From: Acidimicrobiales bacterium | GTDB lineage: Bacteria > Actinomycetota > Acidimicrobiia > Acidimicrobiales > Aldehydirespiratoraceae | Length of the DNA: 64,000 nucleotides | Assembly (NCBI GenBank): GCA_029263175.1 | Contig: JAJCXZ010000106.1 | Coordinates: 5,214 to 69,213 of the forward strand | Direction of reading: 5' to 3' | Part shown: in pieces, positions 1 through 64,000 of the stretch | Position numbering within the stretch: position 1 is the stretch's first letter | How the letters are laid out: every line of letters begins with the position of its first letter | Program-made: the position numbers and the translations under genes | Notes under the pieces: generated by a model | The model's input: only the letters and a program-made list of their open reading frames with translations | What the model was told of the DNA's origin: nothing | Database searches by the model: none

Positions 1-278
1 GTGCGCGATTCACCCGAGCGTCTATTGATGTGATTCAGGATGACATTCGAGAGGCACTTCAGAGCAATGGATAGGCCCCTCAACTTCATTCGCAGGTAGG
101 GCTGAGCGGAATGCCCGTTCCGTGTGCATCTGCTTCACGCTAGATCAGCGCCCCCGAGGCCAACTGGCTCTCGACCGGGGGACCCAGGCCAGCCGAACTC
201 GGGCGGTCGTGTTGCGATCGCCCGCGTAGGTCGTTCGGCTCTGGGCGGCAGTAGGTCCAGTCGGCTACCTTCGCCAGC

Positions 279-2435
279 ATGGCGGGTGGTGGTCCACAGG
301 TGGTTCTAGATCGGCGGTTCAACGACTCCTTGCTCGAACTGGAGCCGATCGAGGCACATCGTTCGCTGAAAGCTGTCGCTCAGTACCAGGACAATCCCGA
401 CCATCCCGGCCTGAACTTCGAGCGCCTTCAGCAGCTGGCTGGCCGCCAGCGGCTCTGCACGATCCGGGCATCTCGCGAACTTCGGATTCTGATGGCCGTC
501 GATGGCGACGTGGCGGTGATGCTGCGCGCCGGGCATCACGATGCGATCTATGACTTGGCCGGAACGAGCCGGTTTGTCGTCCCTCAGGCGGATGCTCCAG
601 GGCTCGTCCCAATCGTGGACGGCGCTGTCGATCTCGATGGCAAGCCGCTGAGGCCAGGTCGAGCGGTTCCCACCGAACCCGCTGATGTAGTTGGGGCGCT
701 TGACCACTGGTCGACGCCTGAGCTTCAGGCCGTTGGCTTGAGCGAGGAGGCGATCGGTCGCCTCCGGTCGGTCGCAGTGGATGACCTCCTTGACGGTTGG
801 CCCGACATTCCAGAGTCAACCCTTGATCTTGTGCTTCGGCTTTCCGAGCTAACGCCCGAGCAGTACGCGCACGAGCAGGAGACCGATGAGGAGACAGACG
901 TCGACCTCCGTGGCGCAATCCTTGAAAGGGGCGCGTTCGGCGGCCTGTCGGACTTCCTTTCTGCTGATGAGCTGGTCGCGCTTGCGGAGGCGCCGATCGA
1001 AGACTGGATGGTGTTCCTCCACCCATCCCAGCGTGAGCTGATCCAGCGTGAGTACACGGGCGTTGCACGAATCAGAGGCTCAGCCGGGACAGGCAAGACC
1101 GTCGTGGCGCTGCATCGGGCTGCGCGACTGGCACGACATCACCGAGACGGCGACCTTCCTGTTCTCTTCACGACATTCATCAACAATCTTCCGCCCGTCT
1201 TCGAAAACCTCTTTGGCCGGCTCCCGGGAACCTCGGCGGGCCGCGTCGTTTTCACAAACGTTGACAAGCTCGCTCATCAGGTCTGTCGTGAAGCCGGCGA
1301 ACGAGTGGTGCTTGATCCCCGGCTGGTTGACGATGCCTTCGAGGCAGCCTGCGCCGAGGTGGTGGTCGCAGGTTCTCCGTTGAAAGAGTCCGGTCTGTCT
1401 CGTCGCTACCTGCGCGAGGAGATCAACTCGGTTATCAAGGGACGAGGCTTAGCTTCGGTCGATGAGTATCTGCGCATCGAACGCAAGGGCCGGCGGACGC
1501 GCTTCTCGCCAGTAATGCGCGAGCAAGCCTGGCTTCTTCGCGAAGCACTGGACCGCCGACTTCGTGAGTCGGAGGTCATGGACTTCCCCGACGTCGTGCT
1601 CCGCGCCTTAGAAGTCTCCAACACGGAGCAGCCCCGATTCCGAGCGGCGATCGTCGATGAGTCGCAAGACCTCACCCTCGCCGCATTGAAGCTGGTAGCT
1701 GCTGTGCTCCCGAACGTTGCCGGCGAGGGTCAACTCCTCCTTGTCGGCGACGGTGCACAGCGCATCTACCCAGGGGGATTCGGGCTTCGGGCCGCCGGAA
1801 TGGATGTGCGTGGCCGATCCGCCGTGCTGAGACTGAACTACCGAAACACCGCGGCTATCGCTTCAACCGCAGCAGCGTGCGCCGGCGAGTCGGTGTTCGA
1901 CTTCGACGATGACCTCGATCGTGCAGCAGAGATGGCACCGACACTTCGGGACGGTCTTGCGCCACTGTTGGTCGATGGCGGCAGCGAGGCTGGACAGTGC
2001 ACATGGATTGCGCGCCATATCCGCCATCTTGTCGATATCGATGCCGTGCGTCCCGGTGATATTGGGGTTTCAGCCGCTAGTAACCGGCTGGCCAAGGACG
2101 TCAGGAGGGCTCTGGAGCAAGCGGGCTTCGCTACTGAGGGATTGGACAAGTTCGAGGGAGTACCCAACGACCGCGTCAAGGTCGGCACCTTCTTTCGTGC
2201 GAAGGGCCTCGAGTTCAAGATCATGTTTGCTGCAGGTGTGTCCGAATCCTCATTCCCGTCTCCCAGGCGGCCAGGTGAATCCGAAGAGGAGTACGCGGAT
2301 CGCCATGGGCTCGCAGTCAGCCAGCTGTTCGTGGCGATGACCCGCGCTCGCGATCGTTTGATTGTCCTTCACGATGGTGAACCTGCCGAGGTGTTGGCGA
2401 GTGCCTCAGGCTGCTTCGAAGAGGTGACGGCATAG
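279..2435 (+). CDS. SF1 (UvrD/Rep-like) helicase with N-terminal RelE/ParE-fold-like domain
   Basis: 718-aa ORF. Helicase motifs: Walker A GSAGTGKTVVAL, IVDESQDLT, VGDGAQRIY, LNYRNT, FRAKGLEFKIMF, VAMTRARDRLIV. The N-terminal ~95 aa (KAVAQYQDNPDHPGLNFERL...CTIRASRELRILMAVDGDVAVMLRAGHHDAIYD) follows the RelE/ParE toxin pattern. Confidence 0.8.
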   Translation: MAGGGPQVVLDRRFNDSLLELEPIEAHRSLKAVAQYQDNPDHPGLNFERLQQLAGRQRLCTIRASRELRILMAVDGDVAVMLRAGHHDAIYDLAGTSRFVVPQADAPGLVPIVDGAVDLDGKPLRPGRAVPTEPADVVGALDHWSTPELQAVGLSEEAIGRLRSVAVDDLLDGWPDIPESTLDLVLRLSELTPEQYAHEQETDEETDVDLRGAILERGAFGGLSDFLSADELVALAEAPIEDWMVFLHPSQRELIQREYTGVARIRGSAGTGKTVVALHRAARLARHHRDGDLPVLFTTFINNLPPVFENLFGRLPGTSAGRVVFTNVDKLAHQVCREAGERVVLDPRLVDDAFEAACAEVVVAGSPLKESGLSRRYLREEINSVIKGRGLASVDEYLRIERKGRRTRFSPVMREQAWLLREALDRRLRESEVMDFPDVVLRALEVSNTEQPRFRAAIVDESQDLTLAALKLVAAVLPNVAGEGQLLLVGDGAQRIYPGGFGLRAAGMDVRGRSAVLRLNYRNTAAIASTAAACAGESVFDFDDDLDRAAEMAPTLRDGLAPLLVDGGSEAGQCTWIARHIRHLVDIDAVRPGDIGVSAASNRLAKDVRRALEQAGFATEGLDKFEGVPNDRVKVGTFFRAKGLEFKIMFAAGVSESSFPSPRRPGESEEEYADRHGLAVSQLFVAMTRARDRLIVLHDGEPAEVLASASGCFEEVTA

Positions 2436-2469
2436 TGGAGTCACGGCGAGGCAGTACCCGAGGAGTGAC

Positions 2470-5400
2470 ATGGTGACCGCCGACTCAGAACTGGACTTTC
2501 AGGCCGAGCTGAACGATCGCGCCCGTCGGCTGATGCAGTACCTGAAGGAGTCGGATCAGGCGCTCCGACCGCTTCGCCGTGACATTGAGTCCGAGGGGCA
2601 CCTGCGTTTGTATCCCTCGTCGCTGCCAGAGCACGACGCTGTACGTGTCTTCGCCGGAGACGCATGGCTCACCGTGGACAGGGTCGATGAGCCCCCCGAC
2701 CCTCCCGCCGCCCCGCGAGAGTTCGAGCACTCGCTGGTCGGAGCAACAAACGACCCGTACCGCGAGCCAAGCCTGGGCTCGATGGCTCTCGACGAACTCG
2801 AAGAGGTGGAGCGATACCGCGTCGAGCAGAGCTTCAACGATTGGATGCTGGCGCAGTGGCGGCCATGGGCGAGGGTTGCTGGCCCTGCTCGCCGAGCGCG
2901 CGGCCTCTACCACGAGCTCTTCAACACGAGGATCGAGCTCGAAAAGGAACAAGACCGACTCGAGCTTGTGCTTGGCAACGGGCTCTTCACTTGGGCAGCC
3001 GATGGTGAGGCGATCCGACATCCGATTGCTGTGCGTGTTGGCGCCATCGAGTTCGACGACCACACTGGCCGGCTATCGGTAATCCCCACGCGCGATGCCG
3101 AGCTCGAGTTGCACTACTTGCATGGCCTTCGCGCCGGGGATGTGGATCTCCGCAGTCGCCTGGCGGAGGACTTCTCGGCTGCTCCGGTTGGCCCCCTCGA
3201 TGACGATCGGCTCGACCAGCTCTACCGCCCATTCATCAATTCCTTTGGCCTGGATGGCGAGATTCTTGATCGCTCAGCACCACCGGCTCCGACGTCGAAG
3301 CCTCAACTCAGCGACACGTGGGTTGTTGGCGTTCGTCGTCGGACCGCTCGATACCAACGGTTCTTTGAGCAGGTCATCGCTGCCATCGAGAGCGGCACCG
3401 TCTCGCCGGCTCTTGGCGCGCTCGTTGCTGAGGATGCGCATCAGCTCCCGGATCCCTGGGATGAGGAGGAGCGGACTCGACTCGACCAGGAGCTGCTCTT
3501 TCCCAAACCCAGCAATGAAGAGCAAAGGCAGATTGCGCGCAAGCTTGCGCTGAACCCGGGCGTCACCGTTCAAGGCCCGCCGGGGACAGGCAAGACGCAC
3601 ACGATCGCGAACCTCATCTGTCACCTCGTCGCTCATGGGAAACGGGTTCTCGTCACCAGCCAGAAGGCACAAGCCCTGTCGGTGTTGCGAAGCCAGCTCC
3701 CGGATGAGATTCAACCTCTTTGTGTTACCAACCTCTATGGCACCGGGAAGCGAACGGAGCTTCGAGATTCGATCGACGCGATCCAGCAGGGTCTGGGGCT
3801 GGACGAGGCTCGGCAAAGCCGCGATCTCGACGATGCGCGGCGCCGGCTCCGCGAGACCCGGGAGCGGGTGGCCGAACTCAGCAGCCGCCTCCGTGATGTG
3901 CACGAGGCAGATGCCCGGACCCACCCGATTGATGGCGAGCCGAGAGATCCGCGTTCGCTCGGGGACTGGCTGCGGTCGAACGAGGAGACCCTCGCCTTCA
4001 TCCCTGATCAGATCGGGGAGGTAGCACCACCGCTATCCGGTGAGGAGTTCCGGCAGCTTCATCAGGCGCTTCAACGGATCCGTGCCGAGGACAGATCGGC
4101 CGCCGTACTCACGCTGCCGGTTGAAGACAGAATCGGCGAAGAGCTTCAGGTCGATTGGGATCGACTCATCGAGCTACGCGAGATCCTGGCCGGTGTGGGA
4201 TCCGAACTTGGCGGCCTTGAGCTGCTTGAAGGTCGCTCACAAGAAGAGATTCGCGGCGACTGCGACCAGCTCGCGGAGTGTGCAGCCACGTTCGCCAAGC
4301 TCCAGGAGCCATGGCATCACGAGTTCCGCAAGGACTTTGGTGCAGGCCGGTCCTTTGCTGACACCTGGCAGGCTCGATCGGAGTCGCTCAAGGCCGAGGT
4401 GTCGGATATCCGACTGGCAGCCAACGACCTACTTGGTCGACGGGTACAGACCCCCGACGCGATGCCACAGCCGGAGCTGGTCGACGCCCTGGAGCAGGCA
4501 CTCGAGCGTCGTGAACTGGGGCGGACACTTGGCCCGCTTCAGCGCGGCTTGAGGAAGATCGTTGAGCAGTGTGTGGTTGATGGCAATCCGCTGAATGCGG
4601 CGGAACCGCGCGTCGCCGACCTCAAGCTGGTTCTCCGCTGGCTCGACGTGACGGAACGGCGGGCTCGACTGCTTCGAACCTGGAACGACATCGCCGGCCA
4701 GATCGGGGCACCAACCGTGCCCTTCGAAGCGGAGCCGGTGGAGTCAGCGGTGCAGCATGAGCTGGCAAGCCTGGCGGCGTTGATCGATTGGGAGATGAGC
4801 GGCCGGGCCAAGGCTCTAGAGATCTCGTCGTCATACGGCTTGCCAGTCGGCGCCGTTGCTGACCCTGAATCCCTCGCTCACTCAGTCGAGACTCTGACGC
4901 GATCGTTGCTTCGCTTTGAAGAGGCAGAACTGAGCGAGGGCCTAGATACGCGTCTGGGTGAACTGCTGGCCGGCAGCAGGGAGCCCAACGCAAGCCCGCT
5001 CTGGGGAGAACTGGCGCGGGCAATGGAGAGTCGTGATGCTGAGGCTTGGGATGCGGCTCGCATCGAGGCCGATCGGCTACGAACTCTGGCAACCGAGGCG
5101 AACGTGGCTAGCGAGCTACTCGACCGTCTCGGCCGGGCTGCTCCGCAATGGGCCAGCGAACTACGAGTTCACGATGGCGGCAGTCCATGGCCGATCGGCC
5201 TCGAGGCTGCGGCCTGGCAATGGCGGGCAGCAGAAACGTGGCATCAACAACTGCTGGCAATCGACGATCCCGCCCTCCTCCAGGGCGAGATTGAACAAGC
5301 CCAGGACGACGAGCATCGAGCTGTTGAATCTGTCGTTGCCTTGAGCGCTTGGCTGAAGCTGATCCAGCGCGTCACGCCTGCTCAGAAGTCAGCACTCGGC

Positions 5401-7362
5401 GAGTATGCGGTCGCAATGCGAAAGGTGGGGAAGGGCACGGGACAGTACGCCCCCGTCCGCCTGCGGGAGGCTCGCGGCGCGCTCGCTCGGGCACAGGGGG
5501 CCGTCCCTGTCTGGGTAATGCCTGTACCTACGGCTGTCGACTCGTTCGATCCGCTGATACATGAGCGATTCGATGTCGTGATCACGGATGAGAGCTCGCA
5601 AAGCGATCTCTCGGCGCTGGCTCTGGCGGCTCTCGCCGACAAGCTGGTTGTGGTCGGCGACGACAAGCAGATTTCCCCAGTCCTGATCACCAAGCTTCAG
5701 CCATTGCTGGATCTGAAAGCGAAGCACCTCGACGGGCACCTGGTCAATGCGTCGATCTTCTCCCCCGGCTCGAGCCTCTATGACGTGGCCAATGCCGTAT
5801 TCACCGGCAGCGTGATGCTCAAGGAGCACTTCCGCTGCTTGCCGGAGATCATCGGGTTCTCCAACCAGGAGTGCTACCGCGGGGAGATCCTTCCGCTTCG
5901 GGAGAACCGCGAGGACGCGGCGTGGCGCCCGGTTCGGTCGATCCTGCTGCGTGAAGGATTCCGCGACGGCAAGGTCAACCCGCCGGAGGTCGATCGCATC
6001 GTTGACCTCGTCAAGAGTCTGGTCGAGGACCCGGCGTATGCCGGTCGTTCGATGGGTGTCATCTCGCTGATTGGAGATGAGCAAGCCAAGGAGATCAGCG
6101 AACGTCTCCAGTCTGTGCTCGGCGAGATCGAGTTCGAACGACGGCGTATCCGGTGCGGAGACGCCTATCACTTCCAGGGTGATGAGCGAGACGTGATGAT
6201 CCTGTCGATGGTTGCGAGCGCCCAAGAGAAGGGCGGCTCGTTCACCAGGAACTCCGACATCCAGCGGATCAATGTTGCGGCGAGCCGCGCCCGCGACCAG
6301 GTCTGGCTCGTTCGCTCGATCGAAGCTGCCGACCTAGGGCAGCAAGACATCCGTCGGAAACTGATCGACTACTACGCAGACCCATCGCTCGGGAAGCCCG
6401 ATCCAACGCCAATCCTCGACCGGACCGAGTCGCCCTTTGAGCGAGTGGTGGCCGAACGGCTCCTGGCGGCGGGCTACGACGTTGAGCCGCAGTATCGGGT
6501 GGGGGCGTTGCGTATCGACTTCGTTGTGCGAACGAAGTCACGTCTGGCCCGGCTCGCCGTCGAATGCGATGGCGAACGCTGGCACGGACCCGAACGCTGG
6601 GCCGATGACATGGCTCGACAGCGGACGCTCGAACGACTCGGATGGCGCTTCCATCGGCTGCGCGGCGCAGCGTTCTACCGGGATCCCGATCGATCGATGG
6701 CCGCGCTGTTCGACGTGCTCGAGGCGATGGATCGAAACGCCGTGGAGGCGAAGCGGCGAGCTGACAGGGCCACCCCAAAGGAGGAGCCGACTCCCGAGCC
6801 GGAAACACCACCACCGGCGCGGGAGGCGGCCCCCGTTGTGGCGACACCGGTGGAACCGGAGCGTGACTCGAAACCACCGGTGACGAAGCGAAGCGCGCAG
6901 AAGCGAACGCGGCCCACCGCAAAGGCCCCGGCGGATCGCAAACGGCCAGATCGAAAGGTGGTCACGAGTAGTGGGCGCCGCAAGCCAAAGAAGACGGCAG
7001 ACACGTCGGCGGAACGTGTTGTACCTCAGCTCTGGCGACGCTTGCACCAGGGCATCCGGGGTTCGTTCGGCGACATCGCGGTCGGAGGCTCAGAAGAGGT
7101 GCTGGTCTTGGCCGGCACTCTCATCTACGTCGAGTGTCGATTGGCTGAGGACACAATCCTCCCGCGACACATCGTCGAGGCACACGAGACTGCGAAGGGA
7201 CGGCGGGCAGCAATCGTCGTCCGCCTTGGGGTTCCCTACGATCCCGAGTCCCTCGAGTGGGCTCAGCGTCGAAACGTTGCGCTACTCCGGCTCAACAATG
7301 TCGATCGCCCGGTGGCTGTCAACCCGCCAGCGGAGGCGCTACTGCGCGAGCTGCAGGGATGA
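2470..7362 (+). CDS. DUF4011-like / SF1B (Upf1-like, AAA_11+AAA_12) helicase / DUF559 (Vsr-like) endonuclease fusion with an extra C-terminal nuclease-like domain; Hhe-like defence protein
   Basis: 1630-aa ORF. Helicase motifs: Walker A GPPGTGKTHTI, DVVITDESSQ, VVVGDDKQISP, KEHFRCLPEII, YHFQGDERDVMILS, RINVAASRARDQVWLV. DUF559-like block RIDFVV..LAVECDGERWHGPERWADDMARQRTLERLGWRFHRL lies at approx 6436-6690. A K/R/P-rich linker follows, then the last ~115 aa (7012-7359) show GDIAV-x19-YVECR...AAIVVRLG...NVALLRL. Confidence 0.85.
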   Translation: MVTADSELDFQAELNDRARRLMQYLKESDQALRPLRRDIESEGHLRLYPSSLPEHDAVRVFAGDAWLTVDRVDEPPDPPAAPREFEHSLVGATNDPYREPSLGSMALDELEEVERYRVEQSFNDWMLAQWRPWARVAGPARRARGLYHELFNTRIELEKEQDRLELVLGNGLFTWAADGEAIRHPIAVRVGAIEFDDHTGRLSVIPTRDAELELHYLHGLRAGDVDLRSRLAEDFSAAPVGPLDDDRLDQLYRPFINSFGLDGEILDRSAPPAPTSKPQLSDTWVVGVRRRTARYQRFFEQVIAAIESGTVSPALGALVAEDAHQLPDPWDEEERTRLDQELLFPKPSNEEQRQIARKLALNPGVTVQGPPGTGKTHTIANLICHLVAHGKRVLVTSQKAQALSVLRSQLPDEIQPLCVTNLYGTGKRTELRDSIDAIQQGLGLDEARQSRDLDDARRRLRETRERVAELSSRLRDVHEADARTHPIDGEPRDPRSLGDWLRSNEETLAFIPDQIGEVAPPLSGEEFRQLHQALQRIRAEDRSAAVLTLPVEDRIGEELQVDWDRLIELREILAGVGSELGGLELLEGRSQEEIRGDCDQLAECAATFAKLQEPWHHEFRKDFGAGRSFADTWQARSESLKAEVSDIRLAANDLLGRRVQTPDAMPQPELVDALEQALERRELGRTLGPLQRGLRKIVEQCVVDGNPLNAAEPRVADLKLVLRWLDVTERRARLLRTWNDIAGQIGAPTVPFEAEPVESAVQHELASLAALIDWEMSGRAKALEISSSYGLPVGAVADPESLAHSVETLTRSLLRFEEAELSEGLDTRLGELLAGSREPNASPLWGELARAMESRDAEAWDAARIEADRLRTLATEANVASELLDRLGRAAPQWASELRVHDGGSPWPIGLEAAAWQWRAAETWHQQLLAIDDPALLQGEIEQAQDDEHRAVESVVALSAWLKLIQRVTPAQKSALGEYAVAMRKVGKGTGQYAPVRLREARGALARAQGAVPVWVMPVPTAVDSFDPLIHERFDVVITDESSQSDLSALALAALADKLVVVGDDKQISPVLITKLQPLLDLKAKHLDGHLVNASIFSPGSSLYDVANAVFTGSVMLKEHFRCLPEIIGFSNQECYRGEILPLRENREDAAWRPVRSILLREGFRDGKVNPPEVDRIVDLVKSLVEDPAYAGRSMGVISLIGDEQAKEISERLQSVLGEIEFERRRIRCGDAYHFQGDERDVMILSMVASAQEKGGSFTRNSDIQRINVAASRARDQVWLVRSIEAADLGQQDIRRKLIDYYADPSLGKPDPTPILDRTESPFERVVAERLLAAGYDVEPQYRVGALRIDFVVRTKSRLARLAVECDGERWHGPERWADDMARQRTLERLGWRFHRLRGAAFYRDPDRSMAALFDVLEAMDRNAVEAKRRADRATPKEEPTPEPETPPPAREAAPVVATPVEPERDSKPPVTKRSAQKRTRPTAKAPADRKRPDRKVVTSSGRRKPKKTADTSAERVVPQLWRRLHQGIRGSFGDIAVGGSEEVLVLAGTLIYVECRLAEDTILPRHIVEAHETAKGRRAAIVVRLGVPYDPESLEWAQRRNVALLRLNNVDRPVAVNPPAEALLRELQG

Positions 7363-7426
7363 GGCGCCTGGCATCACTCCTTCCGAGCCCGCCGGGCCGT
7401 CACAGCCGTGCTGTACTGACTGCACT

Positions 7427-9478
7427 ATGAGTGACGAGACGATCAAGAATCACGCGGCTTTCATCTGGTCGGTCGCCGATCTACTCCGGGGCGACTACAA
7501 GCAGTCGGAATACGGGCGGGTCATCCTGCCGTTCACGGTGCTACGACGTATCGACTGCGTGATCGATCCGGTCAAGGCCGACATGCTCGCCAAGTACGAG
7601 TCGACCAAGGCAGCCGGAATCGACAATCACGGCCCGGTCCTCGACCGGCTGACCGACACGCAGCATCTCTGGAACACGTCGAAGTACGACATCTCGAAGC
7701 TGCTGGATGACACCGATCACATCGCCGCAAACCTGCGGGCGTACATCGCTGCGTTCAGCCCACAGATTCGCGACATCCTCGAGCACTTCGATCTCGAAAC
7801 GCAGATCGCCCGGCTCGACAAGGCAAATCTCCTGTACCTCGTCGTCAGCAAGTTCGCCGACATCGACCTGCACCCCGACACGGTCTCCAACCTCGAGATG
7901 GGCTACCTGTACGAGGAGCTGATCCGCCGCTTCTCGGAACTGTCCAACGAGACGGCAGGTGAGCACTTCACACCTCGCGAGGTGATCCGGCTGATGGTGA
8001 ACCTGCTGTTCATCGATGACGACGAGCTGTTGGCCAAGCCGGGGATCGTGAAAACGATGTTCGACCCTGCGTGCGGCACCGGTGGCATGTTGAGCGTGGC
8101 GGAGGATCATCTGCGTCAGCTCAACCCGCAGGCGAAGCTCGAGGTGTTCGGCCAGGAGCTCAACCCCGAGACATACGCGACATGCCGGTCCGACATGATG
8201 CTGAAGGGCCAGAACGCCGAGAACATCGTGTTCGGCAACTCGTTCTCCGAGGACGGTCACGACGGCGCCTCGTTCGACTACCTGCTCGCCAACCCGCCGT
8301 TTGGGGTGGAGTGGAAGAAAGTGAAGGACGAGGTCACGACCGAGCACGAGACGAAGGGTTTCGCCGGTCGTTTCGGTGCGGGTCTGCCCCGTATCAACGA
8401 CGGCAGCTTCTTGTTCTTGCAGCACATGATCTCGAAGATGAAGCGCCCCGAGGACGGTGGCAGTCGTCTGGCGATTGTGTTCAACGGCAGCCCGCTGTTC
8501 ACCGGTGCGGCCGGTAGCGGCGAGTCGGAAATCCGGCGGTGGATCATCGAGAACGACTGGCTCGAAGCCGTCGTCGCCCTGCCCGATCAGCTCTTCTACA
8601 ACACCGGCATCTCGACGTACTTCTGGATCATCACCAACCGCAAGAGCCCGGAGCGCAAGGGCAAGGTGCAGCTCATCGACGCCCGCGACATGTTCGTGAA
8701 GATGCGCAAGAGCCTGGGCGAGAAGCGCAAAGAGATCGGTCGGTCCGACATCGACGAGATCGTCCGCACCTATGGCGACTTCGAGGAACGCATCGCCGAA
8801 CCTGCTGACGAGTCGAGACGGGTCGGCTGCAAGATCTTCCCCAACGAAGCGTTCGGCTTCCTTCGCATCACCATCGAACGACCCCTGCGTCTGCGCTGGG
8901 AGATCACCGCCGAAGGCATCGGAGCCCTCAAGGCCGACAAGAAGTTCGCCAATCTCGACGAGGCCGAGCAAGCTGCCTTGCTTGCCGACCTCGAGCCGGC
9001 GATCGGTGTTGCCTACCCGTCCGACGGCGACATCCGCTGCGAGGTCCAGGCGTCGATGAAGCGGGCCGGGGTGAAGGGCAAGCCGATCGAGAACACCATC
9101 GTAGATGTCTTCGCGTTCCGCGACCCAAAGGCCGACATCGTCACTGACAGGAAGGGTCACGCCGAGCCCGACAGCGACCTGCGCGACAACGAGAGCGTGC
9201 CGCTGCCGTCGGGGTCCGTCCGCTACGAACCCGACCCGACCGAGCGCCTGGCCACTGATACCTACGTCGACGCGGTCGAGGACTACGTCGAAGCCGAGGT
9301 CCACCCCTATGTCCCCGATGCCTGGGTCGCCCACGACAAGACCAAGATCGGCTACGAGATCCCCCTCACCCGCCACTTCTACGTCTACACGCCGCCTCGT
9401 CCCCTGGCTGAGATCGATGCCGAGATCCGCCAGCTGGAGTCGGAGATCCAGGGGCTGCTGGCCGAGGTGACCTCGTGA
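7427..9478 (+). CDS. hsdM: Type I restriction-modification DNA methyltransferase subunit M
   Basis: The conserved HsdM N-terminus starts at ATG 7427 (MSDETIKNHAAFIWSVADLLRGDYK). Motif I is FDPACGTGGML and motif IV is LANPPFG. The ORF-track start at 6971 adds 152 Arg/Ser-rich codons that overlap the previous gene. Confidence 0.93.
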   Translation: MSDETIKNHAAFIWSVADLLRGDYKQSEYGRVILPFTVLRRIDCVIDPVKADMLAKYESTKAAGIDNHGPVLDRLTDTQHLWNTSKYDISKLLDDTDHIAANLRAYIAAFSPQIRDILEHFDLETQIARLDKANLLYLVVSKFADIDLHPDTVSNLEMGYLYEELIRRFSELSNETAGEHFTPREVIRLMVNLLFIDDDELLAKPGIVKTMFDPACGTGGMLSVAEDHLRQLNPQAKLEVFGQELNPETYATCRSDMMLKGQNAENIVFGNSFSEDGHDGASFDYLLANPPFGVEWKKVKDEVTTEHETKGFAGRFGAGLPRINDGSFLFLQHMISKMKRPEDGGSRLAIVFNGSPLFTGAAGSGESEIRRWIIENDWLEAVVALPDQLFYNTGISTYFWIITNRKSPERKGKVQLIDARDMFVKMRKSLGEKRKEIGRSDIDEIVRTYGDFEERIAEPADESRRVGCKIFPNEAFGFLRITIERPLRLRWEITAEGIGALKADKKFANLDEAEQAALLADLEPAIGVAYPSDGDIRCEVQASMKRAGVKGKPIENTIVDVFAFRDPKADIVTDRKGHAEPDSDLRDNESVPLPSGSVRYEPDPTERLATDTYVDAVEDYVEAEVHPYVPDAWVAHDKTKIGYEIPLTRHFYVYTPPRPLAEIDAEIRQLESEIQGLLAEVTS

Positions 9479-10659
9479 ACATCGTCACTGTGCCACTACA
9501 ACGGGTGTTTCGGGTCGTCAACGGAGGCACACCGACAGCCGACGAGGCCAACTGGGCAGGCGATGTCCAATGGGCGACACCGGTCGACCTCGCGCGCAGT
9601 GACGGCGGGTTGATCGGGGCTACTGACAGGACCTTGACGCATGCCGGACTCGAGCAGGGCAGCCGTTCAGTGCCCTCGGGAAGTCTCGTCGTCTCGACGC
9701 GCGCTCCAATCGGCTACGTCGGTCAGACAACATGCGAAACTGCTTTCAACCAGGGTTGTCGGGGTTTGGTTCCGAGTTTCGAGTGCGATGTCCGCTTCTT
9801 TCGGTACCAGCTTTCGTCGATGACCGAACTCCTGAACTCGCTTGGGCAAGGTTCGACCTTCGTCGAGCTTTCATCGGGCGACCTTGAGTCTGCGCCGGTT
9901 GCAGTCCCTACAGTGGCGGAGCAGCGGGCGATTGCGGACTACCTAGACGCCGAGACCGCCCGCATCGACGCCCTCATCGCCAAGAAGCGACAACTCATCC
10001 ACCTCCTCGAAGAGCGCTGGCGGGCCCTTGTCGATCACGCAACGTCCACCGGTCACCGGGTCCGCGTTAGGCACTTAACGTCACTACGCACGAGCGGACC
10101 GAGGGGATGGGCAGAGCGGGTGGGTGACACCGGGCAGCCGTTCATAAGGTCAGGGAACCTGACCCGCGACTCGATCGAGATTGACCGCACAGAGTTGGCA
10201 AGAGTCGTACCCCCGAACGCCGCTGAGGCCAGACGCTCTGCGACCGCCTCGGGTGACTCTCTTATTGGGATTACTGGCGCCAACACCGGCTGGGTAGCAG
10301 CGGTCGACTCCGCGACGGACGCCGGGTTTGTCAGCCAGCACGTGGCGATTCTTCGCCCAGACCGAATCGAGCCTCGATGGCTTACCTACTCACTCTTTGC
10401 TCCGCGGTCTCAGGACCAGCTTCTCGGCGGTCAATACGGCGGCACGAAGACTCAGCTCGGGCTCCAAGACCTCGCGGAACTGGTCGTTCACGTGCCCACC
10501 AGCAGCGATCAACGGGTGATAGTCGAGCGCCTAGACGCGGAGCGGCTTCGACGCCGCCGGATGATCCAGGCACTCGAAATCCAGGTCGACCTACTGATTG
10601 AGCGTCGGCGCGCAGCTGTTACGGCAGCCGTGACCGGCACCCAAGAGGCCCCTAGATGA
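9475..10659 (+). CDS. hsdS: Type I R-M specificity subunit S (copy 1)
   Basis: 394 aa. The GTG start overlaps the hsdM stop (GTGA). Two variable halves are separated by the conserved central helix EQRAIADYLDAETARIDALIAKKRQLIHLLEE. The C-terminal conserved helix is LLIERRRAAVTAAVTG. Confidence 0.9.
   Translation: MNIVTVPLQRVFRVVNGGTPTADEANWAGDVQWATPVDLARSDGGLIGATDRTLTHAGLEQGSRSVPSGSLVVSTRAPIGYVGQTTCETAFNQGCRGLVPSFECDVRFFRYQLSSMTELLNSLGQGSTFVELSSGDLESAPVAVPTVAEQRAIADYLDAETARIDALIAKKRQLIHLLEERWRALVDHATSTGHRVRVRHLTSLRTSGPRGWAERVGDTGQPFIRSGNLTRDSIEIDRTELARVVPPNAAEARRSATASGDSLIGITGANTGWVAAVDSATDAGFVSQHVAILRPDRIEPRWLTYSLFAPRSQDQLLGGQYGGTKTQLGLQDLAELVVHVPTSSDQRVIVERLDAERLRRRRMIQALEIQVDLLIERRRAAVTAAVTGTQEAPR
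9925..10014 (+). repeat. 90-bp direct repeat, copy 1 (hsdS1 central conserved region)
   Basis: Hand alignment with 11106-11195 gives 88/90 identical (differences cctAgac/cctGgac and aagcGaca/aagcAaca). Confidence 0.85.
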
Positions 10660-11867
10660 CACGGCTCCGCTATCTGCTATCGCCAACGGACAGAAGGTGC
10701 GGCGACCATGGATCCCCCGAGGATCTGCTGTCAGTCTCCATTCACCGGGGGGTAGTACCTCGCCTGCACGAGACCCAGGACCTACCGCGTGCCGTTGACC
10801 TGGCCGGGTACAAGTTGGTCCGTCGCGGAGACATCGTGCTCAACCGGATGCGCGCATTTCAGGGTGCAGTGGGCAAGGCCCCCTGCGATGGGATTGTCAG
10901 TCCTGACTACATCGTCCTGATGCCGGGGTCCGAGGTCGAGGCTGCGTACCTGCATCACCTGTTCAGGTCACCATGGTTCGTCGCCGAGATGGTTGCGCGC
11001 CTCCGGGGCATCGGTTCGACCGACACGGGTTCCGTTCGGACGCCGCGAATCAACTGGGATGACCTTGGCGACATTGAGGTCTCAGTGCCGGATCGCCACG
11101 AACAACGGGCGATTGCGGACTACCTGGACGCCGAGACCGCCCGCATCGACGCCCTCATCGCCAAGAAGCAACAACTCATCCACCTCCTCGAAGAGAGGCT
11201 GTGGGCTGACGTTGTTCGCGAGGTTGCCGGCTGCAGGCGATTCGTGCCCCTGCGCAGAGCATTGGCGTCGATCGTCGACGGTCCGTTTGGTAGCGCGTTG
11301 ACGTCAGCTCACTACGTCACCGAGCCCGAGACTCGGGTTGTTCGTTTGGGCAACATCGGGTTTGCAGAGTTCCGCGGTCACGACGAGGCATACGTATCGC
11401 ACTCATACGGGACCGAGCTTCGCAGGCACCGGGTCACCAGGGGTGACCTATTGATCGCAGGACTTGGCGACAGCCGCAACCACGTCGGGCGCGCAGTTGT
11501 TGCCCCCGACCTGGGAAAGGCGATTGTGAAGGCTGACTGCTACTGCGCTGCGGTCGACCAGCGCGTAGCCATCCCGGAGTTCCTTGCAGTTGTTCTCTCG
11601 TCACCCCTTGGCCGTGATGCAGTTGGAAAGGCAGGTCGCGGCACTACCCGGTCGCGAATCAACCTTGAGATAGCGAAAGAGGTCGTTCTGCCGCTGCCGG
11701 AACTCTTTGTCCAACGGTCGATCGCCGCTCGGTTCGAGGAGCGCCGTGTTGCGTCGAATCGGTCGAAAGAAGCAGTGAGCACGCAGGTAGCTCTGCTCGC
11801 GGAGAAACGTCAGGCCCTTATCACCGCCGCTGTCACTGGCGAGTTCAGTGTTCCAGGAGCTGCATGA
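10656..11867 (+). CDS. hsdS: Type I R-M specificity subunit S (copy 2)
   Basis: 403 aa. The ATG overlaps the previous stop (ATGA). Central helix EQRAIADYLDAETARIDALIAKKQQLIHLLEE is nearly identical to copy 1. The C-terminal helix is LLAEKRQALITAAVTGEF. The flanking target-recognition regions differ from copy 1. Confidence 0.9.
   Translation: MTRLRYLLSPTDRRCGDHGSPEDLLSVSIHRGVVPRLHETQDLPRAVDLAGYKLVRRGDIVLNRMRAFQGAVGKAPCDGIVSPDYIVLMPGSEVEAAYLHHLFRSPWFVAEMVARLRGIGSTDTGSVRTPRINWDDLGDIEVSVPDRHEQRAIADYLDAETARIDALIAKKQQLIHLLEERLWADVVREVAGCRRFVPLRRALASIVDGPFGSALTSAHYVTEPETRVVRLGNIGFAEFRGHDEAYVSHSYGTELRRHRVTRGDLLIAGLGDSRNHVGRAVVAPDLGKAIVKADCYCAAVDQRVAIPEFLAVVLSSPLGRDAVGKAGRGTTRSRINLEIAKEVVLPLPELFVQRSIAARFEERRVASNRSKEAVSTQVALLAEKRQALITAAVTGEFSVPGAA
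11106..11195 (+). repeat. 90-bp direct repeat, copy 2 (hsdS2 central conserved region)
   Basis: See copy 1. The flanking DNA is not alignable by eye. Confidence 0.85.
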
Positions 11868-14800
11868 TGGCTGGACCGAAGGAGTTCGACTTCGAGACGC
11901 AGATCTGCGACGCGCTGGCCGCCGGCAGCGGCTACGTCGCTGCAAAGGTTGGCACCGCGCAGGAAGGCCCTCCTGACTTCGACCCTGCCCGTGGCCTCGA
12001 CACAGCCGAGCTGTTCACGTTCATCGGTGCGACTCAGGCCGATGAATGGGCGGAGCTGATCAGCCGGTACGGCGGTGACCCGAACGAGGCGCAGCGGCAG
12101 TTCGCCAATCGCGTGGCGAAGGTGATCGACGATCGGGGCACGATCGAAGTCCTTCGCCAGGGCGTCGATGACCTCGGCGTCAACATCCGGCTCGCCTACT
12201 TCAAGCCGTCGACCTCGCTCAACGATGAGACGCTGGAGCGCTACGAAGCCAACCGGCTTACCGTCACCCGTCAGCTCCCGTACGAGACCGCGGGCAACAA
12301 GACGCTCGACCTGTGCCTGCTCGCCAACGGCATTCCCGTCGTCACCGCCGAGCTCAAGACCCACCTCACCGGCCAGACTGCTGAGCACGCCAAGACCCAG
12401 TACGAAACCGACCGCGACTCGGCCAACACCACCCTCGGCAAACGAGCCGTCGCTCACTTCGCGGTCGACACCGAGGTCGCCTGGATGACCACTCGGCTCA
12501 CCGGCAAGAAGACCCGCTGGTTCCACTACAACCTCGGCCGCGACAACGGCGCCGGCAACCCCGACAACCCCACCGGCCACCGCACCTCGTACCTGTGGGA
12601 ACAGCTCTGGGAACGCAATGCCCTGCTCGACATCCTCAGCCGCTTTGTCCACGTGGAACCCACCCCCAAGGGCAAGAAGAGCGAAGGCGCCGTCATCTTC
12701 CCCCGCTTCCACCAGTGGGACGCCGTGCTCCAGATCGCCGACCACGCCCGCACCAACGGCGCCGGCCACAACTATCTCGTCCAACACTCCGCGGGCTCGG
12801 GTAAGTCGAACACCATCGCCTGGCTCGCTCACAGGCTCTCCACTCTCCACGACACCGCCGACACCAAGGTCTTCGACAAGGTCATCGTGATCACCGACCG
12901 TCAAGTGCTCGATCGGCAGATGCAAGAAACCGTTGGCCAGTTCGAGAAGGTCGCCGGCGTTGTCCAGAAGATCGACGAGAACTCCGCCCAGCTCGCCGAA
13001 GCCCTCGAAGGCGAGCAGGCTCGGATCATCATCACCACGATCCAGAAGTTTCCGTTCGCACTCGAGAAGATCTCGTCGTTGCCCGACCGGCGCTACGCCG
13101 TGATCGCCGACGAAGCCCACTCGTCACAGTCAGGGGAGACGGCCAAGGACGTACGGATCGTGCTGCGAGCCCAGTCGGACGAAGAGACGCTCGCGGCCGA
13201 GGAGCTCGAGGATCTCGGGTCGGCCGACGAGGTGGCGGACCCAGTACAGGATGAGCTGGAGAAGCAGGTCAATGCTCGCGGGCCACAGAAGAACATCAGT
13301 TTCTTTGCCTTCACAGCGACGCCAAAGGCACGCACGCTCGAGATGTTCGGCACCAAGGTCGCCGGCGACGATGACAAGCCCACCTACGTACCCTTCCACC
13401 TGTACTCGATGCGGCAGGCCATTCAGGAGGGGTACATCCACGACGTCCTCGCCAACTACACAACCTACGAGACGTACTGGAACATCGAGAAGGCCGTCGA
13501 AGACGACCCCGAGTACGACCCTGGTCGGGCCAAGGCGGCGATCGCCAAGTTCGTCAGCCTCCATGAACACAACCTGGCGCAGAAGGCCGACATCATCGTC
13601 AACCACTTCCGGGACAAGGTCTCGAACTTGGTGGGGGGCGAGGCCAAGGCGATGGTGGTCACGGCCTCGCGGCTACACGCGCTGCGGTACGGATTGGCGC
13701 TGCGGCACTACTGCGCAGAGAACGGCATCAACGACGTTGGCGTGCTCGTCGCCTTCTCCGGCACGCTCACCGACAACGGCATCGACTACACCGAGACGTC
13801 GATCAACGGCTTCCCTGAATCACAGACGCCGTCCAAGTTCGACACCGACGAGTTCCAGATCCTTGTCGTCGCTGAGAAGTACCAGACCGGCTTCGACCAG
13901 CCGAAGCTCCACACGATGTACGTCGACAAGCCGCTCTCGGGCCTCGCCGCCGTCCAGACACTCTCGCGCCTGAACCGCTCGCACCCGAAGAAGGACTCGA
14001 CGTTCGTGTTCGACTTCCGGAACAGCGCCGAGGACATCCGCAACGCATTCGCCCCGTGGTACGTCCGCACCGAGGCACCGCCCACCGACCCCAATCTGAT
14101 GTACGACGCCTATCACCGGATGATGGAGTACGACGTCCTCCGGATCGAGGAGACCGAGGCGTTCGTCTCCGTGCTGCTTGAAGATCCGACCGCGTCGGAT
14201 CGGATCTACGGACTACTCGAGGGTGCGAAGGCCCGATTCTGGGAGGCCCTCGATGAGGAGGAGCAAGGTCGATTCCGTGATGCGCTGAAGGACTTCGTGA
14301 GTGCCTACAGCTACCTCTCGCAGATCGTGCCGTTCGGCGACGCCAAGCTCGAACGCGACTACGTGTTCTGCCGGGCGCTCGCTCGGTTCATCCGTGCGCC
14401 TGGTGAGGAGTTGCCGCCGATCGGCGACGAAGTTGAGCTGACGCACCTCGCCACCCGACTCACTGGCGAGGGATCCATTTCGCTTCCCGAAGACGAGGGC
14501 GAGCTCTCCGGGCGGGGGGAGGTGCTTGGGCGGCCTGGCGTCCCCGACGCCGAGCTTCTGTCTGAGATCATCAAGCGTCTCAACGAACGGTACGGGACCA
14601 GCTTCGACCCAGCCGATCGAGTGTTCTTCGATGCGCTCGTCGAGAAGATGGCGGATCGTCCCGAGGTGCAACAGGCCGCGATGGCCAATAGTCCGGAGAA
14701 CTTCCGGATCGCCATGGCCGATGGGTTCCAGGATGCGGTGATTGACCAGATGGGCGTGGCCACCGACATCACCAAGAACTTCCTGGACAACCAAGACTTT

Positions 14801-15397
14801 GCAGGCGACGTCCTTGGTGCGTACATGCCGCTGCTGCAGACGAAAGCAAAGGTTGCCCACCAGCAGCATTGTCCGCTGGGCGAACTGCTCGGCGGCGAGA
14901 CGTCATGGCTCGAATACAAAGCGTCGCTGCGGACGAATGCCGATGGCAAGAAGTTCCGGTTGATGGAGGCGATGACACTCAAGACCGTGGCGGCGTTCCT
15001 CAATTCCTACGACGGTGGGACGCTGCTGATCGGTGTGACTGACGATGGTGGCGTTGTCGGTCTTGAGAACGACTTCGCCACTCTCCGCAAGGATGGCAAG
15101 GACGACGCTGACCTGTTCCTTCTGCACGTGAACAACCTGATGCGCTCGTCGATGGGGCCCGCGGCGATCACCAACGTCTACACGGAGATCGTTGAGTGGG
15201 GCGGCGAGGCTGTGTGTCGGATGCACGTCAAGCCGAGCGGCTTCCCCGTCGAGGCAACGGTGAAGGTGCAGGAGAACGGCCCGAACGTAACGAAGACCGT
15301 CACCTACGTGCGGATCAACAACGCCACGCACGAGTTCAAGGATGAAGACGAGAAGCAGAAGTTCATCGCCCAGCGATGGCCTGGAGGTGGGGCATGA
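11864..15397 (+). CDS. hsdR: Type I restriction enzyme R subunit fused to a C-terminal Schlafen/AlbA_2-like domain
   Basis: 1177 aa, with an ATGA overlap with hsdS2. Nuclease motif DLCLLANGIPVVTAELK. Motor motifs QHSAGSGKSNTIAW and the DEAH box VIADEAHSSQ. The C-terminal ~175 aa (approx 14870-15394) read ETSWLEYKASL..VAAFLNSYDGGTLLIGVTDDGGVVGL, which fits the AlbA_2 (AAA_4) pattern. Confidence 0.9.
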   Translation: MMAGPKEFDFETQICDALAAGSGYVAAKVGTAQEGPPDFDPARGLDTAELFTFIGATQADEWAELISRYGGDPNEAQRQFANRVAKVIDDRGTIEVLRQGVDDLGVNIRLAYFKPSTSLNDETLERYEANRLTVTRQLPYETAGNKTLDLCLLANGIPVVTAELKTHLTGQTAEHAKTQYETDRDSANTTLGKRAVAHFAVDTEVAWMTTRLTGKKTRWFHYNLGRDNGAGNPDNPTGHRTSYLWEQLWERNALLDILSRFVHVEPTPKGKKSEGAVIFPRFHQWDAVLQIADHARTNGAGHNYLVQHSAGSGKSNTIAWLAHRLSTLHDTADTKVFDKVIVITDRQVLDRQMQETVGQFEKVAGVVQKIDENSAQLAEALEGEQARIIITTIQKFPFALEKISSLPDRRYAVIADEAHSSQSGETAKDVRIVLRAQSDEETLAAEELEDLGSADEVADPVQDELEKQVNARGPQKNISFFAFTATPKARTLEMFGTKVAGDDDKPTYVPFHLYSMRQAIQEGYIHDVLANYTTYETYWNIEKAVEDDPEYDPGRAKAAIAKFVSLHEHNLAQKADIIVNHFRDKVSNLVGGEAKAMVVTASRLHALRYGLALRHYCAENGINDVGVLVAFSGTLTDNGIDYTETSINGFPESQTPSKFDTDEFQILVVAEKYQTGFDQPKLHTMYVDKPLSGLAAVQTLSRLNRSHPKKDSTFVFDFRNSAEDIRNAFAPWYVRTEAPPTDPNLMYDAYHRMMEYDVLRIEETEAFVSVLLEDPTASDRIYGLLEGAKARFWEALDEEEQGRFRDALKDFVSAYSYLSQIVPFGDAKLERDYVFCRALARFIRAPGEELPPIGDEVELTHLATRLTGEGSISLPEDEGELSGRGEVLGRPGVPDAELLSEIIKRLNERYGTSFDPADRVFFDALVEKMADRPEVQQAAMANSPENFRIAMADGFQDAVIDQMGVATDITKNFLDNQDFAGDVLGAYMPLLQTKAKVAHQQHCPLGELLGGETSWLEYKASLRTNADGKKFRLMEAMTLKTVAAFLNSYDGGTLLIGVTDDGGVVGLENDFATLRKDGKDDADLFLLHVNNLMRSSMGPAAITNVYTEIVEWGGEAVCRMHVKPSGFPVEATVKVQENGPNVTKTVTYVRINNATHEFKDEDEKQKFIAQRWPGGGA

Positions 15398-16017
15398 GTG
15401 AGCTCAGCTACGTCTACGTGCTCACGAATCCGGCCATGCCGGGCCTGGTGAAGATCGGGCTGACTGACGCCGACGATCCGACGACCCGGGCCGCACAGCT
15501 CTACACGACGGGTGTGCCGTTGCCCTTCGAACTCGAATACGCAGGACAGGTCGTTGATGGGTCGCTGGTGGAACGGGAGCTCCACAACGCCTTCCGCGAC
15601 CGTCGGGTCAACCCGAAACGCGAGTTCTTCCAGATCGAACCGGACCAGGTCATTGGGCTCCTGCGGCTCCTCAAAGCTGAAGATGCGACGACCTACGTCC
15701 GCAACGAACTCGCTACCGCGATCGAGCCGGAGGAACGTAGTGCGAGCGAGCGCTTCCGTAGCCGGCGACCCCCACTCAACTTCACAGAGATGGGCATCGA
15801 GACTGGCGAGGAACTCGTCTACAAACGAGACGAGACGAAAACGGTTGTTGTCGTCGACGCTCGAACCGTCCGACACGCCGACACCGAAGGTGGGCTCTCA
15901 AGAATCACTCGTGATTTGCTCGGCGTCGACTATTACGTCGCGCCAACCAGCCACTGGACATACCGCGGGCGAAGCCTGCAGGAGATCTACGACGAGACAT
16001 ACGGCGACCCGCTGTAG
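15394..16017 (+). CDS. T5orf172/MUG113 (GIY-YIG superfamily) domain protein
   Basis: ATG 15394 overlaps the hsdR stop (ATGA), with RBS GGAGGTGGGG. Signature: YVYVLTNPAMPGLVKIGLT..RAAQLYTTGVPLPFELEY..ERELHNAF..REFFQI. Confidence 0.8.
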   Translation: MSELSYVYVLTNPAMPGLVKIGLTDADDPTTRAAQLYTTGVPLPFELEYAGQVVDGSLVERELHNAFRDRRVNPKREFFQIEPDQVIGLLRLLKAEDATTYVRNELATAIEPEERSASERFRSRRPPLNFTEMGIETGEELVYKRDETKTVVVVDARTVRHADTEGGLSRITRDLLGVDYYVAPTSHWTYRGRSLQEIYDETYGDPL

Positions 16018-16049
16018 CCGAAGTACCGGGCAAAGGGCAACGGAGCACA

Positions 16050-17738
16050 ATGGAAGCAAGAAACCGACCAGTCGCAGACTGGTTCAACGCAATCAGGACG
16101 GGGCAGATCCTGCTTCCCCGCTTCCAACGCCATGAGGCCTGGGGCCACGCCCAGATCACGGCCTTGCTCGAAAGCGTGCTTCGGGGGCTTCCAACCGGAG
16201 CAGCGCTGATCCTCGAGATTGGCGATGAGCAACCGTTCCTTGCACGGGCCCTGGTCGGCGCCCCCGAGCCGACTGAGCGGGTGACCGAGCACTTGCTCGA
16301 CGGGCAGCAGCGGTTGACTGCCCTCTGGCGGGCATGCCATGACAACTACCCAGATCGGGTCTACCTCATCGGCGAAGAGTTGGACGAAGAGGCCGGCACG
16401 AGTCGCCCGATCGTGCGCGCCGAGCCGACGCGCTGGAAGAACGGAACCAGGTACCCCCTCTGGCTCGACCAGCCGGCCGAGTGTTGGGCGCGGAACCTGA
16501 TCCCACTGCGGTTGTGCTCACCTGATGCCCCGCAGGACGAAGCCAATGCCTGGGTGGATGAAGCAGCCAACGGTGGGCCAACCCGGGAGATAGACCAGGC
16601 GATTCTCGGCTACCGGTCGACCGTCGCCGCATTCAACATCCCGTTCCTGAGTCTTCCGACCGGCACTCCTCGAGAAACTGCCCTTGACGTCTTCATCAAC
16701 ATGAACACAAGTTCGGTTCGGTTGACCTCATACGACATCGTCGTAGCTCAGTACGAGGCAGCTACCGGGGAGTCGCTCCATGACCAGGTAGAGGAGCTTC
16801 AGGCCGCCGTCCCACGCCTCAACGACTACCGCAGCGCCGAGAACCTCCTCCTCGACATGGCGGCACTTCGAGAGGACAGGCCGCCTAACCAGGCGTCGTA
16901 CCACAGGCTCGACCTCGCCCATCTCAACGACTCGTTCGACGAACTCGTCAGCGGCGCGGCGTTCGCAATCGAGATTCTCGAAGGCGAAGGAGTGTTTGAC
17001 GGCGACCGTCTGCCCACCGTCGCCGTACTCCCAATACTTGGCGCGTTGGTAGGCCACGTCCCACCCGGCGGCGATGAGCGCGGCAACGCAATCGGCTTGC
17101 TTCGCTCGTATCTGTGGAGAGCCTTCAGCACAAACCGCTACGAGGCAGCGGCAGCCAACCGAGCGCTCCAGGACTACCGAGGGCTTCGAGGGGAGCTGAC
17201 AGCGAGCGCCAGGACCGCACCGATCTTCGACGAGCAATTCCACGCGCTTCCAGGCCCGGACGAGCTGAAACAGGCGCAATGGCCAAAGAACCGCGAGACG
17301 CTCGCGCGAGCGATTCTCTGCGCCTCCCTTCGACGGGGTGCCTTCGATCTTGCCGACGGGGCCAAGGCGACGGCTGCAAACATGGGAAGTCGTGAGTATC
17401 ACCACCTGTTCCCTGACGCGTACCTTCAACAGAACACAGAGGCTTCTCGCCAGCAGATATACCGCGCACTCAACTGTTCGCTGATCACCTGGCGAACAAA
17501 CCGTCGGATCAGTGCGAAGGCCCCACTCGTCTATCTGCGCGAGCGCGTAGAGGCCTCGTCGCTTGGGGAAGACGAGATCCGACGACGGCTGGAGTCTCAC
17601 CTGATCCCATGGGACGAGTTCGCCAAGGCGTCAGATGCGGATGTGCACGGGTCCTACGAGCGTTTTCTCGATGCTCGTGCGGAAGTCGTGGCCGGCTATC
17701 TCCAGGAGCTGTGTGCCGGCCGGGAGCCGAACGGCTAG
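16050..17738 (+). CDS. GmrSD-family DUF262/DUF1524 protein (putative modification-dependent type IV restriction enzyme)
   Basis: 562 aa. DUF262 motifs: LLPRFQRHEAW and LLDGQQRLTALW. C-terminal His-Me finger: REYHHLFPDAYL..ALNCSLITWRTNRRISAK. Confidence 0.82.
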   Translation: MEARNRPVADWFNAIRTGQILLPRFQRHEAWGHAQITALLESVLRGLPTGAALILEIGDEQPFLARALVGAPEPTERVTEHLLDGQQRLTALWRACHDNYPDRVYLIGEELDEEAGTSRPIVRAEPTRWKNGTRYPLWLDQPAECWARNLIPLRLCSPDAPQDEANAWVDEAANGGPTREIDQAILGYRSTVAAFNIPFLSLPTGTPRETALDVFINMNTSSVRLTSYDIVVAQYEAATGESLHDQVEELQAAVPRLNDYRSAENLLLDMAALREDRPPNQASYHRLDLAHLNDSFDELVSGAAFAIEILEGEGVFDGDRLPTVAVLPILGALVGHVPPGGDERGNAIGLLRSYLWRAFSTNRYEAAAANRALQDYRGLRGELTASARTAPIFDEQFHALPGPDELKQAQWPKNRETLARAILCASLRRGAFDLADGAKATAANMGSREYHHLFPDAYLQQNTEASRQQIYRALNCSLITWRTNRRISAKAPLVYLRERVEASSLGEDEIRRRLESHLIPWDEFAKASDADVHGSYERFLDARAEVVAGYLQELCAGREPNG

Positions 17739-17740
17739 CT

Positions 17741-18601
17741 GTGGCCGAGGATCAGCTCGACCTTTTCGCCTCGAGCGATCCGCCACCGGACTACCCCCTG
17801 ACGCTCGGACACGCCACACTCACGGCTGTCCCAACACGCTCGATCCTCACTCGGGCATCGGGCTTCATGTCGGACTACGACTACACACTGAATCCGTATT
17901 CCGGGTGTAGCTACGGCTGCACCTACTGCTATGCCGCATTCTTCGCCCGATCCGAGGAGCGGCGCGACACCTGGGGCCGATGGGTCGAGGTAAAGGAGAA
18001 CGCCCTCGACGTTCTTCGACGGATGCGGAGCGATCTACGCGGCAAGACCGTCTACATGAGCAGCGTTACCGATCCATACCAGCCGATCGAGCGGCGTCTC
18101 GGGCTGGTGCGCTCGCTGCTGGAGGAGCTTGCGCCACGAGGAGTCCGCCTAGTGGTCCAGACGAGAAGCCCGATCGTTGCGCGCGACATCGACGTGTTGG
18201 GTCGATTCGGTGCAGCACGAGTGAACATGACCGTCACCACCGACAGCGACAGGGTCCAGAGGGCGTTCGAACCGCATTGCCCGACCAACCAGAAGCGGCT
18301 TGCCGCGATCACCGAGGTTGCCGCCGCCGGGCTTCCCACTGCGATCACCATGACGCCGCTGCTTCCCCTGGAAGATCCAGAGTCATTCGCCACCGAGCTG
18401 CATTCCACCGGCGTCCGCGACTTCGTAGTCCAGCCCTTCCACGCAGACCGGGGCAAGTTCATCGCTGGTACCCGCGACGCGGCGCTTCAGCTAGAGCGGG
18501 AGATGGACTGGACGGCGGAGCGCTATCGAGCAGCGGTGGCGGTCCTTCGAAGCCAGCTCCCGGGCCTGAAAGAAGGACGGGAGGGCTTCGCTCCCGAATG
18601 A
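17741..18601 (+). CDS. Radical SAM protein, SplB/COG1533-like
   Basis: GTG 17741 lies 2 nt after the previous stop. CxxxCxxC cluster: NPYSGCSYGCTYCYAAFF. TIM-barrel-like remainder (VYMSSVTDPYQP, LVVQTRSP). The ORF-track start at 17609 lies inside the upstream gene. Confidence 0.78.
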   Translation: MAEDQLDLFASSDPPPDYPLTLGHATLTAVPTRSILTRASGFMSDYDYTLNPYSGCSYGCTYCYAAFFARSEERRDTWGRWVEVKENALDVLRRMRSDLRGKTVYMSSVTDPYQPIERRLGLVRSLLEELAPRGVRLVVQTRSPIVARDIDVLGRFGAARVNMTVTTDSDRVQRAFEPHCPTNQKRLAAITEVAAAGLPTAITMTPLLPLEDPESFATELHSTGVRDFVVQPFHADRGKFIAGTRDAALQLEREMDWTAERYRAAVAVLRSQLPGLKEGREGFAPE

Positions 18602-21357
18602 CCTACCCGAACCGATCCGCGATCCTCGAACGAGTAGGCGAATGGGCTGAGCCCGTCGACCGCGCCATCGCTTCCGGTGTGCACCAAAGAGTCGCTGACC
18701 TCGGTGAGTGGTCCTCGTATGAGTGGCAAGCAAGCCTCCAGGAGCTGCTCAAGCTGAGTCAGGGCGAAGACGCCAACTACGACAGGCCCACGATCGGTCC
18801 CTCGTATGCGCTGTGGTACCACGCACGTCGAGTCAACCCGCTGGTATCGCAGCTGGAACGGATCTTTCGCCTCGTCCGCGACCGGGGAATCGCCGAGTTC
18901 GACATCGTCGATCTTGGTGCTGGAACGGGAGCCGTGGCATGGGCAGCGGCGCTCGTTGCTGCCGCCGTTTCCGAGCAGGATGAGCCGCCCCACGCAACGG
19001 TCCACGAGGTCGAGAGCAGTCCGTTCATGTCGGAGACCGCCGACTGCCTATGGGCTGCCCTCCATGAGGAGATCGATTCCTTCGGGACGGTCACGCGGGA
19101 AGTGGTCTCTCACTCGTGGCCAAATGCGACCCTCGATCGAGGCAACCCGACGTGGCTCCTGGCGAGCTTTCTGCTCGATCACACCGACAAGCAACGAGAG
19201 GAGGAGATGGCCAAAGCCCTCCATCGCGTAGTGGACAACTGCCAGGCAGAAGGTGTGGTCTTCACCGTCGTCAGTAACAAGAAGAAGGTCGCAGTCTCAG
19301 CGATCGATTCGCTGGAAGCGACCCACGCGTGGGAAGGCCTCACCCGCCGGGCGACACCCCTTTGGACGGGCAAGATGCCCCACGCGACTGAGGTCCGCCG
19401 GGAGCTGTACCGATCGTTCGGTGTCAGCAGCAACCTGGTGAAGAAGGCGGTGGAATTCAGCGGCGACAAGCCACACGTTCGAGAAGCTCGTCGACCGATC
19501 GGCCAGCAAGGCACGCTGGTCGATGAGCGGCCGTGGGTTCACCTCACCGATGAACAACAACTCGCGGTCGACGCGCCCCTCGATCGTCATTTGTTCGTCG
19601 CCGGTGCGGCCGGAAGCGGGAAGAGCATCGTGCTCATCGAGCGCCTCATGCGCCTCATCAAACGCCCGAGGCCCGGGGCTTCTCGTTCGATCCTTGTCAC
19701 GAGTTTCAACAAGGGCATGATCACTCAGCTCGACCGCTGGTTGACAGATCGTCTCGCAAATGACGGCATAGCCAACTACACGCGGACCGGTGGCGATGCC
19801 GACATCACCTACAAGGACGTCGGCACCGGACGGGACACGGTTCGGTTCCTCAACTGGGACAAGGCCCCGACCAAACTGTTCGGCTACAAGGAATCGGCGA
19901 AGAGCGACTCTGCCTGGCTCAAGGAGGCCGCCACCGTCCTGGAGGAGCTGCGGCGCTCATCTGAGGTCTCGATTCTCGATCGGATGACGCCAGCGTTCCT
20001 CCTCGCCGAGTATCGACGTGTCATCTACGGACTTGGCGCGATCCGTTGGGAGGACTACCGCACCGTCGTTCGGGAGGGGCGTGGCCTGCCGCTTCAGGAA
20101 CCGCATCGCCGAGCGGTTTGGCTCGCATACGAGAAGCTCGGACCGACGAACTTCACCGGCCGTCGGGTCGAGATGCTCCGTGCGGGTCGCAGCGACAAGC
20201 TCGACGCCGATTTCACCGACGTCTTTATCGACGAGGTGCAGGACTTCGCGCCGGCCGATGTCGAGAGTGCCCTCGCATTCTGGGATCGATCCGGGACTGT
20301 CTTCTATACCGGCGACGAGGCACAGGCGCTGTTCGTCGGGATGTCGTATCGTCGCCCATCGCACCCGACTGGGCGGTGGGGAAGTGCTTCAGTCGTACGC
20401 CTGAACGGCTCCCACCGTTTGCCCGTGCCGATCGCTCGAGCGGTCGGAAACCTCGCCGAGGCAGCGATCGCCGAGCGGGAAGCCAACAACCTGTCGGCTG
20501 AAGACGTCTCCGTTCCGTCATCACGAAAGGCGGCAGTAATCGGGACACGGCCGATCGTGGTTCTCGGCAGCACCAATGAGCTCGCCGTCCAGATCGAGGA
20601 CATCCGCGCGGCATACAGCGGATTCCTCGACGCGGAAGCTGGCTCGCGCTACATCACGATTGCCGAACCCGATCCCTTGTTGGCGAAGCTGCTCGATGAC
20701 GCCGTCAGCACAACGGTGAAGAAGATCAAGGGGCTCGAACGCGGGATGGTCGTCTGGTCCGGTGCCGGCCGACTTGATCACGAAACCGAGCGGCTCGAAA
20801 CGGCCTACACCGTCATGACCCGGACGTCATGTCTGCTCGTGCTTGCCATCGACTCGGACCGCCTGCTTGCCCCGAACCTCGACGTGTTGTCCAAGCTCGA
20901 CGGCACTGACCTTCTCTTCTGGACAGAGAAGGCGGAGGCGTGGTGGTGGGACCATTTCCGGCCATCGACTCCTCCAAGACCAGCTGATGACGGGGGCCCC
21001 GCAAAGCCGGACAAGCCAAAGCCAGTCGGGGCGATTGGGACACCAAGGAAGCAACCAGCTCCCGCTCACCTAGTCGATACGAGCTGGGGGGAGGGCGCTC
21101 CTTGCGAACTCCACGAACTGGGCTGGTGCACACTCTGCAAGCCTCGACAGCTTCCCAGGACCGTCGTGATGACCAAGGGAAGCGGTGCTGCCTTCCATGC
21201 GCGAGCCGACTGTCCGGCTCTCCAGTCGGGTCAGCGACTCGTCGCTAGCCGAGGCGGCGATCCAGCGGAAGTCGTGAAGGTTGCGCTCGCATCCGCGATC
21301 AACAACGGGAACTTCCCGTGCATGGTCTGTCTGCCGCACGCAGAAGGGCGGCTCTAG
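18598..21357 (+). CDS. Fusion protein: class I SAM-methyltransferase-like N-domain + SF1 UvrD-like helicase + C-terminal Cys/His zinc-binding tail
   Basis: ATG 18598 overlaps the radical SAM stop (ATGA). MTase motif I is FDIVDLGAGTGAVAW, followed by VHEVESS. Helicase motifs: FVAGAAGSGKSIVLIE, VFIDEVQDFAP, YTGDEAQALF, LNGSHRLP, KIKGLERGMVVW, YTVMTRTSCLLVLA. Tail: CELHELGWCTLC...AFHARADCPAL...FPCMVCLPH. The ORF-track start at 17980 is an Arg-rich extension over the previous gene. Confidence 0.8.
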   Translation: MTYPNRSAILERVGEWAEPVDRAIASGVHQRVADLGEWSSYEWQASLQELLKLSQGEDANYDRPTIGPSYALWYHARRVNPLVSQLERIFRLVRDRGIAEFDIVDLGAGTGAVAWAAALVAAAVSEQDEPPHATVHEVESSPFMSETADCLWAALHEEIDSFGTVTREVVSHSWPNATLDRGNPTWLLASFLLDHTDKQREEEMAKALHRVVDNCQAEGVVFTVVSNKKKVAVSAIDSLEATHAWEGLTRRATPLWTGKMPHATEVRRELYRSFGVSSNLVKKAVEFSGDKPHVREARRPIGQQGTLVDERPWVHLTDEQQLAVDAPLDRHLFVAGAAGSGKSIVLIERLMRLIKRPRPGASRSILVTSFNKGMITQLDRWLTDRLANDGIANYTRTGGDADITYKDVGTGRDTVRFLNWDKAPTKLFGYKESAKSDSAWLKEAATVLEELRRSSEVSILDRMTPAFLLAEYRRVIYGLGAIRWEDYRTVVREGRGLPLQEPHRRAVWLAYEKLGPTNFTGRRVEMLRAGRSDKLDADFTDVFIDEVQDFAPADVESALAFWDRSGTVFYTGDEAQALFVGMSYRRPSHPTGRWGSASVVRLNGSHRLPVPIARAVGNLAEAAIAEREANNLSAEDVSVPSSRKAAVIGTRPIVVLGSTNELAVQIEDIRAAYSGFLDAEAGSRYITIAEPDPLLAKLLDDAVSTTVKKIKGLERGMVVWSGAGRLDHETERLETAYTVMTRTSCLLVLAIDSDRLLAPNLDVLSKLDGTDLLFWTEKAEAWWWDHFRPSTPPRPADDGGPAKPDKPKPVGAIGTPRKQPAPAHLVDTSWGEGAPCELHELGWCTLCKPRQLPRTVVMTKGSGAAFHARADCPALQSGQRLVASRGGDPAEVVKVALASAINNGNFPCMVCLPHAEGRL

Positions 21358-21476
21358 CGGGCTCGACTCGCAGCCACGCTCCCCCAAGTATCGCGCCAGG
21401 TTCTGCGACGGTTGATCACGCCCGGTGAGCACCCAGGATGGTCTGTAAGGTCGGGCGCAGATCGAGAGGCGACCTC

Positions 21477-22346
21477 ATGAACGACCAACCCGAACTCGGT
21501 GCTCTCAGCCCCGTGAATCTGCGGACGATCTGGGCCAACGAGGCGACGGACTTCACACCCTGGTTGGCAGGGAACCTCGAACTCCTGGCGGAAGCTCTCG
21601 GGATCGGAGGTCTCACGCTTCTGGAACAGGAGCATCGCGTCGGATCATTCTGCCTCGATCTGCTCGCGCAACTCGACGACGGTCGGATCGTCGCGATCGA
21701 GAACCAACTCGAGCGCTCCGATCACACCCATCTTGGCCAGTGCTTGACGTACGCGGCCGGTGTCGGCGCCTATGCGATCGTGTGGGTTCTGCCGGCTCTG
21801 GCGAGCGAGCATCGCGCCGCGCTGGACTGGCTCAACGAACACACTGACGGCGAGGTTCACTTCTTCGGAGTCGAGATAGCCGTCGTGCAGATCGGCGCTT
21901 CGCTGCCTGCGCCGGTCTTCAACATCGTCTCGCGGCCAAACGACTGGCAGAAGTCCGTGCGCACGCGGAACTCCACGGCATTCCGAGACTGGTCACGTGG
22001 CTACAAGGCGCTCGGCTCACTCCGCGATGCCGAATGGACGAGCATTCACGCCCTCGCAGAGCTACTCGGTACCTCGCCCGGTTGGGTGGGCCGCCACTTC
22101 TACAACCGCCGCCACGACCCAGAGACCATCCGGATGTTCATGGATGACGGGTCGATCTGGAAATGGATGCGGCACGACGCGGACTCGCCACCGAGCGCGG
22201 GGCAACTTCGCGACGAACTCGCCAACCTTGGCATCGTGCTCGATGACAACGACCGCGCCGATCCTTCTGACTTCATGGACTCCAGCGCGCTGGCGGCCCG
22301 GCTCGCCTCCGAGGAGTTGCCTCCCGCCCAGACAGGGGTTGAGTAG
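21477..22346 (+). CDS. PD-(D/E)XK nuclease-fold protein (DUF4268-type)
   Basis: Starts MNDQPEL, preceded by GAGAGG. Core: HRVGSFCLDLLAQLDDGRIVAIENQLERSDHTHLGQCLTYAAG (D...E-x-Q). Confidence 0.6.
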   Translation: MNDQPELGALSPVNLRTIWANEATDFTPWLAGNLELLAEALGIGGLTLLEQEHRVGSFCLDLLAQLDDGRIVAIENQLERSDHTHLGQCLTYAAGVGAYAIVWVLPALASEHRAALDWLNEHTDGEVHFFGVEIAVVQIGASLPAPVFNIVSRPNDWQKSVRTRNSTAFRDWSRGYKALGSLRDAEWTSIHALAELLGTSPGWVGRHFYNRRHDPETIRMFMDDGSIWKWMRHDADSPPSAGQLRDELANLGIVLDDNDRADPSDFMDSSALAARLASEELPPAQTGVE

Positions 22347-22485
22347 GCCTCGTTCGCCCTGCCGAGGGTGAGCCGCGACTATCGACGAGAAGCGGGTCAA
22401 CGCGGACGAGATCGCGACGATTCGCTGATCTCCGCTCGAACGTATGATGAACCGCTCCGGGGAGTGGTCCACGATCGAGATCGCC

Positions 22486-22815
22486 TCAGCGGATGTGGGC
22501 CGGTTGCTGCTGGCGGACGACCGGGGCGGTCGTCGGAATGATGTTGTCGGCCGGCGTTTCGGTGCGCAGACCGGCGGAACCGGTGACCAGCGCCTGGTCC
22601 CGCTGACGTCGCGCCTCAGCGATCAGCATCCCGATCCGTTTCGTGCCGGTGGCGGGGAACTCCGGCGTCGGCAGCTCCGCGATCTGGCGGGCGTTTCGCT
22701 GCCGGGTGATCTCATGGGTCTCCCAGTCATAGCGGCCTCGGCTGAACAAGGCCTTGCGCATCTGACGGTCCATCCCGAGAGTCCTTTCGTCACCCTGCCA
22801 TGGGGTACAACGCAC
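22486..22815 (-). CDS. Hypothetical protein (possible start at 22773, MDRQMRK)
   Basis: ORF with mixed composition (MRKALFSRGRYDWETHEITRQRNARQIAELP). No recognisable domain. Confidence 0.25.
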   Translation of the reverse strand: MRCTPWQGDERTLGMDRQMRKALFSRGRYDWETHEITRQRNARQIAELPTPEFPATGTKRIGMLIAEARRQRDQALVTGSAGLRTETPADNIIPTTAPVVRQQQPAHIR

Positions 22816-22854
22816 CAGGTCGCCCAGAGTCGCGCCGAAGACTGAATCGGTTTG

Positions 22855-23046
22855 CTACTCGGGGATCTCGACGATGCCACCGCGCCGTTTGATGTCGGCG
22901 ATCTCCGATGTGAGCCGGTCCCAGACTTCTTGGTGATCGGGCGTCATCTCGATGCGCGAGTTCTCGGGCTTGACCCCGAGTGTGATCTCCCGGGCCATCG
23001 TCGCCACATCGTCAGCGGGCACCTTCTGCTTTGGCATCTCGTTCAT
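22855..23046 (-). CDS. Hypothetical small protein (63 aa)
   Basis: MNEMPKQKVPADDVATMAREITLGVKPENSRIEMTPDHQEVWDRLTSEIADIKRRGGIVEIPE, with GAAGG upstream. The longer ORF-track version (to 23373) is Ser/Arg-rich and runs antisense to the sigma-like gene. Confidence 0.35.
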   Translation of the reverse strand: MNEMPKQKVPADDVATMAREITLGVKPENSRIEMTPDHQEVWDRLTSEIADIKRRGGIVEIPE

Positions 23047-23173
23047 CCTTCGTCGCCCGTGGCTGAGTACAGCCTCGTCGTGACGGCCACTCCCGAGACT
23101 GTCACACCCCCTTGTCATAGTGGTCGTGCGGACATCGGCGGATGTCACGCACTTCCCCGACAAAGGAGATGAG

Positions 23174-23869
23174 ATGACCACTGACGACCCTCTTGAACAG
23201 CTGATGGCTGGCATGGCTGCCGGCGACCTCGCGTGCCTGTGGGCGTTCGTTGACGAATACGGCCCCATTGTGCGCACCGTCGTGCGGCGGATCGTCGAGC
23301 GGACCGGGCGTCTCGACATCGCCCGCAACCCCGACGAGCTCGAGGCACTGATGCTCGACGCATGCGACGTCATCTACGGGCGTGCCTCCGGTTGGAAGCC
23401 GGGCGGAGCGAAGCCGTGGAACTGGGCGTTCGCCGCGATCAACGCTCGCGTCGGCCTGGCGATCGGCCACCGCACAGTCGAGTTCGACGATCTCAGCAGC
23501 GATGAGGACCTCGAATGCGAGGCCGGCCCCTACGGCGGTGCCGTGGTGGCCGACCTGGCAGGCGACGACTTGTCCGTGCTCATCAGCCGCCACGACCGAG
23601 TGAGGTTGCTCGACGAGGCGATCCGCTCCGTTGGCACCGAAGAGCAACAGGACATCTACTGGGAGTATCGGCTACAGCAGGGGTTCGGCGACCCATCACC
23701 GGCCGACACCGTCGGTCTGCGATTCGGCCGCAAGCCGGCCACGGTCCGCCAGATCTGCAAGCGCCACGGAGCCAAGGTCTGGCAGCTGGTCCAGACCGAT
23801 GATCGGTTCATCGAACTACGTGACCACGGCTGGTTCCAGCCAAACGGCGACGACAGGAGGGTCGCATGA
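23174..23869 (+). CDS. Sigma-70/ECF-like RNA polymerase sigma factor
   Basis: RBS AAGGAGA sits before ATG 23174. Region-2-like segment: FVDEYGPIVRTVVRRIV..DELEALMLDACDVIY..WNWAFAAINARV. Region-4-like HTH: EEQQDIYWEYRLQQG..ADTVGLRFGRKPATVRQICKRHG. Confidence 0.55.
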   Translation: MTTDDPLEQLMAGMAAGDLACLWAFVDEYGPIVRTVVRRIVERTGRLDIARNPDELEALMLDACDVIYGRASGWKPGGAKPWNWAFAAINARVGLAIGHRTVEFDDLSSDEDLECEAGPYGGAVVADLAGDDLSVLISRHDRVRLLDEAIRSVGTEEQQDIYWEYRLQQGFGDPSPADTVGLRFGRKPATVRQICKRHGAKVWQLVQTDDRFIELRDHGWFQPNGDDRRVA

Positions 23870-24180
23870 CGGCCGTCGACCGCACCGCTCTGACCGAGCA
23901 CCTCGCTCGTCGTCTCAGAGCCGATGGTGCACTGCACCCAGTCGCCGGCGCAGTGGCAATCGCGGCCCGGGGGTCGAGACGGCTCGCAATCGCAGACTTC
24001 GCTGCCAACCTCGATCTGCCAGTCGAGCAGGTCACCGCAGCAGAAGCCGGTCAGACCAAGTTCGCTGCGATCCCCGCCCCCGTTGGGGCCATAGCCGCAT
24101 CCACAGGAATCGACCTGCTGTCGCTGGCCGACCTAGAACGGCGCTGGCGAGCGGCTGGCGAATCCGCCGCTGCGAACTAA
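23866..24180 (+). CDS. Hypothetical protein coupled to the sigma-like gene
   Basis: ATGA overlap with the previous gene, with AGGAGG RBS. 104 aa, Ala-rich, no recognised domain. Confidence 0.4.
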   Translation: MTAVDRTALTEHLARRLRADGALHPVAGAVAIAARGSRRLAIADFAANLDLPVEQVTAAEAGQTKFAAIPAPVGAIAASTGIDLLSLADLERRWRAAGESAAAN

Positions 24181-24241
24181 AACCCGCACCACATACGAGG
24201 TGAGCTTGCCTCGATTGCGGTTGCCTCTCGCAGCTCTGCTG

Positions 24242-24928
24242 TCAGGTCATCTGTTGAGCCACGACTGCTCTGCGAAGCAGTCGGTCAGCGCGCAATCCGC
24301 GGACCGCATTCAGGTAGCTCATCAGAGACCACAGCATGGGAGCGAGCGAGAGTGCAACCCACCACCCATGGGCCGAAGTGGCGGCCATAAATACGGCGGC
24401 AGTTAGCAAGCCAAAGGCAGTCATCCGTGCCTCTCGTTCGTAGGAGAGACGGCTAGCGGCCAATTGGTCTCGGACCATGGGATCAGTAGCGGCGACCGTC
24501 TCCGGCAGGAGCTTGTCTTCCTTGATCATTGCGAGCAGATCGACCTTCGCGCCGCGCACCTCCCTACCCAGAGGCCCGACATTGATCCGCTCCGTGAAAG
24601 GAAGGACTGAGAAGTTGCCTGTCGTTATCGAGAACATGATCGCCGTGATGCGGCGAAGCAGTACAGCTGCGATCACCAGTGAAACAAACCAGATGATCAT
24701 GCTTCCGGTAGTGGCCGCCTGAGCAGTCTCAAGAAGCCTGGCGGCCGAGGGAACCTCCGAAGGCGCTCCGCTCATCAGGAGAAGCGTAGAGGCGAAGGTG
24801 GCGATGCCCAAAGGGAGGAGTTCGAGATGGACAAAATCGTCTGAGAACTCGAGGAGGTAGTCCGTTGCTGGGCGAATCGCCCCTTGTGGCGAACTTGGAG
24901 TCGCCCCTTCTGAGGGGGTTGATGACAT
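24242..24928 (-). CDS. Integral membrane protein, unknown function
   Basis: ATG at 24928 preceded by GGAGGA. Several hydrophobic helices (LLPLGIATFASTLLLM, MIIWFVSLVIAAVLL, FGLLTAAVFMAATSA, WWVALSLAPMLW). The ORF-track N-terminal extension is Gly/Arg-rich. Confidence 0.5.
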   Translation of the reverse strand: MSSTPSEGATPSSPQGAIRPATDYLLEFSDDFVHLELLPLGIATFASTLLLMSGAPSEVPSAARLLETAQAATTGSMIIWFVSLVIAAVLLRRITAIMFSITTGNFSVLPFTERINVGPLGREVRGAKVDLLAMIKEDKLLPETVAATDPMVRDQLAASRLSYEREARMTAFGLLTAAVFMAATSAHGWWVALSLAPMLWSLMSYLNAVRGLRADRLLRRAVVAQQMT

Positions 24929-24993
24929 GCGGGTCCTCCGGCGACGAGTGGGCCTTTTGGCCCAATCGGCACGGAACGGACCGCCATGAGGTA

Positions 24994-25242
24994 CTACAGG
25001 TAGCCACCACCGTCCGTGGCCTCGACTGCCGCAGCTGTCTCGGACTCCGCCGCCACCTTCCGCTTTGCCGCCTCTGCTTTGGCCTCCTCCACTTCCTTGA
25101 GTTCGGCCTTCGAGAGGGGGAGCCCATCTGGCTCTGACTCGCTGCCGTAGCCCGTATGCGATCGGATCTCCCCACCCATGGCTGCGAGCCATGCGAGAGG
25201 GAGGAAAAGGACGCCAAAGCTGCGCCTCTCATGCTCCTTCAT
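24994..25242 (-). CDS. Small membrane-anchored protein (82 aa)
   Basis: ATG 25242 preceded by GGAGGTG. N-terminal TM FGVLFLPLAWLAAMGG, then an acidic/Ala-rich tail. Confidence 0.4.
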   Translation of the reverse strand: MKEHERRSFGVLFLPLAWLAAMGGEIRSHTGYGSESEPDGLPLSKAELKEVEEAKAEAAKRKVAAESETAAAVEATDGGGYL

Positions 25243-25488
25243 TGTCACCTCCGGTTGGAACCTAGAGATCATTGCATGGCATGGCCGCGGTTCACCAGAT
25301 TGTCGCGAGGAGTGAGCTGCCATCCAACAAGGTGGGACTTCGGCCGAGTTGACAGCTGACGATTCAGCATCGATGGCATTCTTCCGCCACCCAATAGTCG
25401 CACTCTCGACCCGATCTGTCGGCAGCCGTGAGCTGAATATCCAGGGGATGTCCTGGCCCCGGAGCGGGTTCGCAGCCACTGCTCAACC

Positions 25489-25515
25489 GACTCGTTCTTC
25501 GTCGGAGAAGAAGTC
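25489..25515 (+). repeat. Intergenic core repeat, copy a
   Basis: gaCTCGTTCTTcgtcgGAGAAgaaGTCg, between the vapC 3' end and the 24994-25242 gene. Confidence 0.7.
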
Positions 25516-25593
25516 GCATCGCCCGAGGGGCTCGTGAGGTCGATCTATCTTCGGCGCCCCTTGGCGGCGTGTGCCGTGTGAGTACGTTCGCTG

Positions 25594-26019
25594 TCAGTAG
25601 ATGAGCAGCTCGGTGGGGCATACAACAGCTGAGCTGTTGGCCAGCCTTGCGTCGGCGGTCGCGAGGACGCACTGACCGCCGTATTCGGCTTGCAGGCGTT
25701 CTGTTAGGGCAACGTATGCCGCGTCGTAGGGCGTGAGGTTGTTGTGGAGCTCCCAGATCCTGACGAGCATCGGATGTGTGACGGACTCGCGAACGACCGG
25801 AAGAGCTGAAAGTGATCTGTGCATGTGTTCGGCCCAGTCAGCGGACGCCTCGTTCCTCAGAACCAGGCCGCGGATCGCTGAGCTCACCTCAAGCACAGTG
25901 AGCCCGTGGACAATGTGAGCGTCGTCGCCGTCAAGAAGATCCAGGAGCCATCGTCGTGCCGCTGTCCCTTCTGGCCTGACGCACTCCGCAAGGACTGAGG
26001 CGTCTAGAACGACCCGCAC
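25594..26019 (-). CDS. vapC: PIN-domain toxin (VapC family)
   Basis: GTG start. VVLDASVL.., LTVLEVSSAI, LTPYDAAYVALTERL and VLATADARL supply the conserved acidic PIN residues. Confidence 0.85.
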   Translation of the reverse strand: MRVVLDASVLAECVRPEGTAARRWLLDLLDGDDAHIVHGLTVLEVSSAIRGLVLRNEASADWAEHMHRSLSALPVVRESVTHPMLVRIWELHNNLTPYDAAYVALTERLQAEYGGQCVLATADARLANSSAVVCPTELLIY

Positions 26020-26022
26020 GAA

Positions 26023-26175
26023 CTAATGATTCGCTTCGCGGTCCGCGCGAATCAGCTCTACGATGCGCTCGAGCGTGACGTCCGCGTCCGAGACTTCATT
26101 CGCATCCTGATCCAACTTCGCGAAGGCAAGCTCAAGATCAGATGGCTCACGCTTCGCAGTTGACGCATCTGTCAT
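26023..26175 (-). CDS. Putative VapB-type antitoxin (50 aa, below the ORF-track cutoff)
   Basis: My translation: MTDASTAKREPSDLELAFAKLDQDANEVSDADVTLERIVELIRADREANH. The stop lies 3 nt before the vapC GTG. Confidence 0.6.
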   Translation of the reverse strand: MTDASTAKREPSDLELAFAKLDQDANEVSDADVTLERIVELIRADREANH

Positions 26176-26305
26176 CGAGAGGCTCCCAGACCTTCAGCCG
26201 CACCGTCGGAATTCCAACGATGTAATTCAACAGCACCTGACGGCCGAGCGCAACAGCTGCGTAAAGCGGGCGCAGGGTGATCGAGGTCGATCGCGACGGC
26301 CTATG

Positions 26306-26395
26306 GACTCGTTCTTAGGTCGAGAACCGGTCCCGGGCCGCGAGGCTAGATCGACTGGCACCCTGGGTGTCATAGGTGACTGTTACGGTGGCGCA
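26306..26395 (+). repeat. Intergenic core repeat, copy b (extends to the start codon of the 26396 gene)
   Basis: gaCTCGTTCTTaggtcGAGAAccgGTCc ... gtgtcataggtgactgttacggtggcgcaATG. Confidence 0.7.
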
Positions 26396-26584
26396 ATGGA
26401 GCAGTTGCCGAAGCTCAGCGCCGCCGAGTTGGAGCGGATGACCCCCGACGAACGCGCTCGAGCTATCCGTGAACGACAGCTCCAATCGCTGGATCAGCTC
26501 GCCCCGGAGTTTCGGGCTCGGGTTGAGAAGACCGCCCGCAAACTACTGGAGGAGCGGGGACTGCTCGATGTCGAGCAGACGTAG
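26396..26584 (+). CDS. Small helical protein, putative antitoxin-like partner
   Basis: MEQLPKLSAAELERMTPDERARAIRERQL.. The gene is followed 3 nt later by the next gene. Confidence 0.4.
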   Translation: MEQLPKLSAAELERMTPDERARAIRERQLQSLDQLAPEFRARVEKTARKLLEERGLLDVEQT

Positions 26585-26587
26585 CTG

Positions 26588-26896
26588 GTGAGCCCGGCGG
26601 GGCGACGCAGAGCGATCCGCGTGTCGCAGACGTTCTTCGAGATGCTCGATCTCCAGTTCGGGCCGGATCGGGGGCCCAACGGCGAACCCTCTGCGACGGA
26701 TTTCCTGGTCATCGACCTTCCCGAGATCGTCGACGCATTCGCGCTCGGGTTCGACGAGTTACCCGAAGTCATCGAAGGCCTCAGATCGGCGCGGGTCTAC
26801 ATCGGCGCAGGCGCCCTCGTCTCGGGCGTAGCCGTCTATGGCGTGGAAGTAGCCGACGGTGTGGTCGAACTGATCGGCGTCGAGATCGACCCGTAG
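26588..26896 (+). CDS. Hypothetical protein, possibly RelE/ParE-like
   Basis: GTG start 3 nt after the previous stop. IRVSQTFFEMLDLQF ... RVYIGAGALVSGVAVYGVEVADGVVELIGVEID loosely fits a ParE-type beta-sheet tail. Confidence 0.35.
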   Translation: MSPAGRRRAIRVSQTFFEMLDLQFGPDRGPNGEPSATDFLVIDLPEIVDAFALGFDELPEVIEGLRSARVYIGAGALVSGVAVYGVEVADGVVELIGVEIDP

Positions 26897-26902
26897 TCAC
26901 CT

Positions 26903-26976
26903 ACTCGGTCCTTCGCAGGGAAGCAGTCCGGCCTTGGTTGTGTCCCCATGTTCTGGTGGTGCAAGGATGACCAGCG
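26903..26976 (+). repeat. Intergenic core repeat, copy c (long form)
   Basis: taCTCGGTCCTtcgcaGGGAAgcaGTCCggccttggttgtgtccccatgttctggtggtgcaaggatgaccagcg. About 80 percent identical by eye to copy f over about 75 nt. Confidence 0.75.
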
Positions 26977-26999
26977 TTGTCGCTCAGTTGCGAGCGAGC

Positions 27000-27524
27000 T
27001 CAGGTGTCGTTCTTCCGTTCGAAGTAGAGGTCGAGGTGCGCGAGGTCCTTCGCTCGACCCGACGCCTGTTTGAGGGCCTCCCAGGTGGCCGTTGAGATAA
27101 CGAGCACCGGTTGTCCGTCAATCGAGAGTTCGACGGAGTTGTCGACGAGATCGTCGTAGCCGCCGCTAGCACCGTCGGGAGCGAAGACGAGGTCGAGTGG
27201 GCCGTGGATCGTCATGAGATGGAGCGTGTCGTACTGCGCCCAGTTCTCGATCGGGTGACGAGAGAAGAACGTGCCACCCTCGTCGGCGGTGTACAGGCCG
27301 GCCTCCAGTTCGTCGAACGCGGCGGCGAGTCGCTCAAGGTTCTCGTGATCTCGCGCCGGCGTCAGGTCGATGCCGACAGTTGCCGGGATCGGCAGGTCGT
27401 GGATCTGAGCGGCGATTCCACCGATGACGACATATCGAACGGCGTGTCGGTTGAGGACCGCGACGATCGCTCCCGGATCGAGTTCAGCCACGTTCGGAGT
27501 GGCCTGCCACTCGCCGTCGTTCAT
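27000..27524 (-). CDS. Nucleotidyltransferase-fold protein (TA-like partner of the XRE regulator)
   Basis: ATG 27524 with AAGGAAA RBS. Motif: RYVVIGGIAAQIHDLPIPATVGIDLTP. Confidence 0.55.
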   Translation of the reverse strand: MNDGEWQATPNVAELDPGAIVAVLNRHAVRYVVIGGIAAQIHDLPIPATVGIDLTPARDHENLERLAAAFDELEAGLYTADEGGTFFSRHPIENWAQYDTLHLMTIHGPLDLVFAPDGASGGYDDLVDNSVELSIDGQPVLVISTATWEALKQASGRAKDLAHLDLYFERKNDT

Positions 27525-27804
27525 TTTCCTTGTGGGCGTCGACCTGTTCGGACGGCAACAGAGATTCCGCGAGGACCCGGGAGGCTTCGTGTGTATCGGG
27601 TTCGGCAAGGCGCATACGCACCTCGAACCCGGCGGCGGAGAGGATCCGGCTGAGGGTGTCCACAGACGGGGAGCGCCGGCCGGACTCGTAGGCGGAGATG
27701 GCCGCCTGGCTGGTAGCGGCGCGTCTGGCGAGTTCCTGTTGGGTGAGCGAGGCGCGGCGACGTGCCATGCGAATCAGGTGACGAGAGTACGTTTCGGACG
27801 CCAT
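27484..27804 (-). CDS. XRE-family helix-turn-helix transcriptional regulator/antitoxin
   Basis: IRMARRRASLTQQELARRAATSQAAISAYESGRRSPSVDTLSRIL is a classic HTH_3 pattern. Its 3' end overlaps the NTase gene by about 40 nt. Confidence 0.8.
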   Translation of the reverse strand: MASETYSRHLIRMARRRASLTQQELARRAATSQAAISAYESGRRSPSVDTLSRILSAAGFEVRMRLAEPDTHEASRVLAESLLPSEQVDAHKENERRRVAGHSERG

Positions 27805-27813
27805 GGACTCAGT

Positions 27814-27829
27814 ATACCGGTACCGGTAT
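27814..27829. promoter_or_regulatory. Perfect 16-bp palindrome ATACCGGTACCGGTAT, candidate operator of the XRE regulator
   Basis: Read directly from the sequence. It lies 10 nt upstream of the XRE start codon (27804, minus strand), in the divergent intergenic region. Confidence 0.5.
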
Positions 27830-27858
27830 GCCTGGCGCGGCGGCTCGCTTAGAAGGCC

Positions 27859-27940
27859 GACTCGTTCTTACGCAGGGAATCAATCGCTCACCTCGTCCGG
27901 CACAGCACCGAGTGTCATAGCCGCCGTCTACAGTTGACCA
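27859..27940 (+). repeat. Intergenic core repeat, copy d (extends to the start codon of the 27941 gene)
   Basis: gaCTCGTTCTTacgcaGGGAAtcaatc ... gtgtcatagccgccgtctacagttgaccaATG. Confidence 0.7.
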
Positions 27941-28186
27941 ATGGCCGTCACCGACACCCCGCCTCATGTTCAGCGTCGGCTGGCGGCCGTCTTTGCGACC
28001 ATGACCGGGGCCGAACGAGTGACGCTCGCTGCGGAGATGGCCGAGGAAGCGAAACTCATCGCGATCGCTGGGATTCGAGCGCGCAAGCCTGAGCTGACCG
28101 ACTCACAGATCGCGGAAGAGTGGATCCGCCTACTTCATGGCGATCAGGTGGCAGATCGAGTGGCTCGGTGCAGCTCGAGTTCCTAG
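27941..28186 (+). CDS. Small helical protein, putative partner of the downstream nucleotidyltransferase
   Basis: 81-aa ORF whose 3' end overlaps the start of the NTase gene. Confidence 0.45.
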   Translation: MAVTDTPPHVQRRLAAVFATMTGAERVTLAAEMAEEAKLIAIAGIRARKPELTDSQIAEEWIRLLHGDQVADRVARCSSSS

Positions 28187-28719
28187 GCACGATCGTTGCC
28201 TGGCTGGACGAGGCCGAGATCCCTCACATGTTGGCTGGCTCGATGGCCAGCACATACCACGGCGAGCCCAGGATGACTCGCGACATCGACATGGTCATCG
28301 ACCCGACCCCAGAAGCGATGAACCGATTCATCGCCAGCCTTGTTCGCCCTCGGTTCTACGTCGACGACGCGGAGGGCGCCGTTCGCCGCCGCGGCATGTG
28401 CAATGTGATCGACACCGACACCGGCTGGAAGGTCGATCTCATTGTCCGCAAGGACCGTCCTTTCAGCCTGGAGGAGTTCCAACGCCGGGAGCGTGCGCTG
28501 ATCGGTGACATCCCGCTCTTTGTGGCAACCGCTGAGGACACTGTTCTTGCGAAACTCGAGTGGCGGTCACGGTCGGGCTCTGATCGTCAGTTTGATGATG
28601 TGGTTTCGGTGCTCGCCGCCCAAGACGTCGATCTCGACTACCTGCGGCACTGGTCACGTGAGCTCGATGTCGCCGAGTCGCTCGAGCGTGCACTCGAAGC
28701 TGCTGTCGAGCGGAGCTGA
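28168..28719 (+). CDS. Nucleotidyltransferase (pol-beta superfamily) protein
   Basis: HMLAGSMASTYHGEPRMTRDIDMVIDP (G-S...D-x-D motif). The GTG 28168 start is chosen by position and the true start is uncertain. Confidence 0.65.
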   Translation: MQLEFLGTIVAWLDEAEIPHMLAGSMASTYHGEPRMTRDIDMVIDPTPEAMNRFIASLVRPRFYVDDAEGAVRRRGMCNVIDTDTGWKVDLIVRKDRPFSLEEFQRRERALIGDIPLFVATAEDTVLAKLEWRSRSGSDRQFDDVVSVLAAQDVDLDYLRHWSRELDVAESLERALEAAVERS

Positions 28720-28750
28720 ACTGAGGATGGCCCTCAGCGGATAGGGCCGG

Positions 28751-28790
28751 CGCCTTCTCACGTTGAGAAGCCGTCCTCTTGTCATCCGCA
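28751..28790 (+). repeat. Intergenic core repeat, copy g (diverged)
   Basis: cgCCTTCTCacgttGAGAAgccGTCCtcttgtcatccg. Stem CTTCTC/GAGAAG. Confidence 0.55.
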
Positions 28791-28994
28791 CTCGTCGTAC
28801 TCGCGGGTCGCGACGCCCGGGCAGTCGGCCAGAACGTTGGCGGCGAACGCCACCATGCACACGTGCCGGAGTCGTGAACGTCTCGTGGGCCGAGAGTGGC
28901 TCGGCAGGCTTCGCCGCGTCGAGTGCCACGTTCGCCCACGGCACTTCGAGCGGCGCGTCTCATGGCTGGCTGGTAGCGTCATTTTGCTCTCAGT

Positions 28995-31778
28995 TTGGAT
29001 GTTATGAGACCACGCACCCAATTCGCAGCAGGCCGTGGACGCAAACGGTCGGCTCTCGCGGCCACGGTGCTGGTGCTCTCGATGGTGGGCGCGTCGTCAC
29101 CGGCGGCGGCTCAGGACGTCGAGGTCGATCTCGGCATCGTGTTCTCAGCGGACCAGAGCTGTGACACGGGTTCCGACCGGCTGGTCTCCTCCGCAACCCC
29201 ATTCGAGGTGGCTGCCTGCTTCACCGAAAGCGGTTCACCGGTATCGGGTCGGGAGGTCTATCTCGAAGTTACCCATGGTGATGGCGAACTTGAGGTGCTC
29301 GACGCAGTCACCGATGGGTCAGGCGAGGCCCGATTCACGGTTATCCCCACATCGGCCGGCGTCACCACTGCCACAATCTGCGACGCCAACGGTTGCTACC
29401 AGTCCGTAGAACAAGAGTCCGATAGCCCGCCCCCACCACCAGTCATCCCGTACACCGCGGGCGGCGGCGACATCGGGTCGAGCGATGAAATCACTGACAA
29501 CCCACTCGACCTGATCGACGCCTACACGGGCGGCGAGGCGGGATCGGCTGAATCATCCGCTCACGGCGGGGTCGACATCCATCGGTTCAGCTACGCCGGG
29601 GTCGGTGACGACGGCCGATCGACGTTCAAGATCGAGATGGTTGGCGACGGCCGAGATCTCTTCGATCGAGCGGTCTCCCGGTGGGACATCAGCATTCAGG
29701 TCGGCACACCGGACGACACGTCGTACTCGTTGCGGGTGGCCAAGAACGAGGACGGCGGGCTCAATACGGGCAGCTGGGACGGCACCGGCCAGATTGCCGA
29801 CGCCGACGTCCAGCTCGAGTGGTCCGAAGATGGCGGCACGGCGTGTATCTCCGCGGCGGGGATCGATGTCCCCGAGGGTTCCAGCGTCACGGTCTTCGCC
29901 GCCGCCGCGCTCGACGACGAGGGCTCGGGCCTTTACGACGAATTGAGCGGCGAACTCGTCCCGGGCGACGGCCCGCCCGACGACGGCGACGATGACAGCT
30001 CCGGTGGCCTCGGGACCTCCAACGACGATTCGAGCGACTCCGACGACACAGATGGTTCGTCGACCGGCGACGACGGCGAATCCGGCGGCTCAGGTGGTTC
30101 GTCGACCGGCGACGGCGGCGACTCCGGCGGTCTACCGATCCTGCCGATCGTGATCGGCACCGCCGCGGCCGGCGGGGCCGGGCTCTGGCTGCGCTCCAAG
30201 AACAAGGAGGAGGACGAGAAGCCAAAGCCGAAGGTCAGGATTATCTCCAACGGCGGCACCGACTCGGTGAACCAGTATCAGACGTTCCGCGTCGTGGTCG
30301 AGATCCCGCGCGATGGCGATGAGCGGCCCGACGACGAGATCGACATCGAACTCTCGGCGGAATCCTGGGACAACGAAACGCTGACCCTGGCCTGGGACGA
30401 TCGTCAGCACGCGAAAGCGCCCGATGGACCGGCCGTCTACGTGAGCCAACCAATCACGCTCGCCAAGGGCGCCGAGGGCGAGGGCACGGTCACCGTGTTC
30501 GGGCACGAGTGGTCAGTCGGCGGATTCGAAGGCTTGTGGTTTACGAACGGTGAGACCGTCACCATTTCGTTTGGCGGCAGCTCGACGGAATTCATCGCCT
30601 ACGACTCGTGGATCGAACAAGGCATCGGCCGCTGCATGCTGGTCATCGCCCATTGGAAGAACGTCTGGACCAAGGTCCTGGCCGACACCGAAGGCCAGGA
30701 AGGGCCGGAGGCGGAGCTTGCTCGCGCCAACGCCAAGCGAGGGCTCGAATGGGCGGCCAAAGCGGAGAAGTGGAACGAACGAGACGATGCCCTCCAGGGC
30801 ACGAAGCTGGCCTATATCGAGGGATACGCGTCCAACATCGGCGACTTCTACGTCGACCTTCGAGAGGCGTTTACGACCGAACAAGGCATTTCCCACCGAG
30901 GCCAGGAAAACGCCCACAACTACAAGGCCAAGGGCATCTCCGACAACGCCTACCAGGTCGGTTCGGCGCTGTACCAGACCGTGGTCGGCGCAACCATCGC
31001 TGGCTCTGCGTACACGCTTGGCTCGGGCGACACGATCATGGGCCAGGAAGCCACATGGGATCAGCAGGTGCTGGCTGGCGTGGAGTTCGCCGGCTGGCTC
31101 ACCGTGGCCTCGGGCTTCGATGCTCGCGGACTCGGCGACGTGGTCGGCGGATCGGGAGCCAAACGGGCCGCGACCGATTCCCTCGGGGATCTCGCCGACG
31201 AGGTACCCACCGGCCCATCCACGCGGCCGCCCGACACCTTCAGTTCGGGGTGGAACCAGCCCACGGGCAGCGGACCCGGTTACTTCAATCCCGCGGGCAC
31301 GCTCGACACCATCGGGAGTCCAGCGACGGGCCGCCAAGTCGATGCCACCAAGCTGGTGCCGAACACCAGCCGCAAGGACGTCTACATCCACGGCACCCGA
31401 CCCGGTGCCGACACGCCGTTTGTCTCCGACGCGGGCACGCCGATATCCGTCAATCGGGTCGCCACCATTGTTGAGGCCAGTGATTGGAAACCGGGGATCG
31501 CGGTTCGGCTGATCTCGTGCTTCTCCGCGTCATCGGGGGCCGCGGCCGACCTGGCTCGCCGACTCAAGACTCGCGTGCTGGCACCCACCCACGCGGTCTC
31601 CATCAATCCCGATGGCAGCTTCCGGTTCCACGGCAATCGCAAGCCGCCGGATCCAAACGCCCCCAACGCGCCGCGTGGCTATGCTCCGCCGCCACCGGAG
31701 GCGGGCTGGCTCGAATTCGATGAGACCGGCACGCTTGTCGGCAAGATCGATCAACAAGGCAACTGGTCCGCACCATGA
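28995..31778 (+). CDS. Large secreted/single-pass membrane protein with polymorphic-toxin-like layout
   Basis: 927 aa. Signal-like RKRSALAATVLVLSMVGASSPAAAQD. Ig-like N-region. D/G/S-rich low-complexity stretch. TM LPILPIVIGTAAAGGAGLWL followed by RSKNKEEDEKPKPK. C-terminal segment VYIHGTRPG-x37-RLISCFSASSG. Confidence 0.7.
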   Translation: MDVMRPRTQFAAGRGRKRSALAATVLVLSMVGASSPAAAQDVEVDLGIVFSADQSCDTGSDRLVSSATPFEVAACFTESGSPVSGREVYLEVTHGDGELEVLDAVTDGSGEARFTVIPTSAGVTTATICDANGCYQSVEQESDSPPPPPVIPYTAGGGDIGSSDEITDNPLDLIDAYTGGEAGSAESSAHGGVDIHRFSYAGVGDDGRSTFKIEMVGDGRDLFDRAVSRWDISIQVGTPDDTSYSLRVAKNEDGGLNTGSWDGTGQIADADVQLEWSEDGGTACISAAGIDVPEGSSVTVFAAAALDDEGSGLYDELSGELVPGDGPPDDGDDDSSGGLGTSNDDSSDSDDTDGSSTGDDGESGGSGGSSTGDGGDSGGLPILPIVIGTAAAGGAGLWLRSKNKEEDEKPKPKVRIISNGGTDSVNQYQTFRVVVEIPRDGDERPDDEIDIELSAESWDNETLTLAWDDRQHAKAPDGPAVYVSQPITLAKGAEGEGTVTVFGHEWSVGGFEGLWFTNGETVTISFGGSSTEFIAYDSWIEQGIGRCMLVIAHWKNVWTKVLADTEGQEGPEAELARANAKRGLEWAAKAEKWNERDDALQGTKLAYIEGYASNIGDFYVDLREAFTTEQGISHRGQENAHNYKAKGISDNAYQVGSALYQTVVGATIAGSAYTLGSGDTIMGQEATWDQQVLAGVEFAGWLTVASGFDARGLGDVVGGSGAKRAATDSLGDLADEVPTGPSTRPPDTFSSGWNQPTGSGPGYFNPAGTLDTIGSPATGRQVDATKLVPNTSRKDVYIHGTRPGADTPFVSDAGTPISVNRVATIVEASDWKPGIAVRLISCFSASSGAAADLARRLKTRVLAPTHAVSINPDGSFRFHGNRKPPDPNAPNAPRGYAPPPPEAGWLEFDETGTLVGKIDQQGNWSAP

Positions 31779-31785
31779 GGTCACG

Positions 31786-32142
31786 ATGAAGAAATTCGGT
31801 TTCTTCGAAGAGTTCCGCGGCGAGGGTCCTGAGTTGGCGCCGCTCATGAACCCGCCGTACCGCTGGCAATCTGAGGTCTCGGCGTACCTCGAGAGCGGGC
31901 GAGTCGTGTCATGGTCACCCCAGCTCATCGAGGACCCGTTCGCGCTGGGCGAGTCGGTCGGCACCGACGCCATCCAAACCGACGGCGAGTGGGTGTGGCC
32001 GGCCGAGCTCGCCCACATCGTGCGTCGCCACGGGATCATGGTGCCCGATGCGTTCTTGTCGCGAATGAAGAGCAGAAACTGGAAGGCTTCCGCAGTCTCC
32101 GACGCGGTTGCGATGGAAGCGGCCGACACCGCCCTGAGCTAG
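31786..32142 (+). CDS. Small cytoplasmic protein, candidate cognate/immunity partner
   Basis: ATG 31786 lies 8 nt after the upstream stop, with GAGG RBS. MKKFGFFEEF...TDGEWVWPAELAHIVRRHGIMVPDAFL. Confidence 0.55.
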   Translation: MKKFGFFEEFRGEGPELAPLMNPPYRWQSEVSAYLESGRVVSWSPQLIEDPFALGESVGTDAIQTDGEWVWPAELAHIVRRHGIMVPDAFLSRMKSRNWKASAVSDAVAMEAADTALS

Positions 32143-32267
32143 GCGCGTACCGTGCGGACAGCGACGACATTGTCGCCTACCGCACTCCGCCCCAAAGAAC
32201 CTGGCAACGGCGCGAGCCGGAGGGGCAGAGGTTCAGCATGAGCTGATGGCTCTGCTTTCCAGCTGCC

Positions 32268-32300
32268 GTCTCGTTCTTTCGCAGAGAACAGCTCATCCAG
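32268..32300 (+). repeat. Intergenic core repeat, copy e
   Basis: gtCTCGTTCTTtcgcaGAGAAcagctcatccagtc. Stem GTTCT/AGAAC. Confidence 0.65.
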
Positions 32301-32312
32301 TCTCGGGCGGGC

Positions 32313-32711
32313 TCAATCGAAGGCGACCCGCTGCCGTAGCCAGCCGGCGAGCGCAGTCTCGTCGATTTCGCCTGCAGCAACCGCGAGCATGGTCTGCTCG
32401 GCGTCGTCGACGTCTGGGGGATCGGGGTCCCAGTGGCCGTCGTTGAGGTCGATGAACATCACGAGCGCGGCCCAGGCAGCGCGCTTGTTGCCGTCGGGCA
32501 GCGGATGGTTGCGGGCCAGCCGCCAGCAGAGCACGGCAGCCTTGTCGGCGATGTCAGGATAGAAATCCTCGTCGCCGAAGCCGGCCATGGGCGCGTGCAG
32601 CGCGGAGTCAGCAAGGTCGATCCGGCCAGACTTCGCGAGCACCTCGGCGGATACACCGGTGACCTGTTCGGAGAGCCACAGATACTCCGCGAGGTCGATG
32701 TACCGGGTCAC
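32313..32711 (-). CDS. doc: Fic/Doc-family toxin
   Basis: Doc-type Fic motif HPLPDGNKRAAWAA. 132 aa. The 4-nt overlap with the upstream antitoxin is inferred from the ORF coordinates. Confidence 0.88.
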   Translation of the reverse strand: MTRYIDLAEYLWLSEQVTGVSAEVLAKSGRIDLADSALHAPMAGFGDEDFYPDIADKAAVLCWRLARNHPLPDGNKRAAWAALVMFIDLNDGHWDPDPPDVDDAEQTMLAVAAGEIDETALAGWLRQRVAFD

Positions 32712-32917
32712 TTGGCCAGGCGTTCGAGGAGCTCCTTGTCGCGTTCGATGAGTCGCTTGGCCCGCGACGTGAACTCGTCGTCGGCTCGAACTCGTTCGAT
32801 CTCCGCGCTCAGGGAATCGATGATGAGTTGGTTCACGCTCGTGCCCTTCACCCGGGCAACGGCTTCGGCTTCGTCGGCGAGTTCATCGGGGAGTCGGACG
32901 GTGGTCTGCTTGGGCAT
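32708..32917 (-). CDS. Ribbon-helix-helix (CopG/Phd-like) antitoxin
   Basis: MPKQTTVRLPDELADEAEAVARVKGTSVNQLIIDSL is an RHH N-terminal pattern. Confidence 0.8.
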   Translation of the reverse strand: MPKQTTVRLPDELADEAEAVARVKGTSVNQLIIDSLSAEIERVRADDEFTSRAKRLIERDKELLERLAK

Positions 32918-32988
32918 GACATCACGATATCACGACATCGTGAATATGGCGAGCGTGCACCTGCGGCGGCCGGACGCCCAGGGGACTC

Positions 32989-33068
32989 TGGCTCGTTCTT
33001 TGGTTGAGAAGAAGTCCGGTCTTGGTTGTGCCCCCATGTTCTGGCGGTGCGGGGAAGGTTGACCAGCG
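32989..33068 (+). repeat. Intergenic core repeat, copy f (long form)
   Basis: ggCTCGTTCTTtggttGAGAAgaaGTCCggtcttggttgtgcccccatgttctggcggtgcggggaaggttgaccagcg. Confidence 0.75.
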
Positions 33069-33187
33069 CATGCAGGAGGTTTGCGCGGCGCTCGCGGCTG
33101 ACTGTCTCACCCCTTCCGTAGGGTGAATTCACTTCCTCTCATCGCAGCTCGCGCTGCCTTTCGCAACGACGAACGAGAGGAAGTGCC

Positions 33188-33646
33188 ATGTGCATGGTGT
33201 GCGATGGCTTCAGTTTCGAAGAGATCGAGCGGCAGCTCGATCTCAGCATCCAGGTCAACGGATTCTTCATCCAGCAGGTGGGCGACAGCTTCGACGACCC
33301 GACCCTGTGGAGCTACACGATCGGTGTCAACGAGAGCTGGGGACACGCCGACTTCGTTGTCGTCGACATGCCTGCGGATCTCCAACGTCACGTGATCGCG
33401 GCGCTCATCGACGACGTTGTCGACTTCGGCGAGGTTCGGGCTGAGACTCGTCGGCTCCTCGACCTCGAGTTGGTTCCGGTACATCGCTCGCACCTCGCGG
33501 CGGGGATGGTCGGTATGTGGGAGGTTCGCAACGGGCGCGATGCCGAACCGGGCGACTTCTTTCAGATTGTTCCCGGTCTGAAGTGGTACTGCACCGGACA
33601 CGCATCGATCGGCCGGCGACTCGATCGCTCCAACGGTGAGGTTTGA
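33188..33646 (+). CDS. DUF4262 domain protein
   Basis: GFFIQQVGD..LWSYTIGVNESWGHADFVVVDMP fits the DUF4262 pattern. Confidence 0.65.
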   Translation: MCMVCDGFSFEEIERQLDLSIQVNGFFIQQVGDSFDDPTLWSYTIGVNESWGHADFVVVDMPADLQRHVIAALIDDVVDFGEVRAETRRLLDLELVPVHRSHLAAGMVGMWEVRNGRDAEPGDFFQIVPGLKWYCTGHASIGRRLDRSNGEV

Positions 33647-33651
33647 GAGTG

Positions 33652-33680
33652 ATCCGTGTTACACGGAATCCGTGTTACAC
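33652..33680 (+). promoter_or_regulatory. Two direct copies of ATCCGTGTTACAC (16-nt period), candidate VapB operator
   Basis: Read directly: gATCCGTGTTACACggaATCCGTGTTACACtgatcaaATG. Each copy contains GTGT-N-ACAC. The second copy ends 7 nt before the antitoxin start. Confidence 0.5.
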
Positions 33681-33687
33681 TGATCAA

Positions 33688-33918
33688 ATGGCCAATCTGA
33701 CGGTCACCATCGACGACGACCTGCTTCGTCGGGCCCGGAGCCGGGCGATCGGCAATGACACCTCGGTCAACGCCCTGATCCGCGAGTTCCTGGAGACCTA
33801 CGTGGGGTCCGAGCTCGACGACATCCGGTCCGACTTCCTGGATCACGCCGCCGAGCACGCCGGCACGAGTGGTGCGGGCGGGCGATCGTGGACTCGAGAC
33901 GAACTCCATGACCGATAG
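33688..33918 (+). CDS. vapB: RHH-type antitoxin (VapB-like)
   Basis: MANLTVTIDDDLLRRARSRAIGNDTSVNALIREFL. Overlaps the vapC start by 11 nt. Confidence 0.8.
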   Translation: MANLTVTIDDDLLRRARSRAIGNDTSVNALIREFLETYVGSELDDIRSDFLDHAAEHAGTSGAGGRSWTRDELHDR

Positions 33919-34321
33919 GGCCTTCATCGACACCAACATCGTCGTCTACGCCTACGACGGCCGCGATCCCGTCAAGCAGGAGCAGGCGCGAGCGGTGATC
34001 GCCGACACCAAGCGCCGGCCGGTGGTCAGTACCCAGGTGCTCGGCGAGTTCTACGTCACGATCACCCGCAAGCTCGAGACCCCCGTTGCGATGCCCGTCG
34101 CTCGCGAAGCGGTCGAGCGACTGTCGAGATTCCCGGTCATCCCCCTCGACCGCGACCTCGCGCTCGCCGCGATCGACACCACGCAATCCCACCAGCTCAG
34201 CTACTGGGACGCCCTCATCGTCGAAGCTGCGCGGGTGGGAGGGTGCCGCACCCTTCTCACCGAAGACTTCACTGCCGGTTCCGAGATCCGAGGCGTCGAC
34301 ATCGTGAACCCCTTCGTCTGA
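33908..34321 (+). CDS. vapC: PIN-domain toxin (VapC family)
   Basis: MTDRAFIDTNIVVYAYD.., VLGEFYV, LSYWDALIVEAA, LLTEDF. Confidence 0.88.
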   Translation: MTDRAFIDTNIVVYAYDGRDPVKQEQARAVIADTKRRPVVSTQVLGEFYVTITRKLETPVAMPVAREAVERLSRFPVIPLDRDLALAAIDTTQSHQLSYWDALIVEAARVGGCRTLLTEDFTAGSEIRGVDIVNPFV

Positions 34322-34451
34322 TCGAGGTCCCCTCGAATTGCTGCGCCACTGGATCGTTCACCAGTTGACCCGACGGCTGACCTCGGCGGTGGCTCTTCCG
34401 GCACCCGTGTAGCCGTTCTTCTACCATGGTGGCAGCGATCGGAGGATCGAC

Positions 34452-34859
34452 ATGTCCATGTACGAGGCACTCGGCGGCGAGTCGGTCGTCGGCGAGGCGG
34501 TCGCAGTCTTCTACGCAAAGCTCCAGGCCGATCCCGTGATCGCAGGCTTCTTCGAGCAGCGCAACCTTGACAGGCTCGAGATGCATCAGCGGATGTTCCT
34601 GACGGCAGCGCTCGGAGGACCCGACGCCTACGAGGGGCGTGACATGCGGGCCGCCCACGCCCACCTCCCGATCACCGACACCGACTTCGACCGATTTATC
34701 GGGCACCTCGACGAGATCCTCACGGACCTCGGGGTTGAGCCCGAGCGGGCAGCCGAGGTACTCGCGGCGCTGGATCCGCTGCGGCACGAGATCGTCAGCG
34801 CCGCGAGCGAGGGCGGCGGTGAGTTCGGAGGGCAGGACCCGGCCGGCGGCAGCGGCTGA
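34452..34859 (+). CDS. glbN: Group I truncated haemoglobin
   Basis: MYEALGGESVVGEAVAVFYAKLQADPVIAGFF..HQRMFLTAALGGPDAYEGRDMRAAHAHLPITDTDFD. Confidence 0.85.
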   Translation: MSMYEALGGESVVGEAVAVFYAKLQADPVIAGFFEQRNLDRLEMHQRMFLTAALGGPDAYEGRDMRAAHAHLPITDTDFDRFIGHLDEILTDLGVEPERAAEVLAALDPLRHEIVSAASEGGGEFGGQDPAGGSG

Positions 34860-34894
34860 AGGAGCCAACCCGATCGGCGTGCTACACAGGCACG

Positions 34895-35692
34895 ATGCGT
34901 GTCTTTCTCAGCGTCGACATTGAAGGTGTGGCCGGTATCAGCCATTGGGATGAGGCCAACCACTCCCATCCTGACTATGCCCGCTTTCAGCAACAGATGA
35001 TCGCCGAAGCGGCCGCTGCCTGCCAGGGCGCGCTCGATGCCGGCGCGACGGCCATCACCGTCAAGGACGCCCACGGGACCGGCCGAAATCTCATCGCCGC
35101 CTCATTGCCTCGCCCCGCGGAGTTGATCTCGGGCTGGAGCGGTCACCCATTTTCAATGGTTCAAGGTCTTGACGAGAGCTACGACGCAGCTGCGTTCATC
35201 GGGTATCACGCGAAAGCCGGCGATGGCGGCAACCCGTTGTCACACACGTTGTCGGGCCGGGTCCACACCATGTCGATCAATGGACGGCTCGTGAGCGAGT
35301 TTCATCTGCATGCCTTTGCTGCGGCGCTGGTTGGTGTGCCGGTGGTGTTCGTGTCGGGTGACCAGACCTTGTGCGATGACATCGCTTCGTCGCATCCGGC
35401 GACCGCCACCTTCGCCACGAAGAGGGGAGAGGGTCCGTCTCAGCATTCGGTTCACCCCGACCTGGCCATCGAGTCCGTCCGATCGGGCATGCAGGCGGCG
35501 CTCGAACGAGACAACGCTCCCGCGGTCATCGATCTCCCCGACCGGTTCGAGTTCGAACTGCAGTACAAGCACCATCCCGTGGCCTACGAGAAGTCGTTTT
35601 ACCCCGGGGTCGCCCTCGTTGATGCTCACACGGTGCGGCTGGAGACGAGCGACTATTTCGAGATTCTCCGGGCCATCCAGTTCCTGCTCTAG
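34895..35692 (+). CDS. M55-family D-aminopeptidase (DppA-like)
   Basis: MRVFLSVDIEGVAGISHW.., ITVKDAHGTGRN, GYHAKAG. Confidence 0.8.
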   Translation: MRVFLSVDIEGVAGISHWDEANHSHPDYARFQQQMIAEAAAACQGALDAGATAITVKDAHGTGRNLIAASLPRPAELISGWSGHPFSMVQGLDESYDAAAFIGYHAKAGDGGNPLSHTLSGRVHTMSINGRLVSEFHLHAFAAALVGVPVVFVSGDQTLCDDIASSHPATATFATKRGEGPSQHSVHPDLAIESVRSGMQAALERDNAPAVIDLPDRFEFELQYKHHPVAYEKSFYPGVALVDAHTVRLETSDYFEILRAIQFLL

Positions 35693-35725
35693 GAGGTCGC
35701 GAGACGACCTCCGCGATGCGTCGAA

Positions 35726-36043
35726 TTGGTAGAGCTCATGTGCCTACCGCATAAGATCCATGAGTTGATCGCAACGCTCGACGACAACTTGTTCCTTGTC
35801 AGGCTCGATCGCCTCACGCCAAAAGAGAAGGACTACCTCCGAGCGATGGCAGAGCTGGGCCCGGGACCGCACCGATCAGGTGACATTGCCACGGAGCTCG
35901 GCGTCAGAGTCGAGTCCGTCGCGCCCCGACGCTCGGGCCTGATCGCCAAGGGAGTGATCTACAGCCCTGCCCACGGGGACACCGCATTCACCGTGCCACT
36001 CTTCGACGAGTTCCTACGACGCACCCTGAGCTGGAAGGCTTGA
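35726..36043 (+). CDS. Small winged-helix protein resembling the C-terminal tail of Arch_ATPase-type ATP-binding proteins; possible gene remnant
   Basis: LTPKEKDYLRAMAELGPGPHRSGDIATELGVRVESVAPRRSGLIAKGVIY..FTVPLFDEFLRR. No ATPase part lies upstream. Confidence 0.35.
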   Translation: MVELMCLPHKIHELIATLDDNLFLVRLDRLTPKEKDYLRAMAELGPGPHRSGDIATELGVRVESVAPRRSGLIAKGVIYSPAHGDTAFTVPLFDEFLRRTLSWKA

Positions 36044-37384
36044 GCGTGCCGTCTTGTAGGCGGCCAACGTGTGCAGTCGAGCGGCGGCGTGGTCGACGAT
36101 CGGCGCTGGGTACTTCACCCCATGCGCTGGGCCGCCGCCTTTCCACGGGTCGTGGATGACAGGTGCCGCAAGACTGGCGAGTTCGGGCACCCAAAGACGG
36201 ATGTAGTCGCCGTGCGGGTCGAACTTCATGCTCTGCGTGGTTGGGTTGAAGATTCGAAAGTAGGGAGCCGCGTCGGGGCCCGTCCCTGCCACCCATTGCC
36301 AGTTTCCCGCGTTCTGGGCGAGATCAGCATCGATCAGGTGGTGACGAAAGAACTGTTCTCCCTTTCGCCAATCGATGAGCAAGTCCTTGACGAGGAAGCT
36401 GGCGCAGAGCATCCGCACCCGGCCATGGATCCAGCCTTCAGCCACGAGCTGACGCATGCCGGCATCCACGATCGGGTAGCCCGTCTGCCCGCGGCACCAC
36501 GCGTCGAAACCCTGGCGATCGTCGATCCACGTCATGGCCGAATACTCCGGGCGTACCGGAGAGGGGGCGAGATCCGGCCGTTCGGCGAGCATGTGGGCCC
36601 ACCAGTCGCGCCAGGCGACCTGACGGACGAACGCGGTGCGGCCCGTGGACGACTCGCCGACCACGTCGATGAGTGTCCGCGGCGAGATCGTGCCGAACTT
36701 GAGGTCCGCGGACAGGTGCGAAGTGCCGTGAAGGTCGGGACGGTCTCGGTCATCGGCGTAGCGATCGACGTCTTCGAGCCATCGCCGCGCCCGCTCCCAT
36801 GCCGCCTTCTCGCCGCCCGCCTGGCGCGGGGGTTCGCTGGGCTTTGGGATGTCGTCCGTCGAAAGCTCGACGGGCCGGCCGTTCCCGCCATCTGGCCATG
36901 GGGTTCGAGGGGTGGTTTGCCATCCCCGAAAGAACGGCGTGAAGACCTGTGACAACGTGCCCCGCTGGGTGAGTACCGCGCCGGGCTCGTGCGCCACGGT
37001 GCCCCAGAAGCGGTGCATGGGCACCTCAGTGGCCGCATGGACGGCGATGTCTCGCGCCCGGCTGAAGGGCGACGCATCGGTATTGAGGTAGACGGCGCTC
37101 GCACCACACGACTCGACGAGCGCCGGAATCGCCGCGGCCGCGGGCCCGTTGCGGACGACGAGCGCGCCACCCAACGAACGCAACGTCGAGTCGAGCGCCC
37201 GAAGGTGAGCGAAGAGTTGGTTGCGCCGGTGAGCAGAGGCGGCATCGAGCAGCGCCGGCTCCCACACGAAGCAGGCGACGACTGAGCGGTGCGCGGCTGT
37301 GGCTGCGTCCCACGCCGGGTTGTCGGCCAGGCGCAGATCTCGTCGAAACCACACGACGCCGGGGGCATCCTGCATTGTCGCCAT
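36014..37384 (-). CDS. phr: Deoxyribodipyrimidine photolyase / cryptochrome family
   Basis: VVWFRRDLRLADNPAW.., WREWWAH-like WRDWWAH, GWIHGRVRMLCASFLVKDLLIDWRKGEQFF..DADLAQNAGNWQWVAGTG.DAAPYFRIFNP. Confidence 0.93.
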   Translation of the reverse strand: MATMQDAPGVVWFRRDLRLADNPAWDAATAAHRSVVACFVWEPALLDAASAHRRNQLFAHLRALDSTLRSLGGALVVRNGPAAAAIPALVESCGASAVYLNTDASPFSRARDIAVHAATEVPMHRFWGTVAHEPGAVLTQRGTLSQVFTPFFRGWQTTPRTPWPDGGNGRPVELSTDDIPKPSEPPRQAGGEKAAWERARRWLEDVDRYADDRDRPDLHGTSHLSADLKFGTISPRTLIDVVGESSTGRTAFVRQVAWRDWWAHMLAERPDLAPSPVRPEYSAMTWIDDRQGFDAWCRGQTGYPIVDAGMRQLVAEGWIHGRVRMLCASFLVKDLLIDWRKGEQFFRHHLIDADLAQNAGNWQWVAGTGPDAAPYFRIFNPTTQSMKFDPHGDYIRLWVPELASLAAPVIHDPWKGGGPAHGVKYPAPIVDHAAARLHTLAAYKTARSSLPAQGAS

Positions 37385-37499
37385 TCCTTCCCGCGTCGTC
37401 GCTCAGTCGTTCTACGGCCAGCATCGTGGAATGGATGCGCTTCTCAGTCTCGTGGCGACCCGCATGCATCTGAACGACGCTGGCGAACGTAGATAGGTC

Positions 37500-39005
37500 G
37501 TGAAGCACCGTTTGGAAAATCGTGGCCACGTTCTCGTGGCCGGCGCCTCCGGCTACGTCGGCGGTCGACTCGTCGGACAACTCTTGGATGCCGGCTATCA
37601 GGTCCGTTGCCTGGCCCGCACTCCCCAGAAGCTCGATCGGTCGCCGTGGCGGTCCCGGGTCGAGGTCGTCGAGGGTGACGTCGAGGGAGATCTCGCTCAT
37701 GCTGTGGATGGCATCGATGTCGTCTACTACCTCGTCCACAGCATTGGCGAGGGCGAGCAGTGGGCCGAGCGTGAGGCGCTGGGCGCGGCCAACATGCGCG
37801 ACGCAGCCGCGACCGCCGGGGTAAACCGGATCGTGTATCTCGGCGGCCTGGGAGACGGCGGCGGCGATGAACTCTCGCCGCACCTGGAGAGTCGCCACAA
37901 TGTCGGCCGTGTACTTGCCAGCGGACCAGTTCCGGTCACGGAGCTGCGGGCTGCGGTGATAATCGGCGCAGGGAGTGCCAGCTTCGAAATGCTGCGGTAT
38001 CTCGTCGAGGTGCTGCCGATGATGGTGACCCCTCGGTGGGTCGACACCCGCTGCCAGCCCATCGGGATTCGTGACGTGATTCGGTACCTCGTTGAGGTGC
38101 TGGACGTGGATGAGACGGCTGACCGAGTGCTCGAGATCGGCGGGCCCGAGGTGCTTTCGTATCGCGAGATGATGGCGATCTACGCAGAAGAGGCAGGGCT
38201 GCGAAAGCGGGTCATCATCCCGGTTCCCGTTCTCACCCCGCGGTTGTCGTCGCACTGGGTTGGGTTGGTCACTCCGTTGCCGCGATCGCTGGCTCGACCC
38301 TTGGTCAGCAGTCTCGTGAACGAGGTGATCGTGAACGACTCGGCGATCGTCGACCTGTGCCCGTTTGAACGGGTTCCGTATGCGGTCGCGGTCCGACGGG
38401 CGTTGGACCGGACTCTGGACCACGAGGTGTCCACCCGCTGGACCGGTGCGCAGAGCGTTGCGCTGGCCGGGACTCTCCCCACCGACCCCGATTGGTCTGG
38501 AGGAGCCGTGCTTCGCGACGAACGCGAGCGCTTCGTCAACGCGTCGGAAAGCGATGCGCACGAGACGCTGTGTCGGATCGGTGGCGAACAGGGTTGGTAT
38601 GGCAGCGATCTGCTTTGGTCGATCCGCGGATCCGTGGACAAAATCATCGGTGGTCCGGGCATGCGCCGTGGTCGCCGCAGCCCGACCGAACTGAACGTCG
38701 GCGATCCGGTCGATTTCTGGCGGGTCGAGGCGATCGAACCGAGCAAACTGCTTCGTCTGCGTGCGGAGATGCGGCTCCCCGGTGTGGCCTCGCTCGAGTG
38801 GCACGTCGAGCCGGCGCCACAATCCGAAGCCGGGCCGCGGTGCCGGATTCGACAGACGGCGACATTTGTCCCTCGTGGTCTTTGGGGGCGGCTGTACTGG
38901 TATGCGGTAGCGCCGTTTCACCATTTCGTCTTCCCGCGCCTTTTGGACGGCATCGTCGACGCCGCCGAGTCGCTCCGATCGCCGTCAGAAGAGGTGGCCC
39001 GGTGA
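37500..39005 (+). CDS. NAD(P)-binding SDR-family protein with C-terminal DUF2867-like domain
   Basis: Rossmann motif VLVAGASGYVGGRLVGQLL. 501 aa. Divergent from the photolyase gene. Confidence 0.75.
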   Translation: MKHRLENRGHVLVAGASGYVGGRLVGQLLDAGYQVRCLARTPQKLDRSPWRSRVEVVEGDVEGDLAHAVDGIDVVYYLVHSIGEGEQWAEREALGAANMRDAAATAGVNRIVYLGGLGDGGGDELSPHLESRHNVGRVLASGPVPVTELRAAVIIGAGSASFEMLRYLVEVLPMMVTPRWVDTRCQPIGIRDVIRYLVEVLDVDETADRVLEIGGPEVLSYREMMAIYAEEAGLRKRVIIPVPVLTPRLSSHWVGLVTPLPRSLARPLVSSLVNEVIVNDSAIVDLCPFERVPYAVAVRRALDRTLDHEVSTRWTGAQSVALAGTLPTDPDWSGGAVLRDERERFVNASESDAHETLCRIGGEQGWYGSDLLWSIRGSVDKIIGGPGMRRGRRSPTELNVGDPVDFWRVEAIEPSKLLRLRAEMRLPGVASLEWHVEPAPQSEAGPRCRIRQTATFVPRGLWGRLYWYAVAPFHHFVFPRLLDGIVDAAESLRSPSEEVAR

Positions 39006-39053
39006 TCTCGTGCGGCGACTTCGACCGTGGCCGCGGCCGCCTACGGTGCAGCC

Positions 39054-39932
39054 ATGGCTGACAAGAACCCACAGCGCACGTCGGCAATTGGCATCGTCGC
39101 GGCATTGGCTATCGGCGTCGCGGTCGCGTTCGCGGGCAGCCAGGGAAGCACACAGGTTGGTGCGATCTCCGTGTTTGCCCTCGCTGGGGTCATTGCCTAT
39201 GCGATCAACATCGTTGCGTTCGTTCCTGCGATCCTCCGTCAGACCGAGCGGTTCTTCGACGCGACAGGCAGCGCGACGTATCTCACCGTGATCATCGCCG
39301 CGCTCCTGCTCAGCGATGACGTCGATGCGCGAGCGCTGATCGTGGGCGGACTCGTCGTCGTGTGGGCTGTGCGTCTCGGGACGTTCCTGTTCGCCCGCAT
39401 CAGACGCGACGGTCGTGATGGGCGGTTCGACGCTATCAAGACCGATGCGCCGCGCTTTCTCATGACCTGGGTGCTGCAGGGCCTTTGGGTCTTCTTGACG
39501 CTGGCGTGTGCGCTTGCCGTCATCACCAGCGAAAGGCGCGAGTCGTTCGATGGGTTCGCTGCCGTCGGCATCATCGTCTGGCTGATCGGATTCTCGATCG
39601 AGGTCATGGCCGATCGACAGAAGTCGATATTCCGTGCCGACCCGACCAACCGCGATCGCTTCATCACCACGGGCCTGTGGGCATGGTCGCGTCACCCGAA
39701 CTATTTCGGTGAGATCACCCTCTGGGTCGGCATTCTCATCACCGCACTGCCCATTCTCGACGGGTGGCGGTGGGTCGTGCTGGTGTCGCCGCTGTTCGTG
39801 TACCTGCTGCTGACACGCATCAGCGGCATCCCGATGCTGGAGCGTCGAGCCCAGAAGAAGTGGGGCGACGATGACGAATTTCAACGGTATGTCGCCACCA
39901 CGCCCGCATTGATGCTGCGCCCACCACGCTGA
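39054..39932 (+). CDS. DUF1295 (steroid 5-alpha-reductase/ICMT-like) membrane protein
   Basis: Multi-TM protein. GLWAWSRHPNYFGEITLWVG signature. The alternative start at 39027 is possible. Confidence 0.75.
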   Translation: MADKNPQRTSAIGIVAALAIGVAVAFAGSQGSTQVGAISVFALAGVIAYAINIVAFVPAILRQTERFFDATGSATYLTVIIAALLLSDDVDARALIVGGLVVVWAVRLGTFLFARIRRDGRDGRFDAIKTDAPRFLMTWVLQGLWVFLTLACALAVITSERRESFDGFAAVGIIVWLIGFSIEVMADRQKSIFRADPTNRDRFITTGLWAWSRHPNYFGEITLWVGILITALPILDGWRWVVLVSPLFVYLLLTRISGIPMLERRAQKKWGDDDEFQRYVATTPALMLRPPR

Positions 39933-40209
39933 TCCGGGCCCGCGCTTCGCTGCCGGTGATCCCGGCGGGGTACCAGCACATCTGCCTCAGGTATCTGCGT
40001 CCTGCTCGGCGCGGGCACGTTCCTCGGCGAGGTACCTCTGGTAGCGCGGACTGTCCGTTCCGTCGTCGCCGATGAAATAGGCAGCCTCCACTCGTTTCGC
40101 GGCACGCTCCTCAGGTGTGCTGTGCGGTTTGATTCCCATACGTCCAGGCTCTGGGCGTGTTCTCCCCGGCGGTAGGGACCTACGGCCCGGCACGCGCGCC
40201 GGCGTCAGG

Positions 40210-40638
40210 TCAGCTCGGTCGAGCTTCGCAGAGCGTCTTGAAGTTGACGTGCTGCTTCGCAACATCCCGCTTGATGAACGGGATGAGCAACGGGAGGAGA
40301 GCCTTCATGAAGCCCTTGGGTCGGGCGTCGAAGTGTCCAACCGCTGTCGTCGTTCCGTCCGACTCGGTGAAGCTGAACCTGATGGCGACGTCCATCTGCT
40401 TGCTCGTCAGGACGAACTCGAGGCGTTCGGGTCGGTCGAACACCGTGATCTCGACCTCGTGCTCGCCGCGTTTGTCCGTAACGACGAACTGCGTGCCTTC
40501 GCCGATCGGCTCATCGGTCACCAACTCCGCCTGTGAGACACCTTCGTTCCACTGCACCTCGTTGCGGGCGTCCGCGAGCAGGTCAAAGACCGTCGTGGAC
40601 GGGCTGTCGATGAGCAACTCTTCTCTGAAACCTGGCAT
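40210..40638 (-). CDS. SRPBCC (START/polyketide-cyclase-like) family protein
   Basis: 142 aa. EELLIDSPSTTVFDLLADARNEVQWNEGV..FVVTDKRGEHEVEITVFDRPERLEF. Confidence 0.7.
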   Translation of the reverse strand: MPGFREELLIDSPSTTVFDLLADARNEVQWNEGVSQAELVTDEPIGEGTQFVVTDKRGEHEVEITVFDRPERLEFVLTSKQMDVAIRFSFTESDGTTTAVGHFDARPKGFMKALLPLLIPFIKRDVAKQHVNFKTLCEARPS

Positions 40639-40713
40639 GGCCGAAACCTACCTTGGACAGCGATGAGATGACGATCATTCAGTCGCGAGCGCGAGTTCTG
40701 TCAAGCAGCCGCT

Positions 40714-40929
40714 TCAGACCTGGTACAAGGTTTCCCCTGACCGGACGATCTCTTCGGCGTTCCAGTCCGATTCCAGCGCCGCCAAAACGGCGGCGACGTC
40801 GTCCGTTGTGGCCATCAACTCATGGGTCGCCACGTCGAGGGCGTGGGCGGATCCAAGGTCGGGATAACGGGTGTCGATGGGCAAGATGCGACAGTTGCGA
40901 TGCTGCAGCAGGGCGAGTGCGCTCACCAT
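40714..40929 (-). CDS. Hypothetical small protein or gene fragment
   Basis: 71-aa ORF bounded by an in-frame stop 15 codons upstream. No motif recognised. Confidence 0.2.
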   Translation of the reverse strand: MVSALALLQHRNCRILPIDTRYPDLGSAHALDVATHELMATTDDVAAVLAALESDWNAEEIVRSGETLYQV

Positions 40930-41112
40930 CTCGGCGCCGTTCGAAAGAGTTGGCTGGGATAGCCACTCTGTCGGTCACGGGGCCAACACCAATGCGAGTG
41001 GCCATCACCACTGCGTGGCGTGCGGTGAGACTGCCACCCGCAGCGTCGCCGCTGGCCTCCTCTGCGCCCGGCCCCTAACCTGACCGGCGACACGACGCGG
41101 AGGGAAGCAACC

Positions 41113-41550
41113 ATGCGAGTCAAAGACGTGGCGGGTTCGAGCGGTCGCACCGTCGTGACGGTCGAGCCCAGCGAGACCATCGCCGACGTGGTCGACCTCC
41201 TCAAGGAGCACTCCATCGGTGCGATCGTTGTCTCGCACGACAACAAGAGCATCCTCGGGATCATCTCCGAACGAGATGTCGTCCGCCACCTCGCTCGTGA
41301 ACAGGAGGGAACGTTGCGGGTCAAGGTCGAGGACCTGATGACGAGGAACGTCCTGACCTGTCAGCTCGACGACGACCTGGAAGCGACGATGCGCATCATG
41401 ACCGACGGTCGCTTCCGCCACATTCCGATCGTGGATTCGAACAGCGAGCTGTGCGGCATCGTCAGCCTCGGAGACCTGGTCAGCGCACGCCTCCAAGCTC
41501 TTGAAGCGCAGAACACCGAGCTCACGGCAAAGGGTCGCCACAATCGGTGA
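41113..41550 (+). CDS. CBS-domain pair protein
   Basis: TVEPSETIADVVDLLKEHSIGAIVV..GIISERDVV and MTRNVLTC..TMRIMTDGRFRHIPIVD..GIVSLGDLV. Confidence 0.88.
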   Translation: MRVKDVAGSSGRTVVTVEPSETIADVVDLLKEHSIGAIVVSHDNKSILGIISERDVVRHLAREQEGTLRVKVEDLMTRNVLTCQLDDDLEATMRIMTDGRFRHIPIVDSNSELCGIVSLGDLVSARLQALEAQNTELTAKGRHNR

Positions 41551-43228
41551 ACCATCGCTGCAGCCCGTCGATTTGCTCCAAGTGGGTCTGGCGCTCGGAA
41601 GGCTCGCCGCCCACCGTGATCGTCACGTCGACGTCGAAGGTCCGTCGAATCTCATGGACTTGCCCATCGCGCTCGAACAGCCATGGCATCGGGCCATCCA
41701 CGCCCCTGACCTCGGCCCGCAGCGTCGGCTCGAGGAGGCTCTCCACGCGGCTCTGACAGGCCGGAGCCCCGTACATGTCGAGTACCACCGGATGCAGTCG
41801 GTCGAGAAGGAACCCGGGATCAGCTGTCTGCATCGCGTGTGAATACTGGTCGAAGAAGTCCTGAGGGGTCTCGTCCACGATCTCCGGCGGCGGGGCCGCA
41901 ATGGCCGCCCCCTCGACCGTGAACGTGATCGCCTCCCCACCCGGGAGCCCTCCATCGCCGCCCAGGCTGTACACGCCAGCCAGGCTGCCGTCCACGAGCG
42001 TGCCCTCGAAACGCGCTCGAATGTCCGGGAATCCGGCGACCGTTCCCATCCCATCGGCGGAGATGTTGCCATCGGGGAGCTGGACGCCTTGGACGTCCAC
42101 CCACGGTTGGGGCCCCGTGAGTATGAAGGTGCCGCCGGCATTGACCCGCAACGGCACCGTCATCGGCATTCGAATGAACGGGGCGTGCCCGCCGGGGTCG
42201 TCGAGCGGCTCGACGTCCGCGTCGACGGTCTGCTCGCCGGTGGTGGCGGGTTCGGGGGGACGATCACACCAGATCAGGGTCACCGAGGACAGGCTGATCG
42301 AGTACCTGTCCCAGGTCTTCTTGAGGTCTTCGTAGTCTTCGAAAAAGGTCTCCGCCTCGAAGAAGGCTTCGCCGCTGTAGCGAATGTAGGCCCGGTCCGA
42401 TTCGCACGTGAACTCACGTGTGAAAGAGATGCTGTCGCCGTTGATGGCCGTCAGTTCATCGGGCGCTCTGACTTCCGCCGGTGTGGCACCGACTCCCCAT
42501 CCTGGCGGGTTCTTGCCGTAGAGCGTTCCTTGCAGATCCCAGTCTTCGCCCACGAATCGAATGCGAGACCTGACCGGGGGGTGGTTGTCTTCGAGCAGGT
42601 CTTTCGTGCGGGTGACGGTGAGTTTCAGATCGAACGGCACACCCCTGATGATCTTGTCCGGCACCTCGATACGGGTTTCCCAGAAGCCCGACTGGTCGAT
42701 GTCGACCCTGCTGAAGTGCGGGATGGGAACCACGGCGGTGAGGGATTCTCCGGTCTCATCGACATTCAATTCTGAAGGCTCGAGGAACTCGAACTCGCCA
42801 TCCTCGGAGGTCAAGCGGACGGTGAGCGCGTGATCCGCGGCCGGCATCGGGAAGTTGATGGAGAGATCGACGGGCTCGAGAAAGATCAGCCCGGCCGGTT
42901 CGAGCGCATAGGAGGCCAGCGTCTCCGCGCCGATTGTTTCGAGGGGAACCACGCTCAGGTCATCCAGGTCTCTGCCCTCTGGCAGCGCACCCTCCGGGAT
43001 CCGCAGGGTGGCGTACCCATCTGAGGAGTGCACATCCCCCGCTGTCGGGGCGACTTCCCGCTCCGCCGGTGCAACGTCACTCTCCGGGAGAGCGACATCC
43101 GCCTGCGGCGAGACGACAGCCCCCTCTGATGGTTGGTCGTTGGCAGGAGAGGCGGCGCAAGCCGATGACAGACCGAACGCCAGGGACAGAATCACGATCC
43201 CGCCGCGTCCTAGAATTGTCTCCGTCAT
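41522..43228 (-). CDS. Secreted/lipoprotein-like protein of unknown function
   Basis: 568 aa. N-terminus MTETILGRGGIVILSLAFGLSSACAASP (signal plus Cys). Its 3' end overlaps the CBS gene by 29 nt. Confidence 0.6.
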   Translation of the reverse strand: MTETILGRGGIVILSLAFGLSSACAASPANDQPSEGAVVSPQADVALPESDVAPAEREVAPTAGDVHSSDGYATLRIPEGALPEGRDLDDLSVVPLETIGAETLASYALEPAGLIFLEPVDLSINFPMPAADHALTVRLTSEDGEFEFLEPSELNVDETGESLTAVVPIPHFSRVDIDQSGFWETRIEVPDKIIRGVPFDLKLTVTRTKDLLEDNHPPVRSRIRFVGEDWDLQGTLYGKNPPGWGVGATPAEVRAPDELTAINGDSISFTREFTCESDRAYIRYSGEAFFEAETFFEDYEDLKKTWDRYSISLSSVTLIWCDRPPEPATTGEQTVDADVEPLDDPGGHAPFIRMPMTVPLRVNAGGTFILTGPQPWVDVQGVQLPDGNISADGMGTVAGFPDIRARFEGTLVDGSLAGVYSLGGDGGLPGGEAITFTVEGAAIAAPPPEIVDETPQDFFDQYSHAMQTADPGFLLDRLHPVVLDMYGAPACQSRVESLLEPTLRAEVRGVDGPMPWLFERDGQVHEIRRTFDVDVTITVGGEPSERQTHLEQIDGLQRWFTDCGDPLP

Positions 43229-43607
43229 GGCTTCCTCCCAGAAGTTGGGGTTCCTCGCCCGAGACCAGATGGTGCTGCATTTCGCCTATCGGTCTGACGG
43301 AGACGTTCTTGACCCGAGCGCCAGTTCGAGGGCCCTCAGCCTCGGCTGGCCGACACCCGACTCCCGCCGGTCGGGCAGGACCCGCCCGGATCGGTTCTTG
43401 TACCACCGAATACGGCGCGCTCACCGTCAAAGGTCCCCGTGTAGTCACCGATCGACCCGCTGCTGCACGAACAGGCCGAAGACGAGGTCGGTGTTGAAGT
43501 CGGCGATGGAGCCGTAGATGACTCCGCTGAGGATGTGAGCCCTGCAGAGCCCGAGCAGCCCAACTCCACCCCGATCTACGATGCATCCACCCGGCGGGGA
43601 GGACGAC

Positions 43608-44915
43608 ATGCAGAACGGTTATGAACCGGAGTTCATCGGCGACGGGATCAGGATTCCGCTGCCGACGTTCAACCGCAGCCTCGGCCAATCAGTGCTGCGA
43701 AAGCCAGGACTGCGGGACGGTAGGTTTTCGGATCACACCCACTTCACCCTCGTCATGAACGAGCACACCCGGCAGCTGATCTACTCCGCCTACAACATCG
43801 ACCAGTCCAAGTTCCGGCCCAAGCCGCCCGATGAGGGCAAGCGCTCGTGGAAGAAGGACAAGGTAATCGGTGAGGAGCATCAGCTCGGCAACGAGTACTA
43901 CAAGGATCGCAAGAACTCGATCGGTGAGACGGTCCCCAATCCCTACGACCGCGGCCACATGGTCATGCGCTTCAACAACATGTGGGGCGACACCAACGCC
44001 GAGTCCGACAAGGCCGGCAAGGAGACGTTCGTCTACGCCAACTCCTCTCTGCAGCACGAGAACCTGAACCGCGACGAGTGGAAGGAACTCGAGCTGAACA
44101 TCGTGCGTGACTTCCAGCACGCCGCGAACGGTCGCCTCGCCGTCTTCACCGGGCCGATCTTCGGCGATCTCGACCGCCACGTCATCCTCTCCGACCAGAA
44201 CAGTGCTCGGGTGCCGTCCGGGTTCTTCAAGGTGATCTGTTTCCGCAACACGCACGCCGTCGACGACGAACCGCTCGGTGTCCTCACCTTCGCCATCTTC
44301 CAGGACGATCAGGTGCTGCGCGACAAGTTGGGGGCGGCGACCGTCAAGACGCACCGTCCCTACCAGATCACCATCACCGAGCTCCAGAACCTGACCGGCA
44401 TCCACTTCGGGGAGGAGCTCTTCGAACGCAATCCTCTCTTCTTCTTCGACAACGAGCTGCGCAACGAAGCCGTCAACGTGCACACGGTTCCCGAGCGCAT
44501 TCCCGTCAACACCGGCGAAGATCTCATCGGCGATGCCGGCGATCGGCGCTGCGAAGTCGAGCCGCTGGCCCAGCGCCGCATCATCATCAACTCGGCAATG
44601 ATCAACCCTGAGGGGAACGAGCACCGAGGCGAATGGATCTCCCTGCACAACCGGGGCAACCGCAAGACGAGCCTGCGCAAGTGGCGGCTCGTGGACGGCC
44701 AAGGCCGGGAAGTGGTGTTGCAGCACAGCATCAACGCCGGGGAATCGCTACGCCTCAAGGGGCCCGACCGAGGCAAGATCAGACTGAGCAACGCCGGTGG
44801 CAGCCTGGTCCTCTTCGACCAGCATGACTGCATCATCGACCACGTGACCTGGTCTCGCCCCGAGGTGCGGCGCCTCGGTGATGGGGTGGCGTTCATGTTC
44901 GACCACGGCCAGTAG
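43608..44915 (+). CDS. DNA/RNA non-specific endonuclease (Endonuclease_NS) fused to a C-terminal lamin-tail domain (LTD)
   Basis: GGGGAGGA RBS before ATG 43608. Active-site block NPYDRGHMVMRFN and SSLQHENLNRDEW. LTD-like INPEGNEHRGEWISLHNRGNRKTSLRKWRLVD..GESLRL. Confidence 0.8.
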   Translation: MQNGYEPEFIGDGIRIPLPTFNRSLGQSVLRKPGLRDGRFSDHTHFTLVMNEHTRQLIYSAYNIDQSKFRPKPPDEGKRSWKKDKVIGEEHQLGNEYYKDRKNSIGETVPNPYDRGHMVMRFNNMWGDTNAESDKAGKETFVYANSSLQHENLNRDEWKELELNIVRDFQHAANGRLAVFTGPIFGDLDRHVILSDQNSARVPSGFFKVICFRNTHAVDDEPLGVLTFAIFQDDQVLRDKLGAATVKTHRPYQITITELQNLTGIHFGEELFERNPLFFFDNELRNEAVNVHTVPERIPVNTGEDLIGDAGDRRCEVEPLAQRRIIINSAMINPEGNEHRGEWISLHNRGNRKTSLRKWRLVDGQGREVVLQHSINAGESLRLKGPDRGKIRLSNAGGSLVLFDQHDCIIDHVTWSRPEVRRLGDGVAFMFDHGQ

Positions 44916-44925
44916 CGCAACACAG

Positions 44926-44946
44926 GCAGGCCATTCACCTGCTTTT
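44926..44946 (+). terminator. Weak intrinsic-terminator-like hairpin GCAGG-N7-CCTGC followed by TTTT
   Basis: Read directly, 11 nt after the nuclease stop codon. The stem is short. Confidence 0.3.
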
Positions 44947-44976
44947 CGTGGTTCACACACCATATAGGTGTTAGAA

Positions 44977-44994
44977 GTGTACGGAAGGTGTACG
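44977..44994 (+). promoter_or_regulatory. Direct repeat GTGTACG-N4-GTGTACG (plus upstream ACACC-ATATA-GGTGT inverted repeat at about 44957-44971), candidate VapB operator
   Basis: Read directly from the AT-richer stretch immediately upstream of vapB (45003). Confidence 0.35.
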
Positions 44995-45002
44995 ATCATG
45001 CT

Positions 45003-45197
45003 ATGGCCCGGACGAACATCGACATTGACGATCAGGTGCTCGACATCGTGATGCGGCGATACGGCGTGCGTACGAAGACCGAAGCGGTCGCTCTCGCTCT
45101 TCGGCACTTGGCCGGCCGCCCATTGACGATCGAGGAGGCACTCTCGCTCCAAGGGGCCCGTCTGGTCGATGAGATCCCGGCCGACCCATCGCCGTGA
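45003..45197 (+). CDS. vapB: VapB-family antitoxin
   Basis: MARTNIDIDDQVLDIVMRRYGVRTKTEAVALALRHL is the typical VapB (Rv0623-like) N-terminus. Confidence 0.82.
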   Translation: MARTNIDIDDQVLDIVMRRYGVRTKTEAVALALRHLAGRPLTIEEALSLQGARLVDEIPADPSP

Positions 45198-45589
45198 TCC
45201 TCGTCGACACCTCAGCGTGGGTCGAGTTCGACCGCGGCACCGGGTCGAGTGCGGACCGGCGCATCGCCGACCTGATCAGCGAGGGTGGCGGCGAGCTCGC
45301 GACAACCGAACCGGTGCTGATGGAAGTGCTTGCGGGCGCGCGCCGCGAGTCAGATGCGGCGCAGCTCCGGCAACTGCTCACCTCATACGCATGGGTGTCG
45401 GCCGATCCGGTGGCCGACTTTGAGGGCGCGGCGCGGATCTACCGGGCATGCCGTTCCAAGGGCATCACACCGAGGGGGCTGCTCGACTGCATGATCACGG
45501 CGATCGCCATTCGATCCGGATGTCAGCTGCTCGCCCACGACCGCGACTTCGCAGCAATGGCCACCGTCGTCCCGCTCACTCTGGCCTGA
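45194..45589 (+). CDS. vapC: PIN-domain toxin (VapC family)
   Basis: GTGA overlap with vapB. ILVDTSAWVEF, VLMEVLAG, DCMITAIAIRSG, LLAHDRDF. Confidence 0.88.
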   Translation: MILVDTSAWVEFDRGTGSSADRRIADLISEGGGELATTEPVLMEVLAGARRESDAAQLRQLLTSYAWVSADPVADFEGAARIYRACRSKGITPRGLLDCMITAIAIRSGCQLLAHDRDFAAMATVVPLTLA

Positions 45590-45618
45590 CGTTCAGTCAG
45601 TCGCCGGCGCGACCTGTC

Positions 45619-46272
45619 CTACGAGACAGGCACCCGCAGCTGGATCTCGTGGCGGCCCGGGGTTGAGGGGCACTCGGTGAATCCCATGCGGGTCAGGTAC
45701 TTCGCGTGGTCCTGGTTGGACGCCTCGGCCCACACCGTCGAGGGATCGATCCCTGACAACAGCTCCGAGTCGTGCGAGTAGACGAACCTGCCGATCTTGA
45801 AATCTCGGTACTGAGGGATGACGAAGTCGAGGTGGACCTGGAACGTGCCGTCGGCGCATTGCCGGCCGATGAACAGACCGGCGGGGACCATGTCGCGCAG
45901 GACGAAGGCCGTGACCTGGGTGGCGTCGGGTTCGTAGACGAAGTCGGGTTGGAAGTGGCCCTGGATCTCGTGGCGATGGAAGTCGAGAAAATCAAGGAGG
46001 TAGCGCGAGTCGGGGAACACATGAAGAATCCGGAACACCTCATCCTGGCGCGTGATCAGCTTGCGCAGATACAACATGTGGATACCGGCTGCGATGACAT
46101 TCAGGACGGCGATCGGGTAGGCCCCGATGCTGATCGAATAGACGAGGAAGACGCCCGCACCGGCGAGCCCGACCACCCGGAGCCGAAGGATCGACTTCTG
46201 GAGGATCGAGAAGATGATGAGGCCGGAGGCGACGTAGCCGACGATCTCGACGGCGAAGTTCGAGTCCATCAC
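45619..46272 (-). CDS. Membrane protein: YgjV-like 3-TM N-domain plus soluble C-domain of unknown function
   Basis: FAVEIVGYVASGLIIFSILQKS..VVGLAGAGVFLVYSI..IAVLNVIAAGIHMLYL. Confidence 0.45.
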   Translation of the reverse strand: MMDSNFAVEIVGYVASGLIIFSILQKSILRLRVVGLAGAGVFLVYSISIGAYPIAVLNVIAAGIHMLYLRKLITRQDEVFRILHVFPDSRYLLDFLDFHRHEIQGHFQPDFVYEPDATQVTAFVLRDMVPAGLFIGRQCADGTFQVHLDFVIPQYRDFKIGRFVYSHDSELLSGIDPSTVWAEASNQDHAKYLTRMGFTECPSTPGRHEIQLRVPVS

Positions 46273-46341
46273 TGCACCGTAGGTGACGCCGGGTCAGCGG
46301 GAGTGCCCCGTCGCCGGGAGAGGGTTCAGGTTTGTCGCTGC

Positions 46342-47358
46342 CTACCCGTCCTTCTCGTTTTGGTCTTCGTCTTTGTCGTCTTTGTCGTCCCCCGACGTGT
46401 CCTCGCCGTCCCACACTCGACCTACCCAGGCTTTCATGCGATCCGCCTGAAACGCCGCGACTCCTGCCACGAGGGCTCCGAGGAGCCAACCCACGACTTC
46501 GTTGAATGACAGCCCAACGATGAATCCGATCGCCTTGTAGCGCAGGACGGGGTGAGCAACGCGTCCCCGAACGGAGACCCGCTCGATGGATCCGCCTTGG
46601 TCGAGAGAAACCTCGCGTACTTCCACGCCGTCCACGCAGCTGCTCTTTCCCTCGGGGCTGACATCGACGAACGCATTGCAGTCGGTGGTGATCCTGATGA
46701 AGGACTTGGAGTTGGGCTCGACGAGCAGGCTGCCTATGAATGGCTGCTCGACTGCGAGTACCGATACTGCGGAAAGGCGGTCGTCAGGCGGGTATCCCAA
46801 CGGGTCGACGGCCTGCGATTCAGAGTGCTCCGCTACCACCGACGACCCTCGATCGCGGGACAAGGTGAAGCCTTCACTCTCGAGGACCCGACCCAGAGTC
46901 GCCATTGCGTCTGCCCGCGCCTCGCCGCCGAGTTCCTTGAATTGCCCGGTCGGGCCGTCTTCGGCCTGAGCGAGGACGCGATCGATGCTTGAGGTCTCGA
47001 GTGTCACAACAGTCTTCAGCTCCCAGTGGCGCGTCTCGCCACGCTCAATGAGGGTCGCTTCCAGCACGAACTCGGCCGGCTCGGACTCCATTGGGGCAAA
47101 GTCATCGCTGATTGAGACTCCGAGGAACGAGACCAGGGCGACCAGAAGGACGACCCCTCCGAAGCCCAGAGCGACCTTGACCCAGCCGAACGAGAACAAG
47201 AGGATCAAGACGCCGCCAACGACGATTCCACCCGCGACGCCCCAAAGATTCGTGGGATTGATGACGACGACAAAGGCACCCGCGAGGAGCAAGACCGCGA
47301 GGACCAATCGGGCAGTCGGCCATATCCACCGCATCTGTGCTCCTCCGTCAGCCATCAC
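46342..47358 (-). CDS. Membrane protein of unknown function with acidic KD-rich tail
   Basis: Three N-terminal TM helices, one C-terminal TM, tail DDKDDKDEDQNEKDG. The start could instead be 47334 (MRWIWP). Confidence 0.5.
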   Translation of the reverse strand: MMADGGAQMRWIWPTARLVLAVLLLAGAFVVVINPTNLWGVAGGIVVGGVLILLFSFGWVKVALGFGGVVLLVALVSFLGVSISDDFAPMESEPAEFVLEATLIERGETRHWELKTVVTLETSSIDRVLAQAEDGPTGQFKELGGEARADAMATLGRVLESEGFTLSRDRGSSVVAEHSESQAVDPLGYPPDDRLSAVSVLAVEQPFIGSLLVEPNSKSFIRITTDCNAFVDVSPEGKSSCVDGVEVREVSLDQGGSIERVSVRGRVAHPVLRYKAIGFIVGLSFNEVVGWLLGALVAGVAAFQADRMKAWVGRVWDGEDTSGDDKDDKDEDQNEKDG

Positions 47359-47426
47359 CGGACTCTAGGACGCGAATCTGAGGGGCGCAGTGGCCGCCAC
47401 CGACCGCAACCCCGACCGTTGCGCGG

Positions 47427-48293
47427 TCAGGGAAGCGTGAATCCCTTGCGCAGTGGGAGCAGGTGGAGTTCCTCGACGAACCCGAGGCGGGCGTACAGCG
47501 CGCGGGCCGGCGCATTGTCCTCGCGCACCGTGAGATGGATGCGCCCACAGCCGCGCTCGCGGAGCAGTGACGCTCCGGCGGCGACCAGGCCGCCGCCGAT
47601 CCCCGCACCGCGATGCGCTTCGTCGACCCCGAGGAAGTCGACGTAGCCCGAGTCGTCGGCGTGATGTTCGAGCGCCACGTAGCCCACGACGGCCCCGTCG
47701 ATCTCAGCCGCCAAGCGAATGTGGCGGGGATCGGTGCTCTCGACGATCTGGCGACCGGTGTAGTGGGTGTCGGGGAACAGTCGGTCGTGCAGCGCGCCGA
47801 CCGTTTCGCCGTCGCTGGGGCCGACCGGGCGGGTGGCGACGGGAGATCCCCCGACAGCGCCCTCCAGAGCGACCGCCACCGAACCGGGGTCGGCATGGAA
47901 TCCGTATCGCTCGCTCCACGTCGACAGGTCCACGAACGCGGCTTCGACGGCCATCTCCTGCTGGTTGATCTCGGCCGGAAGCCTCGCCTCGGCGTGGAGG
48001 AGCAAAGCGTCGGCCACCACCTCCCAGTTCGGTGCCGAAACGTATGGGCCCAGCCACCAGACCCGTCCGATCTCGAGGTCGAGCTCTCCGACAAGCCAGC
48101 CGACCATTTCCTCGCCAACCATCGCCACCGCCGACACCGCCTCCCAGTCTTCGATCTCGGCGATCTCGGTGGCGATACTCGGCGCCTCGAAGGACAGGTA
48201 CGCGATGTAGCGCTCCGGTCGCCCTTGGAGACCAGCGGCCAGATCGGCCATCGCGGGCACATCGTCGGCTGTAGCGAGGCGGATATCCATCAC
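47427..48293 (-). CDS. Two-domain GNAT N-acetyltransferase (MshD-like architecture)
   Basis: 288 aa. C-terminal acetyl-CoA motif VDEAHRGAGIGGGLVAA..ARALYARLGF. The N-terminal half is also GNAT-like. Confidence 0.7.
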   Translation of the reverse strand: MMDIRLATADDVPAMADLAAGLQGRPERYIAYLSFEAPSIATEIAEIEDWEAVSAVAMVGEEMVGWLVGELDLEIGRVWWLGPYVSAPNWEVVADALLLHAEARLPAEINQQEMAVEAAFVDLSTWSERYGFHADPGSVAVALEGAVGGSPVATRPVGPSDGETVGALHDRLFPDTHYTGRQIVESTDPRHIRLAAEIDGAVVGYVALEHHADDSGYVDFLGVDEAHRGAGIGGGLVAAGASLLRERGCGRIHLTVREDNAPARALYARLGFVEELHLLPLRKGFTLP

Positions 48294-48345
48294 CGGAAAC
48301 TACCCGCTCGACCTTCAACGGTTGACGAGGTCGGCCAACGTCGTG

Positions 48346-48987
48346 TCAGTCGAGCCAGGGTTCGTCGAGTTCCCACGGTTGCACGTTGTCGAACGACGTC
48401 TCTTTCGGCCGGCGAGGTTCGGCCATCCAGCGGGCCGCCGCGACACCGGCGATCAGGCCGAACAGATGGCCCTCCCACGAGATGAACTCCTGCGGGACGA
48501 GGCCCGCGATCATTCCGCTGTAGAAGCCGAGGGCGAGAAACGCCGGTGCGAGGGCGCGGGGCCGGCGTTCGAAAGCTGCCGCACCGAGAATGGCGCCGAG
48601 ATAGCCGAAGACGACCCCGCTCGCCCCTATGTGGTTGCTGCCACCGGCCGTCAGCCAGGTGAGGCCCCCGCCCACCACGACGGTGACCACGGTGACACGG
48701 GCCCAGTACCGCATGCCGCGGATGCTGACGAGGCCGCCGAGAGCGAGGAGAGGCACCGAGTTGGATGCCACGTGACCGAAATCGGAATGTAGGAACGGCG
48801 CCCACAGGATCCCGTCGAGTCCGTCGGCCTCGCGGGGGTGGATGCCGTTGCGCTGAAGCCGGTCGCCGAGCGCGACCGTGTCGACGATCTCGACGGCCCA
48901 GATCAGCACCAGGCCGACAACGAGCAGACCGATCGGTGTCCCCAGCAGACGCCGGTGCCACGGCACCGGCTCCTCATCCGGGGTCAT
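48346..48987 (-). CDS. Rhomboid-family intramembrane serine protease
   Basis: ATG 48987 with GAGGTGAGG RBS. WAPFLHSDFGHVASN, catalytic GASGVVFG and EGHLFGLIAG. The ORF-track extension to 49512 is Pro/Ser-rich. Confidence 0.85.
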   Translation of the reverse strand: MTPDEEPVPWHRRLLGTPIGLLVVGLVLIWAVEIVDTVALGDRLQRNGIHPREADGLDGILWAPFLHSDFGHVASNSVPLLALGGLVSIRGMRYWARVTVVTVVVGGGLTWLTAGGSNHIGASGVVFGYLGAILGAAAFERRPRALAPAFLALGFYSGMIAGLVPQEFISWEGHLFGLIAGVAAARWMAEPRRPKETSFDNVQPWELDEPWLD

Positions 48988-49144
48988 GGCCTCACCTCGT
49001 CTCCACGTCTCTCGGCTACGCGACCTTACGGGTCGCGTCGACACTGATCCGATCGGCCCGAAGTCGCAGGTTCCCAGGGCGTGGCAAGGACGCGACGGGT
49101 ACTGTCGTGATGCTGGGGGACAGCACCACCGATGGGGGGACGAA

Positions 49145-49321
49145 ATGGCCGAGAAAGGCAATGGTGAAGGCGCCGTGGATTCAGGCGGCACCGGGATGGA
49201 CAATCTCGATGAGGGGACGGGCGGTGGCACAGCCATAGCTCCCGACGAACCATGCATCATCTGTGGCGAGGCCCGCGGCGCAGCATCGCCCTGCCCGCGC
49301 TGTGGCACCACAGTCACGTGA
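49145..49321 (+). CDS. Small acidic Gly-rich zinc-ribbon peptide, paralog 1 (58 aa)
   Basis: MAEKGNGEGAVDSGGTGMDNLDEGTGGGTAIAPDEPCIICGEARGAASPCPRCGTTVT, with a CxxC-x9-CxxC motif. Confidence 0.55.
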   Translation: MAEKGNGEGAVDSGGTGMDNLDEGTGGGTAIAPDEPCIICGEARGAASPCPRCGTTVT

Positions 49322-49357
49322 TGAGGACACCGCCTAGCGGCGTACAAGGAGAGAACA

Positions 49358-49519
49358 ATGGCTGAAAAGGGAAACGGAAGCGGCTCAGGGACCGACGAAG
49401 AGGTCTGGGATCCCGGTGAAGAGGGTGGTGGTGGCCCCGCCCCGGACGCAGATCCTTGCGGTATCTGTGGTGAGCCACGAGGCGACGCGAACCCGTGCCC
49501 GCACTGCGGCATGGAGTAG
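49358..49519 (+). CDS. Small acidic Gly-rich zinc-ribbon peptide, paralog 2 (53 aa, below the ORF-track cutoff)
   Basis: My translation: MAEKGNGSGSGTDEEVWDPGEEGGGGPAPDADPCGICGEPRGDANPCPHCGME. RBS AAGGAGA. Shares MAEKGNG and PC.ICGE.RG.A.PCP.CG with paralog 1. Confidence 0.55.
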   Translation: MAEKGNGSGSGTDEEVWDPGEEGGGGPAPDADPCGICGEPRGDANPCPHCGME

Positions 49520-49528
49520 ACGAGACCG

Positions 49529-51709
49529 GTGGCCCATCCGGGCGCGCCTCTTGTCGGCGTCGAGCACGAGTTCTACCTGCGGTATCGCCAACACCGGGTT
49601 GACTTTCGACGACTGATCGATCACATCGAACTGCCGGGACGGCGGATCGATCCGTACGACCCGTTGGCGCACCGGTTGACAAACGGTCACATGATCACCG
49701 CCGATGACGCAGAAGCCGAATACGCGACTGCCCCGATCCCGATCGAGCCGGGCTTTCTCGACGAGGTCGTGCATGCGTGCGGCGTGGCCGGCTCCGCGCT
49801 GCGCAAGTCGATGCCGCGCCATATCGGGCTTGTGGGCGCCTCGACCCATGTCTCGGTGTCGTGCCCCGATCTTTACGCGAAGCGCATCTGCGAGATGATC
49901 ACCGCCCACTTCGCACCGGCCGTGATGCTGCTCGCCGAGGACGAGCGTTCGTTCGGCCTGCTCATTCGACCGCGCTATGGGCGAATCGAGTTCGGTCTCG
50001 ACTATGTGTCGGGCAAGGAGCTTCGTTCGCTCGTCGCCATGTGTGTGGCGATCGTGCTGTTCTGCGTCGAGATCCTCGATGGGGACGCCGAGGAGACCCT
50101 GCTGCCGAGCCGTCTCGAGCCCCGGTGGGAGACGGCGAATCGGCGGCCCGGCTACTACGTCCAACGGAACTCGATGGGTGGTGACCTCTACCGCGGTGGC
50201 CGTGCCACGTTGCTTCGTCGCCCCTCGGATGGCCCAGTGGAGGCGGGCGAACATCTGCAGCATGTCTGGAAAGCCGTCCGGCCCTCGCTTGCCCGCACCA
50301 CCGAGCCGTTCGAGTTCGACGCCGTCGACGATGTGGTCGCCGGGAGTCGACCCCTTCCCATGGAACGAGGCAAGAAGCTCGCCATCGTTCGCTCGCACCG
50401 CAAGCCGGCACCGAATCCGTATGCGGCGGCGATGCAGACCGTCACCCGCCCGTCGTTCACCGCCGAAGTCGTGACCCTTTCGTGGGACCTCGCCGTCTTT
50501 GCCATCGCCGGCCGGCGTCGTGTGTACGCCGTCGTCCCACGCGACGATCTCTCACGGTTCTGTGGCGATCTCGCAGACGGCGACCTGGACCAATGGGTCG
50601 AGGCCTATATCGCTCAGGATCCCTCGGGTCGCAAGGTCCCCAGCTACCCCGAAGCGGTCGCGGCGACCGCACTGTACGACACACCCAGCGCGCCGCTTCG
50701 CCTCGCCACCCCGGACCGCACCCTGGACGACCGCCTTTGGCTCGAGGACGGGTCACCACTCGATTCACCGCGGCTGTTGCCGAGGCATCCGACCGTCTGG
50801 GCCTCTGACGTCGACCCGGCGAGCGCAGGTGAACTCAAGTCTGTCACCCGTCCTCCCGACGTGACATCAGTCAGTGAGGTCGACACGGTCGACTCGTTCG
50901 ATCAGACCGAGACCAAGCCTCCGAAGCCACCCGACCCGGACGAGGGCCCGTTCGTCACGCCGCCCACCAGCCGGCCGCCGTGGATCTGGATCGCCACGAT
51001 CATCGCCCTCATCATTCTCATACTGGTTGTGGCTACCCGCGGAGGCGATTCCGGCGAGCCGCCCACGAGCACAGATCCCACAGGCACCGAGCCAACCGAC
51101 AGCACTTCGGCCGAAGAAGCTGGCTCGACCGACACGACACCAACCGTGACCGCTCCACCGGCCACTGGGCCCACGTCCACGACCGTTCAGCAGGCCGCCT
51201 GCAATGTCGCTGGAGATTCTCCGCCCAGTCCCGATACCGAGGCCATTGCGGCGGCCGCGGGCGACGTCGTGGCTCAGGCTCGCCTTGCCGGTGAGATCAC
51301 CTACACCGGCTACGCCCTCGGCTCCCACATCTTCACCATGGGTGTGGCGGGCGACGGCGAGACCGTATCGACGCTTCCCTCCACCCGCTGGTACAACCCG
51401 CGCTTCGTGGTGAACCACGACGAGTTCAATGTCCCGCTCAACGAGGAAGCGTTCACTGTGGATGTAGGTTTCAGCAACGAGGGCATCCTTGCCGCCACGA
51501 TCCTCGATGCGAACTTCGGACAGGTGCCCGATGTCGAAGCCACGGGTGCGTGGCTCGACGCGTCGACTCTCCAGGTGACGGTGAGCGGCGCGGCCATAGA
51601 TGGCGTCGAAGTCACACAACTCCGCATCGAGCTCGTTGCCCGTATCGGCGAACCAGATGGACCCACGTTGGCTGACGTCGAAGGAAACGGGTGCTGGTCG
51701 CCGGGCTAG
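49529..51709 (+). CDS. Single-pass membrane protein: N-terminal GS-like carboxylate-amine ligase (Amidoligase_2/GCS2-like) domain, TM, Thr/Pro-rich linker, extracytoplasmic C-domain
   Basis: GTG start 9 nt after peptide 2. LVGVEHEFYL, ITADDAEAEYATAPIP, GASTHVSVS and IRPRYGRIEFG occur in the order and spacing typical of GS-like amidoligases. TM: WIWIATIIALIILILVVA. Confidence 0.45.
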   Translation: MAHPGAPLVGVEHEFYLRYRQHRVDFRRLIDHIELPGRRIDPYDPLAHRLTNGHMITADDAEAEYATAPIPIEPGFLDEVVHACGVAGSALRKSMPRHIGLVGASTHVSVSCPDLYAKRICEMITAHFAPAVMLLAEDERSFGLLIRPRYGRIEFGLDYVSGKELRSLVAMCVAIVLFCVEILDGDAEETLLPSRLEPRWETANRRPGYYVQRNSMGGDLYRGGRATLLRRPSDGPVEAGEHLQHVWKAVRPSLARTTEPFEFDAVDDVVAGSRPLPMERGKKLAIVRSHRKPAPNPYAAAMQTVTRPSFTAEVVTLSWDLAVFAIAGRRRVYAVVPRDDLSRFCGDLADGDLDQWVEAYIAQDPSGRKVPSYPEAVAATALYDTPSAPLRLATPDRTLDDRLWLEDGSPLDSPRLLPRHPTVWASDVDPASAGELKSVTRPPDVTSVSEVDTVDSFDQTETKPPKPPDPDEGPFVTPPTSRPPWIWIATIIALIILILVVATRGGDSGEPPTSTDPTGTEPTDSTSAEEAGSTDTTPTVTAPPATGPTSTTVQQAACNVAGDSPPSPDTEAIAAAAGDVVAQARLAGEITYTGYALGSHIFTMGVAGDGETVSTLPSTRWYNPRFVVNHDEFNVPLNEEAFTVDVGFSNEGILAATILDANFGQVPDVEATGAWLDASTLQVTVSGAAIDGVEVTQLRIELVARIGEPDGPTLADVEGNGCWSPG

Positions 51710-51792
51710 GCGCAAACGAAGCCCGTCGTATCCGCGCTGTGGAACACTGTTTTGGTGAGGCGACTTGAATTGGTAATGCGTGCGGGCGTTCG

Positions 51793-52269
51793 GTGCTGAG
51801 GTACCTCACCATCGCGATGCTCGTGGTGTCGGTATTGGGCATCATTTTGAGCATCGTCCTGGTCGGCCGCGAGAGCCGCCTCAAGCCCAGGTTCGACGTC
51901 GCCCGCATCGTCATCATGGGCGCGGTCGCGGCAGTGATGACCTTCGCCATAGACATCACCACCCCGACCTGGGCCCTCGGGGCTGCACTCGGCGGCGGCA
52001 TCGTGATCGGCACACTCCAAGGCCGGAACCTCACCGTTCGTTCGACCGACAAGGGGTTGTACGCCCGACGGACCACCGTCGCCGTATTCGCGTTCATCGC
52101 CGGTCTTGCGGTCACGCAGGTCGCCGGCTACCTCAAGCGCACCGGGGCGATCCAGGTCGGCGTTGCCATGACCGTGCTGTCGGTTGCGGTCGCGGTCGGT
52201 CTCCTGGTCGGCCGCCAACCGAGGGTGCGAGCCGCCAAGGCTGAGGCCCAAGCTGAGGCCGTTCAGTGA
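51793..52269 (+). CDS. Four-TM membrane protein, stand-alone version of the TM module embedded in the 59037-64000 giant protein
   Basis: 158 aa. About 50 percent identity by eye: LQGRNLTVRSTDKGLYARRTTVAVFAFIAGLAVTQVAGYLKRTGAI..VGLLVGRQP versus SQGRNLVLRMGEKGPMGKRSTLAVLAFGVGLIVTQIAGLLNRSGAI..IGLIVGRRP. Confidence 0.7.
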   Translation: MLRYLTIAMLVVSVLGIILSIVLVGRESRLKPRFDVARIVIMGAVAAVMTFAIDITTPTWALGAALGGGIVIGTLQGRNLTVRSTDKGLYARRTTVAVFAFIAGLAVTQVAGYLKRTGAIQVGVAMTVLSVAVAVGLLVGRQPRVRAAKAEAQAEAVQ

Positions 52270-55200
52270 AGCGCCTCCTCAAGGTGGCCGTTGTGCTGGG
52301 CGTCCTCCTCCTGCTGTCCGGTTGCAAAGTCGAGATCGACCATTTCTTCGAAGAGGACGGGTCGTCCATCTTCCAGTTCGCGCTGGGAGCGGAGATCGAC
52401 CCGGACGAGGGCGAGTCGATCGACTGCGAGACCGAGGCCGGCGGCGAGTTCAGTGCGTCCTACGCCAACCTGAGTCAGCGCGGCAGCGAAACGTGGTGCA
52501 CCACCGGGATTCCCGTCGACTCGCCGGTCGAGCTCGCGTATCTCTACGCCTCATTCAACGAAGAAGCCGAGTTCCTACGGGTCAACTGCCTCAGCGTGGA
52601 AGACGGCCACCTGATCTACGACATCGAGGTTCTGCTCGACAGCTCCGGGGTCGAGGAGGGTGACTCGCTCGTCTGGCGGGTGACCGCTCCGGGCGCGATC
52701 ACCTCGACCAACGCCGACAGCCAATCCGGCGACACCGTGACGTGGAACCTCACCCGGCGCGACGGCTGGGTGTCTCTCGAGGTGAATGCCGACGATGGCA
52801 ACTGCCCGGCTGCGGGCTTCGCCCTCGATCTCGTCGCCGAGACCCCAACCACTGGCACGGCATTCATATCGGTGGCGAAGCCGACCACAAGCAGCGCCGA
52901 TGCCGACGCTCTCGTCGCTGCTCTCAGCCGCGCCGGCTGGCAGGTCACCGACCAGGGCAGCGAGATCGATGCCAGCCAGACATGGGCCGACGAAGCCGGA
53001 CTCCAGACCATCGCCGATGGTCTTGCCCCGATCACCGGCAGCGATCTCACCGTCGCCGACCTCAGCGAAACCGACGGCGACGGCAACAGCGAGTTCGAAG
53101 CCCGACTCGATCTCTCGTTCTACGAAGCCTTCTGGCAGGGCATCAACCCTGCCATCGACGATCCGCCGTTCCGGTTCTCGTGGACACCGCCCCCCGGCGA
53201 CGCCGAGTCAACCGGCGACTGGACGGTGCCGGACGCCCGCACGTTCAGCTGGGCTGTCTCTGATGCGGGCCGCATCTTCAACATGGCGACCAGGGTCACC
53301 CCCACCGAAGCCGAGGACGAGGGCGAGATCATTGTCGGCGACGAATCCGAGGGTGACGGATCAGACGACGGCGGCGACGACCCGGACGACGCCGGTGATG
53401 GCACCTCCGATGCTCCCGGTGACGCCGATGACACGGCGGCCGAACAAGCTGCGACCGACGTATTGGTTGATCAAGTCGCCGGCGACGACGCCGACGATGC
53501 AACCCGGGCCGCGACAGCTGCAGCCATAGCAGCACTGCTGGGTGCGGCGGGCCTGACCGCGGTTTCCATGGCGGAGGCGGGCCTGTCGTTGGCCGACGTA
53601 GCCGACGCAGTCCGGCATGGTGATCTCGACCGCCTCTCGAGCTCGCCCCCCGAAGATGAGCCGGTGCCCGACGGCGGTATTCGTATCTGGGACCAGGCCG
53701 CGGGGCGGGCCCAGGTGTTCGACAGTTGGGCCGACGCCGACCGATTCACGGCAGAGCTGCGCGCCCGCGAGCAAGGAGGGTTCCTCCGCGACACCGCCGA
53801 TGCCATGGACCGGAGTCGGGCTCAAGGGGCGGCCGCCGACGCCGCCGAACTGGCAGACATTCGAGCCGACCGAGCAGCCATCGACTACTGGACCCAGCTC
53901 GTTCAGGCCCGAGAAGAAGCCCTGGAGCGTTTGGAGGCAGCCGAAGCGCAACAGGCTGCGATAGCCGACGAAGGCTGGCAGGAAGTCATCGACGACGCGT
54001 TCGACGGAATCGTCCGTGAAGTCGATGCGCTCCCCGGCGAGATCCGCGACGCGGCATGGGCCACCCGCCAAGCACTCGATGCGGTGGCGGCGGCCATCGC
54101 CGATCCCGACAACTACGACCTCCAGGTCCTCGCCGAAACCGGACTCGAGACCATCTACGACGTGCTCGGCATGATGTCCGGCGGCGCCTACGGCGACGGA
54201 TTCGAGAGTGCGCTGGCACCGGTCAAGACCGTGGCCCGCGTCGGCGGTGCCCTCGGCCAGATGGCCTGGAACGACAAGGGCGCGTTCTTCGAGATGATCA
54301 CGCCGATTGGTGACCTCAAGGACTCGATGGACCCCGACAAGACGCTGGGTCAGCGCCTCGGGCACATGGGCTTCGCTCTCGCCGACATCTTCGGCACCGT
54401 TGCCGGCTTTGGGCTCGCCGACGAAGCCATGGAGCTGGGCCGACTCGCCGGGGCCACCGACGATGCGCGCCACGCCGTCGACGCGCTCGACGCGGCTCGC
54501 AAAACCGAACGGGCAACCGACGCCGTCCAGGCCGCTCGCAATGTCGAACGCACCACCGATTTGCTCGATACATCACGCGACATGGACCGGGCGTCCGACG
54601 CAGTCCAGGCGGCCCGCGATGCCGAGAAGGCCACCGAGGCAGCGGAGGCGTCTCTCTTGGCGAGCAGGGCCGACGAGCTCGTCGAGTCGCAGCGGGTGGC
54701 CGAGACGCTCAACCCGAGCAAATACAACGAGGCCACTGTCGCGGCTCGGCGTGAGGCATGGGACCAGGTTCAGAAGGAAGGCGCGGAGGCGGTCGCCGAT
54801 TTCAAGAAGCTGCCCGCCGACGATCTCGCCCGTCGTGAAGCGGCCCTGCGAGTGCAAGGCAACAAGCAGGCGCTGATGGAAATGAAGGACAACGGCCGCG
54901 TCAGCGAAGAACTCCAGGTCGCGTTCAACAACGAGATGCGCGGGATCTACAACGAGACCGACGACAAGGTCATCGATTGGCTGCTCGACCCCAAGACCCG
55001 CCCCGACGGTGTTCCCGAGCTCACGCCGCCCTTGAACGAGGTGCTCGACCCCAACGGTCGGATCACCCACGTCATCGACGCGGACGGAAACTCGATACGA
55101 CTCTTCGAGCCCACGAACGCCAACCCCGACATCGTGTCGGTCGGGGCCGACCGTGACTTCACGGTCTATGTAACGGGCGCGGATGGAGTCGAGAGGGCCG

Positions 55201-55886
55201 TGCCCAGCGGCCAGGTCGAATCCGTCTACAACCAGGCCTTCTACGAAGCGTCCGGCGGCGACGACATGGCTCGTTCGCTGGGCATCGAGCCCGACGCCGA
55301 CGCGTTCGCGACCCGGATGGACCAGGCGATCACCGACGACGTCCATCCCGAGTCGTACAAGAACGTCGAGACGGTCATTGGTGCACCCGGCAAGGAGATC
55401 GGTGACGTTCAACAGGTCGGTCAAGCGTCCGCATACAAGCACGATCACTGGCAGGCACGGGCGGCGGAGTCCAGCGAGAAGGCGGCGGCCGCAGCCGAAG
55501 CGGGCGACGACGCAGCTGCCGCGGCATGGGCGGCAAGGGCTGAGGACGAACACTTCGAGGCAACTCGCCAGCTGGTGAAACAGAACGGCAATCAGGTGGT
55601 GAACCGGCATGCGGCGCTCGCCGCCCAGGTCGAGGAAGCAAAACAGCTGGGCACGCTGGCACCCGACTTCGAACTCAACGCGCTTCCCGACGACCTGCAG
55701 CGGGCGATGGCCTTCATGAACGACTCCAAGACGGTGGGCATGGCGCCCGTCGATGTCGAGATGCAGATGCTGGCCGAGCTGGGGATGACGCCCACCGATG
55801 CGGCACAACGCATGGGCGGCTACCTCGAGTCGATGGAGAAGTTGCGACCGCAGGCCATCATCGATCTACAGCGAGGCCTGCCGTGA
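52266..55886 (+). CDS. Large lipoprotein, polymorphic-toxin-like (locus A), with variable C-terminal domain of unknown function
   Basis: GTGA overlap with the 4-TM gene. Lipobox MKRLLKVAVVLGVLLLLSGC. D/G-rich linker. Hydrophobic AAIAALLGAAGLTAVSMA. The central region is collinear with the locus B protein, including ITPIGDLKDSMDPDKTLGQRL (pre-toxin-TG-like). DA.R helical repeats. Unique last ~390 aa. Confidence 0.75.
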   Translation: MKRLLKVAVVLGVLLLLSGCKVEIDHFFEEDGSSIFQFALGAEIDPDEGESIDCETEAGGEFSASYANLSQRGSETWCTTGIPVDSPVELAYLYASFNEEAEFLRVNCLSVEDGHLIYDIEVLLDSSGVEEGDSLVWRVTAPGAITSTNADSQSGDTVTWNLTRRDGWVSLEVNADDGNCPAAGFALDLVAETPTTGTAFISVAKPTTSSADADALVAALSRAGWQVTDQGSEIDASQTWADEAGLQTIADGLAPITGSDLTVADLSETDGDGNSEFEARLDLSFYEAFWQGINPAIDDPPFRFSWTPPPGDAESTGDWTVPDARTFSWAVSDAGRIFNMATRVTPTEAEDEGEIIVGDESEGDGSDDGGDDPDDAGDGTSDAPGDADDTAAEQAATDVLVDQVAGDDADDATRAATAAAIAALLGAAGLTAVSMAEAGLSLADVADAVRHGDLDRLSSSPPEDEPVPDGGIRIWDQAAGRAQVFDSWADADRFTAELRAREQGGFLRDTADAMDRSRAQGAAADAAELADIRADRAAIDYWTQLVQAREEALERLEAAEAQQAAIADEGWQEVIDDAFDGIVREVDALPGEIRDAAWATRQALDAVAAAIADPDNYDLQVLAETGLETIYDVLGMMSGGAYGDGFESALAPVKTVARVGGALGQMAWNDKGAFFEMITPIGDLKDSMDPDKTLGQRLGHMGFALADIFGTVAGFGLADEAMELGRLAGATDDARHAVDALDAARKTERATDAVQAARNVERTTDLLDTSRDMDRASDAVQAARDAEKATEAAEASLLASRADELVESQRVAETLNPSKYNEATVAARREAWDQVQKEGAEAVADFKKLPADDLARREAALRVQGNKQALMEMKDNGRVSEELQVAFNNEMRGIYNETDDKVIDWLLDPKTRPDGVPELTPPLNEVLDPNGRITHVIDADGNSIRLFEPTNANPDIVSVGADRDFTVYVTGADGVERAVPSGQVESVYNQAFYEASGGDDMARSLGIEPDADAFATRMDQAITDDVHPESYKNVETVIGAPGKEIGDVQQVGQASAYKHDHWQARAAESSEKAAAAAEAGDDAAAAAWAARAEDEHFEATRQLVKQNGNQVVNRHAALAAQVEEAKQLGTLAPDFELNALPDDLQRAMAFMNDSKTVGMAPVDVEMQMLAELGMTPTDAAQRMGGYLESMEKLRPQAIIDLQRGLP

Positions 55887-57514
55887 GCTGGGTCGTGCTC
55901 GACCCATCACCGCAGGTGGCGGCCGCGCTTGCGTTGCCGGACTCGGTTCCCGTGCGCCAGGAACAGCTTGCCGCGATCACGGGCGACGGTCGGATGGACC
56001 TCGGCGCCCTCGCCGACGAACTCCATTACGTCTGCGGCGAGGCGCCGGAGATGGTGCCCGTCCTCGGGGCCGGTATCGCCAAAACCTCGTTCTTCGCCGC
56101 GGGAGACGCCCTCGCCGCTCATGACTTCGCGCGGGCCGAGCTCCACGCCACCACCGGACTGTCGTATCGGCCCGACGACGAACCACTTCGAATGCTGCTC
56201 TCCCACGCCCTGCACGGCCAGGGTCGCCACGATGCCGCCATCGTCCACGGCGACATGGTGGTCGCGAAGGCGCGAGGCGAGGGGCGGATGTCGCCGGCGT
56301 TCTGGCTGACCCATGCTCGAGCGCTGGACGAAGCGGGCCGGTCCGCTGATGCCCTGCCCTTGCTCGAAGATCTCACACCGATGTGGTCCGGACGTGAAGA
56401 CTTCCTCGCCCTGGCCGCTCACATCCGCCGGCGGGCCGCGGAAACACCACCGGCGGAGCCGGCCTCCACACCGGAGACGGCGTCCACACCGGAGACAGGG
56501 TCACGTCGTAGGCGAGCCCCGATGCTCCTGGTGCTCCTGCTGCTGGTCGCGGGTGGCGCTGCAGCCGGCTACTTCCTCTTCGTGACCGATGACGAGGCGC
56601 CCACCGACACGGCTCTACCCTCCGATTCGACCACCGTCGTCCCGACAACAACCTCGCCACCGACCACCGCGGCACCAACCACTACGCCACCGACCACGGG
56701 TGCACCAACAACCGCCGCCCCGACCACAATTCCGACCGTCGTCGTGCCGCCTGTCGCAGGCACGTCGCAGGCAGACGCGACGGCAGCACTCGAAGCCCTT
56801 GGGCTCTCGGTCGAAGCTGTGACAGTCGAGGCCTACGATGCCGGCGTCGGGCAGGTCATCTCGATCGAACCGGCCGCGGGAGCGGAACTCCGCGCTGGTG
56901 ATGTTGTTGTCTTGACCGTGGCGGCGAGGCCGACGGAATGCAACGACGCCCCGGCCGAGATCCCCGCTACTCCATTCGAAGATCTCGCCGGACTCAACGA
57001 CGTGACCCGGGCTGCGATCGATTGGGCCACCGCCGTCGGCCTCGTCAGTCCCGGCACCGCGTTCAACCCGACGCAGCCCATGACCCGCGGTGCGGCCGTG
57101 ACTGTGCTGTGGCGCTACATGTGCGAGCCCGCCGCTACCGACACCCCCGTCGTCTTTGACGACGTGGACCCCGGTGCGTTCTATGCCAAGCCGGTCGCTT
57201 GGGCCACAACTGAAGGTGTCATGGGAGGCACCACGCCGAGCACCATGAGCCCCGACGACTCGATCACTCGTGCGGCGTTCGTCACCATCCTGTGGCGAGC
57301 CCTGGGCGAGCCGACGAGCGACGCCGAGTTGCCATTCGAGGATGTTGATCCGGGTGCTTTCTACGCCGCTTCGTTGCGCTGGGCCTTCGGCGAAGGCCTC
57401 GTTTCAGGAACGACGGCGACCACCTTTGCGCCGAACGAACCGATCGATCGGATCACCACCATCCTCTTGTTCGACCGCACCGAACGGGGCATCGATCCCC
57501 TCGTCGGCGGCTGA
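55883..57514 (+). CDS. Cognate partner (locus A): N-terminal helical-repeat domain + TM + Pro/Thr linker + PASTA + three SLH domains
   Basis: GTGA overlap with the toxin-like gene. The N-domain (DLGALADELHYV...HDFARAELHATTGL..HGQGRHDAAIV) resembles the 58459-59040 protein. TM LLVLLLLVAGGAAAGYFLFV. PASTA VVVPPVAGTSQADATAALEALGLSVE..GDVVVLTV. SLH x3 (FEDLAGLN.., FDDVDPGAFYAKPVAWA.., FEDVDPGAFYAASLRWA..). Confidence 0.7.
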   Translation: MSWVVLDPSPQVAAALALPDSVPVRQEQLAAITGDGRMDLGALADELHYVCGEAPEMVPVLGAGIAKTSFFAAGDALAAHDFARAELHATTGLSYRPDDEPLRMLLSHALHGQGRHDAAIVHGDMVVAKARGEGRMSPAFWLTHARALDEAGRSADALPLLEDLTPMWSGREDFLALAAHIRRRAAETPPAEPASTPETASTPETGSRRRRAPMLLVLLLLVAGGAAAGYFLFVTDDEAPTDTALPSDSTTVVPTTTSPPTTAAPTTTPPTTGAPTTAAPTTIPTVVVPPVAGTSQADATAALEALGLSVEAVTVEAYDAGVGQVISIEPAAGAELRAGDVVVLTVAARPTECNDAPAEIPATPFEDLAGLNDVTRAAIDWATAVGLVSPGTAFNPTQPMTRGAAVTVLWRYMCEPAATDTPVVFDDVDPGAFYAKPVAWATTEGVMGGTTPSTMSPDDSITRAAFVTILWRALGEPTSDAELPFEDVDPGAFYAASLRWAFGEGLVSGTTATTFAPNEPIDRITTILLFDRTERGIDPLVGG

Positions 57515-57553
57515 ACGGGAGCGTTGGCGCAGCGCGGCAGAAGGCGGTCGGGT

Positions 57554-57724
57554 TCAGGTTGCGCTGGCGTCGCTCGCTCCGAACGCCGCCCACCAGCGAC
57601 GGCCGGCTTCCTCCGGTCCGTAGTCGACCCGCAGACGCTCGAAGATGGCGGCCAGAGCTTCCGAGCCCTTGGCTGCGTTGATCGTCTCGATCAACGGGTC
57701 GAGCCACTCGGGAACCGAGCCCAT
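57554..57724 (-). CDS. Possible small protein (56 aa, below the ORF-track cutoff)
   Basis: My translation: MGSVPEWLDPLIETINAAKGSEALAAIFERLRVDYGPEEAGRRWWAAFGASDASAT. Third codon positions are GC-rich. Starts 9 nt after the upstream stop. Confidence 0.35.
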   Translation of the reverse strand: MGSVPEWLDPLIETINAAKGSEALAAIFERLRVDYGPEEAGRRWWAAFGASDASAT

Positions 57725-57733
57725 GACTATGGC

Positions 57734-58114
57734 TCAGCCGTCGATCCGCGAGTTGACCGCCTCGACCAGTCCGTCGAGATCATCGACGGTCACGGTGAGG
57801 GCCGAATGATCGCGGAAACCGATCACTTTCGGTACCCGCTCGGCGAAATGCACGCACACGCCACCGTGGGTGGCCGTGCCGAACGTGAGCCCGTCATCCA
57901 CGAACGACAATCGCATTCCGACGGCCTTGAACCACTGATAGTCGCGCGTCGCGTGACACTCGGTGACGTTGGCGAGCGGCGTCTCCAACTTCTTGCGTCC
58001 GAATGTGGCGGTGAACGTGTCGGCGGTGACGGTCACCCCGTCGTCGTTTCCCACGCCGAACGGCGCCAGCAGCATCCGGTAGCGGCGGTCCAGGCGGTAA
58101 GGGAAGAAAGCCAA
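57734..58114 (-). CDS. Hypothetical protein (126 aa)
   Basis: ORF in an operon-like series with its neighbours. Beta-rich composition, no motif recognised. Confidence 0.45.
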   Translation of the reverse strand: MAFFPYRLDRRYRMLLAPFGVGNDDGVTVTADTFTATFGRKKLETPLANVTECHATRDYQWFKAVGMRLSFVDDGLTFGTATHGGVCVHFAERVPKVIGFRDHSALTVTVDDLDGLVEAVNSRIDG

Positions 58115-58120
58115 GGGGAC

Positions 58121-58438
58121 TCAGATCCCGCCGGCGCTGAGAGCGTTGGCGATGCGGTTGATGGTGGCGACGAGATCGACGTGCTCGGTTTCGAAGCGGC
58201 CGATGGCGTCGGAGACGTGGTCGAGCAGGTTGGGGTCGTCGTCCTCGTCCTCATCGACCTCGGATTCGATGCGGCCGATCAGTGTGGCCAGGCGGTCGCG
58301 GTCGTCGTCGCCCAACCCCTCGCTCTGGGCGATCGTGGCCCGCAATTCGTCGAGCAGCTCTGTCACGTCTTCGTCGTTCACGGCGAATCCTTCATCATCG
58401 GTTTCGCCCAAACGTACAGGCAAGCGCCGTCGGGTCAT
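58121..58438 (-). CDS. DUF4404-like small acidic helical protein
   Basis: ELLDELRATIAQSEGL..LATLIGRIESEV..LLDHVSDAIGRFETEHVDLVATINRIANALSAGGI fits the DUF4404 pattern, including the terminal GI. Confidence 0.5.
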   Translation of the reverse strand: MTRRRLPVRLGETDDEGFAVNDEDVTELLDELRATIAQSEGLGDDDRDRLATLIGRIESEVDEDEDDDPNLLDHVSDAIGRFETEHVDLVATINRIANALSAGGI

Positions 58439-58458
58439 CTGCCCACGGCGGGGCTGAC

Positions 58459-59040
58459 CTACTCGGCCGAGTCAACTCTCGCCAGGAGGCGGGTCAGTGC
58501 TTCTGGCTCGCGCTCCCACGTGCCACGCAGCGGCTCGGCGAGTCGGCGCGCCAGAAGCGGTCGTTCTGCCTCTATCGCGCTCCGCACGGCGAGCACTCGC
58601 AGGCCGGTGGCAACGCCGTGGCTGTCGCCTTCGAGCACTTCCATGTACCCGACCAGTGCATCATCGTGACGCTCGACGCGGGCCTGGGCGATCGAGCGGG
58701 CGGCCACACACTCGAGATCCTGAGGTGCCCACGCCGTGGCCATCGTGGCCAGCCGTAACGCCTCGTCGAATCGGCCCTCGCGATCAGCGATGCGCGACGC
58801 GAACAGCGCCACGCGGGCGAGCGTCGGCGCCTGGTGATACACGGCTTCGCGCCGCGTCTCGGCCGCAAGCACCGCATCGGCCTCATCGGCCAGCGCGGCC
58901 AGATCGACCTTGCCCTCGTCATCCACGACACGACCCGCAGCGGACGAGGAGACGACGAGACGGCGAGCCGGCAGACCCATGCCCTGGGCCAGGGTGCGGT
59001 CGATCTCGATTGCGACGAACCGATCGGCAGCAGCGTTCAT
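58459..59040 (-). CDS. Cognate partner (locus B): soluble helical-repeat (TPR-like) protein, putative immunity/chaperone
   Basis: ATGA overlap with the upstream giant gene. VDLAALADEADAVL...ARVALFASRIADREGRFDEALRLAT.. is similar in layout to the N-domain of the 55883 protein. Confidence 0.6.
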   Translation of the reverse strand: MNAAADRFVAIEIDRTLAQGMGLPARRLVVSSSAAGRVVDDEGKVDLAALADEADAVLAAETRREAVYHQAPTLARVALFASRIADREGRFDEALRLATMATAWAPQDLECVAARSIAQARVERHDDALVGYMEVLEGDSHGVATGLRVLAVRSAIEAERPLLARRLAEPLRGTWEREPEALTRLLARVDSAE

Positions 59041-62000
59041 GATTGGCTCAACCTCGGTAGCTCGTCGAGGCGAGGGCCTCGGCGCAGGACGCCATCGCTG
59101 CCGATCTGAAGGATCATCTCCGCCCCCGACAAATGGGCGTCCTCCAGCGACTCGTGGAGCTTGATCGCCTTCTGATATGCCTCATGCCATTCCGGCGAGC
59201 CGGGTGTGTGCCCCCTGGTGAGGTAGTTGATGACGTCGGTCTCGGGGCCATGCTCAATGCCGGCGCCGCTCTTCTTCAGGTCCTCCATCACCTCGAGGAA
59301 CTTCTCGCCGGAGAGATGGGTGCCATCGGGATTGCGGAGATACACGAGGTCGATATCACCTGCGTACGGGATCTCTCTGCCGCTTTCGCCGACCTGGAAC
59401 AGCATGCCGTTGCGTTCCACGACCTCGCCCCGTAGCACCATGCCGTCGACGTCGCCGCGCAGCTTGTAGTACTCCTCCAAGCGCTGGGCATAGCGTTGCT
59501 GCACCGCCGACTGCAGCTCGGTGGGTACGTTGCGCATGTTGGGCTCGGTCGGGCGGAAATAGCCCACCAGCCCCTCGTCGGCCCGGTTGGCACCGATGTA
59601 GGTGTCGAGGTTGTTGATGGTCTTCGACTTGATGTTCACCGGCTTCGGCACCGCCTTACCGTCGCGAATCCAGTGCATCGAATCCGGATTGGTCGACCGT
59701 GAACCGATCTGGATGTCGTACTTGTTGGCGATGGCGGCGAGTTCGTCGACCTGGGCCTGGCTGTAGCCGACCTCGTGCATGACGTTGCGTTCGATCGCCG
59801 CGCCTTCCGGCAGATTGTCCACCCAGCCGGGTGGCGGCGGCGCGAGATCGTCGGCCACGCGCCCTGCGTCCGCGGCGAGGTCGGCTACCCGGCGCGCTTC
59901 GGTCGCCTCGGCCAACCGACGAGCATTGGCGGCAGCATCCGTTGCCCGGCGCGCGTCCTCGGCGGCTTCGGCCGCCCGGCGGGTATCTCCGGCTGCATCT
60001 GCCGCTCGACGCGCATCTTCGGCGGCTTGGGCTACACGTTCGGCGTCGGCGGCCGCATCGGCAGCCCGCCGTGCGTCGGCCGCAGCATCGGCAGCCCGTC
60101 TTGCGTCGGCCGCGGCTTCGGTCGCTCGCCGTGCGTCCGCGGCTGCGTCGACGGCGCGTAGCGCGTCGACACCTTCGTCCACGTAGCCCGAGCCGAACAT
60201 GAGAGCCTCTGCCGCGAAGGCGGCAAAGTGCTGCATCCGATCATGCAGCGGCAGATCTGGATCCATCGACGCAATGAGCTGGTCGATCCCGGTGAGCGCC
60301 TGCACGATCGCGCCGGCGTTGTCTCGCGCCAACGCGCCGACCGTGGCGATCGTGTCGGCGGCCTGCACGAAATGGTCATACGTCTCCGGGTCTCCGGTTA
60401 CCGAACCGATGAACACGTCGTAGGCCGTGTCCCGCATCGTGTCCCACAGAATTGTGCCCGCGTCTGGATGACTCGCTGCCTCCGCCACGGCATCGAGGGC
60501 GCCGCGCAGCGCGATGCCGATGGTGCGGGTGGTCTCATAGATGCCCTCACCCATGAGGAGGACGGCGTTCTCGTCATCGAGCCGGGTCAGAGCGACGATG
60601 TCGTCCCAGATGCGATCGTTGAACGTGGACGCCACCTCCGCCACCCAGTTGACGGGGTTGTCCCAATAGGTCTGATCGCGGGCAGCTTGCCCGAGGTCCA
60701 AAGCGTCGATGCGCGCCGCGATCTCGTCGTAGCGGTCCTGGGCCCGGCCGAGATCCTCGACCCGTTGCCAGCCGTCACGGATCTCCTGCATCAGCGCGTC
60801 GTGCTCGACCTGGCTTCGGCCCGCGAGGCCGGCGAAGCGCTCAGCCGCGGCCTCGTCGCTCTTGCCCTCGTCGATGATCGATTGCGCCCGCCGATCGCGG
60901 TCCCTGTTCGCATCGCGCTGATCGGCGATGAGTTCTTCGAGTTCGGAGCGCGGCACGCGTCTTCCGCCCCAGTCGTAGAGCCCGTCCTCGCCGGGCAACA
61001 TCGGCTGACCGCGCTCGTCCATCACTGTCACTGCGGCCTCGGCATCGGCCTCTTCGCGCAGCGCGTCGGCCAGGCCGCGTAGTCCGCCGTTGCGGAACGC
61101 ATCGGCCAGTTCCTGGGCCGACATTCCCGCGTCAGCCAATCCGGCCGCCAGCAATCCCGCCGCACCCATGGCCCCGACGAGTGCGGCGATCGCCGCGGCT
61201 CGGGTCTCGTCATCGGCACCCTCGGGTACGAACAGATCGATGGTGTCGGCATCCACGCCGAGCGCTTCGGCCTGATCCTCCAACAGGTCGGCCTCGGTCG
61301 GTGCGGCCGCCGTGGTGGGGACCGGATCCGGCTCGGGCAGGCCAACCTCCCCGAGCAGTTCGGTGGGGCCTGACCAATTCGGGCCCTGCCGGCGCCACGA
61401 TTCGATCAGCGCCGGGATCCGCGGGTCGCTCGGATCGCAGTGATGGCACCGGGCCCTGATCGACCCCCAGCTGAACACGCCGCGGATCGACACGTTGGGT
61501 CCGTCCGCCGTCGCCGTGTCGGTGAAGATGAAGATCTGGCCATCGGCGAGGTCGTAGTTGCTGATCGAGGTGCACTGTTCCTGGTCGGCCCGGTTGACCG
61601 AGACACCGTTCGCATCAACGTCGCAGCGATCGGCCTCGGGAATCTCGTGGGGCTGGAACCGTGTTGTCATCCCGTCGCGTGCGTTCCACTGTTGGTTCAC
61701 ATACGTCGCCGCGTCAGACGACGCAAGGTCGTAGTTGACCTCCATCCGGGTGGCGCCGCGGGCATCGCTGCCGTAGACCATCCCCGATGTGCAGTTGGTG
61801 GAGTGGGGGTCGATGTAGAGCTTGGTGATCGTGTCGGCGTCTACGTCGCCGGGCTGCCAGCTGCCGTCGTCCATACCGGCGACCACGTTCTGATATGGCG
61901 CACATGACCCCGCCGGCGCCTCCGGCGGTGGGGGAGCGGCGGCGAGCGCCTCGTCGATCGTGAACCCGTCGATGTCGCAGTCGACCACCACGTCGGCGAG

Positions 62001-64000
62001 CGGCTGGCTCGGGGCGACATTGCTCTGCTCGCCGTCGATCAAGACCTTGGTCCACGCGCCGCTGCCCACCGACTCGGTCAGCGGTCGAATGCAGCCGTCG
62101 AGCCCGGCAAGCCGTGACTGACCGAACGGCGATGGTGTGGTGAGCAGCGAGATCGGTGCCAGCTCGCCGACCATGTCGACGGTCTGCACCGTGACCGTGC
62201 CCGCAATGTCTCGCTCGATGGTGCCGGTGACCGCATAGCCCACCGGGAATCCTTGACCCTCGATGAGGTCGCCGAAGGTGTAGCTCTCGGTCAGGTCGTA
62301 GGTGCTGGTCCGGTCGCCGACGATGGATGTCCACGACGTGGTCGTGTCGAGATCGATCGGCGCGGCGATGAAGCCCTCGGTCACATCGATGGGAACGAGT
62401 GGCTTGTTGTCGTTGATGCCGACACCGCCGACAATGCCCAGGTCCTCCCATACGATCAGGTCCCTGACCGGATCGGCGATCTGCTCCTCGTCTTGGGCGT
62501 ACGCCTGGGTCAGCGGTACGACGAGGGGACCGAGCAGGATGGCCCCGACGACCACGGCAAGCGTGCCGGCCCGGAGTTCGGCGAGCTGGGGCCGCCGTCC
62601 CACGATCAGGCCGATGGTGACCGCAGCAGACAGGGCGGTGAGCGCGATCCCGAAGGTGATGGCGCCGCTGCGGTTGAGTAGACCCGCGATCTGGGTGACG
62701 ATCAAGCCGACACCGAACGCCAGAACCGCCAGCGTCGAGCGCTTGCCCATCGGGCCCTTCTCACCCATGCGCAGAACCAGGTTGCGACCCTGCGACAGGC
62801 CGAGACCGGCACCGACCACCAGGGCGAGCGCGATTGCCCACAGGGGTGTCGCCGTGTTGAACACGACGACGGAAACGGCAGCGACGATCGCCATGATGGC
62901 GAGACGCAGGGCCTCCATCGTCGGCCGGATTCGGTTCTCTCGCCGCGCCAGCAACAAGGTGATGAGCAGCATCACCAGCGAAAACGCCAGTAGCACCGGT
63001 GTGATCAGCTTCGCCCACAACGGGCCATCGCTGGATGCGCCACTACCGGAGCCCGTGTCCTCGGCGACCGCATCGAGCGTGGGGGCCGCACTGCCAGCGG
63101 GCGCGGCCGCCGGCGCGATGCCGGAGCCGTCGACGTTGATGTCGATCACGCCGACCGACAGTGCCGGGTCGAGGGCGGCCGCGAGATACGGCGGCACGTC
63201 CTGAAAGTCGGTGCTGCGCGGGATGAACGGCACCCCCTCGCAGCTCTGCGCCTGGGGCGCCACCAGCGCCATCAGCCGGATCGCCTCGGCTCGAGCCACC
63301 TCCACGTCGAACTTACGGTCGGCCTGGCGGTAGTCGAAGCGAGCGCCGACGGCGAGATTGTCGGGGCCGTCGACGAATCCGATACCGAAATCGAAGCTGT
63401 CCTCGTAGCTGCAGACGGTGGTGAGGAGGGGGTCGCCCATGCCTTCGGCGGCCCACTGCACCGTCATGAGTAGCTCCGACCACAGATCGTCGCCGTCCAC
63501 AGCGCCGCCCCACCAGCATCGGGCCTCCCAGACGCCGGTGTAACTCTCGGGTCTGATGCTCGGGTCGTCGAACTGGATCTCGAGGTTCGGCAGCGGGTCG
63601 CTGCACGTCATGCCCGGAGGTGGACACCGGTCGACCGCCACCGGTGCGACCTGCATCGCGAGCGACTCGACTGCTGCCTGCCACTCGGTTCGGTGGTCGT
63701 CATAGGGGTCCGGCGCGTAGTCCGCTTCCGCGCGAATTGAGTAACCCTCGACACCGGCAAAAAGCACGATGCGGTCGTCCTGCTCGAACGTGGGAGCGGT
63801 TGTGCAATTGCTGGGCAACGCTGTATCGGGTTTGTTCCATGTGAGCGTGATGGTCACGCCACCGCTGTCATAGGTACAGCGAACCGTTGCGGTCTCGCCG
63901 CCGACAGACGGCTGCTGCTCGACGACTTCGTAGCCGCCGACTGCGGGGCACGTCACCAACCCGGCGTAGAAGTCGAGCTCCTCCTGGGAGGCCGGCTCAG
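59037..64000 (-). CDS. Giant multi-pass membrane polymorphic-toxin-like protein (locus B), 5'-partial, with C-terminal CyaA/EF/ExoY-like nucleotidyl cyclase domain
   Basis: The reading frame stays open from 63959 to the window edge (no stop in ..EPASQEELDFYAGL-VTCP), so the true start lies outside the window. Cys-rich N-region. Five TM helices including the 4-TM module. Signal-like LVVPLTQAYAQD. Central region collinear with locus A. ADARR repeats. Last 266 aa carry R-STNPDSMHWIRDGKAVPKPVNIKSKT, PYAGDIDLVYL and IEHGPET. Confidence 0.8.
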   Translation of the reverse strand, partial: EPASQEELDFYAGLVTCPAVGGYEVVEQQPSVGGETATVRCTYDSGGVTITLTWNKPDTALPSNCTTAPTFEQDDRIVLFAGVEGYSIRAEADYAPDPYDDHRTEWQAAVESLAMQVAPVAVDRCPPPGMTCSDPLPNLEIQFDDPSIRPESYTGVWEARCWWGGAVDGDDLWSELLMTVQWAAEGMGDPLLTTVCSYEDSFDFGIGFVDGPDNLAVGARFDYRQADRKFDVEVARAEAIRLMALVAPQAQSCEGVPFIPRSTDFQDVPPYLAAALDPALSVGVIDINVDGSGIAPAAAPAGSAAPTLDAVAEDTGSGSGASSDGPLWAKLITPVLLAFSLVMLLITLLLARRENRIRPTMEALRLAIMAIVAAVSVVVFNTATPLWAIALALVVGAGLGLSQGRNLVLRMGEKGPMGKRSTLAVLAFGVGLIVTQIAGLLNRSGAITFGIALTALSAAVTIGLIVGRRPQLAELRAGTLAVVVGAILLGPLVVPLTQAYAQDEEQIADPVRDLIVWEDLGIVGGVGINDNKPLVPIDVTEGFIAAPIDLDTTTSWTSIVGDRTSTYDLTESYTFGDLIEGQGFPVGYAVTGTIERDIAGTVTVQTVDMVGELAPISLLTTPSPFGQSRLAGLDGCIRPLTESVGSGAWTKVLIDGEQSNVAPSQPLADVVVDCDIDGFTIDEALAAAPPPPEAPAGSCAPYQNVVAGMDDGSWQPGDVDADTITKLYIDPHSTNCTSGMVYGSDARGATRMEVNYDLASSDAATYVNQQWNARDGMTTRFQPHEIPEADRCDVDANGVSVNRADQEQCTSISNYDLADGQIFIFTDTATADGPNVSIRGVFSWGSIRARCHHCDPSDPRIPALIESWRRQGPNWSGPTELLGEVGLPEPDPVPTTAAAPTEADLLEDQAEALGVDADTIDLFVPEGADDETRAAAIAALVGAMGAAGLLAAGLADAGMSAQELADAFRNGGLRGLADALREEADAEAAVTVMDERGQPMLPGEDGLYDWGGRRVPRSELEELIADQRDANRDRDRRAQSIIDEGKSDEAAAERFAGLAGRSQVEHDALMQEIRDGWQRVEDLGRAQDRYDEIAARIDALDLGQAARDQTYWDNPVNWVAEVASTFNDRIWDDIVALTRLDDENAVLLMGEGIYETTRTIGIALRGALDAVAEAASHPDAGTILWDTMRDTAYDVFIGSVTGDPETYDHFVQAADTIATVGALARDNAGAIVQALTGIDQLIASMDPDLPLHDRMQHFAAFAAEALMFGSGYVDEGVDALRAVDAAADARRATEAAADARRAADAAADARRAADAAADAERVAQAAEDARRAADAAGDTRRAAEAAEDARRATDAAANARRLAEATEARRVADLAADAGRVADDLAPPPPGWVDNLPEGAAIERNVMHEVGYSQAQVDELAAIANKYDIQIGSRSTNPDSMHWIRDGKAVPKPVNIKSKTINNLDTYIGANRADEGLVGYFRPTEPNMRNVPTELQSAVQQRYAQRLEEYYKLRGDVDGMVLRGEVVERNGMLFQVGESGREIPYAGDIDLVYLRNPDGTHLSGEKFLEVMEDLKKSGAGIEHGPETDVINYLTRGHTPGSPEWHEAYQKAIKLHESLEDAHLSGAEMILQIGSDGVLRRGPRLDELPRLSQS
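59850..60160 (-). repeat. In-frame tandem repeat, about 30-nt period (about 10 units), encoding AADARRAADA-type helical repeats
   Basis: For example gcatcggcagcccgccgtgcgtcggccgca / gcatcggcagcccgtcttgcgtcggccgcg at about 60055 and 60085. Protein: DAAADARRATEAAADARRAADAAADARRAADAAADAERVAQAAEDARRAADAAGDTRRAAEAAEDARRATDAAANARR. Confidence 0.8.

Follow-up and report, generated by a model that had tools for sequence, protein, structure and literature searches.

What might the C-terminal tip of a giant, membrane-anchored protein do in what appears to be an Acidimicrobiia-type actinobacterium? An initial annotation of the 64,000-nucleotide stretch of DNA that we analysed (the window) had weighed several roles for this tip, as an interbacterial or anti-eukaryote cNMP toxin or in endogenous signalling or an abortive response, and had related it to the class II nucleotidyl cyclase toxins CyaA, EF and ExoY, with an immunity-like partner encoded beside it. 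Our analysis supports that interpretation; the tip is, nonetheless, not a canonical class II cyclase.

Layout of the locus

The three motifs on which the annotation was built were found at the place and in the order given, all encoded by one minus-strand open reading frame that runs from 59037 to beyond the end of the window (>64000). The start proposed for this frame, at 63959, had to be given up: the frame continues past the window end and an orthologue, P0002 (86% identical), is longer, with 49 extra residues, 44 of which lie upstream of the listed TTG start. The N-terminus of P0002, MFALIAMVASLVVGVDTAAAQG, reads as a Sec signal peptide, and the paralogue encoded in the window carries a lipobox (LSGC), so that an export signal is predicted from sequence for both proteins. 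The GC3 of 0.82 indicates that the giant frame is a real gene. Its product, which would measure about 1,685 residues or more, is predicted to consist of a Sec signal, an N-terminal domain, six transmembrane helices, an extracytoplasmic region, a trunk, a repeat linker and the tip. The features of the locus are as follows:

63024..64000 (-), N-terminal Cys-containing domain; frame open to nt 63998, signal peptide outside the window
62496..63023 (-), bundle of six transmembrane helices predicted from hydropathy
61263..62495 (-), Cys-containing middle region, predicted from composition and topology to be extracytoplasmic
60159..61262 (-), conserved trunk, common to the paralogue at 52266-55886 (BLASTP E = 1e-9)
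59844..60158 (-), Ala/Asp/Arg-rich decapeptide repeat linker, (AADARRAADA)n in translation, at the trunk-tip junction
59040..59813 (-), cyclase-like C-terminal domain, aa 1383-1640 in the listed-ORF numbering
58459..59040 (-), TPR-like partner gene, 193 aa, weak TPR_19 match, candidate immunity protein
52266..55886 (+), paralogous toxin-like gene with a lipoprotein signal, the common trunk and a different tip of ~400 aa
55883..57514 (+), gene downstream of the paralogue, joining a TPR-like domain of the partner family (aa 4-162) to TM, PASTA and SLH

The cyclase-like tip makes up the final ~260 residues of the giant membrane-anchored protein, and the family HMM, run on the stop-to-stop frame, matched aa 1369-1650. 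Related loci were sought with a narrow alignment of close relatives (A2). The six-helix bundle, which is 43% identical to a free-standing ORF at 51793-52269, is conserved at the N-termini of the toxins of loci L003, L007, L013 and L014; the middle region is homologous to proteins of L002 and L003, and the trunk is also present in the toxins of L001-L003, L017, L018 and L020. Within the trunk we distinguished an Ala/Gly-rich hydrophobic helix (nt 61128-61202), a coiled-coil-like charged region and a Cys-free helical pre-toxin region; the final 740 residues of the protein contain no Cys at all. The DNA of the linker is a 30-nt tandem repeat present in 7.4 copies (59928-60150). A word-indexed search with the middle region plus trunk as query returned no relatives, low-complexity words having probably swamped it, and the window contains no recognisable secretion apparatus.

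The supposed immunity-like partner proved to be a real gene that is kept beside the closest relatives of the toxin. Its ATG start and the stop codon of the toxin share nucleotides (ATGA), an arrangement from which we read translational coupling. A partner HMM matched the genes downstream in L001 and L002 (E = 4e-7), and the same family also follows the tip in L003, L016, L017, L019 and L020. It lies downstream of nine related toxin copies, and tips of a more distant clade are followed by another partner family. The protein has no signal peptide, its matches in NCBIfam are at noise level (E = 0.07 and 0.10), and one faint match is to a T3SS chaperone. Since the partner family is associated both with the trunk and with the tip clade, and adjoins a non-cyclase tip too, and given this faint match, a role as chaperone is possible. 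Toxin-partner cassettes stand in tandem in L002, and a look further downstream of the partner turned up no third conserved gene. A 381-aa ORF on the opposite strand (57524-58669), which shares sequence with the partner gene, was judged spurious from its codon-position GC, the real genes there being on the minus strand.

Comparison of the in-window paralogue and the related loci revealed a trait of polymorphic toxins, in that the two toxins of the window have the Ala/Gly helix and trunk in common and bear unrelated tips. The cyclase HMM did not match the paralogue at 52266-55886, and a stretch of its tip that could be taken for cyclase motifs (TNANPD...GADRDF) was discarded for its wrong spacing and the missing HMM match.

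Relationship of the tip to class II cyclases

On profile comparison, the tip family is a remote, compact homologue of the catalytic domain of class II (EF/CyaA/ExoY) nucleotidyl cyclases. When a profile of 34 family sequences (A1) was compared with the PDB, the 14 best matches were all to CyaA, EF or ExoY, with E-values of 3e-7 for CyaA (the best), 3.6e-5 for EF, 6.5e-5 for MARTX ExoY and 9e-3 for PaExoY, and no other family rose above noise. The alignment of A1 with CyaA comprises three collinear segments. Neither phmmer with the window sequence alone nor the narrow profile A2, made from nine close relatives, found a cyclase in the PDB, the former giving no match and the latter no significant homology at that breadth; because the narrow profile finds none, the sequence link hangs on the broad family profile. 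A comparison with Pfam PF03497, which the annotation had suggested as a check, was borne out for the family and not for the window copy itself: 14 of the 34 members matched (best E = 2.8e-6), whereas the window copy, at 12.6 bits (E = 0.14, profile positions 3-58 of 173), missed the gathering threshold of 25 bits. Every other Pfam family was matched by at most one of the 34. The tip family is missing from both Pfam and NCBIfam, and the latter returned nothing for the toxin. A word-indexed homologue search retrieved one relative with the single sequence and three with A1, and neither a viral_contigs scan nor a Foldseek search of BFVD yielded viral relatives.

Structure prediction pointed in the same direction. 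An AF2 model of the tip built on the family alignment reached a pLDDT of 90.7 and a pTM of 0.82 (AlphaFold with a single sequence gave a pLDDT of 35). The best 21 Foldseek matches of this model in the PDB were all to EF, CyaA or ExoY, with E-values down to 3.4e-6 and a probability of 1.0; as a control, the best E-value in the viral structure library (BFVD) was 0.1. The TM-scores are low (0.29-0.38, rmsd ~14 Å), which means that the fold superposes in part only, and to that partial extent the model predicts a catalytic-domain fold common to the tip and the class II cyclases. The initial annotation would have abandoned the link had no significant profile or structure match appeared; both appeared, exclusively to EF, CyaA and ExoY, and the resemblance exceeds chance. 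The motifs are distributed as follows:

aa 1420-1447, nt 59619-59702 (-), motif 1, SRSTNPDSMHWIRDGKAVPKPVNIKSKT in translation, predicted triphosphate-binding segment
R1421, K1439, K1444, K1446 and T1447 (-), residues of motif 1 aligned to CyaA R41, K58, H63, K65 and S66
59538..59573 (-), GLVGYFRPTEPN motif, with G1463 and P1470 invariant by column counts
aa 1530-1541, nt 59337-59372 (-), motif 2, IPYAGDIDLVYL, with predicted metal-binding D1535 and D1537 aligned to CyaA D188/D190
aa 1568-1574, nt 59238-59258 (-), motif 3, IEHGPET, with H1570-G1571 aligned to CyaA VQHGTEQN (H298)

The CyaA strings that the annotation had quoted are correct, and they are the very segments of CyaA chain 1yrt to which HMMER aligned the family profile. 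The annotation's spacing of about 35 residues from the DxD to the His was accurate as well (35 from D1535 to H1570), and the residues to which it had drawn attention (two Lys 7 apart, the DxD and the His-Gly) are invariant or nearly so (99% or more) in ~150 family copies drawn from clusters at 50% identity. No copy departs from R1421 or K1439, at least 98% of the 153 copies match K1444 and K1446 (99% or more for K1446), and the position of T1447 is Thr or Ser across the family. Both D1535 and D1537 are present in 153/153 copies, and the position of H1570 is His in 149/150. The window copy holds all of these near-invariant catalytic residues. R1421, K1439 and K1446, aligned to CyaA R41, K58 and K65, have their equivalents in EF R329, K346 and K353; the predicted metal-binding set would comprise the DxD (CyaA D188/D190) and the His (CyaA H298, EF H577). 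The GLVGYFRPTEPN motif is probably a fourth common one that had been overlooked; by eye, it resembles AGYIPVNPN of CyaA.

The gap between the DxD and the His is 32 residues in the tip (D1537 to H1570), where the model has a single strand and a single helix, versus 107 in CyaA, 83 in EF and 76 in PaExoY, and profile positions 205-217 span CyaA 194-282. Switch A has been delimited as CyaA 199-274, EF 502-551 and PaExoY 222-264 (PMC10553838). Judged by these alignments, this calmodulin/actin-binding segment is deleted in the tip. In the known enzymes switch A aids base positioning (PMC10553838), so that with this aid missing the chemistry of the tip could differ from theirs.

Proposed mechanism and competing explanations

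We consider it most likely, at somewhat better than even chances, that the tip is a cofactor-independent, NTP-consuming (cNMP-forming) domain of a surface-anchored, polymorphic-toxin-like protein with an immunity partner. Of the class II catalytic set, the tip retains the triphosphate clamp (Arg/Lys/Lys/Thr), the DxD for two metals and the metal-binding His. Delivered inside a target cell, it would bind NTP-Mg and convert NTP to cNMP and PPi without a eukaryotic cofactor, and the cell would be poisoned by the drain on NTP, by a flood of cyclic nucleotide or by both. The TPR-like protein coupled downstream would most likely act as an immunity protein that binds the tip and silences it in producer cells and their kin. 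More tentatively, and with slightly less than even confidence, we propose that a switch-A-less, cofactor-independent branch of class II serves as a widespread antibacterial warhead in Actinomycetota and some Proteobacteria, neutralised by dedicated partners.

At E <= 1e-3 the family counts 622 representatives (50% identity clusters), and it is spread over environmental and soil-dwelling actinobacteria, among them Acidimicrobiia MAGs, Streptomyces and Nocardia. Of 163 copies, 67 have the domain at the C-terminus, 50 at an internal position and 11 at the N-terminus, and it is sometimes duplicated or in tandem. It is fused to a Scabin-like ART with four EndoU domains, to a WXG100-like domain or to Annexin; the same tip is thus shuffled onto unrelated scaffolds and export modules, as is typical of polymorphic toxins. 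The named members that we examined are all "hypothetical" or titled for another domain (EndoU, WXG100-like, OTU). The family is absent from the catalogue of over 150 toxin domains drawn up by Zhang et al. (2012; PMC3482391), and our literature searches returned no description of it. The sole related item was a Salmonella Rhs tip without an immunity gene, for which a weak, low-confidence similarity to 1K90 is mentioned in passing (PMC13304343).

The best placed of the alternatives, and still an unlikely one, retains the fold and the toxin role and changes the chemistry, to NTP hydrolysis or to nucleotidyl or pyrophosphoryl transfer to another acceptor. Besides the absent switch A and the low TM-scores, it can draw on the position of EF H351/CyaA H63, where His is absent and the window copy has K1444, with Lys in 150 of 153 copies. 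The switch-B Asn (EF N583/CyaA N304), which holds the ribose in the known enzymes, lies at His+5 and is likewise Asn in only 39 of 96 copies and D1575 in the window, in a part where the alignment is weak. Moreover, the family has invariant residues of its own without an assigned role (D1452, G1463, P1470, R1489, R1493 and H1609). What counts against such a change is that the class II residues for phosphate binding and two-metal catalysis are all kept, in order, and that sequence and structure searches show no other enzyme family.

The characterised class II cyclases are all activated by their hosts (PMC9223806), and the tip could similarly be an effector against eukaryotes (protists, fungi or animals) on which a host factor acts via a surface other than switch A. 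We assign this a low probability, behind that of a different chemistry. It would suit the members found in giant multi-effector proteins of Streptomyces, those joined to Annexin and those internal to long alphaproteobacterial proteins that come without a partner gene, and it would also suit the Salmonella Rhs tip. Against it stand the deletion of the main cofactor-binding element and the coupled partner gene conserved in the clade of the window, since a partner would be needless if the enzyme were inert without a eukaryotic cofactor.

Third in order, and improbable, is an endogenous membrane receptor-cyclase or abortive-infection sensor that would turn an envelope cue into a cNMP signal or cell death, with the TPR protein as its regulator. 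The Ala/Gly helix (aa 920-944) has a hydropathy of 2.04, within the range of transmembrane helices; as a seventh such segment it would leave the trunk and tip facing the producer's cytoplasm, where a partner without a signal peptide would also reside. However, a 702-aa copy in L002 has the helix and no signal peptide, and would adopt the opposite topology if the helix spanned the membrane. The window does contain a defence island, but it lies more than 27 kb from the toxin; PADLOC matched neither toxin nor partner, no cNMP-binding domain or effector was found among the neighbours, and the locus does not have the make-up of a Pycsar/CBASS-type anti-phage cyclic-nucleotide defence. The tip, often duplicated, recurs on a range of unrelated scaffolds (WXG100 and EndoU/ART among them), and a paralogue with a common trunk and a different tip typifies polymorphic toxins and not sensors. 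The evidence favours a delivered toxin over endogenous signalling, and its target may be bacterial or eukaryotic.

Finally, a chance resemblance of motifs or a catalytically dead relic is very improbable: the single sequence falls below the Pfam threshold and the narrow profile lacks a PDB match, but three separate lines of evidence point specifically to class II cyclases, the catalytic residues, all held by the window copy, are at least 98% kept over ~150 diverged copies, and the GC3 is that of a real gene.

Significance and comparison with known systems

In reviews, class II cyclases figure as a few virulence factors that the host activates and that come from pathogens among Bacillus and the beta/gamma-proteobacteria (PMC9223806). 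The present family comprises hundreds of clusters, in environmental and soil actinobacteria, that keep the catalytic set and miss the activator switch. Its members may be the first cyclases of the EF/CyaA/ExoY type aimed at bacteria and not at animal cells. If true, this would make them the first class II cyclases to act on bacteria instead of eukaryotic hosts, and would point to EF, CyaA and ExoY as host-adapted offshoots in which a switch dependent on an activator had been acquired. An active domain would be a minimal class II cyclase, free of cofactors, that could serve in mechanistic studies and as a tool; it would widen the repertoire of interbacterial toxins by cyclic-nucleotide synthesis or NTP depletion, and would bear on the origin of the calmodulin/actin dependence of EF, CyaA and ExoY. 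A definition of the domain would annotate hundreds of toxin genes.

With B. anthracis EF, B. pertussis CyaA, P. aeruginosa ExoY and the MARTX ExoY-like enzymes (PF03497) the tip has in common, in collinear order, an Arg and a Lys pair 7 apart followed by Ser/Thr, a G-D-x-D and a Q/E-H-G. In both cases the enzymatic module would belong to a larger delivered protein, delivery being for the window protein our supposition. In contrast, the core of the tip is smaller (~200-260 aa vs at least 350 aa) and its CB/lid shorter (88 residues from Lys to DxD vs 122), its hosts are environmental Actinomycetota and not Bacillus or beta/gamma-proteobacterial pathogens, and a coupled partner gene lies beside it in the window.

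The locus resembles the polymorphic toxin systems (Zhang et al., 2012; PMC3482391) in its variable C-terminal enzymatic tip, conserved trunk and small gene directly downstream, in its tandem or orphan-like cassettes and in the occurrence of the tip on many scaffolds with known toxin domains. It departs from them in that the trunk and six-helix anchor match no described trafficking domain and that its TPR-like partner may act on the trunk. The Gram-positive secreted antibacterial protein (ABP) systems (PMC13460014) are similar by description, being Sec-type polymorphic toxins, found in Actinomycetota and Bacillota, whose immunity protein is cytoplasmic; unlike them, the window protein is membrane-anchored and its locus has no adjacent secreted serine protease, a rhomboid gene lying ~10 kb away. 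In its predicted consumption of an essential nucleotide, the tip is akin to nucleotide-targeting interbacterial toxins such as the (p)ppApp synthetase Tas1 and the ADP-ribosyl cyclase toxins (PMC12356396).

Architecture of the target protein

The target ORF, on the minus strand, ends with a stop codon at 59037-59039 and is listed with 1640 aa and a start at 63959, although its frame stays open beyond that start through to the window edge. Its orthologue P0002 (1689 aa, 86% identity) carries 49 extra residues, which open with the Sec-type signal peptide MFALIAMVASLVVGVDTAAAQG. The codon-position GC of the ORF (0.70/0.49/0.82) identifies it as a genuine gene. The protein it encodes is modular, with these parts ahead of the C-terminal cyclase-like tip:

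minus strand, N-terminal domain with Cys
aa 313-488, minus strand, six predicted TM helices
between TM bundle and trunk, minus strand, middle region with Cys
minus strand, Cys-free trunk: Ala/Gly-rich hydrophobic helix (aa 920-944), charged coiled-coil-like stretch and helical region
59928-60150, minus strand, 30-nt tandem repeat between trunk and tip, giving ~ten AADARRAADA-like repeats

From aa 901 to 1640 (59040-61262, minus strand), a portion comprising trunk, repeats and tip, there is no Cys in 740 residues; the N-terminal and middle regions hold 16. The Cys-free distal part suggests that unfolding or translocation may be required.

Homology of the tip to class II cyclases

The initial annotation had matched three strings of the tip to CyaA of B. 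pertussis. All of them are found exactly in the translation of the target ORF, and the distance of ~35 aa that it gave from the DxD to the His is correct when counted from the first Asp, which lies 35 residues ahead of the His:

aa 1420-1447, nt 59619-59702, minus strand, motif 1
aa 1530-1541, nt 59337-59372, minus strand, motif 2 (DxD)
aa 1568-1574, nt 59238-59258, minus strand, motif 3 (His)

By itself, the window sequence gives no more than a hint of cyclase kinship: it matched PF03497 with E = 0.14 and 12.6 bits (the cut-off is 25 bits), and a single-sequence search of the PDB with the window domain returned no match. Run exhaustively over 1.84 billion cluster representatives, phmmer recovered 622 relatives at E <= 1e-3, 349 of them at E <= 1e-10. 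We then used A1, an alignment of the window domain with 33 short family members, as a profile against all PDB sequences. The 14 best matches were all class II cyclases (CyaA, 3e-7; EF, 3.6e-5; Vibrio MARTX ExoY modules, 6.5e-5 to 1.6e-4; P. aeruginosa ExoY, 9e-3) and nothing else rose above noise. HMMER aligned the profile to these cyclases in three collinear segments that are exactly the three motifs, which bears out their conserved order. A profile of nine close relatives (A2) reached no cyclase in the PDB.

Scanned singly, 14 of the 34 A1 members matched PF03497 (best E = 2.8e-6), in the N-terminal third of the model in all seven with a reported region; 23 further Pfam families turned up, every one of them in a single member. 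The window copy itself is sub-threshold for PF03497. An AlphaFold2 model of the tip with A1 as MSA (pLDDT 90.7, pTM 0.82) was compared with the PDB by Foldseek; places 1-21 were all EF, CyaA and ExoY chains (E from 3.4e-6, probability 1.0), with low TM-scores of 0.29-0.38, so that the superposition covers just part of the fold. Against a viral structure library the best match of the same model had only E = 0.1. Congruently, profile, Pfam scans and predicted fold agree on the resemblance of the tip to class II cyclases, and the match to EF, CyaA and ExoY structures that had been anticipated was obtained both with the A1 profile and with Foldseek.

An HMM built from A1 found 163 domain copies in the best 150 of the 622 representatives, and residues were counted over 150-153 aligned copies. 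R1421, K1439, D1452, G1463, P1470, D1535 and D1537 are invariant, while K1444, K1446, R1493 and H1570 are kept in at least 98%. Window residues were mapped to CyaA through the A1 profile/CyaA alignment; for EF we used the established CyaA/EF correspondences.

Table. Catalytic residues of the tip and their counterparts (window; CyaA; EF)
R1421; R41; R329
K1439; K58; K346
K1446; K65; K353
T1447; S66; S354
D1535 / D1537; D188 / D190; D491 / D493
H1570; H298; H577

All mapped catalytic residues are present in the window copy, and the pattern of conservation points to an active enzyme family rather than a relic.

Polymorphic-toxin setting and partner genes

The paralogue of the target at 52266-55886 (plus strand), probably the "locus A" of the initial annotation, bears a lipoprotein signal (LSGC), has the Ala/Gly helix and trunk in common with the target (E = 1e-9) and ends in an unrelated tip of ~400 aa, matched by no Pfam, NCBIfam or PADLOC model. 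One trunk with differing tips is a hallmark of polymorphic toxins. Ahead of the paralogue, a small membrane ORF (51793-52269, plus strand) shows 43% identity to the six-TM bundle of the target, and the bundle is also N-terminal in toxins of four related loci (L003, L007, L013 and L014); this recurrence indicates a conserved, undescribed membrane module of such systems.

Of the 163 copies of the cyclase-like domain, 67 lie at the C-terminus of their protein, 50 inside it and 11 at its N-terminus; some are duplicated. Fusions of the domain include a Scabin-like ADP-ribosyltransferase with four EndoU nucleases, a WXG100-like T7SS-type N-terminus and Annexin. Among named carriers there are giant proteins of Streptomyces, reaching 6,268 aa, and short ones of Nocardia; their annotation is mostly "hypothetical", and in the few cases where a name is given it is that of another domain only (e.g., EndoU). 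The closest subfamily comes from Acidimicrobiia and other Actinomycetota MAGs, with a few Alphaproteobacteria, which makes an Acidimicrobiia-type bacterium the most likely source of the window. In L008, L009 and L010 (Filomicrobium and Rhodobiaceae MAGs; Alphaproteobacteria) the domain lies near the N-terminus of ~1,500-1,600-aa proteins with no recognisable partner gene downstream, and is another deployment of the same domain. L002 holds two tandem toxin-partner cassettes (10001-17976), one protein being a 702-aa trunk-plus-tip without signal peptide and the other a split homologue of the window protein (389 + 1131 aa). Frameshifts in toxin or partner of L001 and L003 may be metagenome errors or decay.

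The partner gene (58459-59040, minus strand) encodes 193 aa, is weakly TPR-like, and its ATG overlaps the toxin TGA (ATGA). An HMM of the genes downstream of the L001 and L002 toxins matches it (E = 4e-7), and the TPR-like family also follows the tip in L003, L016, L017, L019 and L020; in L019 this partner also has a terminal zinc ribbon. A more distant tip clade (31-40% identity) has a second type of partner just downstream of the tip, in L004, L005, L006, L013, L014, L015, L021 and L022; the proteins of this family have ~310-400 aa, show a faint EspG-like match and often end in a double zinc ribbon. A fragment of this family follows the TPR partner in L002 (18206-18739). That partner type covaries with tip clade fits a cognate immunity function.

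Against this stands that the trunk HMM matches exactly the toxins with a TPR-like partner. Moreover, the gene at 55883-57514 (plus strand), downstream of the non-cyclase paralogue and overlapping its stop, carries a partner-family domain at its N-terminus (aa 4-162) and a faint T3SS-chaperone match. Taken together, these three observations make a chaperone or adaptor role for the TPR-like partner possible. Promiscuous immunity superfamilies are, on the other hand, known in polymorphic toxin systems. The 55883-57514 protein is an unusual fusion of TPR-like domain, TM helix, Pro/Thr linker, PASTA and SLH repeats, and its PADLOC PD-T4-6 matches come through the PASTA domain only.

The window also contains a defence island (279-22346, plus strand), to which the first seven entries belong, and other genes:

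279-2435, plus strand, UvrD-like helicase
2470-7362, plus strand, SF1 helicase fused to MTES_1575 restriction endonuclease
6971-9478, plus strand, HsdM, type I R-M
9475-11867, plus strand, two HsdS, type I R-M
11864-15397, plus strand, HsdR with C-terminal Schlafen/AlbA_2 domain
16050-17738, plus strand, GmrSD
17980-21357, plus strand, second UvrD-like protein
43581-44915, plus strand, Endonuclease_NS (non-specific endonuclease) fused to lamin-tail domain, upstream of the toxin loci
48346-49512, minus strand, rhomboid intramembrane protease, upstream of the toxin loci
57734-58114, minus strand, 126-aa protein, no match
58121-58438, minus strand, DUF4404 protein

On the basis of its codon-position GC, a 381-aa ORF overlapping the partner gene (57524-58669, plus strand) was rejected as spurious; the genuine genes of this stretch lie on the minus strand.

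Proposed mechanism and comparison with known cyclases

We favor, with moderate confidence, a reading in which the tip would be delivered, by a putative export and entry route, into a presumed target cell as an NTP-consuming toxin. There it would act without a cofactor, through two-metal catalysis as in class II cyclases, most likely forming cNMP and PPi, and the partner would neutralise it. The position of EF H351 / CyaA H63 is Lys in 150 of 153 family copies, and the switch-B Asn of the known enzymes appears in only 39 of 96, with Asp in the window copy; beside these changes stands the complete set of mapped catalytic residues, and a different chemistry on the same fold seems unlikely.

The gap from D1537 to H1570 is 32 residues in the tip versus 107 in CyaA, 83 in EF and 76 in PaExoY, and the A1 profile jumps from CyaA 194 to 282 across ~12 positions. 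In the known enzymes switch A (CyaA 199-274, EF 502-551, PaExoY 222-264) binds calmodulin or actin and helps in base positioning (PMC10553838), whereas in the modelled tip it is gone, with one strand and one helix instead. An anti-eukaryote, host-activated effector, the reading on which this loss of a calmodulin- or actin-binding element bears, is somewhat more improbable still. The least probable of these three alternatives is an endogenous role, as a membrane cyclase or as a sensor in abortive infection, which applies if aa 920-944 form one more TM helix, the seventh. PADLOC gave no match for toxin or partner. Neither a viral contig scan nor Foldseek against the viral structure library found viral relatives.

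The lid (CB) region of the tip is likewise shortened (88 vs. 122 residues). Short gap, missing switch A, short lid and changed residues together indicate that the tip is a compact, divergent branch of the class II fold, formally outside PF03497. The cyclase-like domain is covered by no model of Pfam, NCBIfam or PADLOC, and a class II cyclase is not among the entries of a 2012 catalogue of polymorphic toxin domains (PMC3482391). Literature searches yielded only a passing remark on a Salmonella Rhs tip, whose similarity to 1K90 was of low confidence (PMC13304343). According to a 2022 review, class II is restricted to EF, CyaA and proteins like ExoY, from Bacillus and beta/gamma-proteobacteria (PMC9223806). 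Novelty lies not in the catalytic fold, already known, but in the compact architecture, in the taxonomic range and in the biological setting.
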